DNA from: an uncultured Planctomycetota bacterium
GTDB taxonomy: Bacteria; Planctomycetota; Planctomycetia; Isosphaerales; Isosphaeraceae
DNA: 64,000 bases
NCBI GenBank assembly: GCA_963823665.1
Contig: CAWGMQ010000003.1
Coordinates: 160,001-224,000, forward strand
Reading direction: 5' to 3'
In this document: positions 1-64,000 of the stretch, in pieces
Layout of the letters: each line of letters opens with the position of its first letter
How positions within the stretch are numbered: the stretch's first letter is position 1
Notes under the pieces: model-generated
The model's database searches: none
Seen by the model: only the letters and a program-made list of their open reading frames with translations
Told to the model about the DNA's origin: nothing
Made by a program: the position numbers and the translations under genes

Positions 1-144
1 CCTGTGCTTCGGGTCGAGCACGAGGTCGAGGCGGTGTGTGTCTTCCTTCAGGTCGTAGATCCAAACTTGCTCGCCGGCCTCACAGAGTTGCTTGGCGATC
101 CAGCTTCCGATGCATCCATAACCGCCTGTCATCAATACCCGCAC
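1..144 (-). CDS. NAD-dependent epimerase/dehydratase (extended SDR), N-terminal part; runs off the window edge
   Basis: Manual translation from GTG at 144 gives MRVLMTGGYGCIGSWIAKQLCEAGEQVWIYD, with a TGGxGxxG Rossmann motif. AGGAG RBS upstream. Confidence 0.8.
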   Translation of the reverse strand, partial: MRVLMTGGYGCIGSWIAKQLCEAGEQVWIYDLKEDTHRLDLVLDPKHR

Positions 145-200
145 GTGGGGATCTCCTTGAACAAAAGCGTAAGAAAAAGCTCGCAAAACCAAGCTCGTGC

Positions 201-611
201 CTACCAGCCGGAGGGTAGGCCCCATATTCCGGGGGTCACGAGCTCGACCGAGTTTCGTGCGGGATCGCGGAAATAAAGGGACTTCCCACCGCGTTCCCAG
301 GTTTGCTCGTGCTCGATCTCCACACCATGGCGGGCGAGCCGTTGCCGCCACAGGTCGAGGTCTTCCGGCCGGACGCCGAGGGCGACGTGGCCGGGGCCGT
401 GAGCTCCGTGGGCGGGCAGGCGATCGCCTTTGAGCGTGCTCTCCGGGTAGAAAACGAGCAGGACTTGCTGGTCGCCCACCTGGAAAAACACATGCCGGCC
501 CGCTTCTTTTCCAAGCAGCGTCAGGCCGAGCACTTCGCTGTAGAACCGCTCGGCCGCGCCCAGGTCACTGGAATAAATCGCGGTTTCCACGATAGCACGG
601 ATTGCGTTCAT
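201..611 (-). CDS. VOC/glyoxalase family protein
   Basis: ETAIYSSDLGAAERFYSEVLGL ... GHVAL ... SLYFRDPARNSVEL. Start placed at ATG 611. Confidence 0.85.
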   Translation of the reverse strand: MNAIRAIVETAIYSSDLGAAERFYSEVLGLTLLGKEAGRHVFFQVGDQQVLLVFYPESTLKGDRLPAHGAHGPGHVALGVRPEDLDLWRQRLARHGVEIEHEQTWERGGKSLYFRDPARNSVELVTPGIWGLPSGW

Positions 612-903
612 GGCAGAGTGATTCCAGCAGGGATGGCGCCGTTTTCCGGTTCGCGGCCGATGGGCGGGAGCTCGCCAATAATCGGCCTGCAAGTGCAAGG
701 TGCGTCGGAAACGTCAATGACATTATCTTGACAACACGGTGCCCTGATCGTACATGATAACCACTACTCGCGACGACCGAGGGCTGCCGGCGGGGCAGTT
801 CCTGGTATTCGTGTGCGGCGGCGACCTGCGGCCATATCCTGTTCGGGTGGGCCGTCGTTCGAGCGAGTGTTTCAACCAGAGTTTCGTCCCCGGGGAGGAC
901 GCT

Positions 904-1428
904 ATCGGCCCGATTGAACGCGGTTTGAGGGTGAATGAGCAGATCCGCATCTCACCCGTGCGGGTAATCAACGCCGAAGGTGCAATGCTCGGCGTGATGC
1001 CAACGAGCAAGGCCCTTGAAGCTTCTCGCGAGGCGGGTCTTGACCTGGTGGAGGTTGCTCCCAACGAGCGTCCGCCTGTGTGCAAGATCATCGATTACGG
1101 GAAGTTCAAGTACACCCAGAAGAAGAAGCTCTCCAAGCAGAAGCAGCACCAGGTGCACGTCAAGGAGATTCGCGTGCGCCCCAAGACCGGCGATCACGAT
1201 ATCGAGGTCAAGGTGAAGCGTGCCAAGGAGTTCCTGGAGCAGAAGGACAAAGTCCTGGTGAATGTCCTGTTTCGCGGGCGCGAGCTCGCGCACATCGACG
1301 AAGGCCGCAAGGTGATGCTCGAGGTCTTGGCCGCGCTCGAGGAGTTCGGCAAGGTTGAAAAAACGCCTTCGATGGAAGGCAAGCGGATGACGGCGATCGT
1401 GGCGCCTCGAGCGGGCGGTCAGGCATGA
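904..1428 (+). CDS. infC: translation initiation factor IF-3, probable non-AUG start (ATC 904, or ATT 913)
   Basis: [14 protein letters not shown]...[25 protein letters not shown]...[18 protein letters not shown] at 894-898 lies 5 nt before an in-frame ATC. Sits upstream of rpmI-rplT. Confidence 0.95.
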
Positions 1429-1675
1429 TTCCTGGGTGTCGTGCGCGGATTCTCCGCTGCCGGCGACTGGACGAGAGCCTCCGCGGTTTGCTACAGTGAT
1501 CGGCTCGGCATCCGGGACTGCCCGAATGCGCCCGATGCCCCGGCGGCAATCGCCGGCTGGCATCACTTTGCTCGGTCATCCTGTGCGGAAGCGGGCGAGG
1601 AATCGCGGGCCTCTTGCTCACGGTTCGATAGCCGGCTCGAACTCGAATTGTTGAAATGGAGAGGAATGGGCCCTC

Positions 1676-1984
1676 ATGCCGAAGTTGAAGACACACAAAG
1701 GGATGAAGAAACGTTTCAAGGTCTCGGCGACGGGGAAGGTGAGTCACAAGCGGTGCGGATCTTCGCACTTGAACAGCCACAAGAGCGGCAAGCGCGTGCG
1801 GCGGCTTCGCAAATCGACCCAGCTCAAGGTTGCCGCTGAGAGCCGGCGGATCCGCTTCGCCTTGCTCGACCGGCAGAACGTGAATCCCGACACGGTGCAT
1901 GCCGAGAAGCTCGCGGCTGTGGCCGAGCACGCTTCAGAGGCCGGCGGCTCCGGCCCGAGTGCGACAGTTACGAAGAAGAGTTGA
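1676..1984 (+). CDS. rpmI: 50S ribosomal protein L35 with C-terminal extension
   Basis: MPKLKTHKGMKKRFKVSATGKV...HLNSHKSGKRVRRLR. Located between infC and rplT. Confidence 0.95.
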   Translation: MPKLKTHKGMKKRFKVSATGKVSHKRCGSSHLNSHKSGKRVRRLRKSTQLKVAAESRRIRFALLDRQNVNPDTVHAEKLAAVAEHASEAGGSGPSATVTKKS

Positions 1985-2017
1985 ACTGATTGACCACGAG
2001 AAAGAGCGAGTGGATCG

Positions 2018-2416
2018 ATGCGTACGACCAATGGACCGGCCACGAGGAAGCGAAAGAACCGGATCTTTCACCGCGCGAAGGGGTTCGTGGGTGGCAGGCG
2101 GCGATTGTTGCGGTCGGCCAAGGAAACGCTGCTCCGAGCCGGGATGTTTGCGTTCCGCGATCGCCGGGCGAAAAAGCGCGAGTTTCGCCGATTATTCATC
2201 ATCCGGCTCTCGGCCGCGGCGGAGATGCGGGGCCTGCGGTACAGCCGGCTGATCCACGGCCTCAAGATGCTCAAGATCGGGCTGGACCGCAAGAGCCTCT
2301 CGGAGCTGGCGATTCACGATCCGCAGACCTTTGACGCGATCATCACAATGGTGCGGGCCGAGAACGACAAGCACGACGCCGCGGTCCGCGAGCGCCAGAA
2401 GGCCAAACGAGCCTGA
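2018..2416 (+). CDS. rplT: 50S ribosomal protein L20
   Basis: AKGFVGGRRRL...AFRDRRAKKREFRRLFIIRLSAA...GLRYSRLIHGL...LDRKSLSELAIHDP. Confidence 0.97.
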   Translation: MRTTNGPATRKRKNRIFHRAKGFVGGRRRLLRSAKETLLRAGMFAFRDRRAKKREFRRLFIIRLSAAAEMRGLRYSRLIHGLKMLKIGLDRKSLSELAIHDPQTFDAIITMVRAENDKHDAAVRERQKAKRA

Positions 2417-2430
2417 GCGACCTACCAGCG

Positions 2431-3489
2431 ATGAGCGCGAGTGACTCTCTCTCCGATGCGCTCGAGGCTCTCGAGTCTCTCGAGCGGGCCGGCTTGGCCG
2501 CGTTCGGGACCGCAGCAGACCCAGCGGTCGTTGAAGCGGCACGGGTCGAGTTCCTGGGCCAGAAACAGGGCCGGCTCAAGGCGGCGCAGGAGCGGCTCAA
2601 ATCGCTCGAGCCGGCCCACAGGCGCGAATATGGTCAGAAGTTCAACAGCACAAAAGTCGCCCTCGAGGGGGCATGCGAGGCAGCCAGGCTGCGTCTGGAG
2701 CAGAAGCGGGCAAAGCCCGACGACGCGATCGACGTGACGCTGCCCGGCGTGCGCCCGCGGCTTGGCCACCGCCATCCGCTCACTCAAACCGCCGACGAAT
2801 TGATCGATATCTTCGGCCGTTTCGGCTTTTCGGTGGCGCGCGGCCCGGAGGTTGAAGACGTCCACCATAATTTCGACGCGCTCAACATCCCGCCGAACCA
2901 TCCCGCTCGTGATCCGCTCGACAATTTCTACCTGGCGGCGGCGAGATCGGCCGCGAGTGCCGCGGGCCGTGCCGGATCGGATCCCGGCCATTCGATGCTG
3001 CGCAGCCAGACGAGCACGGTCCAGATCCGGGTGATGGAGTCGCAGCCGCCGCCGGTGCGAGTGATCGCGATCGGGCGGGTTTATCGGCCGGATACAGTCG
3101 ACGCCACGCACTCGTTCATGTTCCATCAGATCGAAGGCTTGATGGTGGACCGCGGCGTGACCATGGCGCATCTCAAGTCGGTGCTCCGGCTGTTTGCCCA
3201 GAGCTATCTGGGGCAAGACGTGAAAATCCGCTTCCGCCCGTCGTTCTTCCCGTTCACCGAGCCCAGCGTCGAGGTGGACATGCTCTGGCACGGGGGCCAG
3301 CGCTGGGTTGAGATGGGCGGGGCAGGCATGGTCGACCCGAACGTGCTGCGATCGGTCGGTTACGACCCCGAGGAGGTCACGGGCTTCGCCTTCGGCCTGG
3401 GAATCGAGCGCCTCTGCATGCGCCGGCACAAGATCGACGACATCCGGCTGCTGTTTCAGAATGATGTGAGGTTTCTGCGGCAGTTCTGA
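2431..3489 (+). CDS. pheS: phenylalanine--tRNA ligase alpha subunit
   Basis: GHRHPL, NFDALNIPPNHPARD, LRSQTSTVQIR, FHQIEGL, RFRPSFFPFTEPS, GFAFGLGIERL. Confidence 0.98.
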   Translation: MSASDSLSDALEALESLERAGLAAFGTAADPAVVEAARVEFLGQKQGRLKAAQERLKSLEPAHRREYGQKFNSTKVALEGACEAARLRLEQKRAKPDDAIDVTLPGVRPRLGHRHPLTQTADELIDIFGRFGFSVARGPEVEDVHHNFDALNIPPNHPARDPLDNFYLAAARSAASAAGRAGSDPGHSMLRSQTSTVQIRVMESQPPPVRVIAIGRVYRPDTVDATHSFMFHQIEGLMVDRGVTMAHLKSVLRLFAQSYLGQDVKIRFRPSFFPFTEPSVEVDMLWHGGQRWVEMGGAGMVDPNVLRSVGYDPEEVTGFAFGLGIERLCMRRHKIDDIRLLFQNDVRFLRQF

Positions 3490-3503
3490 CCCGATATTCG
3501 CGG

Positions 3504-4784
3504 CACGGCTGTTGACAGATTGAGCCTGAGGCAGATAGGAAAGGTTCTATCGGTATGGAAACCGCCCACACCAAGGATTTTCGGCATGGAGGCATCGCAT
3601 GGAAGCCCAAACCACCGGCAGTCTTCTTTCCTTTCTTGCCGTTGTTCCCGATCCTCGCAGTCGGCATGGCCGACAACATCCGCTGTCGGCCATTCTTGCG
3701 TTGGTGTGTTGTGCCGTCATGTGTGGTGCGAAGAGCTATTCTGCCATTGCGCAATGGGCACGGGACCAAGACATCGGGCTGATGCATCGACTTGGCTTCA
3801 CTCGCAGACCTCCGAAGATGGGCGGCATTCGCAAGGTTCTGATCGCATTAGACCCAAAGGCCTTCGAGGACGCTCTGAGCCGGTGGGCCGAATCGTTGCT
3901 GGACCGTCCAGTCTCAAGCGAGCCTTCGCCGCCGGAAGCTTTTGCTCTCGATGGCAAGACAGCTCGTGGCAGCTTCGACGGCCTCGAGAAGGCGGTCCAC
4001 CTGCTCTCCTTGGTAGCGCACGAGTCGGGATTAACGTTGGCTCAGACACAGGTCCCCAACGGCGGCGAAAACAAGACCAACGAGCACAAGACAGCTCTTC
4101 AGTTGCTCCGAGGTATCGTTCTGGAGGGGCGAGTGGTAACCGGCGACGCCATGTTCTGCCAGCGTGATCTTTCCCAGCAGGTCATCGATGCACGCGGCCA
4201 CTACTTTTGGTTTGTGAAGGACAACCAGCCGACGCTCCTCAACGATATTAAGGCCGCCTTCGACGCATCAACCGAGGCGGCTTTTTCCCCCTAAACAGCG
4301 ACGAATCTGGGAACAGGCGCAGGACACGACCACGAGCATAGACAAGGGCCATGGTCGTCGTGAACGCCGCACCTTGAAGGCAACGACAGCATTGAATGAG
4401 TATCTGGATTGGCCCGGCGTGGCTCAGGTCGGGCAGATTGAGAGTGTGGTTGAGCAAGGCGGAGAGGTTTCAAACGAGACTCGCTATTTCATTACCAGCG
4501 TTCCCCGCGCTCTCGGCAACGCCAGCCATTTGCTTGCTTGGGGACGGGGCCACTGGTCCATCGAGAATCGATCCCACTACGTGCGTGACGTCACGTTCGC
4601 CGAGGATAAGAGCCGAATCCGCAAGGGGTCCGGTCCGGAAATCATGGCTGCGCTGCGTAATGCAGCGATCGGATTCCTTCGAATCACTGGCGCGACCAAC
4701 ATCGCCGAGTCCGTTCGTCGCAATGCTTCCCAAGTCCGAACGCTCTTCGCCAAACTGGGTATCCTCAATTAGTCAACAGCCCTG
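3504..4784 (+). mobile_element. ISAs1-family insertion sequence, 1281 bp, complete
   Basis: Terminal IRs CACGGCTGTTGAC (3504) and GTCAACAGCCCTG (ends 4784). 10-bp direct repeat ATATTCGCGG at 3494-3503 and 4785-4794. Confidence 0.93.
3599..4772 (+). CDS. ISAs1-family DDE transposase, split by a +1 frameshift at TTT TCC CCC TAA (4283-4294)
   Basis: VPDPRSRHGRQHPL, ALDGKTARGS, VTGDAMFCQR, VKDNQP. The +1 frame continues DKGHGRRERR ... RGHWSIENRSHYVRDVTFAED. Confidence 0.9.
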
Positions 4785-4905
4785 ATATTCGCGGCATGCG
4801 GCTTGCATCTCAATCCGTTTCATGGTCGAATCGGGCGTAGGTGTCGTCAACCTCCGATCGATCAACTCAGCTCGTGAAGTTAAGCATTCAGCCGCCGAGG
4901 CCCCC

Positions 4906-5157
4906 ATGAAAACCGAATTGACCCGGGTGATCGTGGCGCACAGCGGGAGTTCATCGACGTTCGTGGTTCATCACCGTGAGTTCCCCGAGATACGGGCCGA
5001 GGGCGGCTCGCCCCGGGAAGCGGCGTCGCACCTTGTGAACAAGCTGGCCTGCGCGCTGGATTCCGCGCTCACCGACTGGCGCCGCGAGGCGGTCGATCAC
5101 GCGATTGCGGACGTCAAGGCGTTCGAGGCACAGAAGGAAGACGTCGCAAGCCCGTGA
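4906..5157 (+). CDS. small hypothetical protein, possible HicB-like N-terminal fold
   Basis: 83-aa ORF whose stop overlaps the permease start (GTGA). FVVHHREFPEIRAEGGSPREA resembles the HicB 'F.V..PDLPG....G.T.EEA' pattern. Confidence 0.55.
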   Translation: MKTELTRVIVAHSGSSSTFVVHHREFPEIRAEGGSPREAASHLVNKLACALDSALTDWRREAVDHAIADVKAFEAQKEDVASP

Positions 5158-6647
5158 CCACTGAAACGACGAGCCAAAAATCTCAGGCAAGCTCGCTGGT
5201 GCGCGAGCTGGGCACGATCGACGCGACGATGATCGTCGTGGGCTCGATGATCGGCTCGGGTATATTCATCACGTCCGCCGAGTCAGCCAGGCTGGTCGGA
5301 ACGCCCGGTTGGCTGCTGGCGGCGTGGGCAGTGGCGGGCGTCATGACGGTCTGCGGCGCGGCCACGGCGGCCGAGATCGCCGCCATGATGCCGCGCGCCG
5401 GCGGTCAGTACGTCTTCCTGCGCGATACCTACTCGCCCCTATTCGGGTTTCTGTTCGGCTGGGCGATGTTTCTGGTCGTCCAGACCGGGACGATCGCTGC
5501 GGTGTCCGTCGCTTTTGCGAAGTTCCTCGGCGTCTTTCTCCCGGGCATTGCCGCGGACGTGTATATCGTCGCGCCGATCCGTCTGGGGCGATTTGCGGTG
5601 AGCCTGTCGAGCCAGCAGATTGTCGCCGTTGCACTGATCGTTGGCCTCACTGCAATCAACATGATGGGGCTCAAGTTCGGCAAATGGATCCAGAACTCAT
5701 TCACCTTCACCAAGACCGCAGCGCTCTTCGGATTGATCGTTGTCGGCATCTTGTTCGGAACGAACCGGGAAAGTGCCGCGTGGACTTCGTCGTGGTGGGA
5801 TGCGCCCGCTAACGGTTGGTCGGCGGAGACGGCCCTCAAGGGTCTGGGCATCACTGGGGGAACTGCTCTCCTGCTCCTGTTTGGCAAAGCGATGATCGGG
5901 CCGCTTTTCTCGCAATCGGCCTGGAACAACGTCACCTTTACCGGCGGCGAGATCAAGGAACCCGAGCGAGTTCTGCCGCGCGCGATGATCCTGGGCACCT
6001 TCTCGGTTGTCGTTCTTTATCTTCTGGCGAACGTTGCCTATGTGCTGACGCTTGGGCTCGCCGATATTCAGAATGCTCCGGAGAAGCGGGTCGGCACGGC
6101 GGTGATGCAGGCGATCTTCGGTGAGCCGGGCGCGAAGGTGATGGCCGCGGCGATCCTGATTTCGACTTTCGGATGCGTGAACGGGCTGGTGATGGCCGGA
6201 GCGCGAATCTATTTCGCGATGGCTCGCGACGGGCTGTTCTTCAAAAGCATTGCGCGCGCGAACCGTTTTCATGTACCGGGCTGGGCGCTGGCCGCTCAGT
6301 GCGTATGGACCGTTTTGCTCGTTTTGCCCGCGGGAAACCTGTACAACGATCTGCTTGAGTACGTCATTCCCGTCGACGTGACGTTTTATACGCTGATGGT
6401 GGTGGCCGTCATCGTGTTGCGATTCCGAGCGCCGCTTGCCGCGCGGCCGTACCGCACGATTGCCTACCCGCTGCCGCCGATCCTGTACATCGCCCTGGCG
6501 GTGTTGCTCGTCGTCGACTTCATTTATTTAAACCCCGAGACTTCCGGAATCGGGTTCTTGATCGTGCTCGCGGGGATACCTGTGTACTTGATCTGGTCGC
6601 GGTGGGGGGCGGGAACGGGCGTACGCGACGCTTCGAGCATTGGTTGA
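5154..6647 (+). CDS. APC-superfamily amino acid permease
   Basis: GSMIGSGIF, MPRAGGQYVFLR, about 12 hydrophobic segments, ARIYFAMARDGLF. Confidence 0.92.
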   Translation: MTTETTSQKSQASSLVRELGTIDATMIVVGSMIGSGIFITSAESARLVGTPGWLLAAWAVAGVMTVCGAATAAEIAAMMPRAGGQYVFLRDTYSPLFGFLFGWAMFLVVQTGTIAAVSVAFAKFLGVFLPGIAADVYIVAPIRLGRFAVSLSSQQIVAVALIVGLTAINMMGLKFGKWIQNSFTFTKTAALFGLIVVGILFGTNRESAAWTSSWWDAPANGWSAETALKGLGITGGTALLLLFGKAMIGPLFSQSAWNNVTFTGGEIKEPERVLPRAMILGTFSVVVLYLLANVAYVLTLGLADIQNAPEKRVGTAVMQAIFGEPGAKVMAAAILISTFGCVNGLVMAGARIYFAMARDGLFFKSIARANRFHVPGWALAAQCVWTVLLVLPAGNLYNDLLEYVIPVDVTFYTLMVVAVIVLRFRAPLAARPYRTIAYPLPPILYIALAVLLVVDFIYLNPETSGIGFLIVLAGIPVYLIWSRWGAGTGVRDASSIG

Positions 6648-6893
6648 AGTCGGGATTGGTTCGGTTGGCCTTTCGTCTCTCGCATCGCATGTTTAATTGG
6701 CTAGCATGGGCTGATCTGGCTCAAATCAAGACTCGAAGCGGCCCGTCTGCTACAATCCATCCAGCCACCTGTTTGACGCAAAGTGGTTCGTACGTGAGCT
6801 TGTTTGCGGGGGGGTTAGTGGAATGATCAAACCGTGAGGACCCAAGGCTAAGCAGCAAAAGCCGAAGCAGGCGGTGAGGTACCCGTATAAACC

Positions 6894-8908
6894 ATGATCA
6901 TAAGCTGGAACTGGCTCACCGATTACCTGAAGCTCGACATGCCCGTCGAGGCATTGACCGAGCGGCTGGCCTTGTCCGGGCTGAACCTCGAGTCGATCTC
7001 GGACGTCGGCGGCGACATCGCAATCGATCTCGAAGTGACGAGCAACCGCCCGGACTGCCTGGGGCACCTGGGCGTCGCGCGAGAGATCGCCGTTCTATTT
7101 AACAAGGATCGCTGCGTTCCGGACCCACGGCCGCCGGTTTCGGGCCCGGCGGCCGAGGCGTGCACTGGAGTCGCCGTTCTGGACGACGTCCTCTGCCCGC
7201 GGTTCACCGCCCGGGTGATCTCGGGCGTGAAGGTGGGTGAGAGCCCCTGGTGGATGCGCAAGAGGCTGGAGACGATCGGTGTGCGGCCGATCAGCAATCT
7301 TGTCGACGTGACCAACTATGTGATGTTTGAATGCGGGCAGCCGCTGCACGCGTATGACCTTGAGCGCCTTGGCCGAGCACCGGCTGGTCGTGCGGCGGGC
7401 TCAGAAGGGCGAAACGCTGCTGGCGATCAACAATAAGGTGTACGAGCTGAGCCCAGAAATGCTCGTGATCGCCGATGCAACCAGGCCGGTCGGGCTGGGT
7501 GGAGTGATGGGGGGGGCGGATACCGAGATCTCGGGCAAGACCACTCAGGTGCTGGTCGAAGCGGCCCAGTTCGATCCGATCTCGGTGCGGCGGACGTCGC
7601 GCGCTCTCGGCTTGTTCAGCCCGTCGAGCTTCCGCTTCGAGCGCGGGCTCGACCCCGATTTCACCGACTGGGCGAGCCGGCGGGCCTGCGAGCTGATCTT
7701 GAAAATTGCCGGCGGGACTCTGCACCCCGGATCAATCGACACCGGCGGGCGCCGTCCGGAGCGGCCGGTGATCCAGTTGCGGCTGCCCCAGATCGAGCGC
7801 GTGCTCGGAATCGACATCGATCGGGCAAAGGTCGTGCGGATCCTACAGGCACTGGGGCTCGCAGAGGAGTCGCACAATGGCACGACCTTGAGCTTCCGCC
7901 CGCCTGCATGGCGTAACGACCTGGAGCGTGAGATCGACTTGATCGAAGAGGTGGCGAGGATTCACGGCTACGAACATATTCCCGAAGACCGGCCTGTGGC
8001 GGTTTCGAGCTCGCCGCGGGGTCTTCGCGAGCGGGTCGAGTCGGCCGTGCGCCAGGTGCTTTCCGGAGCGGGATTCGATGAAGCGGTGACGGTGAGCTTG
8101 GTGGAAGAGCGCCTGGCCGTCCCAGTGCGTCCGGGCCCGCCGGCCGCGCCGCTTTCGGTCGATCATTCGAGCCGGAAGCGGGAATCCGCCCTGCGGCAGA
8201 GCGTGATTCCCAGCTTGCTGGCCGCCCGGGTGCACAACGAGACGCACGGGCAAGCGGATGCCGATCTATTCGAGATCGCGAATGTCTACCTGGCCCGGCC
8301 CGGCAGCGCCCTGCCGGTTGAGCCGACGCACCTTGCGCTCGTCCGGCGGCGATTTCCGCGGAATGAAAGGCGTGATCGAAGGATTGTTGGAAGGGCTGCA
8401 CATGAAAAAGCCACTTTCGGCCCGGCCTGCCGAGATCGGCTTTTTCGCCGCGGGCCGCTCTGCGGAGCTCACAATGGGCGAGGAACACCTGGGATACCTC
8501 GGTGAAATCGACGCCGCCGTGCTTTCGCAATTCGAGCTTCGCGGAAAGTGTGTGGCGGCGGAGATCGACTTCGACGTCCTATTGAAGCAAGCGAACCTGG
8601 TGGCACAGCAACGGCCGCTGCCTCCTTATCCGGCCGTCGCTCGCGACCTTTCGCTGGTGGTGGACCGGGCTCTGGGATGGGGCGAGCTGCGCGAAGCCGT
8701 AGCTGGAACGGCAGGCTCGACCCTGGAGGCGGTGACGTATCTGGACACGTTTCGGGGCGGAAACCTTCCGGAAGACAAGCAAAGCGTGCATTTCAACATG
8801 GTTTTTCGTCATCCCGAGCGGACACTCACAGGCGAGGAAGTCGAGCGGGCCGTGAAGTCGGTGGTCGAGGCATGCGAGCGGCGCTTCACGGCAAAGCTTC
8901 GAACCTGA
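6894..8908 (+). CDS. pheT: phenylalanine--tRNA ligase beta subunit (short form lacking the B2 OB domain); two frameshifts near 7371 and 8342, probably sequence errors
   Basis: Three consecutive frames give EVTSNRPDCLGHLGVAREIA / NYVMFECGQPLHAYD / SSFRFERG / RNDLEREIDLIEEVARIHGYEHIP / PAVARDLSLVV...RTLTGEEV. Confidence 0.93.
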
Positions 8909-8945
8909 TCACCGAGAACGAGGGCCGGGAGGCGCGGAGGGTTGC

Positions 8946-10520
8946 GTGATGAGCCCACTCTGGCGATGGCGATCGTGGGTCCTGGTTCTACTCCTGGTGG
9001 GGCCGGTGCTCGCTTATGTCGGCCTGGGGATGCTCTGGCTCTGGGAGCGCGGCTGGGTGGCATGCACGGTGGCGGCTGTGCTGTGGCTATTCGCGGGTGG
9101 AGTCTTCGCAATCCTGGCGTCGCGCTGGACAAAGACCTCACGACCGCTCCTTCCTCCGCTCGACTGGGATTCGCCCCATCTTTTTTCCCCACTCGATCGC
9201 GAAGGCTGGAAGCTCGTGCAGCTCGAGGCGGAGAAGGGCGAAAACCTGTCCTTCGACAGTCTGCTCGGAAGCGATACGTACATTGACACGGGCCGCACCT
9301 TGTTGAACCGCATCGCCAAACACTATCGTCCGTTCACAAGCGAGCCGCTCGACGACGTTCCGCTGGTCGAGCTGATGACGGCCCTCGAGCTTGCCGCCGA
9401 GGATCTCTCGGGAATGTGCCGGCAGATTCCCGGCGGCGACATGATCGCACTTTCGCACTGGCGGCGGGCTGTGCAAGTCGCGGGCTACATCAACCGGGCA
9501 AACGACCTGTACTCATTCGTGCTGCCGTTCCTCAATCCCGTGACGGGGCTCACCCGCTTAGGAACACGCGAGTGGGTTGTGAAGCCGGCGTGGAAGTCGA
9601 TGCAGCAGAATGTGCTGCGCTGGTTCTACCAGGCATATGTCAACCGCCTGGGCATGCACCTGATCGAGCTCATGAGCGGCCGCCTGGCGATCGGGGCTCA
9701 TCACTACCGCCGGCTGACCAAACGCCCGCGCATGGGGTCGGGCGGGGTTCTGGGCGAAGACATCAAGCCGCTGTCCATCGCGGTGGTCGGGGCAACGGGC
9801 GCGGGGAAGTCTCGGTTGATCAAGTTGATTCAGGACGCCTGCTCGGGCGAGATGCATCTGATCAAGGCGAAGGTTGCGCCGCTGTGCCTCGAGCCGTCGC
9901 TGCTTGACCGGCTCAAGGAGGCGCGGTGGATTGAATCACCGGGATATCCTGGCGCGAGTGTGGCTGAGAGCCGGCGAGGGAGGGCGCGGCGGCTCGCCGC
10001 GATCGCCGCGGCGGCAGACTCCGATCTTTGCATTCTGGTGATTGACGGATGCAACTCCGACCACTCAAACGACGTGGTGTTTGCCCAGGCCTGGGACCGA
10101 TGGTTTCAGGAACATCCCCAGCATGAAGTACCGCCCGCGCTCGTCGTCGTTACAGGCATCGATCGTCCCGACTTTGGCGGAACTTCGAACATCGCTCACG
10201 AGGAGGGTTTCACACCCGAGCGCCGCGAATCGCTGATCCGGGCTGAGCTCGAGTCGCTCAGGTCGATGCTTCCGCCGGCGTTTCACGAATACGCGGCGGT
10301 GGGCCTCGGCGCGGAGACGCCCGCCGCGGTGATCGAGCACGTCGTGCCCTCGCTCACACCTCTTCTACTCAAAGCGGAGCGGACGGCCCTCTTGCGCCGG
10401 CTGCACGAAGTCTCCAGTCGATCTCGCGTCGGCCGGCTCGTCCAGCAGATCGGGGAGCAGGGGCGATCGCTGTGGGGAAGCCTTAAGGCGCGAAGAAAAG
10501 CGGGAAGCGCGCCACGGTGA
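8946..10520 (+). CDS. membrane-anchored hypothetical protein with a degenerate P-loop GTPase-like domain
   Basis: Two N-terminal TM helices. IAVVGATGAGKSRLI Walker A-like motif, ESPGY (G3-like) and VVTGID (G4-like). Confidence 0.7.
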   Translation: MMSPLWRWRSWVLVLLLVGPVLAYVGLGMLWLWERGWVACTVAAVLWLFAGGVFAILASRWTKTSRPLLPPLDWDSPHLFSPLDREGWKLVQLEAEKGENLSFDSLLGSDTYIDTGRTLLNRIAKHYRPFTSEPLDDVPLVELMTALELAAEDLSGMCRQIPGGDMIALSHWRRAVQVAGYINRANDLYSFVLPFLNPVTGLTRLGTREWVVKPAWKSMQQNVLRWFYQAYVNRLGMHLIELMSGRLAIGAHHYRRLTKRPRMGSGGVLGEDIKPLSIAVVGATGAGKSRLIKLIQDACSGEMHLIKAKVAPLCLEPSLLDRLKEARWIESPGYPGASVAESRRGRARRLAAIAAAADSDLCILVIDGCNSDHSNDVVFAQAWDRWFQEHPQHEVPPALVVVTGIDRPDFGGTSNIAHEEGFTPERRESLIRAELESLRSMLPPAFHEYAAVGLGAETPAAVIEHVVPSLTPLLLKAERTALLRRLHEVSSRSRVGRLVQQIGEQGRSLWGSLKARRKAGSAPR

Positions 10521-10720
10521 TTGCCGAGCGCAGGGAAGTCGTTTTTTGCCCGCGACCGATTTCTCGGGGACGCCCCGCGTCGGTAGCTCCACCAGCCTCT
10601 CCACGGCAACCTCAACGTCGACACCCGTTCGCCCCTCCTTCGCCCTCCCTCCAGTTCGGGCCTGATTCAATCGCGCGGCTGCTCGAGTAACACGTTGCGC
10701 ACCCGTCCCGGCGACTACAC

Positions 10721-10768
10721 TAGCCCGAAGCGTAAGCGAGGGTTCCGGTTAATCTCGCTCACGCTTCG
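10721..10768. repeat. REP-like palindrome
   Basis: CGAAGCGTAAGCGAG (10726-10740) is the near-perfect reverse complement of CTCGCTCACGCTTCG (10754-10768). Confidence 0.6.
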
Positions 10769-12423
10769 CCCTGGTTCGCGGGCGGTATTACCCGCAGTTG
10801 AACCAGGGCAAAAAAAAGTTTGCGAGGCCCCCGATTGTGCGCCACATGCGCCACAGCCTTGCGGCGCTTGGAGTTACGTGTGGCGCAGGTATAATCGGGC
10901 GCGCACGGAATCAACACAACGTCATGTCCTCCTGCGAGTTGCGTGTGGCGCAGGAATAATCGTTACGGCGCGCGTCGAGCGCGAGTCGCCTGACACTTCG
11001 TTCCGCGAAAGGCCATCGGCCATTCCTCCCGCCCTTGTGAGGAAGGTGCCGCCACAGACGAACGATGAACGCGGCGCAACGCCGCTACCGTGACCATCGA
11101 TTGAGTCCACCGCGTTGGGTTCGTTCGCGCAATTCAGCCACGTTGTCAAGTCGCGGTTCATGGGTGTTTTCGCGATCCAACCTTCACTCTAATTCCAAGT
11201 TACGCATCTCCAGCCACCTGAGCTCCTTGGGTTCGTTCGCGCATTTTCGCGCCCTGCTCAGAAATCCCGATGAAAAACCTCGGTCAAACATAGTGAACAG
11301 AACCCCTGCCGCACCGTGGCGCTCGGGTACGACCCGCGCCACGGTGTAGTCCAACTCCCGAAAAGCCCACCAGGTAATTCCGATCCCCTTGTGCTGCCCA
11401 AATTTGCGAAACGCCTCTCTCGCCCGTGAAAAGCTGCTGCCCCCCTCGAAACGTGGCGCAAAGTGGCGCATTCTGAAGGTTCTTGCAGCATCTGTACAGT
11501 GGTGTAAATCCCGCGATCCGTAGGGCGGGTGCAACCCACCGGCTCCCAGCACCTTTGGCATTCCTCCGCGCGTGGGCGAGTGGTGAAGACGTGCAATCCA
11601 CCACCCTCCACCGGCGTCGCCACTCCTCTTCCGCGGACCTACCGGCCCGATACCGAGTCCCCGGCGGCCGCTTCGCGCGTCCACGACGTGCGCACCCCAC
11701 CGCAAATGTTGCGATCGACAATGCCTCAAGGTGATCCAGCTCCAATTGAAAAAAATGACGGCATCCTCGGCCCTTACCCAGATGATCTACAAACGCCTCG
11801 AGCTGTTTGCGCAATAGATGTGGTATTCGTCCATTTCGACGAAAATTCCTCCGCCCTCCGCCGCCGCCCTCCGTCCTGATTTCCGTCCTCCGCCCTCAAG
11901 CTGTGTTGGGCGCGGGACTCTGATCCCGCCGGAATTGTTTCTGTGTTCGGCGCGGGTCTCCGACCTGACCGCCATTGTGACCGGAGGTCGACATGTTCGG
12001 CGCGGGGTGTATCCAGGAGTGGTACCCCATGTCGAACCAGGCCCAATTTCGTTTTGTATATTCGACGCGCGCCCTTTCCCCGCAAGGATTAAGGGAACGA
12101 AACCTCCGCCTCAGCTCGCCGATCTCCCGCGCCGACGAATAGACGCAAAGACGTCCAGTAGGTCGGGCTTCAGTCTGACGATCTCGCCGCGCGGCGCAAG
12201 CGCAAACGGCGATCCCACACCGTAAAATTCCGGGCTGACGTTCACGCACGCACGCCACGACCGTTATCCCCTCCGTAACACCAAAGGCGACTTGGATTTT
12301 CGACCTCATCAAAGGTCATTTACTCGTGGTAAGATTTGGTAATAAATGGTAATCCACGCGAGAAATTCTTGCTTCTCTCTCGCTGCTCCGCGTTCTCGCC
12401 CCCGTTTGACGACAATGCAAATC

Positions 12424-12516
12424 GGCCTGAAAGGCCACAACAACACAGCCCAATGGCAACGCCTTGGGTTTCCGGTGCAACGCCGTGGGTTTCCGAGGCA
12501 CGCGCCCTGGGTATCC
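12424..12516. repeat. REP-like remnant with three tandem ~20-bp units
   Basis: GGCCTGAAAGGCC hairpin followed by GCAACGCCTTGGGTTTCCG / GCAACGCCGTGGGTTTCCG / GCACGCGCCCTGGGTATCC. Confidence 0.55.
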
Positions 12517-12824
12517 AGTCTCGCCCCGACTCCAGTGTCGGCGATCGAGATCCTGCTACATATATTATGCGACGGTTTTCCCGGATTTCACGATTTCGTC
12601 GACTAGAAAACTTGGAATTTTTTTCACGTCGTAACGGTTGCAACGACGAACTTGATCGAACCCCCCGGTTTGCGCACGATGCGGCTAAAGAGTCGGCAAA
12701 ACAGCGTCGCGATTCCCACATCCAGTTGGCCCGCTCCGACCAGCATGGCTCGCATTCGGCTTATCGCGATCGCGCCCATTCGCTAGCCTCCAAACTCACG
12801 AATTGACTTTTTTTTGAAAATCCG

Positions 12825-12859
12825 CGTAAGGCAAATCCGCCTCACTCGTATCTTCCTTA
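12825..12859 (+). promoter_or_regulatory. bipartite promoter-like motif upstream of lodA (candidate ECF-sigma promoter)
   Basis: CGTAAGGCAA-N10-CTCGTATCTTCCTTA. Both boxes and the spacing are identical to the copy at 15781-15815. Confidence 0.65.
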
Positions 12860-12934
12860 TAGAGGCCCAGCGCTTCGGCCCACGCAACTTCGCCCGAACA
12901 CATCCCTGCGCTCCTCCGGCGAAAGATCCTTGCA

Positions 12935-14557
12935 ATGACAAGCCACGAGATCCACCCGGCGATCGGAATCGCGCGCCTCGGCTCAAGCGCGGTTCACTCG
13001 CCCGACGGTTTCTTCACCGGCCCCGAGCCCGACTCGCCCCCGCCCGCCAGTTACCGTGATCCATCAGGCGACCTCAAACGCCAAGCCGCCCGATTCCGCC
13101 TCTTCCAATGCGAGCGCGACGACCACGGCCGGCTCCTGCGAGCCGATGAGCAAACTCTCTCCGACGTGCAAACGCTCACCTGGACCGTCCACCTCGTCAA
13201 CCGCAAGGGAACCGCCCGTCGCCAGTATGGAACACGCCCCGGTTTCCGCAACAACTGGATCCGCGAACCCGACAAGGACTCGCCGCTCATCATCGATCCC
13301 GCGCCAAGATCGGTGAACGCCCCAGGTGAACGCCGGCAATTGGATACGGGCAAGTTTCGCACAACCCGCGTGCACCTCGGCGAGATCGAAATGGAGCCTT
13401 CCGGCCGACTCCTCGTCCTGGGCGGCCACGGCCGCTCCGGCTCCGACCCAGAACAGCCCAGGCTGACCGACCAATCCGGTCACTTCGCCGATAACGACAA
13501 CTGGTTCGACGACACCTCCGACGGACCAGTCACCGCTACGTTTGAGTTGCCGGACGGCACCACCAAGCAGGCCACGGCGTCGGTCGTCGTCGGCCCACCC
13601 GACTTCGCCCCCGGCATCACCAACCTCGTCACCCTTTATGACCTTCTCTTCGACCTGGGCGTCAAGCGCGGAATTCTGACGGCACCGACCGATTCACCAG
13701 GCTTCGTTTCATTCTCGCGCCACGTGCAGCCGATCCTCGCCCGCGCGATGGGATACCGTTGGGTCAACCGCCCCGCCGCATTTGGCTACGCAGGGAATGG
13801 CACCGGTCACTCATCCGGCGGCTCCGGCGATTTCGCGGCCCGGTGGGCTGCACTCGCTGATCCTTCGCCCGCTCACCAAGAGCTGCGCGAATCGATCGCC
13901 GGGCGCCTCCGCAACCCGGACCCGCGAGGCGTTCAGCCCTTCACGAATCCGCTCAACCTTCTGCCGCGCCTTTCCGACCACCAGTGGATAAACGATGGCC
14001 CCGACAATGTCCTCCCACTCACCACGACTCAGTATCGCATCATGCAGGCCTGGGCCGCCGGCGATTTCGTAAACGACCTCGGCCACGGTCGCCCGCTGGA
14101 AGAATCGACGCCGGACGCACTGACCCGCGTGGCCCTCGAGGCATGCGTCGGCGCGGCCCTTTTCCCGGGAATTGAGGTCAGCGGCTATATCATGAATTTC
14201 CCCGAAAGATTCACGGACGGCAACCCATTTCGGCTCTCGCACGACAGGGTCTTACCGGGCGAAGTCACTCAGTACAACGCCGTCCCCTGGCAAGCCGACT
14301 TCCAGCTCTGCAGTTGGCAGGAGACGCAGGGTATCCTCCCCAAACGCCTCGGCTGGTGGCCCGCTCAGCGCCCAGACGACGTCTTCCCAGCGGTCGGTGC
14401 CACCGAAATGCGACCGTGGGCACGCGGCCTGGGCCCCGATTTCCAGGACATGGTCGACAAGTGGCACCGCCTCGGCATCGTCGTCAACCGCGCCCCGCCC
14501 GGAGACCCGCCATTCTTCGTCGAAACCGAACGAGACTCCGATGCCCTCGGCCATTGA
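12935..14557 (+). CDS. LodA/GoxA-family CTQ-dependent amino-acid oxidase
   Basis: IHPAIGIARLG, LKRQAARFRLF, WTVHLVNRK, NDNWFDDTSDGPV, CVGAALFPGIE (CTQ Cys), PWQADF (CTQ Trp), WWPAQRPD. Confidence 0.93.
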   Translation: MTSHEIHPAIGIARLGSSAVHSPDGFFTGPEPDSPPPASYRDPSGDLKRQAARFRLFQCERDDHGRLLRADEQTLSDVQTLTWTVHLVNRKGTARRQYGTRPGFRNNWIREPDKDSPLIIDPAPRSVNAPGERRQLDTGKFRTTRVHLGEIEMEPSGRLLVLGGHGRSGSDPEQPRLTDQSGHFADNDNWFDDTSDGPVTATFELPDGTTKQATASVVVGPPDFAPGITNLVTLYDLLFDLGVKRGILTAPTDSPGFVSFSRHVQPILARAMGYRWVNRPAAFGYAGNGTGHSSGGSGDFAARWAALADPSPAHQELRESIAGRLRNPDPRGVQPFTNPLNLLPRLSDHQWINDGPDNVLPLTTTQYRIMQAWAAGDFVNDLGHGRPLEESTPDALTRVALEACVGAALFPGIEVSGYIMNFPERFTDGNPFRLSHDRVLPGEVTQYNAVPWQADFQLCSWQETQGILPKRLGWWPAQRPDDVFPAVGATEMRPWARGLGPDFQDMVDKWHRLGIVVNRAPPGDPPFFVETERDSDALGH

Positions 14558-14560
14558 TCA

Positions 14561-15645
14561 ATGGACGTAATAATCCTCGGCGGCGGCCCCGCCGGCACCG
14601 CGGCCGCCCTCGCGCTCTCGCAGCTCGGCCGCTCGGTAACGCTCCTCGAGCGCTCTCACTACGACTCCCCGCGCGTCGGCGAAGCTGCTTGCCCCGGAGG
14701 TGCGCCGCCCCTTGACCGAGCTCGGCCTCTGGAATCGCTTCATGGCCGAAAACCCGATCGCCTCACCAGGAACCGCGGCCGCCTGGGGCCGCGCCGATCT
14801 GGAAGACAATGACCACATCACCAACCCATCCGGCCCCGGATGGCACGTCGATCGCACTCGCTTCGACAGAATGCTGGCAATAGCCGCCAAGGCCGCCGGC
14901 GCGGAGGTCATTCACGGCGCCCGCCTGAACCGCTGTCGCGCCACCCCCGCCATCAACTGGCACATCGAGGCGACCACCGCCGACGGCACAACCATCGAAC
15001 GGCGTGCCCGCGCCATGATCGACGCCACCGGCCGTCACGCAGTCGCCGCGCGCAGCTCGGCGTCGGCCGAATCATTCACGACCGTCTGGTCGGCCTCTGG
15101 GCGCTGATCGACCCAGCCCCTGGCAACGCGACCCACGATCGTCGAACACTGATCGAAGCCACTGAGCACGGCTGGTGGTATTCCGCGCTCCTCCCCGACG
15201 GCCGCCACGCCGCGGCGTTCATGACCGACCCCGACCTGCTCCCCTCCGGCACAGCCGCGCGAAATGCGCCTGGCGCACATTCCTCGCGCAAGCTCCACAC
15301 ACAAAGGCTCGTGTAGGCCCAGCTCCAGACCTCCCGCGCCCGAGAATCGTCCCCGCATTCACCTCCCGTCTCGAGATGACGGCCGGCTCAGGTTGGCTGG
15401 CCGTAGGCGACGCCGCGATGTCATTCGACCCACTCTCAGCGCAAGGCGTAACTTGGGCCCTGGAGTCCGCCCTCGCCGCCGCCCGCGCCCTGCACGCCCA
15501 CCTCGACGGAAACCCGAGCGCGGCCCTCGACTACACCCACCGCGCCAACCTCGATTTCCACCTCTATCTCAGCCAACGCCGCGCCGTCTATTCCCAGGAG
15601 CACCGCTGGCCAAACTCCCCCTTCTGGCGCCGCCGCGCACCGTAG
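14561..15645 (+). CDS. LodB/GoxB-type FAD-dependent oxidoreductase (CTQ biogenesis); about three frameshifts, probably sequence errors
   Basis: ILGGGPAGTAAA...RVGE, GWHVDRTRFDRML, IDATGR, GWWYSALLP, WLAVGDAAMSFDPLSAQG across frames. Starts 3 nt after lodA. Confidence 0.87.
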
Positions 15646-15691
15646 GTCAGGCATCAGCCTGACGATTGAGTAGGTCAGGCTCTAGCCTGAC
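15642..15691 (+). repeat. two tandem GTAG-type REP hairpins after lodB
   Basis: GTAGGTCAGGCATCAGCCTGAC (15642-15663) and GTAGGTCAGGCTCTAGCCTGAC (15670-15691). Each has a GTCAGGC/GCCTGAC stem with a 5' GTAG. Confidence 0.75.
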
Positions 15692-15780
15692 GCCCCACCA
15701 GCGTGCGCCCCATCACCCGCCGGCCAGAACCCGCACCACTCATCGACCAATCCATGAATCAACCTCCCCAAAAAAAATCA

Positions 15781-15815
15781 CGTAAGGCAATTCGTCCCGG
15801 CTCGTATCTTCCTTA
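15781..15815 (+). promoter_or_regulatory. second copy of the bipartite promoter-like motif, upstream of the small Cys/Gly ORF and RHS gene
   Basis: CGTAAGGCAA-N10-CTCGTATCTTCCTTA, preceded by an A-tract as in copy 1. Confidence 0.65.
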
Positions 15816-15881
15816 ATAGATGGAACGCTCAATGCCAAAGCCAACCCACATGTAAGAAACCAGCCCACGGAGCCCCAACCC

Positions 15882-16136
15882 ATGCCCAACCAATACAAGG
15901 GCGGCCAGGGAAACACGCCCGCGACCTGCTATGGCGCCCCGATTCCACCTGACCTGGGCGTCGACCCGATGGCGGGTCCGTTCCTCCCAATGGTATCCGT
16001 CTCAAACCCGTTCCAGACGTGCGGCCCGTCCGTGTGCCCGGCAACCTCGTGCTGCGGCGGCGGCACAGGCGGCGGCACAAGCGGCGGAACAACCAAAGGC
16101 GCGGGTTCCATTAATCCCGGATCCGTCACGCGTTAA
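15882..16136 (+). CDS. small Cys/Gly/Pro-rich hypothetical protein
   Basis: 84-aa ATG ORF with GGAG upstream, containing TCGPSVCPATSCCGGGTGGG. Lies between the promoter motif and the RHS gene. Confidence 0.5.
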   Translation: MPNQYKGGQGNTPATCYGAPIPPDLGVDPMAGPFLPMVSVSNPFQTCGPSVCPATSCCGGGTGGGTSGGTTKGAGSINPGSVTR

Positions 16137-16273
16137 GCAGCCCCCATCGGCATCGTCTAGCAAACCGAACGCCGCCCGAGCCAACTCACCCGGCACTCCC
16201 GACAGCGCCGCTCTCGGTCGCGCACGCGCTCCGTCCTCCGCTCCGTCTTCCGTCCTATTTTGGGAGATCTCCA

Positions 16274-19200
16274 ATGGACCCGTCCGTCCAGGGCACCGGC
16301 CAGCTCGTCCTCGCCCGCGCCAACGCGGCCTCACGCCAGCTCTCGGTCCAGCCCCCGCTGCCCCCAGGCTGTGCCACGGGCGGATGCATCGCTCCAGTTG
16401 GAAGTAGCTGCATGGTTCAGAGTGCCACGGTCGATCCGAGGTCTCTCTTCCTGATCCTGAACTGGGCTCCACCCTCCGGCAGCCCCGCCGACCTACCTCT
16501 TGTCTTCACTTATAAGAGCGACGGTTCTTACACCAACGAGTTCGGGGCCAACTGGTCCGCAACCCACCAGCGCTTCGCTGAAAACATCGTTCCCGTCAAT
16601 CCCAACCCCGTTAACCTCAACACTCCGAACTTTCTCTACTCCTATACCAACAATGGCACGTCCTACTCGGTCGTCGGCCCCAGCCAGAACAGCTTGGTCG
16701 GCAACACCACCACGGGCTGGACCGAAACCCAGCCCGATGGCACGAGCTTCAAGTACTTGAATACCGGGGTCCTCAGCGCCGTCGCCAACCGGGCGAACGT
16801 CCGCTGGACCATGATCTGGGACGCCGGCTTCAACCACGTGCAGGCGATCCTGGGACCCTTCGGCCGCCGCACCACCTTCATCTACAACGCATCAAACTTC
16901 GTCAAGCGCATAGTGGACCCCGGCGGCCGGATCACGTCGCTCACCGTGAACGCCAACAGCGATCTCTCACGGATCATCAGCCCCGAGCTCTGCACCACAA
17001 CCTTCGTCTACGACGGCTCGCACCACCTGGTCGCCTGGATTAATCCCCTGGGTGACCGCACCACCTTTATCTACAAATCCGGAACTCCCAACGTGAGCGC
17101 CGTCCAGCAGCCGCTGGGCCAGCGCACCACCTTTGCCTCGGTGACGACATTCTTCCCGTCGACGACCAGCACGGTGATCACCAGCCCCCGAAACGCACGG
17201 ACCACACTCCAGTTCGGGCTCCTGACAGCTCCAACGATCGTGATCACAGACCCGTTCGGCAACCAAGCGCTGAGCTTCCCGGACCGCAGCGGCCAGACCG
17301 GCCAGACCCAGGCCGTCGCCGACGCTCGCGGTGTCCGCACCTCCTTCACCTTCCAGTTGCTGAACAACGGCGTCTACACTGTCTCAGGCATCCAGAAAAA
17401 CGGCTACAATTCCGGCACGGGACTAGGCCAGTACGCGTTCTTCTACAACAGCAACAGCCAGGTCAAAGCCGTCGTCGACGAGATCGGCAACCGTTCGACC
17501 CTGGTCTGGAACAGCCAGGGCAACCGCGCTGCCGTGATCGACCCCTTCGGCAAGCGAACGAGCTATGTCTACGATTCGCTCGGGCGTCTATCAGCAGTGC
17601 AAAACGCGCTGGGCCAGCGTGCAACCCAAACCTACGACACTCAGGGACGCCCCCTGGCCGATATCAACCCGCTAGGCCAGCGATACACGTACGCGTACGA
17701 CGTCAACAGCCAGCTCCTGCGCACGACCGACCCACTTGGGCACATAGCAACAACAATCCATGACAATATGAACCGTCTGACCTTACAAATCGACGCAGTC
17801 GGTAACCGCACGAGCTTTACCTACGACGCCAACGGCCGCATGACGCGCGTGACCGCGCCACTCGGGCGAATCACGACCTGGCTCTACGATAACAACAGCC
17901 GGGTCGTGGCGAAGGTCGATCCTCTCGCCCTGCGCACGAGCTATGCCTACGATGCGGCGAGCAACCCGATCCGAACAACCAATCCGCTGGGCCAGATCAC
18001 TTCAAACGTCTTCGACCTCGGAAATCGTGTCACCGCCCAGATCGACCCGCTTGGTAACCGCACCAGCATTTCCTACGACGTCGCGTGGAACCAGGTCCGT
18101 GTCACAAACCCTCTCGGTCAGATCTCGAGCATAGTCTTTGACACGACGAACCGCCCGTCCGTAACGATTGACCCCCTGGGCAACCGCTTCAGTTTCACCT
18201 ACGACTTCGCCGACGATCGGATCCGGACGACAAACCCGCTCGGGTTCATCACGACGACGGTATTCGACAAGTTGCTGCGGCCAGTGGCGAAAATCGACCC
18301 ACTGTTCAACCGAACGACGGCAACATTCGACATCGGCGGCCGTTCGATCCGCGTCCAGGACGCCAACGCCAAGATTACGACGATCCTCTACGACGGAGCG
18401 AATCGCGTCGCCGGCACTCTGAACGCCAACGGCTTCCGCACAACCCAAGTCTACGACGCCGAAGGCCGGGTCGTCGCCCTCGTCGACGCCAACGCTCACC
18501 GAAACACGTTCGTGTTCGACGCCGACGGCAGGCAAACGGTCGCAATCGATCCCCTGGGCCATCGAACGAGCTCTCAGTACGACGCCGCCAGCCGCCAGAC
18601 ACTTCGTATCGATGCCAGGGGCTTCCGCACGAGCTATCTCTACGACAACGACGACCGACCCACAGGCCAGCAGTACCCCGATGGCACGCGCGTCACGTAC
18701 GCCTACGACAACGCGGGCCGCCGCACCCTACTGAGCGACGCCACGGGCCGCACTTCGACCACGTACGATGCCGATGGCCGAACAACCCTCGTCGTCAATC
18801 CAGCCGCGCTGCGTCTGACATATGCCTACGACGCCGCCAGCCGGAGGAAGTATCTGACCGAGCCCGAAGGCGCTCGCTTCACCTACGTCTTCGACGCCGC
18901 GGGCCGAACAAGCTACGTCGCCAATCCACAGGCTCAGCGTGCAACTTACAGCTACGACGCCGCCAGTCGCGTCACAGGCATCCACTACGCCAACACGACC
19001 CGCACATCGTACCTATATGACAACGCCGACAGACTCCTCCGCGTGGCCAACCTGAACTCGACGAACACGACCCTCTCGAGCTTCTCTTACGCGCTCGACG
19101 CAGTGGGCAACCGCAAGCGCGTGGTCGAAGTCACCGGCAACCGTGTCACCTGGACTTACGACAATACCTACCAGCTCACCAACGAACAGCGCAGCGGCTC

Positions 19201-19552
19201 GAATTTTTATAACATCACATGTACATATGATCCTATAGGCAATCGCCTCGCCCTGATCAACGGTGGAGTCCGCACCACCAGCACCTACGTCGCGGCCAAC
19301 GAACTGATCAAAACGCAGGTTATCGCCGGCGTGACGACCATCACCTATGACGCCAATGGTAACACGCTGCTCAGCCGCGACCCCTCGAACAATCGAACCT
19401 CATACACCTGGGACTTCGAGAACCGAATGACCCAGGTTGCCTTGCCAGCCGCGATTGTGAATACCTTCACATACAACGGTGACGGCCAGCGAACTCAAAA
19501 GCAGGATTCAACGGGAACGACCAAACACGTGTCAGCAGCAACGAAACGCTGA
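16274..19552 (+). pseudogene. RHS/YD-repeat protein, truncated at 19529 by the IS21 element (core end and toxin tip missing)
   Basis: Dozens of DPLGxRTxxxYD repeats. The ORF stops 23 nt inside the IS end after YNGDGQRTQKQDSTGTTKHV. No DPxG core terminus. Confidence 0.9.
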
Positions 19553-19719
19553 GCCATTATCGCAGAGCCACCTGAGCCATTCCGCGATCGGTCGATGGTG
19601 GGTTTGGCTCTCTCTCAGCGTCTTTACCAAGTTTCTGGCACGTGTGATTCAATGCAGGTAGGCTGGAGTGTAATTGCCGCTCAGTCGCCGATGACGGCTC
19701 TTTCAATCCACGGCGCAAA

Positions 19720-20436
19720 GTGGCGGCGGGAAGTTCCACCTTCCCGCCGCCTGACCGCTCGGGAGCAATCCCTCCCGTGGGCCATTCTCAGTTTCCGCGC
19801 GCATCACCGTCGGGTCAATCACCCCGATCTCGGCGTTGGCACCCCAACTGCCACCGTTGCCTGCTCAAAGGCTGTGAAGTCTGGTTCTTGCCGCGCCGGC
19901 CTCAGGCGCGATATTGCAGCCCGGCCTGTCAGGAATCCGCCTGCCGCTGGCGCCGCTGGCTTTCCTGCCAGCGCTTCAAGGCTACTACCCATGGCAAGGC
20001 AATCCGGCGAGAGCAGGCCCGACGCTATCGAATCCGTCTCCAGCAACGATCATTTCTTGCTGAACCGGCGCCGCCAGCCTGCGACGTCGAGCTGACTTCC
20101 CCAGTCGTCGAGTCGCAGACATCCACCGCATCCGAGCCGCCTCCGCTCGCCTCAACACCCGCCGAGGGCCAGCGCCCAGCCAAAATACCCGAACAATCTT
20201 GCGGTCTGCCTTGCCACAGACCTGGCTGCTACATGTTATTCCTTCCCTCGGGGCGTTCTCCCGATCAGAAATTCTGTTCCTACTCGTGCCACCAAGCGTT
20301 ACGACGAGTTCGACAACGCGAACTTCGACTCCGGCAACGACGCCGGCGCGGGGTTCTTCCCCGTTATATGCATCGCCGCGGACCGCCTCAACATCCCCTT
20401 CTCATGTCGTCACGTATAGAGGACGTTACCCCCTAA
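19720..20436 (+). CDS. Cys-rich, Arg-rich passenger protein with two putative Zn fingers (start uncertain)
   Basis: CLLKGCEVWFLPRRPQARYCSPAC and CHRPGCYMLFLPSGRSPDQKFCSYSC share a Cx4C-xn-(Y/F)CSxxC pattern. Confidence 0.65.
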   Translation: MAAGSSTFPPPDRSGAIPPVGHSQFPRASPSGQSPRSRRWHPNCHRCLLKGCEVWFLPRRPQARYCSPACQESACRWRRWLSCQRFKATTHGKAIRREQARRYRIRLQQRSFLAEPAPPACDVELTSPVVESQTSTASEPPPLASTPAEGQRPAKIPEQSCGLPCHRPGCYMLFLPSGRSPDQKFCSYSCHQALRRVRQRELRLRQRRRRGVLPRYMHRRGPPQHPLLMSSRIEDVTP

Positions 20437-20541
20437 TACTTATGTTTGTTCTTGCCCAAGAACCGAGGAGGAAGCGGGAGGGCCGGGCCCTCCGGTCTCC
20501 CGTTTCCTTACTCGGATTGGGCCTTTGTGACCAGGTTTCTC

Positions 20542-21474
20542 ATGACAGACTCGTACACGACGGACATCCGCTTCATGGCGGTGGATCAACTGGGTCAGCG
20601 GTATCGGCGCTATCGCCTTCCCGATCCCGACGCCGAGGCCGCCATGGCGGCATCCCTGAGTCGCTATGGACAGCAAACTCCCGTAGTCGTCTGCCTGCGA
20701 GAGGAAAGATACGAGGTTCTCGACGGCTTCAAGCGTCTGGCAGCCGCGCAGACACTCGGTTTCCTGACCGTCAGCACGCGGGTCGTGGAAGTTAATGAGC
20801 GCCTGGCCAAGGCGACGATCCTGGGCCTCAATCAAACCGGCAGGCGGACTCAAGAGTGGGAGGAAGCTTGGATCGTGCACGCCTTGGTGCGCGAGGACGG
20901 TCTGACGCAGGAGGAGGTCGCCGAGCTGCTCTCCCACCACAAGAGCTGGGTCTGCCGTCGGCTGGCCCTGGTCGAGAAGCTGGCCGACGCGGCCAAGAAC
21001 GACCTGCGATTGGGGCTGTTGTCGGTCACGGCCGCTCGCTCGCTGGTGCGGTTGCCGGCCGGCAACCAACCTGAGCTTCTTGCAACGCTCCGCCGCGACA
21101 AGCTGACGGCTGCCGAGCTCGATGGCGTCGTGAATCTGCTCCAAGCGGCGCCCGGTCAGACTCAGGAAGAGTACATCTTGGCCCAGCCGCGCCAGGCCTT
21201 GCGGCAAGCACGGGAGGAGACTGGCTGGGCCTGGGACCCAAGGCTAAGCAGTTCGGGCAACCGCGTGGCGCGACGTCTCACCTACGTCCTTGAGGACCTG
21301 GGTCGCATCGAGACCTGGCTGCGCAGTCAGGGCCGCGCCGGCTTGACCCCCTGCGATCACTTGGTGCTGACGTCAGCATTCTCCAAGTTGGCGCGTGATG
21401 CCTCCAGCGTGGCCTCTTTGGCTCAGGACCTCATCGGAGAGTTGAACAATCATGACCGAGCAAAAGCGCAATGA
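20542..21474 (+). CDS. ParB/RepB/Spo0J-like protein (ParB N-domain plus HTH) inside the IS21 element
   Basis: SLSRYGQQTPVVV...YEVLDGFKRLAAA and HTH GLTQEEVAELLSHHKSWVCRRLAL. Overlaps the istA start. Confidence 0.85.
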   Translation: MTDSYTTDIRFMAVDQLGQRYRRYRLPDPDAEAAMAASLSRYGQQTPVVVCLREERYEVLDGFKRLAAAQTLGFLTVSTRVVEVNERLAKATILGLNQTGRRTQEWEEAWIVHALVREDGLTQEEVAELLSHHKSWVCRRLALVEKLADAAKNDLRLGLLSVTAARSLVRLPAGNQPELLATLRRDKLTAAELDGVVNLLQAAPGQTQEEYILAQPRQALRQAREETGWAWDPRLSSSGNRVARRLTYVLEDLGRIETWLRSQGRAGLTPCDHLVLTSAFSKLARDASSVASLAQDLIGELNNHDRAKAQ

Positions 21475-23014
21475 GATTGTCAGCCGCTGGCGCGGCGGTG
21501 CATCAATGCGACAGATCGCCCGCGAGTTGGGACTGGCACGGAACACGGTGAGCCGGGTGCTTGTCGGGATTGATGCCCAGCGGGCCGGCAAGGCGTCGAC
21601 CTCGCGCAGACGACCCAGCCAGCTCGATCCCTACGAGCCGGTCATCCTCGAGCTCCTGGGCCGATATCCCGATTTGACCGGCGTACGGCTCTTGGAAGAG
21701 CTGCGCCAGCAGGGCTTCCCGGGCAGCTATAGCACGGTCCGCCAGCGGCTACGCGAGCTCCGTCCGGGCTCGGGACCACAGCCGGTCATCCGCTTTGAGA
21801 CTGGGCCGGGTGTCCAGGCTCAGATGGATTACGCCGTCTACGATCTGGACTTCACTTGTGAAGGCCGGCGCCGCGTCAATTTGTTCAGCTACATCCTGGG
21901 CTATTCACGGCGGCAGTATCTGCGCTTCGTCGAGGCCCAGGACATGGTGACCACCCTGCGTGAGCACGTGCGGGCCTTTATGCATCTGGGAGGCGTGGCC
22001 GCTACCTGCTTGTATGACAATATGAAAGTTGTGGTCAGTGGTCACGAGGATGACGTGCCGATCTACAACCCGCGGTTCCTGGCCTTCGCCACCCACTACG
22101 GATTCCGGCCAGTGGCCTGCCGCGTGCGGCGGCCTCAAACCAAGGGAAAGGTGGAACGCCCGTTTTATTACGTTGAAACCAGCTTGTTCAACGGCCGCAG
22201 CTTCGAATCGCTCAGTCATCTGAATGAGACCACCGATTGGTGGCTGGCGCAGGTCGCGGATGTCCGCGAGCTCCGCGCCGCCGGCAAGACGCCCTTGCAG
22301 CTGCATCAGGAGGAACTTCCCCACCTGATCCCGTTACCAAACCAAGCTTATGTGGTCGCCCCGGTTATCTATCGCACAGTCGACGTCGAAGGCTTGGTCA
22401 CTTACTGCCAGAACGGCTACTCAGTGCCTTGGCGGTACATCGGCTGCGTGTTGCCGGTGCGGGTGACCGAGACCGAGGTGATCGTTTACGGTCCTCAGGT
22501 CGAGGAGATCACCCGGCACGCGCTGTTGCCGCGCACGGCCAGAGGGCAACGGAGCGTGCACAAGGAGCACCGGCCTAACGAAAGCACACACCGGCGACAG
22601 GCGCAACTGGAGGAACGCTTTGGCGAGCTGGGCGAAGTGGGCCGTCGGTTCCTGGAAGGGCTGCTGAGAGTTCAGCGATACGGTAAGGACCAGGCGCAGC
22701 GAGTGCTGGCACTATTGGGAACCTACACCCGAACAGACGTGATCGCCGCGTTGGAGCGAGCGGTCCGATATGGTGCTTATTCTCATGCGGCGGCGGCACG
22801 TATCCTGTCGGTCCAAGCTCGACCGAAGACTATCTTGGAGGTGCTGGCCGACGAAGAGCGTCCGCTGCCTCCTTGGCTGGGCGAGGATAAGGTGTCCCCG
22901 CGCCCGACGTCAGGCTACCAATACCTTTGCGAGCCGGAGGAGCACGAGGATGAAGACCCGACCAGCGCCCAAGGCGAAGCCGGCGGGGACGGAACTGCGC
23001 CAGAAGATCCTTGA
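21452..23014 (+). CDS. istA: IS21 DDE transposase
   Basis: N-terminal HTH, RFETGPGVQAQMDY, LGYSRR, YDNMK, RPQTKGKVER. Confidence 0.95.
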   Translation: MTEQKRNEIVSRWRGGASMRQIARELGLARNTVSRVLVGIDAQRAGKASTSRRRPSQLDPYEPVILELLGRYPDLTGVRLLEELRQQGFPGSYSTVRQRLRELRPGSGPQPVIRFETGPGVQAQMDYAVYDLDFTCEGRRRVNLFSYILGYSRRQYLRFVEAQDMVTTLREHVRAFMHLGGVAATCLYDNMKVVVSGHEDDVPIYNPRFLAFATHYGFRPVACRVRRPQTKGKVERPFYYVETSLFNGRSFESLSHLNETTDWWLAQVADVRELRAAGKTPLQLHQEELPHLIPLPNQAYVVAPVIYRTVDVEGLVTYCQNGYSVPWRYIGCVLPVRVTETEVIVYGPQVEEITRHALLPRTARGQRSVHKEHRPNESTHRRQAQLEERFGELGEVGRRFLEGLLRVQRYGKDQAQRVLALLGTYTRTDVIAALERAVRYGAYSHAAAARILSVQARPKTILEVLADEERPLPPWLGEDKVSPRPTSGYQYLCEPEEHEDEDPTSAQGEAGGDGTAPEDP

Positions 23015-23765
23015 GGACTTCGAGGTGCTGGGCATTCCCCTGCGGTCCGAGCAACTCGACGCGGTTGTAGGCCGTGCCGAGAGCGACGGGCTATCCCACC
23101 TGGAATTCCTACGGTTGCTGATCAGCGAGCAAGCCAACGGGCGTCGTGATCGCAGGATTGCCCACCGTATCCGCGAAGCCAGCTTCGCTGAAAACAAAAC
23201 GCTGGCTGACTTCGATTGGCAGTTCAATGCGGCGGTTATCGATCGAGTGCGGATCGAGGCATTAGCCGAAGGGGAGTTCATCGGCCGGCATCAAAGTCTG
23301 GTTTGGGTGGGTCAAAGCGGCGTCGGCAAAAGTCATCTGATCCAAGCGATTGGCCAGTGTGCCTGTGTGCTGGGTTACCGGGTGCGGTACGAGACCAGCA
23401 GCTCAATTTTGCAAAAACTGACAGCAGCGCTGGCGGACCAGACGTTGCCGAGCCACTTGCGATACTATGCCAAATTCGATCTGTTGATTCTCGACGAGGT
23501 CGGCTTCGACCGACTGGAACGGATCGAATCGCCCCAAGCGGCCAGCCTGTTGTACAAGCTGATCAACGTCCGCAGTGGGCGGTCGACGGCATTGGTGACG
23601 AACATCGACTTCGACGCATGGGGCGACTACTGGGGCGATCCACCGTTGGCAATGGCGTTCTTGGACCGAGTTGTCGACGGAGCGATCATCATGAAGATCA
23701 ACGGCAAGTCGTATCGGGCGCATCGGGGCGAACAAGCATCGGCCGTCAAGCGACCGAAGAAGTGA
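22950..23765 (+). CDS. istB: IS21 helper AAA+ ATPase
   Basis: KTLADFDWQF, GQSGVGKSHL, LLILDEVGF, AFLDRVV, GKSYR. Confidence 0.95.
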   Translation: MKTRPAPKAKPAGTELRQKILEDFEVLGIPLRSEQLDAVVGRAESDGLSHLEFLRLLISEQANGRRDRRIAHRIREASFAENKTLADFDWQFNAAVIDRVRIEALAEGEFIGRHQSLVWVGQSGVGKSHLIQAIGQCACVLGYRVRYETSSSILQKLTAALADQTLPSHLRYYAKFDLLILDEVGFDRLERIESPQAASLLYKLINVRSGRSTALVTNIDFDAWGDYWGDPPLAMAFLDRVVDGAIIMKINGKSYRAHRGEQASAVKRPKK

Positions 23766-24202
23766 AATAGCGTCGACGCCGGAGCTAGGGATCAGCCAGT
23801 CGACTTGATTTGATCCACGCTTCATCGAACGACGGCCGTCACATCCCGAAGCACCTTGTCTGTGCTTCACGCGGCAACCATTCAAGTGGTTCAATTCTGG
23901 CTGCGAAAGTGGCTCACTTCCTGGCTGCCGTTGAAACAAATGTTTCGTTTGTAATGTCGATGGTTGGCATGTCGACATCATACCAAGTGCCACGATGCCA
24001 CGCCGGCGGCCGCTGGCGGAAATAAAGGGGATTATCTACGCCTAGAAGGGAGCTTGGCCGATGCTGCGGGCGGGTGTTGCCGAAACACCACGCAGCTCAA
24101 AAGACTCGGCGTCATTCGCAACCCCGGAAATGAACTTGTCCTGTTGGTACTGCAAGTCTACAGCGGCGACCGCATCATCGCCAGCCAAGCCCAATCACAT
24201 GA

Positions 24203-25307
24203 CTACGCTGACATCGGCGTTACGAAATCATCTCGCATTCGAAATGCGGCGGATGACCCGTTCTCGACAAGCGAATCAAGCAGCAGAAGTACCGCGTCTC
24301 GCAGATCTTTCTGGCGTTTCAGTTCCAAGGGCCTACCATAAACATATCGCTGCAGCAGAACTTCGAGCATGTAGACTGTATCACTGCTCTTTAACATTTG
24401 TGTGGGATCCGCGTGGGCCAGACGTTTTGCAATCACCTCGAAGGCTTTCGGGAGCGATTGCTCACCGATGCGGTACAGGAACTCAACGTAGTCATGCAGA
24501 ATCGTCGAAGAGGCGGGCAACGCCTCGAAGAACGAATGAACGTTGTTTGCATATCCCTCCAGGCTTCGCCAGTGACGCGCCTCCTTTTTCCACCAACTTC
24601 CTAGAAACATAGCCGACATCATCTCGCCGCCCGTCGGATATCTGGTGTCGATCGTTTCAAGCCAAGGTGCGTGTCGGACCTTGTCGGCAAAAAGCGACCA
24701 AAGGGACCAAAACACTGGAGTATTAGGCTGTCGATCTTCGACACCGATCAGTTTAAGCAGAATCCAATGGACTTCCTTAGGGTGACGATCAACGGCGCCA
24801 AGTATTGGCTCGAGTATATCGGTTGCCGCCCCGGTTGACGTCTGGAGTAAGAAGTTTTCGAGAAGTTCCGTCAGTGATGATTCGGTCTCGTGGTTTCGTT
24901 CTCGCCGTCCGTTTTGGTGGTTTTTTTGGCGATCGTCATCTGCGTCCCACCACGCGACCAAGGTATGCGCGAGCCGCTGAAATCCCTTTCTCGCTGCAGA
25001 TTCATTCGGCGCCTGTCCTAAGATCGCTAGGATTCGGCAATCCGCCTCCGCACCGAACCACTGGGTGGTGTCCAACGCTTCGTACGCATCATTCGCGAAG
25101 GCATTTGCGTCGAAGAAACCCTGTCGAACAACGGCGCATACCTCGGCGGCAATATCGTCGAACTGCCGGCGATCCTGATAAGGGCGGCGTGCCTCAGTAT
25201 CTGACGCCTGTTGCAACAACGATGCTTCCGTCGCCAGAGCGTTTATAGAACGCAGCGCCAATTCACGATCAACCGCCCACAAATGATTTCCTATGCCCCA
25301 TGCAGCG
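24203..25307 (-). pseudogene. C-terminal fragment of a large helical-repeat protein, probably an Avs4-like STAND antiphage NTPase; 5' part removed at the IS3 end
   Basis: About 367 codons of lower-GC helical sequence ending LLLLDSLVENGSSAAFRMRDDFVTP, which resembles Avs4-type C-termini (from memory, not searched). Native sequence begins at the IS3 IR. Confidence 0.5.
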
Positions 25308-26933
25308 TGTCTTGGTTCACCGTGAAATGGAATTTCGTCCGATTGGCGTAAATGAATGGGGAACGGCATCGTGGCCTGGATGTCGCGGCATCGTGCCGCG
25401 AAGGTTTGTCGCATTGGTGCCAATCCCGGAGCTGTCGTGCTGCGATCGAGGAGAGCGCAGAGCCGAGGTATGCTCGGCTCTGGCTCCGGTCTTGGCCCCT
25501 GGCTCGGCGCTCGGGGTGCTCCTCAGCAGTACCCTATCCTCCGCCCAGGTCAACATCGTTTGTAGCTCGTCCGCGATCTTCACGCAACCTCTTGTGACCC
25601 GTGTCTAACTGTTGCTCGACGCTCGCGCGCCTCCTCCAGCTTGCGGTCACGCTCAGCGAAGATTTCTTTTTCCAGCCCGATCAACTTGTCGGCTGGGGTC
25701 AAATAACCTAACGCGCTATGCAACCGTATATTATTGTAGTGATCCACATATGATGCAATGTGACGTAGAGCCTCATCGAACGAAGACACCGCCGCTGGCC
25801 GTACGCACTCGCGTTTCAAACTGCCGTGCCAGCGCTCAAGTTTTCCGTTCGATTGCGGATAATACGGGCTCGTCCGAACGTGCGTTATGCCCGTCAGCCG
25901 GATGAATTCCTTGAAATCCCGGGCAATGAACTGCGGGCCATTGTCACTGATGATCCGTGGCTTTTCTCCTGGATGCCGCTCCAACGCCCGCTGGATGATT
26001 GTCTCGACTTCGCGCTCGGTCATGCTCTCACGAATCTCCCAGTGCACAATGTATCGGCTGCAACCGTCCAGCACGCTCGTCAGGTAGTAAAACGTCCCCG
26101 AGACGTTGATGTAAGAGATGTCCACATGCCAGTGTTCATGAGGCACCAGTGGTTGCACGAAGCCGGTTCCCTTCTTCGACGGTGAGAACCGCCTGCGATC
26201 GAGCCGGTTCGCTTGCTTGAGCACGCGATAGACGCTCGCTGGGCTGACGGCCACCACGTCGTCGTCGAGCATCATGAAGGTCAAGCGGCGATATCCTTCG
26301 AGAGGATGGCGATCGTGAAAATCGACGATGGCTCGTTTTTCCCAGTCCTCGAGCCACCAATCGCGCGGGACCTTGCCGTTGTGCTCGTTGACTTTGCCGT
26401 AACGGTGCTTCCAGTCGTGGAACTTACTTGTGCCCAGGCCGAGCCAACTCAGGAGCTGACGAGCCGGAAGCTCCGTGCGGTCGACCCAATGCTTGACGTA
26501 GTCGACGACCTGGTCACGCGTGTCGTGGGGAACCCAGGCTCCGTTCAGAGTTCCCCAAGTTCTTTTTTTAGCTGGACGTGCTCCTGCATCAGCTCGGCGA
26601 TGACCTCGTTCTTCTTGACGAGACTGGATTGGAGCCGCTCGACGAGCTTCGCTTGAAGCCGCTCTGCGCGGGGCGGACGGCCTGCTGCGCGCTCCAAAGC
26701 ATGCTCGGCCTGGTCGAGTACCTGCTTAATCCAGTTGTGGATCTGGCTGGGTTGAAGGCCGAACTCATCGGCCAAGTTGGAAACAGGCTCTTTGCCACTG
26801 ATATGGCGACGGACGATTTGAGCCTTTTGCGGCGCTGAGAAATGCCGGCGCGACTGTCTCATGGAACTCACCTCCGATAGGGTTAATTATAACCCAACCG
26901 GCGCGACATTCTATTTTCAGGTGAGGCAGGACA
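25308..26933 (-). mobile_element. IS3-family insertion sequence, 1626 bp; no target duplication
   Basis: IRs TGTCTTGGTTCACCGTGAAATGGAAT (25308, +) and TGTCCTGCCTCACCTGAAAATAGAAT (26933, -). Contains orfA and orfB. Confidence 0.9.
25580..26871 (-). CDS. IS3 transposase OrfAB with a -1 frameshift at A7G (26562-26569)
   Basis: OrfA HTH 26545-26871. The -1 frame is open from AAAAAAAG through WHVDISY, SDNGPQF and PQSNGKLERW. Confidence 0.92.
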
Positions 26934-27421
26934 GCCGGATTGTCGATTACGTGGGGATCGCCATTCCTTTCGTCTTATTGGGAATAACGGTTGTTGTGCT
27001 GCGTACCAAGCTTCCGGAACTAACCTTCGTGGTGATCGCTGACGTCATCGGCGTCGCCTTGGGCCTCCTCATCCTGTTCAAAGAGTATTTTAAATGGCAA
27101 GAAAAATTCAGCGATCATCAGAGGTTGCTTGAGCAAAACATTGATCTGGCGCGTGATGCGGCGCGTCTACTGGAGCGTAGGACGACGGTATCCGGGGAAG
27201 TTGCTGATTTGCTTTTTGAACGAGCCGATCAGATCGAGCGCCGGGACCTGGAGGTTTTCGGGGAAATCCCTGAGCCGCTCAGGCGAGAATACTACCGCCG
27301 CGCGCTGCGGGAGATGGGAACGGCGGCGGTCTGTGAATGCGGTGCGTCGCCGTGGCAATTCCAGCCTGGAACGTGTCAGATTTGTGGCGGAACTCCGGTC
27401 GTTACTCAAGGAGCGAAATGA
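26934..27421 (+). pseudogene. 'mobilome CxxCx(11)CxxC'-like two-TM protein, 5'-truncated by IS3
   Basis: Two TM helices, then YRRALREMGTAAVCECGASPWQFQPGTCQICG. Confidence 0.65.
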
Positions 27422-27630
27422 TGGCCAGTCCAGTCGATGATCTGAAATCGTGGTTTAGCAAACTGCTCGATTCCGACAAAGAAAAGGTCGTGGAATATCT
27501 TTACGGTACGCAACTTGAGCGCGCTAAGGCAGCGCAAAAGGCCGGGATAGGGTATTTCACACGCGGCCTGTTCCTTGGACCAGCCCCGACGGCGGCAAAC
27601 GTCTGTGATCGGTGCGGGCGCCCCTACTAA
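27418..27630 (+). CDS. small hypothetical protein with C-terminal CxxC
   Basis: ATGA-coupled to the upstream gene, GGAG RBS, ends VCDRCGRPY. Confidence 0.6.
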   Translation: MMASPVDDLKSWFSKLLDSDKEKVVEYLYGTQLERAKAAQKAGIGYFTRGLFLGPAPTAANVCDRCGRPY

Positions 27631-27651
27631 ATGCCCCGTGCGCAACTTGGT

Positions 27652-28608
27652 TTAATCGAACAGCATTTTTTCGCCATTCGTTGAATGCTTACGTGATTTG
27701 CGGCGGGCGGGGATAACCGCCGGGGCATCCTGTGCCTGTTTTTCATGTGGTTCAAACCGGAACCGGCTGGCTTCCAGGTATTCGGCGTTGTGCTCGACGG
27801 CAATCCAGTTGCGCGCCAGCTCCTCGCACGCCTCACCGGTCGTGTTGCTGCCGGCGAACGGGTCGATCACCAGGTCGCCCGGATCAGTCAGAAACCGGAT
27901 GAAAAAATGCGGTAGCTGAATCGGGAAGCGTGCTGGATGCGGCTTCACGCCGGATTCGTTGCACCGCTCAAGGTAATGGCCGTTTGCGTCGTTGTTGCCG
28001 CAGATGATGATGTTGCCCGGTATCGACCCGCCGTTGTCCTTGAATTTCTTGGTGATGATGTGGCCCGACGGCCTGACCTTCGGCTTGTAGCCCTTAATCA
28101 GCAGCCGCTTCATGTCCGGGCTGTATTCCTGGAGAACCTTCTGGTTATCCGCCTTTGGCCACGGCGTTTTCGATAACCACCAGACGCATTCGACGGAATC
28201 CTTGACGCGAATCTTGCGCACGTTAACCCATTCGGCAGGCGATGGCAGCTTGCCTGGGTTGTACCAGAAGAATTCCTGCGCCAGATGGAATCCGGCCTGC
28301 CGGCACAGGGCGATCAGCAGCTCAAAATGATAAAGCGACCGCGTAGGCTTCCCCGGCGTCCACGCGCCGCCAATGTCGATCACGGCGCTGCCGTCGTCGG
28401 CAAGGATACGATGGATTTCGCGGGCGAACGGCAGGAACCATTGGATGTAATCACCCTGGTTGGCGTTGCCGTATTCCTTTTTGAAATGCAGGGCATAAGG
28501 CGGCGAGGTCATCATCAGATTGACGCTGCCGCCGGGCATGCCCTTCATAAATTCCAGCGAATCCGTGACGTAAGCTTTGCCGAGGTCCGTCTTGTAAAGC
28601 GGGGTCAT
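27652..28608 (-). CDS. beta-class amino DNA methyltransferase, probably N4-cytosine
   Basis: TSPPY (motif IV) precedes HPARFP and [10 protein letters not shown] (motif I). Confidence 0.92.
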
Positions 28609-29177
28609 GGGCGATGCGCGTCTCCGATTGCCTGTTCAAGATGCTCGCGCCAATGGCCGGCAGCCGTCGGCGGAACCTTCTGCATGATGACGAGATAGTC
28701 CGGGTGCGGCGTCCGGCGCTCAAGATTGACGCTGGCGCAAAACAGGAACTTCCATTCGCCTGTTTGGTTGAACAGGCACGCTGCCAGGATGTCGAACTCA
28801 TCCACCTTATATCCGCGGCTGGGGCCGCCCGCGATGGCATTTCTCGTTTTCTGAATCTCCACCTTGAAACCGTCGCGGAAAACCTTCGTGCCGCTGCGGA
28901 CGTTCTTGCATTCGATCCGGTAAGTGGCACCGCCGATTTCGACGATGAAGTCGGGGTCACCTGTTGCATCGCTCCACGTGAGGCTGCCGATGTTCAATCT
29001 CGCGCGCCCGGCGTCCATATACCGGTGGAGATAGAATTCAGCCAGCTTGCCTTTCACATCCGTCCGCGCCCGATGGCCATGCTCGATGGCCGACAGAATT
29101 TCCCAGCCGGGCGCTTTGAATAGTTCCTCAAGAGGATGTTTCCTCGGTTGTCCGCTTTCCCAAAACTCGGGCGGCAT
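28605..29177 (-). CDS. putative type II restriction endonuclease (PD-(D/E)xK)
   Basis: KGKLAE ... GDPDFIV...[12 protein letters not shown] overlap with the methyltransferase. Confidence 0.7.
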
Positions 29178-29493
29178 CCTTGCCTCCTGGCAACGTCGTC
29201 CCTGACGCTGGCAGTACGGAACAAACGATCATTGTAACGGGCAAATCTCCCAATCGCTAGGATCGGCTTTTCGGGTGCCTTGGAATTCCTCTTTTTCCTA
29301 AAGAAATCCCGTCCCGCGTGCGCCCAGAACGCTTAGCGGGACGCTGGCCACTGCCATACGCTTTCCTGCAACCGGCGTTGCGGCGGCTTTTCACCTAAGC
29401 GTTGCTCGATCCTGCCCCATTTCTGATTGGGCGTTCCGGCTGCGCCGCCGCGGGGATGTCGCCGGGTCGCCTTGGGGGATCGCTCCCCCAAGG

Positions 29494-31913
29494 GCCGGGT
29501 AAGGAGGTGACGTTACCGCCACCCCCTCCCCTCAGAACTGCACGTGAAAGTTTCCCTTCATGCAGCTCAAGCCTTCACGAACGCCCCTCGCAGGACGCGG
29601 CCGCTTTCGTCAGTCGTTCTTGGACATGGATCTGCCGATGACAGTTGGCATGCAACAACTCCAGGTTGTCGGCTGTGCCAGAACCGCCCCGGCTGCGCCA
29701 GATGCGATGGTGGAGATGCAAGTCTTCCTCTGCGATCCGCAGCGGTTGACCACAGACCACGCATCGTCCCTCTTGTTCCTTCCATAAGTATTCGATCCGA
29801 CCCCGACCTGCCAGCGTTTGGCTCAGTTGCCAACCCAGTCGTGCTTCCAGGTACAGTTCCCACTTCGGATCGTAGGGATTCACGTCGCTCCGGATCTTCA
29901 CATAACGAATGATCTTCACTTTGGCTGCTTCCATCAACTGGATCGGCCGGCCTTGGCCTTTCTGGTCAAACAGCGTACCGGTGAAGACCCAGTGGCGGTA
30001 ACCGTCTTGCTGGAAGTATTTCTCCTTGATCCACCTCCGGCCTTTGTTCTGGTGCCGTCGTCGACACCAACGCCACAATTTCTGGAAAATCCGGTGATCC
30101 ACGTACGTAAAAGTGCGCTTGCTCGCCGCGTAACGGTGGTACATGGTCCAGCCCTTGATCTGCTGATTCAAACGCCAGATCATCTCTCCTGCCGTTAGGC
30201 TGCCCGAGCCGTCGATCGTTTCCTGTATCTTGTTCAAGAACGTCTTCACGTTTCGCAAGGACGGCTTGGTGAACACCTTGCCGCAGCGATAGCGTCGCAC
30301 ATTCTGCCCCAAGAAATCGAAGCCATCCTCCACATGCGTGATCTGGGTTTTCTCGTGGGAAAGTTCCAAGCCGCGTTCCTTCAAGAAATGAGCCACGAGA
30401 GGTTGCACTTGGTCACGGAGGAGTTCCTTTGAGATGCCCGTGATCAAGAAGTCATCCGCATAGCGGACCAGGTGGACTTTAAACTTCCGTTGTCGCCCGT
30501 GCTTCTCGGCGAACTGTTCCGCCAACAGCCGTTGCAGTCCATCCAGAGTCCAATTCGCCAGGACGGGTGAAATGATCCCGCCTTGAGGTGTTCCTTCCGT
30601 GGTGGCGAACCAGGCGTGCTTCTCCAGGAAACCCACTTTCAGCCATTGCCCGAGCAACTGCCGGTCCATGGGGACGTGCGTCAAGAGCCAGTCATGACTG
30701 ATGCGATCAAAGCAAGCTTTGATGTCCCCTTCGAGAATCCATGCTGGACCGCTCCGATTACCCAAGACAATATGAGATTGTTCCAGGGCGTCGGCACAAC
30801 GACGTTCCAGCCGAAAGCCATAGGAATGGCCGTCGGCTCGAGATTCCGCAATGGGATCGAGGCCTAGCAAGTATAATGCCTGCATGGCTCGATCTGACAT
30901 GGTGGGAATTCCGAGAGGACGTCGCTTGCCGTTGCTTTTGGGAATGTACACCCGGCGGAGCGGTTGCGGTTGGTAACCGTGCCGACGCAGAGTGCTGAAA
31001 GCAGCCGACTTGGCTTCCGGTGTGTTCCAGAGAACTCCGTCCACACCGGGAGTCTTCGCACCCGAATTACTGATGACTCGCAAAATGGCCAGGGCCCGGC
31101 CACTGAACGAGTGCGTGAGCAGATAAACCAGAGCCTTGACCTTATTCCATCTGCCCTCCGCAACAGCCTTCACGATACGCGCCTGGAGCCGACGGACTGT
31201 GCGCCAGACTTTCTTCCATTCGATGGAGTGCCAGTCGGGCGTAAGCTCGGGAGCCGCACCAGCAAGCATTTCTGCCGCCGACATATCTGCTTGTCTCCCT
31301 GAGTCGGTTGGCCAAGGTTCTCTCGTGACGGAACACCTGAGGGAAGTCGGCACCGCTTTCGCGGTGAGGGGATGTCGTCCGTGGGAGGACTCACCCTCTA
31401 TCCGATCGACTACCGAACGGCATTGGCTTGCTCCCTCATCCTCCACCCGCCGCCCCATCGGCGACGCCTTACGACGGTCCTACCCCGAAGGGAGGGCGAC
31501 GGGCTTACCACGTTCCACGGATGAATCACGGATGGTTTAGGCTCTGCCTCTCCGCCGGTGGCTCGGATGACGACGACAGGGGATGGGAAATCCCACTGTA
31601 CCTGGCCACGTACCTTTTTGGTTCAAGCCTCTCAGCGCCTTTGGCTTGTTGGATCTCACGACGTTTATCGGCAGTTCACCTGGATTAGCCATGCCATCCA
31701 CCCCTGGCCCCCGACCGCATTGGCGTTCGCAGTCGCCGGATTCCCTCACGGGATATCCAACCACCCGAAGGTGAGGTTACGTTGTCCCAAGAGCTTCGCA
31801 CGGTCGGATTGCTCCGGCCGCACGTCCTGGTAGGGTTCCGGTGGTCGTACATCGGGTTATGTCCTGGTTGCAAATCCAGTCATAACAGACTCATCCGCAG
31901 CTTCGTTTCGCGA
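29494..31913 (-). mobile_element. group II intron C (CL1-type), nested in D6 of intron B (boundaries +/-2 nt)
   Basis: D5 GAGCTGCATGAAGGGAAACTTTCACGTGCAGTTC and D6 at 29494-29570. Removing it restores GGGAG-CCTTGGGGGA-GCGA-TCCCCCAAGG-CGACCCGGC. Candidate EBS1 TTCCCA (31584-31589) pairs with the 5' flank TGGGAG. Confidence 0.87.
29575..31284 (-). CDS. ltrA: group II intron reverse transcriptase/maturase with C-terminal HNH endonuclease; intact
   Basis: [43 protein letters not shown]...[10 protein letters not shown]...[14 protein letters not shown]. Confidence 0.95.
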
Positions 31914-31960
31914 CTCCCACAGATCCGGGCTTGCCCAATTCAGGCACCCGGCTCGTCATG

Positions 31961-33313
31961 TCACTTGTTCGCTACGAGACGGCATACCGAGTGGATCGCG
32001 ATCGCTGCCGGAAGCGGTTTATGCTTCAGGAAACGAGCGAACCGATCCCACGTCATCCGACGGCCGCGCCGCGGCGCGACAGCCAGTGCTGCCAGAGCCA
32101 GGTGGCACCACTGCGAAACCGTGACAACATTTTGGAGTTGCCGGTGATTCCGTAGTAGGCATAGTGGCCTAGCAGTTTCTGACCTAGTATCCGGTGCTGC
32201 ACCTTGAGCGGTTGATGGCGATTTTTGCGACACCAATCCGCCAACGTTCGCAGGCTGCGGCGAAATCGACTTTTGGACGTCTTGCGCTTCACCACCCAGC
32301 GACCCTGCCGGGAGCGACCCCAGTAATGCGTGAACGCCAGCAGGTCGAAAGTCCCTGGTGGAGTTCGTGTGGGTCTGCCTTCCGGTTTGGGACGGTCCGA
32401 TGGCCGCTCGAACGGCACCAGCCGCGTCTTGTCCGGGTGGATGGTCAAGCCGTACTTCTCAAAGCGTTTGGGCAACACATTCATCACACGCCGTGCGTCG
32501 GACTCGCATGAGAAGACCATGACGAAGTCGTCCGCATAGCGGATCAAGAACGATCTGCCCATCATCCGAGGCTGAACCTCCCGCTCGAACCACTCGTCCA
32601 GCACGTAGTGCAGGAAGATATTCGAAAAGGATCGGGCTGATCACACCCCCTTGTGGCGACCCCATTTCGGGGTGCGTAACGCACCCGTTCTCGAAGACGC
32701 CCGCATTGAGCCATTTGCCGATGAGCCGGAGCAGCACTCCGTCTCGCACCCGACGCTTGAGGAAGTCGCGTAGATGGCCGTGGTCAATCGTGTCAAAGAA
32801 CTTACGAATGTCCACATCCACTACCCATCCGCCCTTCATGTTCATCGTCTGTTGCCACAGGCTCTCTGACGCAGTGTGTGCCGATCGCTCGGGCCGGAAG
32901 CCATGCGAGCAGTTCTTGAAGTCCTGCTCGTATATCGCCTCCAGAACCATCACGACAGCACGCTGGAGCACTTTATCCTCGAAGGTCGGGATTCCCAGTG
33001 GCCGGGTTTCGGTCGCTGAGCCTGCCTTGGGGATATGCACTCGCCGCACAGGCGGTGCGTGGTACGTACCGGACTTGGCTCGTTCCAGCAGCGACCGTAG
33101 GTTCGGGACCAGGTTCGCTGCGTAGGCCTCGCCATCTTGTCCGTCTACGCCCACCGCCCCGTCTTGGCGGGTCCGGTAGTAAGCTGTGAGCAGCCAATCG
33201 AGGTCGATGAAGTGCCCCAGGGATGTGAATCCCATCTCCGGGCTTCGCCGAGCGAGTTCCGCTATCCGTTGTTGTTTCGTGGACACGTCCACGGGTTCCG
33301 ATGCACCCGCCAT
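31961..33313 (-). CDS. ltrA: group II intron reverse transcriptase/maturase without En domain; frameshifts near 32625 and 32070
   Basis: [56 protein letters not shown]. Confidence 0.88.
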
Positions 33314-33926
33314 GTTTCCCTCCAACGGTTGTGTGACATGGCGTCTCCTTCCCTCCACCGGGTCCCTCGGAGTGGTTCCCCGGCTTCAACGGTACTACGA
33401 GACGCTCCGACTCCCATCCGCCCCTTTCGCCGCACTTCGTTGCCTTCGTGTGGCGATACCACCCTTGCGTCCTGTTCGCTCCCAGCGACCCGACGCGGGG
33501 TCGTGGGCCGGGGAGTTGGTATTCCGGATCCCGAGCCGGAAATGTCAGTGGAGACGGATGGGGCTCTCAGGTTCCCGAGCAACCCTCGCGTCCCTGCGCC
33601 ATGTTCTTGGACCCCGGCAGGACCGAACACGCCAGGCCATTGCGGCGTGTCGACACGGCCCCCGCTTGTGTCTACAACGGAGGCTCCCACGATGAGTATT
33701 TCGGGGCTCGATAGCATGGCATGGAGACTCGCTGTCTACGCTTCGCAGTGAGGGTCACCCCTCCCCACGCAAGACTTGCTTCCGGCTGCCGGCCAGGCTC
33801 TGCCGGGCGGGATTCGTTAACCCGCAGGGTCGCGATGAAAGGTTTCTGTGTTTCGAGGCACTTCCTCCTTTCTCGAGCTTTTCCTGACGCAAAGACACCC
33901 ATCGTCTGCGGAGCGTCGGGGATGTT

Positions 33927-34658
33927 GCCGGGTCGCCCTGGCGGATCGCTCCGCCAGGGCTCCCACTGATCCGGACGTGCCCAATTAAGGCATCCGGCTC
34001 GTCATGTCGCGGCGTCGCTGTCCCTCACACGATCTGGTCGCCTCGCGGTGACGCGCTCTGAGGTCCAATGCCCTCGGCGTGGTTCCGGCTTCCAGTCCGC
34101 GACACGGTACCCCCTTCGCTCCACAGGGTCTGGGAGGGCCCATTCCCCCGCTTCACTGCTACTACGGAGCACTCCGACTCCCGTCCGCCCATTTCGCCGA
34201 ACTTCGTTGCCTTCGTTTGGCGATACCACCCTTGCGTCCTGTTCGCTCCCAGCGACCCGACGCGGGGTCGTGGGCCGGGGAGTTGGTATTCCGGTTCCCG
34301 AGCCGGAAATGTCAGCGGAGACGGATGGGGCTCTCAGGTTCCCGAGCAACCCTCGCGTCCCTGCGCCATGTTCTTGGACCCCGGCAGGACCGAACACGCC
34401 AGGCCATTGCGGCGTGTCGACGCGGCCCCCGCTTGTGTCTACAACGGAGGCTCCCACGATGAGTATTTCGGGGCTCGATAGCATGGCATGTGGACTCGCT
34501 GTCTACGCTTCGCAGTGAGGGTCACCCCTCCCCACGCAAGACTTGCTTCCGGCTGCCGGCCAGGCTCTGCCGGGCGGGATTCGTTAACCCGCAGGGTTGC
34601 GATGAAAGGTTTCTGTGTTTCGAGGCACTTCCTCCTTTCTCGAGCTTTCCTGACGCAA
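33927..34658 (-). mobile_element. ORF-less group II intron A, 732 nt
   Basis: Same GGGTGTCT|TTGCGTCAGG 5' junction as intron B. First ~500 nt are nearly identical to intron B, including EBS1 (34435-34440). Short D4 without an ORF. D5 GAGCCGGATGCCTTAATTGGGCACGTCCGGATC and intact D6. Confidence 0.87.
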
Positions 34659-34845
34659 AGACACCCACCGTCTGCGGAGCGTCGGGATGTCAGACACCCA
34701 CCGTCTGCGGAGCGTCGGCCACTCGCCTTCTGCGTGCTGGAAATGACCGGAGGCCGTGGTTTTGCGCCGAACGTGCGAGCCGCGAATGAATGGAATGCGG
34801 GGGACCGTAACAAAAGGATGGGTGTCTGGAACCTCTGGAACCTCT
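34659..34845. repeat. ~150-bp element with inverted AGACACCCA/TGGGTGTCT ends, plus a tandem 33-bp end unit; copy 1 (intron host)
   Basis: Units at 33893-33926, 34659-34691 and 34692-34718. The body matches 44465-44635. Confidence 0.85.
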
Positions 34846-35049
34846 TGAGATCGGGTCCCACTCCTAGCTCCTCGGCCGGGTCGGCCCGCAGCCATTTACA
34901 CCGTAATAATTGGGCCGCAACCGATGTCAGCCCTCACTTCTCCGGCTGTAATAGCCGCCCGGCCAGGAGTGCCTCGGCCTCTTTTAAGAGACTTTGTGCT
35001 TCTTGATCTCGCGCCGATTGCGGCTTCTGCATCGTCTCGCTCAACTGAT

Positions 35050-36955
35050 TCAGGCTCGCCTGCGCCCGGTCCTTCTCACCCATCTGGTACCGGGCCATCG
35101 CCCGAAAGGCCAGGTCCGCGGGAGCGTGAGCCCCTTGAGCCGCCTGGTTGAGTTCGTCCGCGCCGTCAGCGTGGCCAGGGCCTCCTGGTAGCTCCCCAGG
35201 CGGTACTGGGCCATCCCCAGAGTGGTGTGGTAGGAACCCTCGAACGGAATAAGGCGGCAGGCGATTTCCGCCTGCTGAATCGCCCGTCGGTACGCGGCGG
35301 CTCCAGCGCCCGGCCGAGAGGCGACCGCCCGACTGGCCCGGTCAAGGTAGTGCGGGGATTCCCCGAATCGCTGCGCCAGGGCCAAGGCCTCTTGCCGTAC
35401 AGATTCGCTAAGGACAGGATCGGCGCGGAGGTGTGCGAGGATCTCAGACCGGAACAGAGCCTTGTAGATGAGAGACTTCACCGCTTTCTCGGCCTCCTGA
35501 CGGACGCGGTTTCGCCAAAACGGCTCGACCAGGGCAAGAGCTTGCTGCCGCACGGCGTCGCTGACCGCGTAGTCTCTGAGCCGGGCCGACATCGCCTCCG
35601 GGGCCGGCGATTGGGCGAACAGGTACCTGACCAGGCTTGCCGCCTGCCGCTGTTCGGCAAGTTCCGCGTCCAGGGGGGACCCTTCCCAGATCGTCACGCC
35701 CTCGTCTCCGCTGACCGCGAGGCGCCGGCCACCGCGATCGAACGCCACACGGTGGAACTGGGCCGGCGCCCGCGCAGGGTAAGGATTTCCTGTCCGGTGA
35801 GGGAGTCCCAGAGCTTCACTTCACCGGAGAGATGCCCTCCCTTGCTCACCCCGCCCGCGGCGGTGACAAGCCGCCGGCCGTCAGGACTAAATGCCACCCC
35901 AGTCACGGCGCTCGTATGTCCGCGGAGAGTAAGGAAGGTCTCTCCGGTGACCGCGTCCCAGACCTTGACCGACCCGTCCAGACTCGCGGCGGCGAGCCGC
36001 GAGCCGTCGGAACTGTACGCCATGCGTGTGACAGATCCCTCGAGGCTGGGCAGCGTGAGGATCTCCTGTCCCGTGGCCGGGTTCCAGACACGCACGGTCC
36101 CGCCCGCACTCGTGGCCAGGCGCTCACGGCCGGGGCGAAAGGTCACGTGGGCGAGCCCGGCGTCTCTGCCAGGCCCGGTTCGCCCCGGAAGTGTCATGAC
36201 CGTCTGCCCCGTGCTCATGTCCCAAATCACGACCTCGCCGGGAACGAGCCGTCCTCCCCTCGCCACCTCGCGGCTAATGGAAGCGAGCCGCTGACCGTCG
36301 GGGCTAAAGGCCACAGCGCGAACAGAAGCGGTGTGTCCGCGTAAACAGAAGATTTCGACGCCAATCGTCGCATCCCAGACACGTACAGTCCGATCCGCTC
36401 CGGCGGAAGCGATCCGCCGGCCGTCGGGACTGAACGCCAGTCCCAGAACGGTACGGCAATGCCCCGTCAGTCTGAAGACCTCCAGCCCCGTGGTTGTATC
36501 CAGGATACAAACAGTGTTATCCGTGCCGGCCACGGCCAACTTCCGGCCGTCCGGGTCAAACGTCATATCGTTTATGGTGCCGACGGCCGAGCTCAAAGTG
36601 ACGGAATCCATAGCCGCCGTCACATCCCAGAACTTCACGGTGCCGTCCCCACTCCCTGAGGCCAAGCGCCAACCGTCGGGGCTAAACGCCACGCTCGCGA
36701 CAACGTCCTTGTGGCCGCGCAGAACGGCGGCTTCTTGCCCAGTGGTCACGTCCCAGACCGTCACGGTATCGTTCCCACCCGCAGCCGCGAGTCGTCGGCC
36801 GTCCGGGCTAAACGCCAGACCCAGAACTCCATCCACCTTTTGAAACGCCTGGGTTTCTCTCCCAGTGTCCGCGTCCCAGACCTTCACCACCCCATCGTTG
36901 CTGCCCGAAGCGAGTCGGTGGCCGTCGGGGCTAAACGCCACGCTGTTGACCAAGG
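35050..36955 (-). pseudogene. WD40-repeat plus TPR protein, C-terminal fragment (5' part missing; internal frameshifts)
   Basis: Multiple VxxVAFSPDGxRLAS...VKVWD repeats, then YHTTLGMAQYRLG. The repeats begin abruptly next to AGACACCC at 36964. Confidence 0.85.
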
Positions 36956-37328
36956 GGGTTTCCAGACACCCACGCACAGCCCTGAAATCGCAACATGTCG
37001 AGCACAACCATGCCGATGCCGTTACATGCACACCAAGTTGCTTCAAACCCCGAGAGGTGCGGTGCGGGCGTCTAACCGTTACTCCGAATTCCGAGAAACG
37101 AGGCCGACTCTGACCACAATTCTGTTGCGAGGGAGGATTTGCACGCCTCGTTTGACGCGGCCCACATGCGGCTGGTGCTGGTCAATGTGCCCCGGAATCC
37201 TGGTGATCTCGCACCTGTTCATCCAGGCCTGGGGGGAGAAAGCCTTGTGTCGGCCTGGGCTGGGGGTCTAAAATCCGAAATGAGCTTCGCGACGAAGAGT
37301 TCTAACTCATTCGAGGAGTGATTCGGAG

Positions 37329-38057
37329 ATGCCGTTGCTCGATCATTTTCATGCCCCTCTTCACCCGCAACGGCACTGGGAGGCGTTTCACTCGCGTTGG
37401 GCCAGCGCAATTGCCGACGCGCTGAACGCGGATCTCTTGCCGCCGGATTATTTCGCCGAGCCTGAAACACACGCCACCGGCCGGGTAGAAATCGACGTAG
37501 CGACGTTCGAAGCGCCCGGCGAGGAGGGGGCCGGCGGAGGGCTGGCCACGGCGACGCTCCCGACGCGCGTCTGGAGCGCTCCGCCAGCGGCCCTCTCGAT
37601 GCCCTGCGTATTTTCAGGGGCGTTTCGCGTGCGGGTGTTCCGCAACGAAGGCGGCGCGGTTCTCGTCGGCGCGATCGAGCTCGCCAGCCCGGGCAACAAA
37701 GACCGCGCCGGAGAGCGGCGCGCATTTGCGGCCAAGTGCGCGAACTATCTCTATGAAGGCGTGAGCCTGGTTGTTCTGGACGTCGTTACCAACCGCCATG
37801 GAAACCTGCACAATCAGGTTGTCGACTTGATGCAGTGCGACTCAACCTTTCACTTCGGCCGTGAGGAATCGCTCTATGCCGTCGGGTATCGGCCGGTCCG
37901 CCGCGAGTCGGCCGACGTCGTCGATGTGTGGCCGACGGAGCTTTTTCTGGGGCAACCTCTGCCGACGCTCCCGCTTTATCTGAGTGGCGATGTCTGCGTG
38001 CCGATCGAGCTCGAGGCGACGTACAACGACGCCAGCCGTCGGCTGCGTCTGACTTAG
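37329..38057 (+). CDS. DUF4058-family protein
   Basis: MPLLDHFHAPL..RHWEAFHSRWASAI, AIELASPGNKD, GVSLVVLDVVT, PLPTLPL. Confidence 0.8.
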   Translation: MPLLDHFHAPLHPQRHWEAFHSRWASAIADALNADLLPPDYFAEPETHATGRVEIDVATFEAPGEEGAGGGLATATLPTRVWSAPPAALSMPCVFSGAFRVRVFRNEGGAVLVGAIELASPGNKDRAGERRAFAAKCANYLYEGVSLVVLDVVTNRHGNLHNQVVDLMQCDSTFHFGREESLYAVGYRPVRRESADVVDVWPTELFLGQPLPTLPLYLSGDVCVPIELEATYNDASRRLRLT

Positions 38058-38136
38058 AGTCTTTCAGATGGTCGTGGCAACGAATCGAGTTCACCTGGCT
38101 GGTTGAACAGGGAGCCCGCTCCAAGGAATCGGAAGG

Positions 38137-38300
38137 AAAGCCAGACACCCAAACTCTGGCGAGCTAGATGCCCGGTCTCTGGAGTGGGTTTTGTTAGAAG
38201 CCAGGCACTCGTAGCTCGCACCCATTCGCGTTCTGCGATCGATGGGTGACGCAAAGACACCCACTTTCCGCAGTGCCATCTGTGGGTGTCTGGCAACCCG
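38137..38300. repeat. ~160-bp direct repeat copy 1, ending in an AGACACCCAC/GTGGGTGTCT hairpin
   Basis: Near-identical to 40497-40676. Partial third copy at 42231-42262. Confidence 0.9.
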
Positions 38301-38339
38301 GAGTTGGTAAGCCGGTGCTCCAGCCGGCCGTCACGATGG

Positions 38340-38455
38340 ATTTGGGCCGAGCCGATCGTGAGAGCGAGCTTCCAAGTCGACCAGCTGAGCTCGAAGGCCA
38401 GATAGAGAATAGGTCCGTTCGCCCTGGTAGACTGTGCGGTGTGAGTCGCTGACAC
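38340..38455 (-). pseudogene. IS110-family transposase N-terminal fragment
   Basis: ILYLAFELSWSTWKLALTIG matches the first strand of the DEDD domain in one IS110 subgroup, then breaks off. Confidence 0.6.
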
Positions 38456-38577
38456 GGTGGAGCTCCGTGTTTTAGATTTGAATATGCACATATGGAGCTT
38501 ACCTCCAGCGACTCACGAATCCACACAACCCACCTGTATAGGGTCTGACACCTTTGATCCCTGCGGAGTTTCAACCC

Positions 38578-40266
38578 ATGGGCAATAGAGACACCGCGGA
38601 ACCGAAGGGACGCGATCCCGGAAATGCGGCAGTTCCGCCGCACTCCAGGATCGTGACCTGGTCAGGCAAGCCCGCGGCCAGATGGGCCGCGGTGGGGTTG
38701 GTCTGCGTGATCCTCGCGCTTCCCGCATGGATGCTCAGGGATCATCTCCGCGATTTCATCCTGCTCGTCGACGACTTCGACTACCTCGGCGACGCAAGGG
38801 ACTGGCCGACGACCTGGGCGCATCTGTTCGAGCCGCACAACCTGCATGTCGTCCCGATCTTCCGGCTCTGGACATACGCAGCGATGACACTGGCCGGTCG
38901 GCTGCAGGGCCTGCCCACGGTACTGGCAGTCGCTTCGTATCTATCGTTGGTCGCCGCGATGGTCAGTCTGGGCTATCTCGTGGTGCGAGATACGCGGCAG
39001 CCGGTAGCAGCCCTGGGGGCAATGGCTGCGCTCGGGATATCAACCGTGAGTAATATTACTGTGATCTGGTACTCAGCCACTCAGACTCTGTGGGCGGGTG
39101 CTGCGTGCGTCGTGACGGTCGCGCTGGCGCGAGGCTGGGGCACGAAGGGCGGAGCTGTCAGACTCGCCGCGGTCGCACTCGGCGCGGCCGCAGCTCCAGC
39201 CATCTGGTCGGGCGGGCTTGCCGCCGGGCCGGCGGCGATCGCGTACCTCCTCGTGAGCAAAACACCGCGCCGTCGCTGGCCAGCCCTGCTGCTTCTGGCC
39301 GGTATCACGATGGCGGGCGCCTTGCTGATCACCGCGTCCCCCCGACGACACCTCCGGATCACTGCGAACTTCTGGGAGCAACATCCGGACCTCTGGCCAC
39401 GCCCTGTACAGGCCGTCCTGCACACGGCGCAGGCACTGGTTGAGGCATGTTTCTTCGCCAACCTCGGCGTGGATGCCACCACGACGCCATGGCAGGCCAT
39501 CGCGCTCCTCGTCGCCCTGGCCGCGGTGCACTCCTGGTCCCGGGGCGGACCGGGTCGGATCAGCCCGCTGGAGGCAGCGGGCGCTACGATCGCTGTTGCC
39601 TGCTGCCTGATGGAGTACACTTCGCGCGGGGACACGCCGTATAGCAATCTGCGGCCGGCGGTCTGGTATCACGCAATCCCCCAGGTCGGCGCTGTCCTGT
39701 TCCTTGCGGGTTGGTGGGCCGCGCTACGGGCCGACGGATTTGGGCGGTTCACCCGGGGTCAAGTCACCGGTGTCCTCAGCTTCGTCGTGGTCTTCTCCGC
39801 GATCCATGCGCCGCGCGCGCAGCTTCAGATCATCACCTTAGCGCCTCCTTTTGCCCCGAACGAAGCGGCGGCCTTCCCGACGTCCGAGCTCCGCCTGACC
39901 AGGGCCCTCTACTACAAGGACGAGGTCCATCGGCGGCAGGTCCGCGCGCTCGCGCGCCTGGACCGAGTCGACCGCATCCTCGCCCGTGCGGGCGCCAGCC
40001 CGGAGCTGCTGCGCGACGTCTTTGGTCGGGTGCTGATCCCGGGGATTGCCGAAAAGCAGTATGGTATCGATGCTTTCACCCTGCTGGTCCGGCGGCCAGG
40101 AAACGATAGCCTTCGCGATGCCTTGTCGCCCGCTCGCTCCGAGATCATGGACTTGCTGCAACCCGAGCCCGAGCCGGTGCCTTTCTGGCTGGATCCGGAT
40201 GACCCGCTGGCGCGGGCCGTCCGCGACGTCTCCAAGCAGCCCGCCGAGAAGCCGAGGTCGCGATGA
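38578..40266 (+). CDS. polytopic membrane protein, possibly GT-C glycosyltransferase-like
   Basis: About 10 TM segments. DDFDYL and PHNLHVVPIFRL follow the first TM. Confidence 0.65.
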   Translation: MGNRDTAEPKGRDPGNAAVPPHSRIVTWSGKPAARWAAVGLVCVILALPAWMLRDHLRDFILLVDDFDYLGDARDWPTTWAHLFEPHNLHVVPIFRLWTYAAMTLAGRLQGLPTVLAVASYLSLVAAMVSLGYLVVRDTRQPVAALGAMAALGISTVSNITVIWYSATQTLWAGAACVVTVALARGWGTKGGAVRLAAVALGAAAAPAIWSGGLAAGPAAIAYLLVSKTPRRRWPALLLLAGITMAGALLITASPRRHLRITANFWEQHPDLWPRPVQAVLHTAQALVEACFFANLGVDATTTPWQAIALLVALAAVHSWSRGGPGRISPLEAAGATIAVACCLMEYTSRGDTPYSNLRPAVWYHAIPQVGAVLFLAGWWAALRADGFGRFTRGQVTGVLSFVVVFSAIHAPRAQLQIITLAPPFAPNEAAAFPTSELRLTRALYYKDEVHRRQVRALARLDRVDRILARAGASPELLRDVFGRVLIPGIAEKQYGIDAFTLLVRRPGNDSLRDALSPARSEIMDLLQPEPEPVPFWLDPDDPLARAVRDVSKQPAEKPRSR

Positions 40267-40398
40267 CCGGGCGAGCCGATTGCCAGTTGACAAACTAGAA
40301 ACTAGACAACTAACTAAGGAAGAAAGGACATGCATTGCATTCTTGACGCGACTCGGCAATTTAGGTGAGCTCCGGCGATCAACGAAGGGCCTGCACCC

Positions 40399-40497
40399 AT
40401 GACGATGCTCCGCGCCCATCTCGTCGATCCCGCCGTAACCCGCTGGTACCACTGCGTCACGCGCTGCGTGCGACGCGCGTTCTTGGTCAGCGAAGGG
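40399..40497 (+). pseudogene. REP-associated tyrosine (Y1/RAYT-like) transposase, N-terminal fragment
   Basis: RAHLVDPAVTRWYHCVTRCVRRAFL, then the 160-bp repeat. Confidence 0.75.
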
Positions 40498-40676
40498 AAG
40501 CCAGACACCCAGGGAAGCCAGCGGCCCAAACTCTGGCGAGCCAGATGCCCGGTCTCTGGAGTGGGTTTTGTTAGAAGCCAGGCACTCGTAACTCGCGCCC
40601 GTTCGCGTTCTGCGATCGATGGGTGACGCAAAGACACCCACTTTCCGCGGTGCCATCCGTGGGTGTCTGGCAACCT
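40497..40676. repeat. ~160-bp direct repeat copy 2
   Basis: Matches 38137-38300. Confidence 0.9.
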
Positions 40677-40689
40677 CGCAGCCAGGTCG

Positions 40690-41010
40690 TTACCACTTCG
40701 GTGAGATTGGCGGCAACCAATCGGGATCGTCAACTAGCGCCGAGTGCCCAATGCCAGAAATCAACAGTGCCGTCTCATCCGGAGTGTAACGGTAGAACAG
40801 GACGACGTGGTGAAGTGTTTTGCCAAGCCGGTGCTTGAAGCTGCTCATCATGCCGCCAGGCAGATAAGGAGGCGAAACCACTCGCTGGCCGAGAGTCGAA
40901 GGAGATTCCGCCAAGCGAAGCGCGTGGCCCAACACGGGACGTTGCAGCCAGTCCGGTAGAGCCTTCAGTTCCTTTTTTGCCTTCTCCGTAAATTCAAGCT
41001 CATACTTCAT
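40690..41010 (-). CDS. RelE/ParE-fold toxin-like protein
   Basis: MKYELEFTEKAKKELKALP...LRLAESP N-terminus. 106 aa. Overlaps the upstream gene. Confidence 0.6.
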   Translation of the reverse strand: MKYELEFTEKAKKELKALPDWLQRPVLGHALRLAESPSTLGQRVVSPPYLPGGMMSSFKHRLGKTLHHVVLFYRYTPDETALLISGIGHSALVDDPDWLPPISPKW

Positions 41011-41698
41011 GCTGATCGAGCGAGGCGACAACTTCGTCGAACGAGTGCAACCGGCCTGCGCGTTCGTCCTCCAGGGACTCTAAGATATCCGCTGGCTCAA
41101 GTCCGGGCATGAGGAATTGTTCGCCCGACATCTCGAAGATGCGCCCATCTTCCTCGACGCGAACGGGGCGAGGATTTGGGCGAAGGAATGCTATTACGTC
41201 CGCCCACTGCGCGGCGTTGCGTTCATCGTGAAAGAAGGGGTTGTTTCCCGCGAGTATTTGCTTCGCGTCGATGCAATGGCGCTTAAATTCATCCCCGCCC
41301 TCGACGGACGTCAGAGTCGCGTCAAAGTGGTCGATTTCATTAAGGCAACGTTGGCATGGAGCGGACCACCGGCGGTAAGATTCGAGCATCGACGCTTCTT
41401 CCTTGGGATCGTATAGCGTCTTTCCTTCGAGCACTTCGCGTCGCCAGTTCTGTTCTACCAGACGCATGGATTCGTACAACCAATTTCCGATCGCCAATAC
41501 ACCTTCGAGTCGACGGAGCTTCACCATTTCTTGCCGTTTTTCGGCCGAGCGCTTCCAATTCAAGATTCTTCGACTGAATGTCGCGTGGTCAACCGAAATC
41601 GGAGAATCCAGTTTGGCGGCATAATTCGGCATCTCGCCGACAAAGAATTCGCCGAGTCGGGACGGCGCGATGGATGGGAATAGCGCGGCGACTGACAT
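41000..41698 (-). CDS. hypothetical protein, putative enlarged antitoxin
   Basis: GGAGG RBS. C-terminus ILESLEDERAGRLHSFDEV is typical of RelB/ParD-like antitoxin tails. Confidence 0.55.
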   Translation of the reverse strand: MSVAALFPSIAPSRLGEFFVGEMPNYAAKLDSPISVDHATFSRRILNWKRSAEKRQEMVKLRRLEGVLAIGNWLYESMRLVEQNWRREVLEGKTLYDPKEEASMLESYRRWSAPCQRCLNEIDHFDATLTSVEGGDEFKRHCIDAKQILAGNNPFFHDERNAAQWADVIAFLRPNPRPVRVEEDGRIFEMSGEQFLMPGLEPADILESLEDERAGRLHSFDEVVASLDQHEV

Positions 41699-42685
41699 GA
41701 CATCCTCCGACGAAACGGGGCGGTGGCGCTTTAGCGCGGGTCAGGGGTCGTTGTCGATCCCTTAACGCTTGATTCGGTTGCTTCGGTGGTCGAATGGTAC
41801 CGGGCATTCGAGCCGGTGTTGGCCAATCGCACTGCCTTCAAGATTGCAGCGCACTGACAGGGTCTTGACTTTGTCTTGACCGTGTCGTTACCGGGAATGT
41901 ACCACAATGTGTAACATTGTGCCACACTATAAGTGTATTGCATATATGGCCCAAGGTAAGCGTGATGCGCTGTGTAACTGATATAGGAGACTGCGTCCCT
42001 ACTCAGGATTTCTTCCGCTTGAGGTTGGCTGTGAACTCGCCTCGGGCGTTCTCCAGCTCATTGGCTGCGCTGGTGGCAACGCTCTTGAACCGGAGGTATT
42101 CCGAGAGCCCGTACAGACACACCGACACCAACACCGCCGAACCAATGGCGGTCGCAAAGATTGTCGCCCGCGACCATCTCGAACGGAGGCGATAAAAGTG
42201 GTCTCTGTAAGGGCTTGTTGGTGCGGGGTCTGCAGTGTCATCTGTGGGTGTCTGGCAACTCCGGAAGCGACAGCTTCCCCTCCCTGTTCAGCACGGATCG
42301 TCACGTTATCGGCGGTGCGTGGGGGAACCCAGCGAACCCACACATCCACTCTCCGGACTCGGTTCCGGAAAAGCCAGGCACACGTGACTCGGAGAGGAGC
42401 CCGAGAGGAGCCAGGCACCATTCTCCAAACTGAGTCAGGGAAAAGCCAGGCACAGGTGACTCGCACCAGTTTGCGCCCCGCGATTGCCGGTTGCCTCGCA
42501 GACGACGCCGCGCTAGAAGGGGCGGGCTTGTGCAGCACATTAGCGCCAGTATCCACAAGAACGCTGCGTCATTTACCGCGCGCAGTCACAGAATCGCCCG
42601 GCCAGCCCTCGTGCGAAATCCGTCGCAGCGCCGTAGGATGTGACGAGCAATCCTGGGCACTCCCCACCTGAATCAGGAAAGCGTC

Positions 42686-44347
42686 ATGTCACGAACCGAC
42701 CCAACCTTGATCAGTCAGATCTCCAAGAAGCACCGGGACGTTGTCCACGCGATTCTCGAGCACCAGGGCGGAAACCTCTCCAGGGACCAGTTCTACCGCC
42801 GGACCAAGAAGCAATGGAAGACAGAGCGCGGGACCCTGGATACCGCCACGGAGTATGTGGAAAGCCTGAGCCAGTTCGAGACTGTCTACGGGTGCACGCA
42901 TGAAGAAGCCGAGGCGATGGTGGTCGCTGTTATCTACAAGTCATGTCTCCTGGACCGCGGTGTCGCCCGGCGGATCATGACCGAAGACGCCAACGAATTG
43001 GAAGCTGCACTAAGCCTCAGCGCTCGCCTCGATTGGATCGACAACTGTTACCCGTCCCAACCATGGGGCGAGTCGTATCCTGACATCTGGTTCGCTCTGC
43101 GGGGGCTCGCTGCAGGCGACATCGACGTCGCCCGCGCCATCTTCCGGGCTCGGCACCACGACTCCGACCGCGGCCACAAGCCGACCGTTCTGGTTTACGA
43201 CGCCGTCGAGGCCATCGTGATCAAAGATCGACCGGCGCAGGCGCGCATTGCCCCCAGAATCGCCAGGTGCAAAATGCCGGACTGGTTCCAAGCCATCCTC
43301 GAGACACTCGAAGGCATCATCGAGGCCGACTCCTCACTCGTCGCCGCAGGGCTCGAACGGGTCCTGGCCACGTTCCAACGTCAGTCTGACGCGCTCGACT
43401 TCGAGTTGATCATCTCCCTCCACGCCCATGCGCTTGCCGAGCTAGCCTACTGGGTCTCACCGAAGCTGCTTGCGAAGTTCGATGTGGACCGGCCGCTTCC
43501 CTGGGACCGTGGCTACTACCACTGGCCCAGGCGGAAACCTCGGTCAACCGAATATCGAGACCTCTCCGCTTATTCCAAACTGTTGAACCGTTGGGTTCAT
43601 GATCTGGAAGAGCCCGATTGGTGGCATCGCGCGCTCGAATCGGCCGAGGAAAAGCAACCGGCGCCCGGTTCCGCATCGATTTCGGAGGAAGCTGGCAGCG
43701 GGGTATCCGAAGCAGTTCCCATGCCTGTGGATCGTCCCGCTGCTATTCTGATGATCCGTGCCGAAGCCCCAGCCAGAAGGAAAGAGGCCCACCACGCGCT
43801 TGAGCGTCGCGATATCGGCCGGACGGAACGGGAGACTTCGTCGGGTAGCGGCGAGGAGATGATTCCCTGGCTGAAGGACGATTTGATGTGTAGCGGCGAC
43901 ACCCGCCCCTGGCTTCTCAGTGTGCGGTTCAAACGCGAGGGCTGGATTCATTGTATCGAATCCAGGCCGGGTCTCGTCTCCGTCGAACGGCTCGCCGGCA
44001 ACGGGGAACTTCAGGTTCTCACCGCCCGCTTCGATCCCGAAGAAAACCGCACTGTTGCGCAATTCTTCAAGGGCGGAAAGATCGCGGCCGAGCTCACTCT
44101 TGCCGGGAAAGGAGACGATTCGCTCGATGTGCTCGAGTTCAAGTCATCGGTCAAGACAAAGGCGTTTCTCAAGCGCTGCCGAACGGTGCGGCAAGCCCTC
44201 GACGGTTTCTTCGCGGAGTTTGACGCCAGTCCACGCGACCTTGTCGTGATTGAAGCGAAGGGCGGTCTCAGGCTGATGGCCTCGGACGGAAAAGCCGCTC
44301 GCGCCGCCGAGCTGGACGAAGTGGCTCTCACCTACTATGAGCCCTGA
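42686..44347 (+). CDS. two-domain hypothetical protein; N-terminal helical domain possibly Imm49-like
   Basis: 553-aa ORF with AGGA upstream. Two domains joined by a P/A/E/S-rich linker. The immunity similarity is an impression only. Confidence 0.55.
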   Translation: MSRTDPTLISQISKKHRDVVHAILEHQGGNLSRDQFYRRTKKQWKTERGTLDTATEYVESLSQFETVYGCTHEEAEAMVVAVIYKSCLLDRGVARRIMTEDANELEAALSLSARLDWIDNCYPSQPWGESYPDIWFALRGLAAGDIDVARAIFRARHHDSDRGHKPTVLVYDAVEAIVIKDRPAQARIAPRIARCKMPDWFQAILETLEGIIEADSSLVAAGLERVLATFQRQSDALDFELIISLHAHALAELAYWVSPKLLAKFDVDRPLPWDRGYYHWPRRKPRSTEYRDLSAYSKLLNRWVHDLEEPDWWHRALESAEEKQPAPGSASISEEAGSGVSEAVPMPVDRPAAILMIRAEAPARRKEAHHALERRDIGRTERETSSGSGEEMIPWLKDDLMCSGDTRPWLLSVRFKREGWIHCIESRPGLVSVERLAGNGELQVLTARFDPEENRTVAQFFKGGKIAAELTLAGKGDDSLDVLEFKSSVKTKAFLKRCRTVRQALDGFFAEFDASPRDLVVIEAKGGLRLMASDGKAARAAELDEVALTYYEP

Positions 44348-44464
44348 CGGCTGCCGAGAATCCCGCCGGCGTGCACCGCTCACAGGCGATTCGGATCGTT
44401 CGTCTTGTGCTGCAACCATCAAGTACACCATCGTCAACTACCCCAACCTCCAGAACGGATACAC

Positions 44465-44635
44465 GGGATGCCAGACACCCACCGTCTGCGGAACGTCGGA
44501 CCCTCGCCTTATGCGTGCTGGAAATGACCAGAGGCCGTGGTTTTGCGCCGAACGTGCGAGCCGCGAATGAATGTGTGCGGGGGACCACGACAAAAGGATG
44601 GGTGTCTGGAATCCTTCTGGAATCCTGGAATCCCC
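44465..44635. repeat. intron-free copy 2 of the ~150-bp AGACACCC...GGGTGTCT element
   Basis: Aligns with 34684-34845. Ends in reiterated CTGGAATCC. Confidence 0.88.
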
Positions 44636-44717
44636 GTCGAGGCCGGAAAACCGCAGCCCGGCCCCACGGGGCGGTACCCCCGTAGGAGCCAGGCCAGGGC
44701 CACCCGACGGCGACGAC

Positions 44718-44951
44718 TCAGAACACACGCGTACGAACGGCAGACGCCGCCAGGTCACGATTGGTTCCTCCCAGATTCTCATCCAAGCGGCAGGCGCGGC
44801 AACGGTCCGCGAGATTGGCGAGATCCAACGCCGCGCCACAACGAGAACAGCGAGGCGGCCGGCTCAGCGCCCAGATCGCCACAGCAACGATCGCCGCACT
44901 AAGGGTCGCCCCCACAAACACTCCCGCACCAAAAATGAACGCCCAATTCAC
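44718..44951 (-). CDS. small membrane protein with zinc ribbon
   Basis: N-terminal TM, then CSRC...CRAC. GGAGG RBS. Confidence 0.5.
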   Translation of the reverse strand: MNWAFIFGAGVFVGATLSAAIVAVAIWALSRPPRCSRCGAALDLANLADRCRACRLDENLGGTNRDLAASAVRTRVF

Positions 44952-45545
44952 CGTTGATTCCTCCGAAACTGATCGACCGAGATGTTCACCGCCGCCAGCG
45001 CAGCGACGGCCAGCAGCGCACCCACCACGATCGCCTTACGCATCGCCCGGCCTCCCCTGGCCTCGTTCGACGGCCGGGACCTTGGCGCCCGCGTCGAGCA
45101 CTTCGGCTCTTCGCGCCGCATACGAGCGATACTCCGGGCCGTCGCACTCCGGACACGCACCGTTGCCTCGCCGCCTCATGCCGTTGCAAGAACGGCACAC
45201 CACGAGTGCCGCATCACGCCGCGATTCCCGGTGCGTGCCCAGGATCTCGCCCGCGACCACGACCATCTTGGTGAACGACCAGGCCCCGCCATGGGCTTAG
45301 GCACGACCAGGTCAGGGCGCGGCTCCTGGACCGTCGGCCGGCCCGGCGTAGCAGGCACACTCCGTGCGCCGCCCGCCGGTTTTGCTTTGGCCTTCTTGCC
45401 GGGCGCCGGCTTGGCCGGGACCTTGATCTCGAGGAGCCGGCGCACCGCGCTGGCCAGGGCCGAGCCTTCGAAGAGCGGCTTTTTCGAGCGCCCCAGACAA
45501 ACACCCGTTGGAGTCGGTTCTGTGGACGACAGACCAGGGCGTTGT

Positions 45546-45655
45546 CAGGTCGATTGCGGAGCACGCAATGCAGGTGGTTGCTCATAATGGCATAACCGCA
45601 CACTTAAGCGCCGAAGAGTCCGGCGAGGGCGCGTAGCCGATCGAGAATCCAGGCC
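45546..45655 (-). pseudogene. Y1/RAYT-like transposase internal fragment including the HUH motif
   Basis: WILDRLRALAGLFGA*VCGYAIMSNHLHCVLRNRPD. Begins directly after GGCAGACACCCAC. Confidence 0.75.
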
Positions 45656-45680
45656 GTGGGTGTCTGCCTCCACTCACCGA

Positions 45681-46201
45681 TCAACCCGGCGTGAACGTCA
45701 TCGTCGCTTGACCGGACACAAAGTACGGGAAGCTGTACGTTGGAGTCTGGGTGATCGTGACCGCGCCCGTACCACCTTTGAAAGCGGAGTCGCTGCCGAA
45801 CGCGCGAACAACCTTGTAGGTGTATGTCCCGGCGGTGTCCGACCGAAGAACGTTGAGGATCATCGTGCCGCCGCTGTTGTGCATGATGAACTGGCCGGCC
45901 GCGCGCCGAACCGAGCGCCTGGGCGCGCAAATAACGTGCCATGCAGATGAGTTGAGCCGACGCCGCTCAAGCTTCCGGATGTGGCGTAGTTCAGGAGGTA
46001 GCCGGCGAACGGGATGTGAACGTTGCTGTAAGATCCCATCATCGTCCCGCTAAACTCGGCGGCCGCCTGCACGACGAATGGGGCGGCGGTCTCGTGAGGC
46101 GCCACGTGGTGGCCAGCCAACCCGGCGGAGAGCAGAGTCTTCCCTTCGAGCGATTCCACGCGTGGGTCCAAGCGGCGAAGATTCTTGTTGTACGTCTGCA
46201 T
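45681..46201 (-). CDS. planctomycete-type secreted protein (ESLExxxLLS N-terminal motif); frameshift near 45915
   Basis: RRLDPRVESLEGKTLLS followed by a beta-rich G/S/T domain. Confidence 0.7.
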
Positions 46202-46397
46202 GACATTCCACCGCATTTGGTTGAGAAGGAGCCGCCAGTATTGCCATACCTGTATACGCACGCACAGGCATCGGGATTCAGGAACTCAGAGATGGGCACA
46301 GCAAGCCCGTAGCTGAATGTACTGGCAAGAGCCGTGCCGATTACGGGGGAACGGGGAGATCGGCGGACGGAGCCGCCGCCAACGCGGGGATCCGGGG

Positions 46398-46494
46398 ACT
46401 GGATCTCGGTCAGGAACTGTTCGCCCAAGCCCAACCGCTGGTTCTCGTACCAGGTATACGCTTCGTCTATGTCGTCCCGAACGTCCGCCAACAC
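46398..46494 (-). pseudogene. ParE-family toxin fragment
   Basis: DVRDDIDEAYTWYENQRLGLGEQFLTEIQ, then sequence similarity stops. Confidence 0.7.
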
Positions 46495-46782
46495 TCCGCG
46501 CTCCGGCCCGCCGAGCGCACGAGCTGACGAAGACCGGAGCCCGCCTCGATTCGCCGGAGTGCCCGTCGCGCGACGCTCCGTTGCAATGCGTGTCTTCTTC
46601 GTGCGACGCCAGTTATCCTGCTGAATCCTTGCCGGTGATCAACGCCGGGTTCAGACAGGCCAGCGGATCACAGGCGGTCGTCACTACCGCCACGTCGCGG
46701 GCGAGCTTGATCTCCGCCACGAACGGGCGCAGCCCGAGATACTCGCCGCAAGCTCGTCGCGATCGAGACTAGCATGACTCCG

Positions 46783-47415
46783 TCACATCCGCGCGATTGG
46801 CTCCAAGCGGCCGATGGCGATTGGGACCGAATGAAAAACGTCTCCAGGACCAAATTGAAAAGCCGTCGGGATGCCAGTCGTCTGATCGACCTGGAAATGG
46901 ATCGTGCCCTTTCCCACGCCGGTTATCTGCTTACCATCAGGCAACTGGCGGGAGTCGTCGTAATGGAGGATATCGCACGAGTCGTAGGCACGCACCGCGC
47001 TCAAACCCGCCTCAATAACCTCCGGGGCGCTCGCCACCACGAAAACGTGCGCCGTGTCACCACCGGGATCGCTCTCCGGCAGGAGCCAGGCGATGATGTC
47101 TCCCCGGCGGCTATCAGCAAGGCGCTCGGTAGAGCGCCAGCCGCCTGATCCATGCGCCGACAAAGAAGCAAAATATTCGTAATACTTGATCGCTCCGGGC
47201 ACGGGGCGGCCAGGCGACTCGGGGATCAACTCGAAATGTTCAAGAGCGATGCGCTCGAGAACGTGGCCCACGAACCCGGAACAATCGACGTCGTAAGTGC
47301 CCGTCCTGGCATCGATGTCATAGGGCGGGTGCTGATACCGGGTGTGCCTCGTGTTGTCGACAATGCGCTCCGCCTCGGCGGCGACTTGCGCGGCGTGCGA
47401 CGCTTCTTTTGACAT
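46783..47415 (-). CDS. NlpC/P60-like cysteine hydrolase
   Basis: DCSGFV (catalytic Cys), RRGDIIAW, TAHVFVV (catalytic His). No signal peptide. Confidence 0.7.
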   Translation of the reverse strand: MSKEASHAAQVAAEAERIVDNTRHTRYQHPPYDIDARTGTYDVDCSGFVGHVLERIALEHFELIPESPGRPVPGAIKYYEYFASLSAHGSGGWRSTERLADSRRGDIIAWLLPESDPGGDTAHVFVVASAPEVIEAGLSAVRAYDSCDILHYDDSRQLPDGKQITGVGKGTIHFQVDQTTGIPTAFQFGPGDVFHSVPIAIGRLEPIARM

Positions 47416-47662
47416 GATGTTCCTCGCGCCGAAATCCACGAACACAACGAAGTGGTTCTCGGTGACCGAGGCCGATGGAAGTGGCCGGCTTTCTCGGCTT
47501 CCTAGATAACAGATCACTGACCGTAGAACAATCAGGCTCTACCCCTCTGAAGCGGACGAGTGGTCTGAACGAGATCAAGGCGCGGCTCGAAGGGTCGGTT
47601 AACGCGGCGGCCGGTGCGCCACGCGGATCAGCCATGGGCGCGCAGACGGCGTTGGCCCCGTC

Positions 47663-50600
47663 TCAATTGGCGTACACCAGCGCGCGCCAGGTGTTCGCGC
47701 CGACGACCCCGTCTGATGTCAGCGTCTTGCCGTCGCGATCAACGTGCGCTGCTTGAAACGCCTTCACTGCCTGGACCGTGGCGTCGTCGAAGGTTCCTGT
47801 GATGCTCGGCGATCCTGCGCCGAAGAGCAGCGTTTGCAACACGGTGACTGCTTGACTCGAGATCCCCTTCTTCAGGGACGGCCACCTGAAGACCGTTGAC
47901 CGCAGACTCATGTCCAGAATCGCTCCGCCGCTGGTGAGGATCCGCGGGTAGATGAGCTGCTCGAGGGGCAGTCCCATTTTCAGCACACGCGATGCAAAGA
48001 GAAAAAGCATCTCGTTGGCCTGGTTTCGGGGAATCAGACCTGGGTTGCCGGCTTCCTTCATGCGCGAATCCAGCGCAGCCTGGGCGAAATCTGGTGCTGC
48101 GCAGTCGCGGCGAAATTTCGGCCAGCCTGGGGCGAAGTACGGTCCCAGGGCCCAACCCATGCTGAGTAGCCCGAGCTGTGCATCGGCCGGCCAGCCGCCA
48201 AAGCTGCTAAACTCCGAGGTCCGCACCAGCACTTGTTCGAACTCATTGCGCACTGCGCTGACCAGTCTTGCAATGACGTCGTCGCTGAGCCGTAACCTGG
48301 TGATCGGTTCAAACGTCGTGTAGGATTTACCCTTGAGGTCCTGGCGCGACTGGACAGTCTGCCACTCGGCGGTGATAGTGGCCGCGTCGGCTCGGGCGTG
48401 GGTGTCCTTGTCGGTCCAGCCTAGCTGCAATGTCGGGGCCGTGAGCGGGTCGATCTTGTTGCCTATCCCGGTCGAAACATAGCCGAGGATATCGAGGTAC
48501 ATCCAGTGGACTTTGCCCTCGAACTGCGCCGAAAAGTCGAAGAAGACGTCCCGAACGCTCTGGTTCGCAGAGGAGCTCCACGCACCGGACGCCGACTGGA
48601 GACCAGATCCAGGCCCCTCGGCTTGGACGCCGGCTTCCGGAGCGTACGCGGAGCGCGGGGCCCAGGGCAATTCGGTCGCTGCCGGCCCGAATGGCGGCGA
48701 CTCGCCGGCATCTTCTGCCTCTCTTTGTTGGGCGACTTCCCGGCAGAGACGCGCGACAAGCCGTAAATAGCTGGAGATCGGCATGTCAGAGCCGTGGATC
48801 CGGATCGAGCGCCGGCCCACCTTGCCCAGCAGCGCCGCAAGCACTGCCTGCTGGAGCTCCGAAGAGGCAAGCAGCCAGTGGATTGCGACGACCGCGGGCG
48901 TGCGCCCGAAGGCCGACGTGATTTCGTCGGCGGTCAGGTTGGCATGCTCTGGCGCCATGGCAGACCTGATACCGAGGTAGGGGTCGAGCTCGGGCGATTC
49001 GGCAACCCCCGATTCCCATTCGCTGGCTTCCTGCATCGCTCGTTCCTGACTCGGCGTAGCAAACAGCGACTCGGCCGCGATGTTGGCCTCCATCGACGAG
49101 AAGGCGCCTTCCATTTCACCCTCCATCTCGCCTGCCATCTCGCCGGTCTCCCCGAGCGAGAACGGGCTCGCCGGCTGCCGGAAACCACCAGCCGTCTCGG
49201 CCAGGCTCGTTTGGGGCAGAGCTTCCCCTTGCTGGGCCGAACCAGGAACACCACACACACACGATCCCGGCTTCAATTCGCCGAAGGAAATGGAAAAGAG
49301 GTCCGATCCTCGGCGGTTGCCAACAATGCACTGCACGCCCGAGTCGTTGCAGTCGGTATCGGGGCAGTTGGTGATCACGGGCCGTGGATTGATGAAGCTG
49401 CGCCAGATCGGCGAATTGAATTCGACGTTGACCTGCCCAGGCATCCAGAAACCCTTGCCGACCTCGACGCTCCCCTCGAACACCTGCAGCCTCCTGGGGC
49501 GCGTTAGATCGAAACGTGCGGGCTTGCCCGGCGTATCACTTTCGATCGGCTGGATCGCGGTCTGTACGACCCCGGGGATCACGCTCTTGATTCGCTCCCT
49601 GAGCTGCTTCTTGAGACCCTCAGGCAGAAGGCGCAGCGGCGAAATCTTGCCGAACGCGTCGTCGATCAAATCATCGAGTTTGCGCGCGGCACCGAGATCC
49701 GCAGCGCTGTACCCGAGTAGCACAGGACGAGCGCCCGCGCATTTTGCTCTTTACGTTCACGAATCTCGAATACACCAGTCTCGTGGACAAACTCCCCGGG
49801 AAACAGCTTCAGCATCTCGCTCAACCCGCTCACCAGGCTTTCAAGCTTGGGCAAGCCCTTGAGCAACCGGTCAATTAGCTTTGAAATGCCCTTCTTCACC
49901 AAGGTCTGGAGCGGGCCCCGAAGCCGATCGGGTACGCGCGGTAATCCCTTTTTCAACAACTCGCCCAGTAACTCGGTGACGGCGGGTATCGTGTGGAAGG
50001 AGCAGCACCTGATCGTATACTTGTCCCAGCCTGGGTCCTCGGTCGGAATCGGTTGCGGCGGATTGTTGGGTGCGTGAACCTGTATCAGCACCGATCGCCA
50101 CTCATCGAGCTCGCATTGACTGCCGTTGCAAGTCGCGCGCGTGAAGCCTTCACCCGACGAATTGATCTGCACTCGGTTGAGGACGCCGGTTTGCAAGAGC
50201 GCTTGGCGCAGATTACTCGCGGCACAAATTGCCCGCTTGCAAGACAGCACGTCGTTGTACGTTTTTCCCCCGGTACGGCTGGCCGATCCTGTGATTGTGA
50301 CGGCGATGCCCTGGTCGGTTGTTGCCGCGCGATTGACGATGAACTCGCGAATCCTTGTCAGCGCTTCTTGGTGTCGCGGCTTGCGTGGTTGATACGCGTT
50401 GATATCGTAATCCGTCAGTTGGAGCGCAAAGTTCGCTCTAGGGTCGCCTTCGGTCCGTTCCCGAAAGAAACCCTCGGGCCTTCCATGCGGCCGGACCTTG
50501 GGGAACGCCGGCTCATTATCAAGGCAGTCTACCGATACTTTCGAGCAATCCAGCCCTGCTGAAACGAGGTTCTCGCCTTCGAACGCTTCTGTGGCCTCGA

Positions 50601-51012
50601 GTTCGGTTTCGGTCGAGAGCTCCTCGGGAAAGGACTTGATCGCCGAAGTGCCGCGACCGCAATCGCAAGCGCACGACTTTTCTTGATCGGCGACGCGCTC
50701 GGACTGCGCGGTTACCGAGGCACCGATCCTTGCACTGCTATCCCGAACGGTGTCGCCAAATTCGGTTTGCCAGGTGCCCGGAGGCGCCGCCTGTACGAGA
50801 CCCTCTGATTCCGAGAATGTAGTCTCCAGCGAGACTGCCGACTCGCTGGTGTCCGCGAGTTGAAATGGGCTTTCGAGCTCCCAGTATCGATCCGGCGTGG
50901 CGACTACGGCCGGTCGGACCGCCGCCGTTTCGTGAGTCGTGCGACCGCCGAGCAGAAACGGCGTGTCGCCGGACGAGCCGGAGTCGAAAGCACCGAGGTC
51001 ATTCTTTGGCAT
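47663..51012 (-). CDS. ~1100-aa multidomain protein: acidic leader, OmpA-like domain, second acidic linker, helical domain, lysozyme-like domain, peptidoglycan-binding domain; frameshift near 49685
   Basis: ITGSASRTG...NDVLSCKRA (OmpA-like). FEGKVHWMYLDILGYVSTGIGN (T4/GH24-like E-x8-D-x-T). PSLKKG...LQTLL...GTFDDATVQAVKAFQ...DGVVGANTWRAL (PG_binding_1). Confidence 0.75.
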
Positions 51013-51141
51013 CGCGATCGCCTCAGGATAGATGCCCGATGGGTGGGAGATCCGGTCAATTGCCCTTGCTTCGCATCCGCGGCGCTCGTTCTCAAGCCAG
51101 ATTGTCGGCCGAGGGTTTGTTTGGCACGGGACCGGCTCTGG

Positions 51142-52451
51142 TTACGGGACCGGTAGTTTGGTCGGCCGTCCGTTGCCGCGTTGTGGCGTCCGTTGCGGTG
51201 CAGGAAGCGTGCGCGGCGACGTCGTCGCCCGCTGGGTTGATGCGACTGCCTGCGCCTTCAGATCGTGTCCGGTTGCGAGGTAATACTGATCAATGACTTG
51301 CTCCACGTTCCTTTCCGGCGACGTGCCGAGCTTGTACAGGAGCGCCGCACCAGACGGTGAATTGTAAAGGTTCGCTTCGATCGATTGCATCAGCACGGAC
51401 AACGGGTGAGCCAGGTCGAGCAACGGCTTGGTCCTCGAGTGCGCCCTCATGCCAACACGCTCCGCAATCTTGATCAACCGTTGCTCGGGGCTCGACGCCG
51501 TCGCCCTCAAGTCCTGAACGACTGGCGAATCGAAGGCGATGGCGAGCCACATGAAAGACATGACCGATACTGCACGGAACTCTTCGCGCGACATGTTTCC
51601 GTTCAAGCGCCGCGTCGCCATCATGTCGTAGATCCGGCGCGCCAGGGTGGCGATCGCCGCGGGGTCTGCGTCGTTGGGTCCGCTCGAGTTGTTCGCGTTG
51701 ATGATTCCGCGCCACACTTCGCGCAACATCGCCTCGAGAGTCGGGATAAAGTCGCGATTGGAGGCTGCCGGCTTTTGATAGGGATGCTTTTCGACGAGTT
51801 CCGGCGCGTGTGACAGGTCGATACCGAACATCCAGTAATAAACCGTCAACCGGTTTGCGGTCTCGTCCCTGCGCGTGCGCCCGACGTGGTCCAGACCATT
51901 GTCGGCAGCGCATCGCCGTAGATGAGACACTCGAGATTGCGCCAGAAGAGTTGGCTTGCGGGGCTTGGCGTCTCGAGCTCCTCACTAAACGTATAGGTCT
52001 CGAGGACTTTACAGAAGATGTCAAAGATTCGCGTATTCTCGACGAGATACGCCCAGATCAGGTGGTCCCAGTTGGTTGCTATGCTTGGGCGTCCGGTCAG
52101 GGGGTCTATCCCGGTGATTCCGGGCTGGCTCAGCGGTGCAGTAAGCGGGCCCGCCAACGGCGCCGGCGGGTTGATCGTCGGGTCGATCACGGACGGTGGC
52201 CCGGGGAGGGCTGGAGGCACGGGCCACTGGTAACCCGTGATAAAATGCTTGTCGTCGAGGATCTGCCTGGTGATCGGCCAGGGCCAGGGAACAAAGGGCG
52301 ACATCGGCCCGGTGTAGCGATTGCGCCAGACAGTCTCGACGATCGCCGCAATCTGTAAAGGATGGTACGTGAACAGGCTGTTGACATGTTGCTGGGCCAG
52401 AGTGCTAGCCGCGACAGATACACCGGGAGGCGTCACGAGCTGCCGGAACAT
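51142..52451 (-). CDS. hypothetical protein, ~436 aa; frameshift near 51875
   Basis: Two overlapping frames join WDHLIWAYLVENTRIFDIF to YYWMFGIDLSH...SREEFRAV...SPEQRLIKIAERVG. No recognisable domain. Confidence 0.75.
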
Positions 52452-52470
52452 GAATGCGATCCTTTCACGC

Positions 52471-52743
52471 TTAGAGCACTTTGCGGGGAGGTGAAAAAGA
52501 CGGGAATGGGGGCCGGCTCAAGTGACCGGCGGCGTCGAGGAAGGTCGGAAGGTGGCCGCCCAAACTTATTTCGAGCCGGATGGCCTGTGCAAGCAGATTC
52601 AGTTGGTGCGGATCGAGGCCCTGAACTGCGGCGAGCTGTGCAAGGATCTCCTGCTCTGCAGGGTCTGGCGCAGGGTTCTCGATCTCGACGATGATGTCGT
52701 CTTCCACGGGATCGCTCCGTTTCCGGCGATATTGGGCGCTCAT
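52471..52743 (-). CDS. small hypothetical protein
   Basis: AAGGAG RBS. 90 aa. Fits exactly between the flanking operon genes. Confidence 0.65.
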   Translation of the reverse strand: MSAQYRRKRSDPVEDDIIVEIENPAPDPAEQEILAQLAAVQGLDPHQLNLLAQAIRLEISLGGHLPTFLDAAGHLSRPPFPSFSPPRKVL

Positions 52744-52786
52744 TCTCGATTCTCCTTTTCCTCATGAGAGGGGTTCGTTGTCTGGG

Positions 52787-54085
52787 TCAGGCCGCCACCT
52801 GCATCATGTTGCCCAGCTTGATCATCATGTCTTCCTGCTGTTTCAGGATCTGGGGCCCGGCTTCGGGCTCAGTCGCGTAGAGCAGCCCCGAAAGGGCGGT
52901 CAGTCGGATGCACTCGGTCCAGATCCAATGGCTGGATGTGAAGGCCGCGCCCCCAGCCTTTTGTTGCAGCTCACGGAGGACGCCGGGCGCAACCCGCTGC
53001 GGGTCCACGATGTCGGCCAGCCGCTGGCCGCGAAAGCACGTCAGTGGCGTGAGCAGGGCCAGATCGACGATGCGCGGTAAGAGCGGCAGAATCGCGGCCA
53101 CTAGACTTCCCGAGAGGGCTGAAGCACTCTTGATGGGATAGAGCTCTTGCCACGCGGTCGCCAGCTCGTCCCATGGCCCCATACCGTAGAAGCGCCGGCA
53201 CATCTCGACTCCGAGCATCACCCGCAGGTAGCTGATCGGGTGCGGATCTCCGGGCAGATATCGGAACACCTGGGCTCCCCGGCCGGCCACGACATCGGAC
53301 AAAGCAACGACGGCCGCGTAACCGCTGTACGCGAAGGCAAAACTATCGGCGGCCATCTCGCTCGACCAGCTTGCAACGTCTTCCGCGACCGCGGCGCCTG
53401 AATCTGGCAATTGCGCAAGAATCGCCCGCGCGAATGCCTCGTTCCAGCCGGTGATACCGGCAAACTGGTGGCCGCACTCGTGGAACAGCGCAGTCGTCCT
53501 GAACCGATTGTGGTAGGTCAGCTTGATGGCAGCGATGCGGCTCAAGGATCCATCCCAGAGCTTGGTCCCGATCCGCATGATCGAGGCACCGATACCCGGT
53601 GCGAAATAGGTCAAGATCGGTGGGGCCTTCAGCCCAAGCCGTTCGAGCGCACCGCTGACCGCACGCCCGGCCATCGTGTCGCAAGCGCGTAGCTGAATGC
53701 TGACCTCGGTGTTGGCGCGCGCTCGCACCGCGTCCACGTAGAAATTGACCAGAAGCTCTGTCTGGAGATACCGGTTGCGCAACTGCGCCACCTGGTCGGC
53801 GATCCGCTCCAGATCGGGGCGAGAGCGTACAGCCTTGAAGGCAGCGCGCACCGCCTGCGACTCAGTCTTTAGTTGATCGCGAGCGTCCTTCAACCCTGCA
53901 CGGAGAGTCACGCCGACATACCGTTCCAGGCTCGCCCATGCGGCCGGGGACGCGGTCGCCTCGAAATCGTCCAGCCGCTCGGCAGCCCCTTCCCAGTGGT
54001 TGAGCTGCCGCAGCACCTGGCGCTTGAGCGCCTGGCCCACTCGATCTGTGACGGACGTTGCTTGAACACTCATAAGCTTAACCAT
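52787..54085 (-). CDS. hypothetical protein with HEXXH zincin-like motif
   Basis: TALFHECGHQ, downstream SEMAADSFA (ExxAD) and DPHP. Overlaps the upstream gene by 8 nt. Confidence 0.75.
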   Translation of the reverse strand: MVKLMSVQATSVTDRVGQALKRQVLRQLNHWEGAAERLDDFEATASPAAWASLERYVGVTLRAGLKDARDQLKTESQAVRAAFKAVRSRPDLERIADQVAQLRNRYLQTELLVNFYVDAVRARANTEVSIQLRACDTMAGRAVSGALERLGLKAPPILTYFAPGIGASIMRIGTKLWDGSLSRIAAIKLTYHNRFRTTALFHECGHQFAGITGWNEAFARAILAQLPDSGAAVAEDVASWSSEMAADSFAFAYSGYAAVVALSDVVAGRGAQVFRYLPGDPHPISYLRVMLGVEMCRRFYGMGPWDELATAWQELYPIKSASALSGSLVAAILPLLPRIVDLALLTPLTCFRGQRLADIVDPQRVAPGVLRELQQKAGGAAFTSSHWIWTECIRLTALSGLLYATEPEAGPQILKQQEDMMIKLGNMMQVAA

Positions 54086-56518
54086 GGATGCGGTTAATCA
54101 GATAGCCGGGGCGCACGCTGACGTGGAACGCAGGCGTCCCCTTGAGCCACGTGTTTTGGGAAATGTCCTTGGGAATCTGACCGCGTGATATCAGGCGCAG
54201 GACCTCGGTGCCGGGGACCTTGGTCATGGTGATGCGGATGGTCACGCCATCATGATGCGCGGCACAGGTGCGGCGGAATTCCTCGGCATTATTGCGCAAG
54301 TATTGCGCCAGATGGTGCTGGGCCCATTCAGCGATCTTGGCGGCGAGCAATGGTCCGGCATGCCTCAGCCAGGGTGGCGTCTTGCCCTCCAGGTTCGGGG
54401 TTTCGCTGACGATCAAGATCTCCGGCGGCAGGTGGCGCTCGTGCAACGCCATCTTGAGGGCGATCGTCGGCCGCGCCATCAGGTGTTTGAGCCGTGCGAA
54501 CGCCGCCGCCGCGTTTTGGCCCTTGGCGAGCTCTGCCGAGACGCGCTGGCAGAGGGGCTCGCTCAGGTAGAGCCACAGCCGGATCTCGCCTTTGATCAGG
54601 TTGATGCGGAGCTCGGCACGGACGGGCCGGACATGGCGGTGGTGCCGGCGGCCCTTCACCGGCTCGACGCGATAGAGGCGCTGCCCGACATGGAGCTTTT
54701 GTGGGCTGGCAAGATAGGCTTTCGGTGTGGCGCGCGACCCCAAGGCCGAGTTCGGGCCCAGGAGCGCGCCTGCGGCCTGCGGCGTGAGCGGATGCAGATG
54801 ACTCGCCGGAAAGCCCTCGGCGCGCGCAATCGTTGAGCCGGTCGTGCCCGGGAGCGCCTGGTAGACGGAGATCTTCGCCTTGAGAGGTTTGTCGGCAGGT
54901 TCGCCAAGGTGGTCGCGGACGTGGTCATGCAAGGTCGCGCTGCCGAATGTTTCGATCTTGCTGGCGACGCGCGGGGTAATCGTGGCCGGCAGAGATTCAC
55001 TGTACTTTGCATAACGCTTGCGATCCGAGTCGGCCGGCATCCGGGACCACCTCCCGTCATGGTCGGCGGTCTGCGCAATTCGGGCTTGATGATCGAGTCA
55101 GGGAAGTAGGACGACGCGGCGTTTTCGAATGCTTCGCTCACGGCGGCAGCCAGGAGCGTCTCGTTCTCGAATACGTGCGGCGGCAACTCGGCCAAGCTGG
55201 TGAGAGTCTCCTCCACGGTGGCCGCAAGGGCCTCGGTGGCCGCCGAGCGTGGCGGGGACTTACCGGCCTCCAGACCAAACAACTGGAGCCCTGCGCCGGC
55301 GATGTATGGCGAAATCTGCTTGGCGGGCTCAGCGCCGATGAGCGGACGGATGACGTGCGAGAGGAGGCCGCCGATGAACTTCACGACGCGAGGGCGCCCA
55401 AGGATCGCGATCGCGCTCTTGGCGGCCACCCATACTGCGCCGATGGCCGGCAAGAAGTGCTCGATGACCGGCTGCGCCGATTCGCCGGTTCTCAGCCGCC
55501 CCAGGCCGTCAGCCAGCTCGGCACGGGCGCGGTCGAGCATGGCGAGCGAGGGTTCGTTCTCGTGCTGTGGTTCCTCACCGTAGCTCGACACAATGTGATC
55601 TGCCTCTGCCTCATCGGGCGTGAGCATGAGCTCGGCCAATTGCACGTCAAACTCGGTTTCCAGCCGTGCGGCGTCCTCGGCTGCCGGAATCACCTCCGCC
55701 TCGGTCTGCTCGTGATCCTCGCCCTCGCCTTCGTGGGTCTCGCCGATCTTGTGGAAAAGGCGATCGGAAAGTCGCTGAGCGATCGGTCGAAGCTGCACGG
55801 GGAGCTTCTTGAGTGCGAACCGCACCACTTTGCCCAGCAGGAAGCGCGCAAGCTTCTTGAGCGGCAACAGCAACGGCGCCAGCGCGAACTTGCCGACAAT
55901 TTTGACTGCGCCCTTCGCGAGCTTTGCCGCTCCCGAAACGACTTTGCCCACCTTTCGGACGAGACCACCCAGAAACTGCTCGGACGCCGGGGAAGGCGAT
56001 TCGCTGCTCGGGGAAACCTCGTTTACGACGCGCTCGATCTCTTGTTCGGTCAGCGTTTCGGCTTGATAGCCTTCGAGCCGTTCGAAGAAGTGGTCCAGCA
56101 TCGCTTCGGCCCGGGCGGCGAGAGGCTCGAAATGGTCGTTGAGAAGACGTTCGGCCGCGAGGTCGCGCGTCTCTCGGTCACCATAATCGCCGGCGAGCTG
56201 TTCCCCGTGGACGTCGAGCGCTTCATCGGCGAGCTGTTCCAATGCTTCCCGAAACTCGCTGTCTTTAAGCTCCGCAGTAAGCTCGGCGAGGGCTGCCACC
56301 TCGGGCGCAGTGGCCTCAGTCTCTCCCGTTTCGGTTGACTCGCTGCGCAGAAAAGGAGTAGAGAAGTCCCACGGTCCCGTGAGGGACTCGCTGATTGCCG
56401 CCTCGCGCAGGGGTTCCTCTTGTGACTCATCAAGCTGGTGTTCAACAATGAAGGGCGTTTCGGCGAACGGGCGGTCTTCGTACACCTCCGAGTATCCGTT
56501 TTGTGATCTCTGTGCCAT
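54078..56518 (-). CDS. ~813-aa hypothetical protein with acidic N-terminus and cationic amphipathic helices; frameshift near 55070
   Basis: E/D-rich first ~180 aa, then EQFLGGLVRKVGKVVSGAAKLAKGAVKIVGK. Continues in a second frame as ...MPADSDRKRYAKYS. Confidence 0.78.
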
Positions 56519-57353
56519 GGCTCACCCTTTCGTGGTCGTAGCTTCCGACTGTCACACCTGGTCTGCCCCGAACGATCAACGCATAGGCGACTTGTGGGCT
56601 GGCCTCCTGAATCAGCCGAATGACGTCCCGGGCGTCACCAGCCAGCGTCACAGCAAGCACCCGATGGGGTCGGGATCACGTCATTTTCATCGAAGAATGA
56701 ATATGATCATAAAACTGAAGCGCGCACCGCTCACGTCTGTTTGGTCGGCCGTTCGAACCGATCAAACGTTCCAAGCCGTGACCACAGTATCGCTGCTCGC
56801 GCTCCGTCCGCACCGAACTTGCGCTTCGAGCCAGCGTACGAGGCACGATTTCGTCAGTTCCCTGCCGGGGCTGTTTCCTGGAGCAGAATGCCGAGCTCAA
56901 TTCTCCTCTGGTTCATTCAAGTGCAGGAAAGATACCGATGAGTCCAACGCCGACAACTCTCTTTGCTCGACGGTCAAGGAGCATGAAAATTGGGCCGCTC
57001 AATCTGTCGTGGTATCTTGTAACACGCGCAATATAGATTGTAAATAGCCCAGTCCTCTCAAAGTATTTATCCATATCTAGAGCTCCCAAAATCACGCAGA
57101 TGTCTGGAAGAATGCGGTAAATGCAATGATTGGGATATTTCAAAGTAGCAGAATTGCGAGCTAATCGCTGGGTCACGGTGGATTTCAAGCTTGAAAGAGC
57201 CTCTCCGAATCGCACAGTGGCGACAGAGCTCACCTGCTGAGTGGGAGTTGATTCGTGGGAGACAGAACTGCGGACAACAAGCTTCCGGGACAAGACCGTC
57301 CATGTCCACGGGCTTCTTGAACAGATCTTTGGGTCAGACGCGCAACATCGCGT

Positions 57354-57986
57354 TCATAGCCCACCGAGCTCTTCGCGCAGTCGCTTGAGCACACGTGATT
57401 TCGCCACCCGGACAGCCCCCGGGCTCATTCCCAGCTCCTCGCCAACTTCCGCAGGCAACTTGCCGTCAACCGCGGTCATCCAGAATGCCTGCCACGTGCG
57501 CGCTTCAAACTCATTCCGAATGAGTTCGACTGCCGCGCGGAGCAATCCAGCCGAGTCGTGGCTGCCACCCGACTCCTCCCATTCGCGGAGGCTTGGCTCG
57601 GGCAGACTCGCCAGCCGGCGCTGGGCTTCGGTCCCCCCTTCTCCACCTCCACCCGGCTGCCGGCCCAGCTTGCGCAGATGGTCGCGCACCTTGTTGTCCG
57701 TGATCCGGTGCAGCCATCCTCGGAACGTATCGCCGGCATTCTCTTTGCGAAACCCGCCGATGTTTCTGGCGAGGGAATGAAACACGTCCTGAAAAACGTC
57801 CGCGGCCTCGTGCTCGGAAACGTCCCAGCGTCTCACCCAGCGATAGACAACCGGACCATAAAGCCCGACCAGAGTCTCCCACGCCGCGCCGTCATCGGCT
57901 TTCACTCGTTCCAGCAGGCTTCGTGAAGTCGCGCCCGATGACGGCGGCTCACGCCCGCTCGATCCCGTTTCGTCGACGTGGATCAT
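57354..57986 (-). CDS. ECF RNA polymerase sigma factor
   Basis: TSRSLLERV..DDGAAWETLVGLY, DVFQDVF, TFRGWLHRITDNKVRD, AVRVAKSRVLKRLR. Confidence 0.93.
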   Translation of the reverse strand: MIHVDETGSSGREPPSSGATSRSLLERVKADDGAAWETLVGLYGPVVYRWVRRWDVSEHEAADVFQDVFHSLARNIGGFRKENAGDTFRGWLHRITDNKVRDHLRKLGRQPGGGGEGGTEAQRRLASLPEPSLREWEESGGSHDSAGLLRAAVELIRNEFEARTWQAFWMTAVDGKLPAEVGEELGMSPGAVRVAKSRVLKRLREELGGL

Positions 57987-58139
57987 GGTCGCACTCGATG
58001 CCGGAACCTGAAGGTGGCCAGAACTCTAACCATCAACGATAATGATTTCGGGTCTTCCCGACGAGTGTGGCAAAAGATCACGTTCAGTCGCATCGCCTGA
58101 AACCCAGCCCGAGACGGGCGTGGCACGCGGGGTCGAGCC

Positions 58140-60002
58140 ATGGACCTGACGGATTGCCCGGGTCGAGCCGAGCTGGAACGATTCGCCGTCGGCGATCTCC
58201 CGCGCCCCGAGCTCGCCCGCCTGTCGGGCCACATCGAGAAATGTACCGCCTGTGATCACGCTCTCCAGGCGCTCGACGCGATTTCGGACCCACTGCTCTC
58301 CGATTTGCGGTCTCTCCTGCCCGACAACGCCGCAGGTCTCGACCCAGTCCCCGCTGCCCTGCTCGCCCGAGTGCGGTCACATCGCGAGCTGGCGGGCTCT
58401 GCGTCGTGGCTCTCAGAGGTCGGAACCTTGCGAAGCCTCGGCCGATTCGAGCTGCTCGAGCAGGTCGGCGTGGGGTCGTTCGGCTACGTCTTCCGGGCGC
58501 GCGACACCGAGCTCGGCCGCCAGGTCGCCATCAAGATTCCCAGGGCCGGCCACCTCGCCAGCCAGGAAGACGCCGCCCGTTTTCTGCGCGAGGCGAGAAG
58601 CGCGGCCCAGCTCAAGCACCCCGGCATCATCACCATCCACGAGACCGGTCAGACCGAAGACGGTACGTTCTATCTGGTGGAGGAATTCGTCCAGGGAACA
58701 ACCCTGAGCGCGCGCCTCGCCGCCGGCTCGATTCCCTTTCGCGATTCGGCCGAATTAGTCGCCGCCGTTTGCGATGCTCTCGACTGTGCCCACGGCCACG
58801 GCGTCATCCACCGCGACATCAAGCCCGCCAATATCCTGCTCGACTCGCTCGGCCATCCGCACTTGATGGACTTTGGCCTGGCCAAGCGCGAAGCCGAAGA
58901 CACCGTCATGACCCAGGACGGTCAGGTGCTCGGCACCCCGGCCTACATGTCGCCCGAACAAGCCCGCGGTGAATCACACCGGGTCGACGTGCGCACCGAC
59001 ATCTACAGCACCGGCGTTGTGCTCTACGAGCTCTTGACCGGCGAGCGGCCCTTCCGCGGCAATCGCCGCATGCTCCTCCTCCAGGTCATGGACGACGAGC
59101 CGCGGCCGCCCCGCCAGCTCAACGATAAAATCCCGCGCGATCTCGAAACCATCTGCCTGAAGGCAATGGCCAAGTCGCCCGCGCGGCGCTATTCTTCCGC
59201 CAGGGAGCTCCAGGAAGACCTGGGCCGGTTTCTGTCCGGCGATCCCATCCGCGCACGCCCCATTGGCTGGCCCGTGCGACTGAAACGCTGGTTCCGGCGC
59301 AACCCCGTGGCCGCGAGCTTGCTCGTCGCGGTCTCCCTGGGCTCGGCTGTTGGATTGTGGCATCTTTCGACGCTTTCCTCACAGCTCGTGCAATCGACCG
59401 CCATCGAAGGCGCCGCTCAGCAGGCCGAGATGCTCGAAGTGGTCAACGCGTTCTATACCTCGGAAGTTGTCGACCGGGTGCAGCCGCATGGGATCGTGGC
59501 CACGGGCGACTACGCCACCAAGAAAGGGGCGATTCCGCTGCCCGTGGTATTCTTGATCGAATCCGGCCAGCGGATCGGTGAGCGCAGCAAGTCCGGGATG
59601 TTCGTCCGGCTTTATAGCGACCATCCGTTCCGATCGCGCAAAGATGGCGGAGCTCACGACCAGTTCGAGCGGGACGCGCTCGCTGGTTTGCGGCAACATC
59701 CCGACGACCCGGTCTTTCGGTTCGAGGTCTACAAGGACCGTCCGTCGCTGCGCTACGCCGCGGCCCGTCGAATGGATGCGAATTGCATCAATTGCCATAA
59801 CAACGACCCGAACAGCCCCAAGCGGGATTGGAAGGTAGGCGAAGTGGGCGGAGTGCTCGAGATCATCCGCCCGCTCGACCGCGATGTTTCCCGCGCCCGC
59901 GAGGGCCTGAGGGGAACGCTCATTTTGATGGCGGTCGTCTCCGGCACTTTGCTCGGTCTTTCCGGGCTGGTGCTGGTCACTCGATCGCGGCGACTCAGGT
60001 AA
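58140..60002 (+). CDS. Ser/Thr protein kinase with N-terminal HxxxCxxC zinc motif and extracytoplasmic DUF3365/Tll0287-like heme-c domain
   Basis: HIEKCTAC, GVGSFG, HRDIKPAN, DFG, GTPAYMSPE, TM, CINCH...WKVGEVGG, TM. Confidence 0.9.
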   Translation: MDLTDCPGRAELERFAVGDLPRPELARLSGHIEKCTACDHALQALDAISDPLLSDLRSLLPDNAAGLDPVPAALLARVRSHRELAGSASWLSEVGTLRSLGRFELLEQVGVGSFGYVFRARDTELGRQVAIKIPRAGHLASQEDAARFLREARSAAQLKHPGIITIHETGQTEDGTFYLVEEFVQGTTLSARLAAGSIPFRDSAELVAAVCDALDCAHGHGVIHRDIKPANILLDSLGHPHLMDFGLAKREAEDTVMTQDGQVLGTPAYMSPEQARGESHRVDVRTDIYSTGVVLYELLTGERPFRGNRRMLLLQVMDDEPRPPRQLNDKIPRDLETICLKAMAKSPARRYSSARELQEDLGRFLSGDPIRARPIGWPVRLKRWFRRNPVAASLLVAVSLGSAVGLWHLSTLSSQLVQSTAIEGAAQQAEMLEVVNAFYTSEVVDRVQPHGIVATGDYATKKGAIPLPVVFLIESGQRIGERSKSGMFVRLYSDHPFRSRKDGGAHDQFERDALAGLRQHPDDPVFRFEVYKDRPSLRYAAARRMDANCINCHNNDPNSPKRDWKVGEVGGVLEIIRPLDRDVSRAREGLRGTLILMAVVSGTLLGLSGLVLVTRSRRLR

Positions 60003-60380
60003 GCCTATGGATGTCGTCACAGAATGCCCCGCTTGTATGGGTATCTGGCTTGGCGTCAGCTTTTGCTTATGCCTTATCCCGCTTTCGATCGGCCGATGGT
60101 TCCGTAAGCCGAGCAACCGATCGGACCCCACGCGGAGTCCGTGACAATCTGCTCAAAGGTTAGCGCGAACAGTTGGCCGCGGATCGTTGTGGGAAGTTAG
60201 ATCGGCTGGACGCGACCCGGCAGCGATTTTATGCGGTTTGCCGCATAAGATTGAAGTCGTGTAACACGGTCGCGTTAATAGGAGAAGAGGATTCTTTGAG
60301 CTGATTGATGCCCGGATCGTTTCCCAGGGGCGATTGTCGCGTCCCGCGCTTCTTCTCACGAAACCCAGGGGAGAACGAAC

Positions 60381-61916
60381 ATGCACCGCAGTCACCGTCG
60401 TGAGTTTCTCGCAAATGTGGGCCGGGGCATGCTGGTCGCCAGCGTGGGACCGGTCCTCGCGCAGGATCTCGGTTTGGCTCCCGCGGCCCTGGCGGATGAC
60501 TCCGCCAGCCGTCTCACGTTCGGCGCGATCGAGCCGCTGGTCGCACTCATGCAAGATACCCCGATCGACCGGATGCTCCCGGCTGTCGTCGACAAGATCA
60601 GATCCGGCGAACACTTCGGCCGGCTGGTCGCCGCCGCGGCCCTGGCCAATGCCCGCACCTTCGGCGGAAACGATTATGAGGGCTATCACACCCTCATGGC
60701 ACTGGTACCGGCCTACCAGATGTCGCGCGAGCTGCCCGAGTCGCAGAAGGCACTGCCGCTTCTGAAAGTCTTCTACCGCAACACCAACCACATCCAGCAG
60801 TTGGGCGGCCACTCACACGAGGCTCTGCACCCCGTGGCTGCGGCGCAGCTCTCTGCCGGCGAATGCGGCGGTGAAGCCCTGCGCGATCTCGTTCGGCGGC
60901 GCGACGTCGACGGTGCCGAGCGGGCCTTCGCGGCACTGACCGAAAAGTCGGTCTCCGACGCCTACAACGATCTCCAGTACCTGGTTCAGGATTATGTTGA
61001 CGTCCACCGCGTCGTCCTGGCCTGGAGGGCCTGGAGCTTGCTCGACCTGGCCGGCAAGGAAAACGCGCACACCTTGCTTCGTCAATCGGTCCGGTTCTGT
61101 TGCGACGAAGAGAAACATGCCCGGAACGACGCGCTTCGCGTCCTGCTGCCCCGCCTGCTCGAGACCAAGGGCTTGTTGGACGACAAACACAAGGAACGTG
61201 CAGCGACCGATGAGTGGATTGAAGCGCTCAGTCACACGATTTACGCCTCGAACAGGCAGCAAGCCGCCGAAGCGGTGGCCCAGGCGCTCGCCGAGGGGTT
61301 CTCGGCGGAGGCTGTCGGCGAAGCGATTTCGCTGGCCGCAAACCAGCTCGTGCTGCACGACCCCGGCCGCAAGAAGGAAGATTCACCTGCCAAGCCGGTT
61401 GGGAGCGTCCATGGGGCCTCCGTCGGCGTGCATGCCTCTGACGCCGCCAACGCCTGGCGGAACATCGCGCGGGTGAGCAACCGCCGCAACACCGTCGCCA
61501 GCATGATCGTCGGCGCCTATCATACCGCCGGGCAGACGAACGGCTTGAACCCGAAGCCGTACCCGTTCGCCGAGCACCGCGAAAAGGTGCGCTCTGTCTC
61601 ACCCGACGAATTGCTGCGCGAGGCCGAGACCGCTATCAAGGCCAAGGACCAGGTCCGCGCCTGTGCGCTCATTCATCGCTACGGCGAGCTGGGCCGGCCC
61701 GAGCGGCCGGTCTTCGACATGTTGCTTCGCTATGCAATCAGCGAAGATGGCGCTCTCCATGCCGAGAAGTACTATCGCACCGTCAGTGAAGAGTTCGCTG
61801 TGGCACGGCCTGCCTTCCGCTGGAACCACCTGGCGGGCCTGGCCCGCGTGACGGCCAGCGAATTCGGCTACCCGGCGCCCGGCGTTGCCGAAGCTCGCAA
61901 GCTGCTGAGCGTTTGA
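60381..61916 (+). CDS. Tat-exported hypothetical helical protein
   Basis: HRREFL twin-arginine signal ending ALA. Several His/Glu motifs (GYHT, DVHR, SVHG, ALHAEKY) suggest metal binding. Confidence 0.75.
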   Translation: MHRSHRREFLANVGRGMLVASVGPVLAQDLGLAPAALADDSASRLTFGAIEPLVALMQDTPIDRMLPAVVDKIRSGEHFGRLVAAAALANARTFGGNDYEGYHTLMALVPAYQMSRELPESQKALPLLKVFYRNTNHIQQLGGHSHEALHPVAAAQLSAGECGGEALRDLVRRRDVDGAERAFAALTEKSVSDAYNDLQYLVQDYVDVHRVVLAWRAWSLLDLAGKENAHTLLRQSVRFCCDEEKHARNDALRVLLPRLLETKGLLDDKHKERAATDEWIEALSHTIYASNRQQAAEAVAQALAEGFSAEAVGEAISLAANQLVLHDPGRKKEDSPAKPVGSVHGASVGVHASDAANAWRNIARVSNRRNTVASMIVGAYHTAGQTNGLNPKPYPFAEHREKVRSVSPDELLREAETAIKAKDQVRACALIHRYGELGRPERPVFDMLLRYAISEDGALHAEKYYRTVSEEFAVARPAFRWNHLAGLARVTASEFGYPAPGVAEARKLLSV

Positions 61917-61929
61917 TAATCACCCGCGG

Positions 61930-64000
61930 CTAGTGTTCAATTTGCAGAATCGACGCCAGCCGCGGGTGATGGGCAACCGACTCGAAGTCGGGCTGAAACG
62001 ACGGGCCTGTGATCGACCCCTTCTCGATCTTGATCGCCATGGCCAGGGCATCGACCGACCGATCGCCATAGTCACGCACCTGATCAGCCGCCGGTGGCGC
62101 GGTTTTCGATGCGGCCGAACGCACACAAAGCGCGTAAACACGCGCGACATCGATGAGCGTGTCCGCATCACCCGGATGAGCACGTGTCAGCTTCGCAGCG
62201 AGGCGGGCCGCTTCGTCGTGGCGACCGCTTCGAGCAAGCTGCAAAGCGCGGAGCCTCTTGAGCCGCAGAGCAATCTCCGGCGGATGCCCATCGATCGAGG
62301 CTTCGTCCTGGATCGCTCGATCGGCGGCGCGATAGACTGCAAGCCCTTTCGCACTGACCGATTCAATCGCGGCCGCGAACGAAGGCGTCATACCGGGTCG
62401 TCCTGCCATCCCGCGCAGCGACTGGCGTGCGCGTTCGACCGCGTGCACCGCATCCTGGAACCGCCCCGCACGTTCCTCGCTCTCGACCAGCATCCGATAA
62501 ACCTCCATCACGTCGGACTGCTTCTGGCGTGATCCAGGATCTTGTGCCGCGAGGGTCTCGTACAGGGCCAGCGAGGTGTCGAGCGCCTTGCGGGCACCGG
62601 CAGCGTCGCCCGCCGCGCTCAGCGTTTCACCGATCAGGGCATGCGAGACCGCGACGTTCCTCGCATACTCGGCGCTCGCGGGCTCGCTCCGTGCGTTCGC
62701 TTCAAACACCGCGAGCGCCTTGCGGTGCCACCCGAGCGCCTCCGCGTACTTGAATTGAAGTTGCGAGGCGCTGCCAAGCTTCTGCATCACGAAGGCATGC
62801 TCATTGCGGCCCTTCGGATCGTCGGGATCGAATGCGACACGCTTTTCCACTTCCTCGAGAGCTTCGCGGTAGCGTGCGACGGCCGCGGCGTAGCGAAACA
62901 GGGCGACCTCGGTATCGCCGAGCCGGCCAAGCACAAATCGCAGGTCCGACTGGTGCTGCTTGAAGTCCGTGGGCGGAACCTGCCGCGTCAGTGCCAATCC
63001 GTGGCGGAACGATTCTCGCGCGGCCTTGGGATCCTTGCCGAGGAGTTGCGCCTCACCGATCTTGTTGGCCGAGACGACCAGGTCGCGAAGGCCCTGTGGC
63101 GACTGGCGATACGCCTCGGGCATCTCCATCCGCACCTGCCGCGCCCGAGAAAACGCTGCCTGCGCCGTGGGAACGTCCGCAGCATACCGAGCCAGGTCGC
63201 CGAGCTTGTCGAACGCAAGTGCAAGCTGTTTGCGCACCTCCAGGGAATCTCCGCGATGCGCTCCCAGCATCGCCTCCGACTCGTCGCGTGCTGCCTGGAA
63301 ATTCTGTCTCGCCTCCGCGGTCCGGCCCGACAGGAACGCAAGGTCGCCCATGTGCTCTTTGGCGATGATGCGCGTCAGCGCAACATCTGCATCTCCGGAC
63401 TTGTCGCTCGCAATCTGCTGGAGCCGCGCCATCGCCTCTTCGGCCAGGCGCTGGCGCACCCGTAGCGTACCCGGCGCCCGCCCCAGGTGCTCCTGGATTT
63501 CCTTGACCAGACTGCCGATCGTTTCCAGCGCGACCAGCCGCTGCTGATTTGCCACCACGGCCCGCTCGGTCGCCTGCTTTTCCGCCGCCTGCGCCAGCGC
63601 GGCATTCCGGTCGGCGCGAACCCGCTCCGAGATGGCCGTGAGCCGGGCGCGATTGATCCGAACGGTCGCCACCAGTGAGCCGGCCGTGATCGCGATGAGC
63701 AAGAGCATCACCGAGGCACCGAGCGCCGCCACCGCGCGATGCCGCTTCGACCAGCGCCACAGCCGCTCGGCCGCTCCGGCTGGCCGGGCCTTGATCGGCT
63801 CGCCGCGCACCCACCGGCGCAGGTCTTCGCTTAGCTCGCCCGCCGTCGCATAGCGTCGATCCCGCTCATTGGCCATCGCCTTCAAACAGATGACTTCCAG
63901 GTCGCGGGGCAGGTTTTCGTTGAATGCACGCGGCGGCCGCGGCAAGTCGTAGAGCACCTGGTCGATGACCCTTGCCGGCGTACCCACAAAAGGAAGTTGA
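61930..64000 (-). CDS. Ser/Thr kinase with TPR-rich C-terminus; 5' part is outside the window
   Basis: PRDLEVICLKAM...RRYATAGELSEDLRRW...PIKARP, TM, coiled coil, TPRs. Confidence 0.9.
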   Translation of the reverse strand, partial: QLPFVGTPARVIDQVLYDLPRPPRAFNENLPRDLEVICLKAMANERDRRYATAGELSEDLRRWVRGEPIKARPAGAAERLWRWSKRHRAVAALGASVMLLLIAITAGSLVATVRINRARLTAISERVRADRNAALAQAAEKQATERAVVANQQRLVALETIGSLVKEIQEHLGRAPGTLRVRQRLAEEAMARLQQIASDKSGDADVALTRIIAKEHMGDLAFLSGRTAEARQNFQAARDESEAMLGAHRGDSLEVRKQLALAFDKLGDLARYAADVPTAQAAFSRARQVRMEMPEAYRQSPQGLRDLVVSANKIGEAQLLGKDPKAARESFRHGLALTRQVPPTDFKQHQSDLRFVLGRLGDTEVALFRYAAAVARYREALEEVEKRVAFDPDDPKGRNEHAFVMQKLGSASQLQFKYAEALGWHRKALAVFEANARSEPASAEYARNVAVSHALIGETLSAAGDAAGARKALDTSLALYETLAAQDPGSRQKQSDVMEVYRMLVESEERAGRFQDAVHAVERARQSLRGMAGRPGMTPSFAAAIESVSAKGLAVYRAADRAIQDEASIDGHPPEIALRLKRLRALQLARSGRHDEAARLAAKLTRAHPGDADTLIDVARVYALCVRSAASKTAPPAADQVRDYGDRSVDALAMAIKIEKGSITGPSFQPDFESVAHHPRLASILQIEH

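Follow-up and report, generated by a model that had tools for sequence, protein, structure and literature searches.

Background

In the TIRtrons (TIRYT), as described in the available text of Di Nocera et al. 2013 (PMC3733652), a RAYT-like Y1 gene is flanked by terminal inverted repeats and not by REPs, and these repeats are also found alone, as dimers and in clusters. For REP arrays a nick, extend and re-join model has been published (PMC3333891); in model B for the amplification of REP-BIMEs, as outlined in the accessible text, a nick, 3' extension and attack on the 5'-phosphotyrosine lead to tandem copies (PMC3333891; PMC8266576). Y1 genes and fragments of subclass 2.1 TnpA-REP beside prochlorosin genes were proposed to drive local diversifying recombination, with the authors' own remark that there was no strong evidence for causality (Laurenceau et al., 10.1101/2020.03.09.984088, in the text available). 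In addition, the group II intron RmInt1 is described as homing into another mobile element, ISRm2011-2 (PMC5894124).

Distribution of the motif

The window, the whole stretch of DNA that was analysed, comprises 64,000 nt from the genome of an uncultured soil bacterium of the Isosphaeraceae. All 15 copies of GGGTGTCT that the sequence-only reading had counted on both strands were recovered at the same coordinates and strands (33893, 34659, 34692, 34820, 36964, 38143, 38255, 38284, 40503, 40632, 40661, 42246, 44473, 44600 and 45658), and the rest of the window was confirmed to contain no further copy. The chance expectation of about 0.5 copies given there was too low; recomputed for the whole window it was 1.77. 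The highest number of copies in any of 100 shuffles of the window was 5. Genome-wide, GGGTGTCT occurred 554 times versus 226 times for the reversed control, and TGGGTGTCTGG 126 times versus once for the control. The genome therefore contains several clusters of the motif, of which the window is one and not a unique site. No burst of the motif was found in 300 other genomes sampled across the phylum (maximum 32 copies).

The features at the locus are the following, with the strand in brackets where one applies.

29461..33892 (-): full-length group II intron B, inserted at GGGTGTCT^; Rfam RF02005; both junctions mapped
29497..31912 (-), boundaries approximate and inferred by eye: second intron (RT-HNH, 627 aa), located inside domain VI of intron B; Pfam RVT_1/GIIM/HNH, Rfam
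33893..33926 (-): duplicated left end of unit A, lying between two introns; a re-created intron target
33927..34658 (-): ORF-less 732-nt derivative of intron B; domains V-VI complete, both junctions mapped
34659..34845: first non-autonomous unit A; about 128 nt separate its two cores, 34692 (-) and 34820 (+), which face outwards
34933..36949 (-): C-terminal WD40-TPR part of a Ser/Thr-kinase-WD40 gene (Pfam), its 5' side cut beside a lone end
36955..36972 (-): lone element end
37329..38057 (+): intact DUF4058 gene (Pfam); full-length orthologue (92%) in sister genome G029
38134..38299: first non-autonomous unit B; an end, right-subterminal DNA of the Y1 element (84%) and a small doublet
38343..40496: block between two direct copies of unit B; presumed IS110-like remnant, 570-aa gene and 5' start of a second-type Y1 gene
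40495..40675: second unit B; 17 nt of an end are duplicated
40690..41698 (-): ParE-family toxin gene (Pfam PF05016) and upstream 232-aa gene (ORF list), no signs of truncation
42229..42262 (+): lone end, corresponding to the right arm of unit B; a short 3' fragment of a gene lies in front of it, at 42003-42228 (-)
42326..42560: derivative of the Y1 element, degenerate and with an internal deletion; right subterminal part 84%, leader 87%
42686..44347 (+): 553-aa gene, no Pfam hit, no signs of truncation; paralogue L060 72% over 42675-44237
44464..44635: second unit A, oriented as the first; CTGGAATCC x3
45540..45673 (-): 116-nt internal fragment of the cognate Y1 gene plus an 18-nt end, fused at 45655/45656

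The element ends and their transposase

GGGTGTCT is the conserved core of the inverted end (about 17 nt) of Y1/HUH elements of about 1.9 kb, with T-GGGTGTCT-G-(G/A)-N-W-T-CCC as the end consensus. It had first been regarded as a group II intron target motif; an intron does target the core, but this role is secondary and the motif is primarily a transposon end. Association shows it to be the recognition core of TIRtron-type ends, the cognate 409-aa Y1/HUH transposase being encoded elsewhere in the genome. On either side of the intact Y1 genes L092 and L093 there is a core that faces outwards. The core also flanks 14 of 16 distinct full-length relatives with at least 60% identity (distinct loci, after removal of 4 obtained twice), the other two having a variant inverted repeat, and 13 of 17 relatives below 60%. 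Within the family, 7 of the 8 genomes with at least 49 copies of TGGGTGTCTG contain a close homologue; genome G043, however, has 106 motif copies and only a 47% homologue, and G040 has many homologues yet 14 exact motif copies.

Short non-autonomous derivatives carry the same GGGTGTCT-cored inverted ends. Units A and B are MITEs, being short, non-coding and bounded by terminal inverted repeats common to the autonomous element; the interior of unit A gave no match to the Y1 element beyond the ends.

HUH (H76-L-H78) and Y189-VDL-NP (Y189-x-x-x-N), the signature of Y1/HUH class 2, were invariant in the transposase alignment. The protein had no Pfam hit at E<=0.1 and matched NCBIfam NF047646 below the cut-off. 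The top Foldseek match of an alignment-based model (pLDDT 66 overall, about 80-90 across most of the core) was E. coli TnpA-REP (4ER8, E 9.5e-4), followed by IS200/ISDra2 transposases, and the transposase is thus predicted to have the TnpA-REP/IS200 fold. Folding from the single sequence gave no usable model (pLDDT 42). Alignment with two subclass 2.1-like proteins of the same genome showed two core insertions and a long C-terminal tail; judged against the published description of the subclass, the enzyme appears to be TnpA-Y1 subclass 2.3-like. A second Y1 type in this genome (L088, L089) is without conserved inverted ends, and other Y1 genes carry GGGGWSAS ends.

Group II introns at the ends

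The core is also the insertion site of a group II intron and of its ORF-less derivative, which would home into it and so parasitise the transposon end. All 21 intron 5' junctions were located at the core, and insertion was clean, at +8, with the tail restored. Intron B is a group II intron by its domains I-VI, its RT ORF and its precise, target-restoring insertion; its exon 2 is the normal tail GACATCCC. The RT ORF starts at 33313 and has a one-base frameshift near 32625, where the extra base is missing from the contigs of 4 public runs. The stretch 33927-34658 had been taken for a truncated intron, wrongly, as it is complete and ORF-less with both junctions mapped. It is 94.7% identical to intron B over nt 1-546, and further copies elsewhere in the genome are 95-100% identical. 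The single AGACAC in the intron (nt 219), complementary to GTGTCT, is a candidate EBS1, with its loop position judged by eye. In unit B the tail at 38255, TTGCGTCA, consists of the first 8 nt of the intron and is probably an intron scar. Its junctions place the intron at the core, on which it would have specialised as homing site, and the end duplications would supply it with fresh targets.

Polar duplications and breakpoints at the ends

Nested end duplications were present at 49 of 170 ends and at 3 of 1266 control sites, the loci behind this and the other statistics having been picked around motif clusters and Y1 genes rather than from all 194 TGGGTGTCTG sites. The junctions have a polarity, with a constant side 7-8 nt past the core and a variable side opposite, and this holds over sizes from 100 nt to 6 kb. 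The junction weight peaks at +15/+16, and in a larger set 50 of 55 duplication junctions fell at +13 to +18. On the variable (acceptor) side there was no base preference, nor any purine/pyrimidine bias, among 64 junctions (purine in 42, background 65%). A C^T cleavage rule was rejected on the grounds of this acceptor side and of C|T occurring at only 6 of 32 unambiguous junctions. The flipped-strand control gave 29 duplications in 215 sites, 12 of them at +13 to +18; these are partly the same arrays viewed from the other side. With three other Y1 end patterns, all loose, the duplication test gave 3/46, 1/41 and 0/40. By eye, duplications were visible at L003 and L009, which have other Y1 end patterns.

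Inside the window the first unit A has a 33-nt duplication at its left end and CTGGAACCT x2 at its right; this doublet and the CTGGAATCC triplet of the second unit A had both been reported before as short tandem duplications.

The sequence-only reading depended on breakpoints not being random relative to the motif. Checked against homologues they were non-random: of 58 mappable ends, 30 had their homology break at the end point, compared with 10 of 121 controls (Fisher p=3e-10). Rearrangement junctions sit at +14 to +17. Among 32 junctions at +7 to +22, the partner was the interior of the element's own family in 16 (4 of which represent one inherited junction), another mobile element in 3 and other DNA in 13. 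Junctions away from any end, such as the IS110-like break, are also numerous in these regions. Among the 22 ends mapped in G029, no more than 4 have a break at +10 to +19.

Two of the breaks previously placed next to motif copies were found there. WD40 homology stops at 36949-36951, which is 4-6 nt outside the end, whose outer edge is at 36955, and the paralogue L059 (80%) runs on into a kinase-like ORF of at least 1172 aa; the first Y1 (RAYT) fragment, compared with L067/L071, breaks at 40496, precisely where the end has its outer edge. The second Y1 fragment (96% identical to L074, 90% to the intact L092/L093) does break close by, at 45655, 2 nt before the core, but on the inner side of the end. 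Similarly, the 49-aa fragment at 38343, which we take to be IS110-like by resemblance and which had no Pfam hit, lies within the proposed 50 nt, but its break is 44 nt past the end at 38299 and is therefore a separate junction. The term gene-fragment mosaic is overstated: 5 ORFs without signs of truncation cover 5,145 of the 11,773 nt (44%) of 33893..45665. Full-length homologues exist for the DUF4058 gene, for the 570-aa gene (membrane-protein-like, intact, 38554-40266) and, over most of its length, for the 553-aa gene.

Proposed mechanism and alternatives

With a probability of about 0.7, we infer that the Y1/HUH transposase nicks, extends and re-joins at the TIRtron-type end, with the intron homing on the core. 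The enzyme would nick a single strand at a constant position, 7-8 nt from the core on its outer side and 5' of AGACACCC, the strand being deduced solely from which junction side is fixed, and would remain bound to the 5' end of the element strand. Host polymerase would then extend the free 3' end over a variable distance into the element. Rejoining of the new 3' end to the bound 5' end would yield nested duplications, and joining to a 3' end elsewhere would fuse the element end to unrelated DNA, producing adjacent deletions, internally deleted mini-elements and truncated genes. Repeated rounds would build local mosaics like this window. In a wider form, which we consider rather doubtful, this Y1 clade would never transpose as a clean unit. 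Each end would be an independent nicking origin that grafts onto nearby 3' ends, a one-ended recombination engine duplicating host DNA (8 nt to several kb), fusing genes and keeping hypervariable islands in the 12-16 Mb genomes of soil planctomycetes, with introns riding along.

The same element and enzyme could also act by a two-cut chemistry as in TnpA-REP or IS608, which is unlikely. A C^C cut on the GGGTGTCT strand, 3' of a small hairpin and guided by GTGG, would be followed by strand exchange with a second cut site on the sister strand or elsewhere. In line with this, 37 of 64 junctions had C as the last base of the donor, about half of the ends carry GTGG in front of the core (47% with G at -2), and a change of GTAG to GTGG is described as redirecting the Marinomonas TnpA-REP to CC (PMC8266576). 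However, this chemistry predicts the same dinucleotide at both sites, whereas no base is favoured on the acceptor side. Folding of the end hairpin is weak, at -4.9 kcal/mol (z -1.06), as is that of the first 150 nt of unit A (z -0.33). The tails of relatives are longer and rich in T, and their junctions range from +14 to +21. The earlier suggestion of a Y1 transposase cleaving at REP-like hairpins thus survives as to the Y1 transposase, the likely agent of the rearrangements, but not as to a classical REP hairpin or C^T.

The ends might also be recombination sites of an integrase-free system that captures, orders and shuffles discrete gene cassettes to the benefit of the host. Intact small genes (DUF4058, the ParE pair) do lie between convergent ends, blocks lie between directly oriented copies of unit B (two) and of unit A (two), and the DUF4058 gene of G029 is also near a motif doublet. 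When 12 segments of this genome (G000) were aligned to G029, however, a junction with an end was clearly common to both genomes in only 1 of them, and no segment shared both boundaries. The block around the 570-aa gene (38343-40299) is 90% identical to G029 locus L201, which has a longer IS110-like remnant and no motif, and the cargo is often truncated or itself mobile DNA. Ordered cassette assembly is unsupported because segments common to G029 mostly have other boundaries there, and we regard it as improbable. Conserved cassette boundaries in different contexts, as in an integron-like array, were not found between G000 and G029, nor was a tyrosine integrase among the 34 window ORFs scanned. 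A search for empty sites gave 0 contiguous flank pairs, with homologues on both sides for only 4 of 66 units, and G029 searched with the flanks gave no orthologous pair.

Slightly less probable still is that the intron and its reverse transcriptase make the mosaic by reverse splicing and template switching at their target. The core location of every intron 5' junction, the many near-identical copies and the intron-derived tail of unit B fit this idea. Against it, the introns insert cleanly at +8 and rearrangement junctions lie at +14 to +17. Moreover, G029, with 126 motif copies, has polar duplications at 11 of 64 ends and a single motif-plus-intron-start match genome-wide. Judged from this comparison, the intron-driven reading, including template switching as driver, appears largely refuted.

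Long-read stutter or misassembly at the repeat is equally hard to credit: the extra base at 32625 is a probable assembly error and coverage is in pieces, no listed contig spanning the whole stretch, but stacked ends are likewise present in records whose contig names are of the short-read type (L134, L139, L157), a public contig (run X1, 37862-38166, 0 differences) bridges the left junction of unit B (38134) by 32 nt, and the duplicated copies have diverged (83-98%). None of the sequencing runs matched half of the stretch's words, and there was no RNA run among those listed.

Nicking and re-joining by the transposase, our preferred reading, bears on a large group of enzymes. Subclass 2.3 Y1 transposases form 1,359 clusters at 50% identity (E<=1e-30), for which the literature, in its accessible text, names no DNA substrate. 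With the ends as candidate substrate, and with a cut position and a strand predicted for them, the action of TIR-associated Y1 enzymes on DNA becomes directly testable. The footprint, with one fixed and one free end, matches neither IS608 nor REP chemistry. Should the enzyme join its end to arbitrary 3' ends, this would be a distinct bacterial route to gene duplication and truncation, and possibly a tool for joining ssDNA.

Comparison with known systems

In IS91/ISCR one-ended rolling-circle transposition and in IS26-type mosaics, a fixed end abuts truncated genes and direct element copies bracket blocks. The elements at this locus differ in their enzyme, in having both ends alike and inverted, and in duplications that point into the element. 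The predicted fold is shared with TnpA-REP of REPtrons and REP-BIMEs (Ton-Hoang et al. 2012, PMC3333891; Corneloup et al. 2021, PMC8266576). Unlike the REP systems, as far as the text of these papers describes them, the ends lack a stable GTAG-foot hairpin and follow no C^T rule, a junction has one fixed side and one that is sequence-free, the transposase gene is multicopy, and ends are joined to unrelated genes.

The protein resembles TnpA-Y1 subclass 2.3 as described in the available text of Quentin et al. 2018 (10.1101/279083) in its length, two core insertions, long C-terminus, Y-x-x-x-NP and multicopy state; here, however, one clade has conserved inverted ends and the second type (L088, L089) has none. 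Junctions were mapped here, unlike in the accessible part of the prochlorosin/TnpA-REP study (10.1101/2020.03.09.984088). The target of RmInt1 is the interior of an IS630 element, according to the text available (PMC5894124), whereas here it is the 8-nt core of a Y1 element end, re-created by duplication. Literature searches of accessible text turned up neither a pertinent account of these ends nor one of introns that home into them; figures and old-format supplements may list such ends.

The core here is GGGTGTCT, whereas most, not all, published TIRs of TIRtrons are GGGGWSAS (PMC3733652, available text). GGGTGTCT was absent from 4 text supplements. The TIRtron description reports, in the same available text, no polar duplications, gene truncation or intron targeting (PMC3733652). 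Having, like the TIRtrons, a Y1 gene flanked by terminal inverted repeats, the elements described here are a variant of the TIRtrons.

Motif copies and the ends that carry them

The genome measures 16.5 Mb in 12 contigs, and the window is part of contig C3. The 8-mer core motif occurs in it 15 times, each time within 33893-45665, as the sequence-only reading had reported; these copies exceed chance, although the expected number is 1.77 and not about 0.5. Counting across the genome, as that reading had suggested, extended the excess: the core was found 554 times versus 226 for the reversed control, and a longer word, TGGGTGTCTGG, 126 times versus once, its listed places forming several clusters. 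The contexts of the motif gave an end consensus of about 17 nt, T-GGGTGTCT-G-(G/A)-N-W-T-CCC, in which conservation fades past +15/+16, counting from the first G. The feature at 33893-45665 is real.

Features in and around the interval (window coordinates)
25580-26284 (-), DDE insertion-sequence gene for a transposase with an integrase core (rve)
27652-29177 (-), gene for an N6/N4 DNA methylase that follows a 190-aa ORF with no Pfam hit; the two may form a restriction-modification pair
29461-33892, group II intron B; its domain VI houses a second intron
29497-31912, this nested intron, of RT-HNH type
47663-51012 (-), genes whose products carry peptidoglycan-binding and OmpA-like domains

Two short units, A and B, account for 10 of the 15 motif copies, and three of the 15 are lone ends. 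Unit A is present twice in the same orientation, with about 128 nt separating the cores, and has many copies in this genome (G000) and in its sister genome G029; its interior had no match to the 409-aa Y1 element described below. The copies at 33893 and 34659 arose by duplication of unit-A ends and became sites of intron insertion. Unit B, also present twice in the same orientation, holds right-subterminal DNA of the Y1 element (84% identity). Between the ends, five ORFs without sign of truncation make up 44% of the interval; the other DNA there includes a 5'-cut kinase-WD40-TPR gene, fragments of Y1 genes and an IS110-like remnant. The block that separates the two B units matches, at 90% identity, a motif-free G029 locus with a longer IS110-like remnant, which indicates that the block originated in an ordinary context, by excision or trimming.

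The Y1 transposase and its element

A protein search with a Y1 protein of G000 gave 51 matches. The intact 409-aa copies (L092 and L093) lie inside elements of about 1.9 kb with outward-facing cores at both ends. The protein retains the HUH motif and the catalytic Tyr; relative to the short RAYT-like proteins of G000, it is extended by two insertions in the core and by a long tail. Structural matches of its model are TnpA-REP of E. coli and transposases of the IS200 family. These features agree with subclass 2.3 as Quentin et al. describe it, of which the protein is a putative member.

Among full-length relatives in other genomes (four loci retrieved twice were removed), those of at least 60% identity are flanked by the core in 14 of 16 distinct cases, and those below 60%, reaching down to about 41%, in 13 of 17. 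A second Y1 type (L088, L089) is without such ends, and among 20 weaker hits in the family, L181-L200, just one had a match. At least 49 copies of TGGGTGTCTG were present in 8 of 121 family genomes, 7 of which contain a close homologue (the exception is G043), while G040 has many homologues yet only 14 exact copies; because kinship and assembly quality make the genomes non-independent, these counts carry no test statistic.

Element copies L103, L108, L109 and L116 lack one and the same internal stretch (reference nt 520-1198, approximately) and are a non-autonomous sub-family. The short RAYT-like genes L002, L003, L004, L005, L006, L009 and L010 have inverted ends of their own, of the GGGGWSAS type or types related to it; at L003 and L009, nested end duplications resemble those at core-bearing ends. 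Locus L011 (G000:C10:187478-190660) contains, at about 900-1390, a CRISPR-like array with a repeat of about 36 nt, the last one being truncated by a leader that belongs to a Y1 gene of the second type.

Junctions at the ends

A tandem duplication spans the core at 49 of 170 ends, compared to 3 of 1266 control positions. The duplication junction peaks at +15/+16; the opposite boundary is variable (-28 to +8, hot spots +5 to +7), and no base preference was found there. In relatives, whose tails are longer and lineage-specific, core-spanning duplications were present at 53 of 144. Bigger repeats begin at the end point too: 103 and 123 nt (100%), 512 nt (98%) and a 2-kb segment (94%). At L294 (G000:C6:571344-583306), the second copy of a 5.7-kb tandem repeat (87% identity) begins exactly at an element end; its age makes the origin ambiguous. 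Genome G037 contains whole elements in tandem arrays; at L314 (G037:C2:452001-468000) these are Y1 elements of about 2 kb, 96-99% identical, every copy stopping at the same end.

Breakpoints in the interval, compared to longer homologues
Y1 fragment, homology stops at 40496, the outer edge of an end
WD40 gene, homology stops 4-6 nt from the outer edge of an end
Second Y1 fragment, break 2 nt inside an end
IS110-like piece, break 44 nt away from an end

The last of these counts as a separate junction. In the fetched loci, 58 of 143 distinct ends had an end-less homologue of the outer flank. Alignment started at +10 to +19 for 30 of these 58, versus 10 of 121 random positions in the same loci (Fisher p=3e-10), an excess weaker than it looks because 16 of 32 junctions rejoin the element's own family. 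These 32 junctions, at +7 to +22, comprise the 16 own-family ones (four being a single inherited junction), 3 to other mobile elements and 13 to other DNA. The association of breakpoints with the motif is further limited by G029, where only 4 of 22 mapped ends fell within +10 to +19. Many island breaks lie away from any end.

Proposed mechanism

The Y1 enzyme is associated with the end, and the junctions have one fixed side and one sequence-free side. From this we infer the nicked strand, the chemistry and causation by the enzyme. An HUH nick would be made at a fixed point of the end, on the presumed strand, and the enzyme would keep hold of the 5' end of the element strand. Polymerase extension from the nick and re-joining, which any 3' end could resolve, would leave a fixed and a sequence-free side. 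With a foreign 3' end as resolver, the outcome would be truncated genes, mini-elements and brackets of direct repeats. A two-cut exchange at C^C guided by GTGG (compare PMC8266576) is the main rival. No empty site was found among the 4 of 66 units that allowed a search for one. Assembly stutter as source of the duplications is argued against by stacked ends in records bearing short-read contig names and by a public contig that bridges the junction at 38134 with 0 differences (the sole junction bridged among the listed pieces). That the Y1 clade acts as a one-ended recombination engine at its ends remains a tentative reading, with a probability of about 0.22.

Group II introns and shared segments

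All 21 distinct 5' junctions of intron B and of its complete ORF-less derivative (732 nt) lie at GGGTGTCY^. A normal tail nearly always forms the 3' exon, and the intron contains a candidate EBS1 complementary to the core. At least three other near-identical full copies of the 4.4-kb nested-intron composite are present in the genome. Single-base differences to public contigs (at 32625, 32068 and 29575) suggest that the intron-gene frameshifts are assembly errors or recent mutations. Introns from two Rfam D1-D4 families follow this core in G036, G039, G042 and G043. In a further group II intron family, 5 of 8 listed junctions come after CAGACA, which is the end as it reads on the opposite strand; such insertions are found at L068:1062, L279, L300, L312 and L053.

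The intron insertion point is +8, and G029, with 126 motif copies, has polar duplications at 11 of 64 ends and one motif-plus-intron-start match. The mosaic is thus not explained by the intron, one of the two drivers that the sequence-only reading had proposed.

Assembly of DNA cassettes had also been proposed. Segments shared with G029 (85-98%) are scattered there, with mostly different boundaries: an end junction is clearly common to both genomes in 1 of 12 segments shown, and both boundaries in none. On these grounds the islands are read as by-products of a selfish element rather than as an integron-like array.

Comparison with known systems

IS91/ISCR and IS26 are further systems with which the element can be compared. 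Tested for REP character, the ends do not qualify as REPs. The literature and supplement text searched gave no description of these ends, their polar junctions or introns homing into them, though figures and other papers might. The locus adds a putative substrate for the subclass 2.3-like clade and mapped fixed-end junctions to unrelated DNA. The core-bearing Y1 element is a TIRtron by the broad definition of Di Nocera 2013 (PMC3733652), although its end motif is not of the GGGGWSAS type; the proposed mechanism would resemble model B for amplification by Ton-Hoang et al. (PMC3333891), minus the second C^T cut which that model includes; and intron B, like RmInt1 (PMC5894124), lives in another mobile element.
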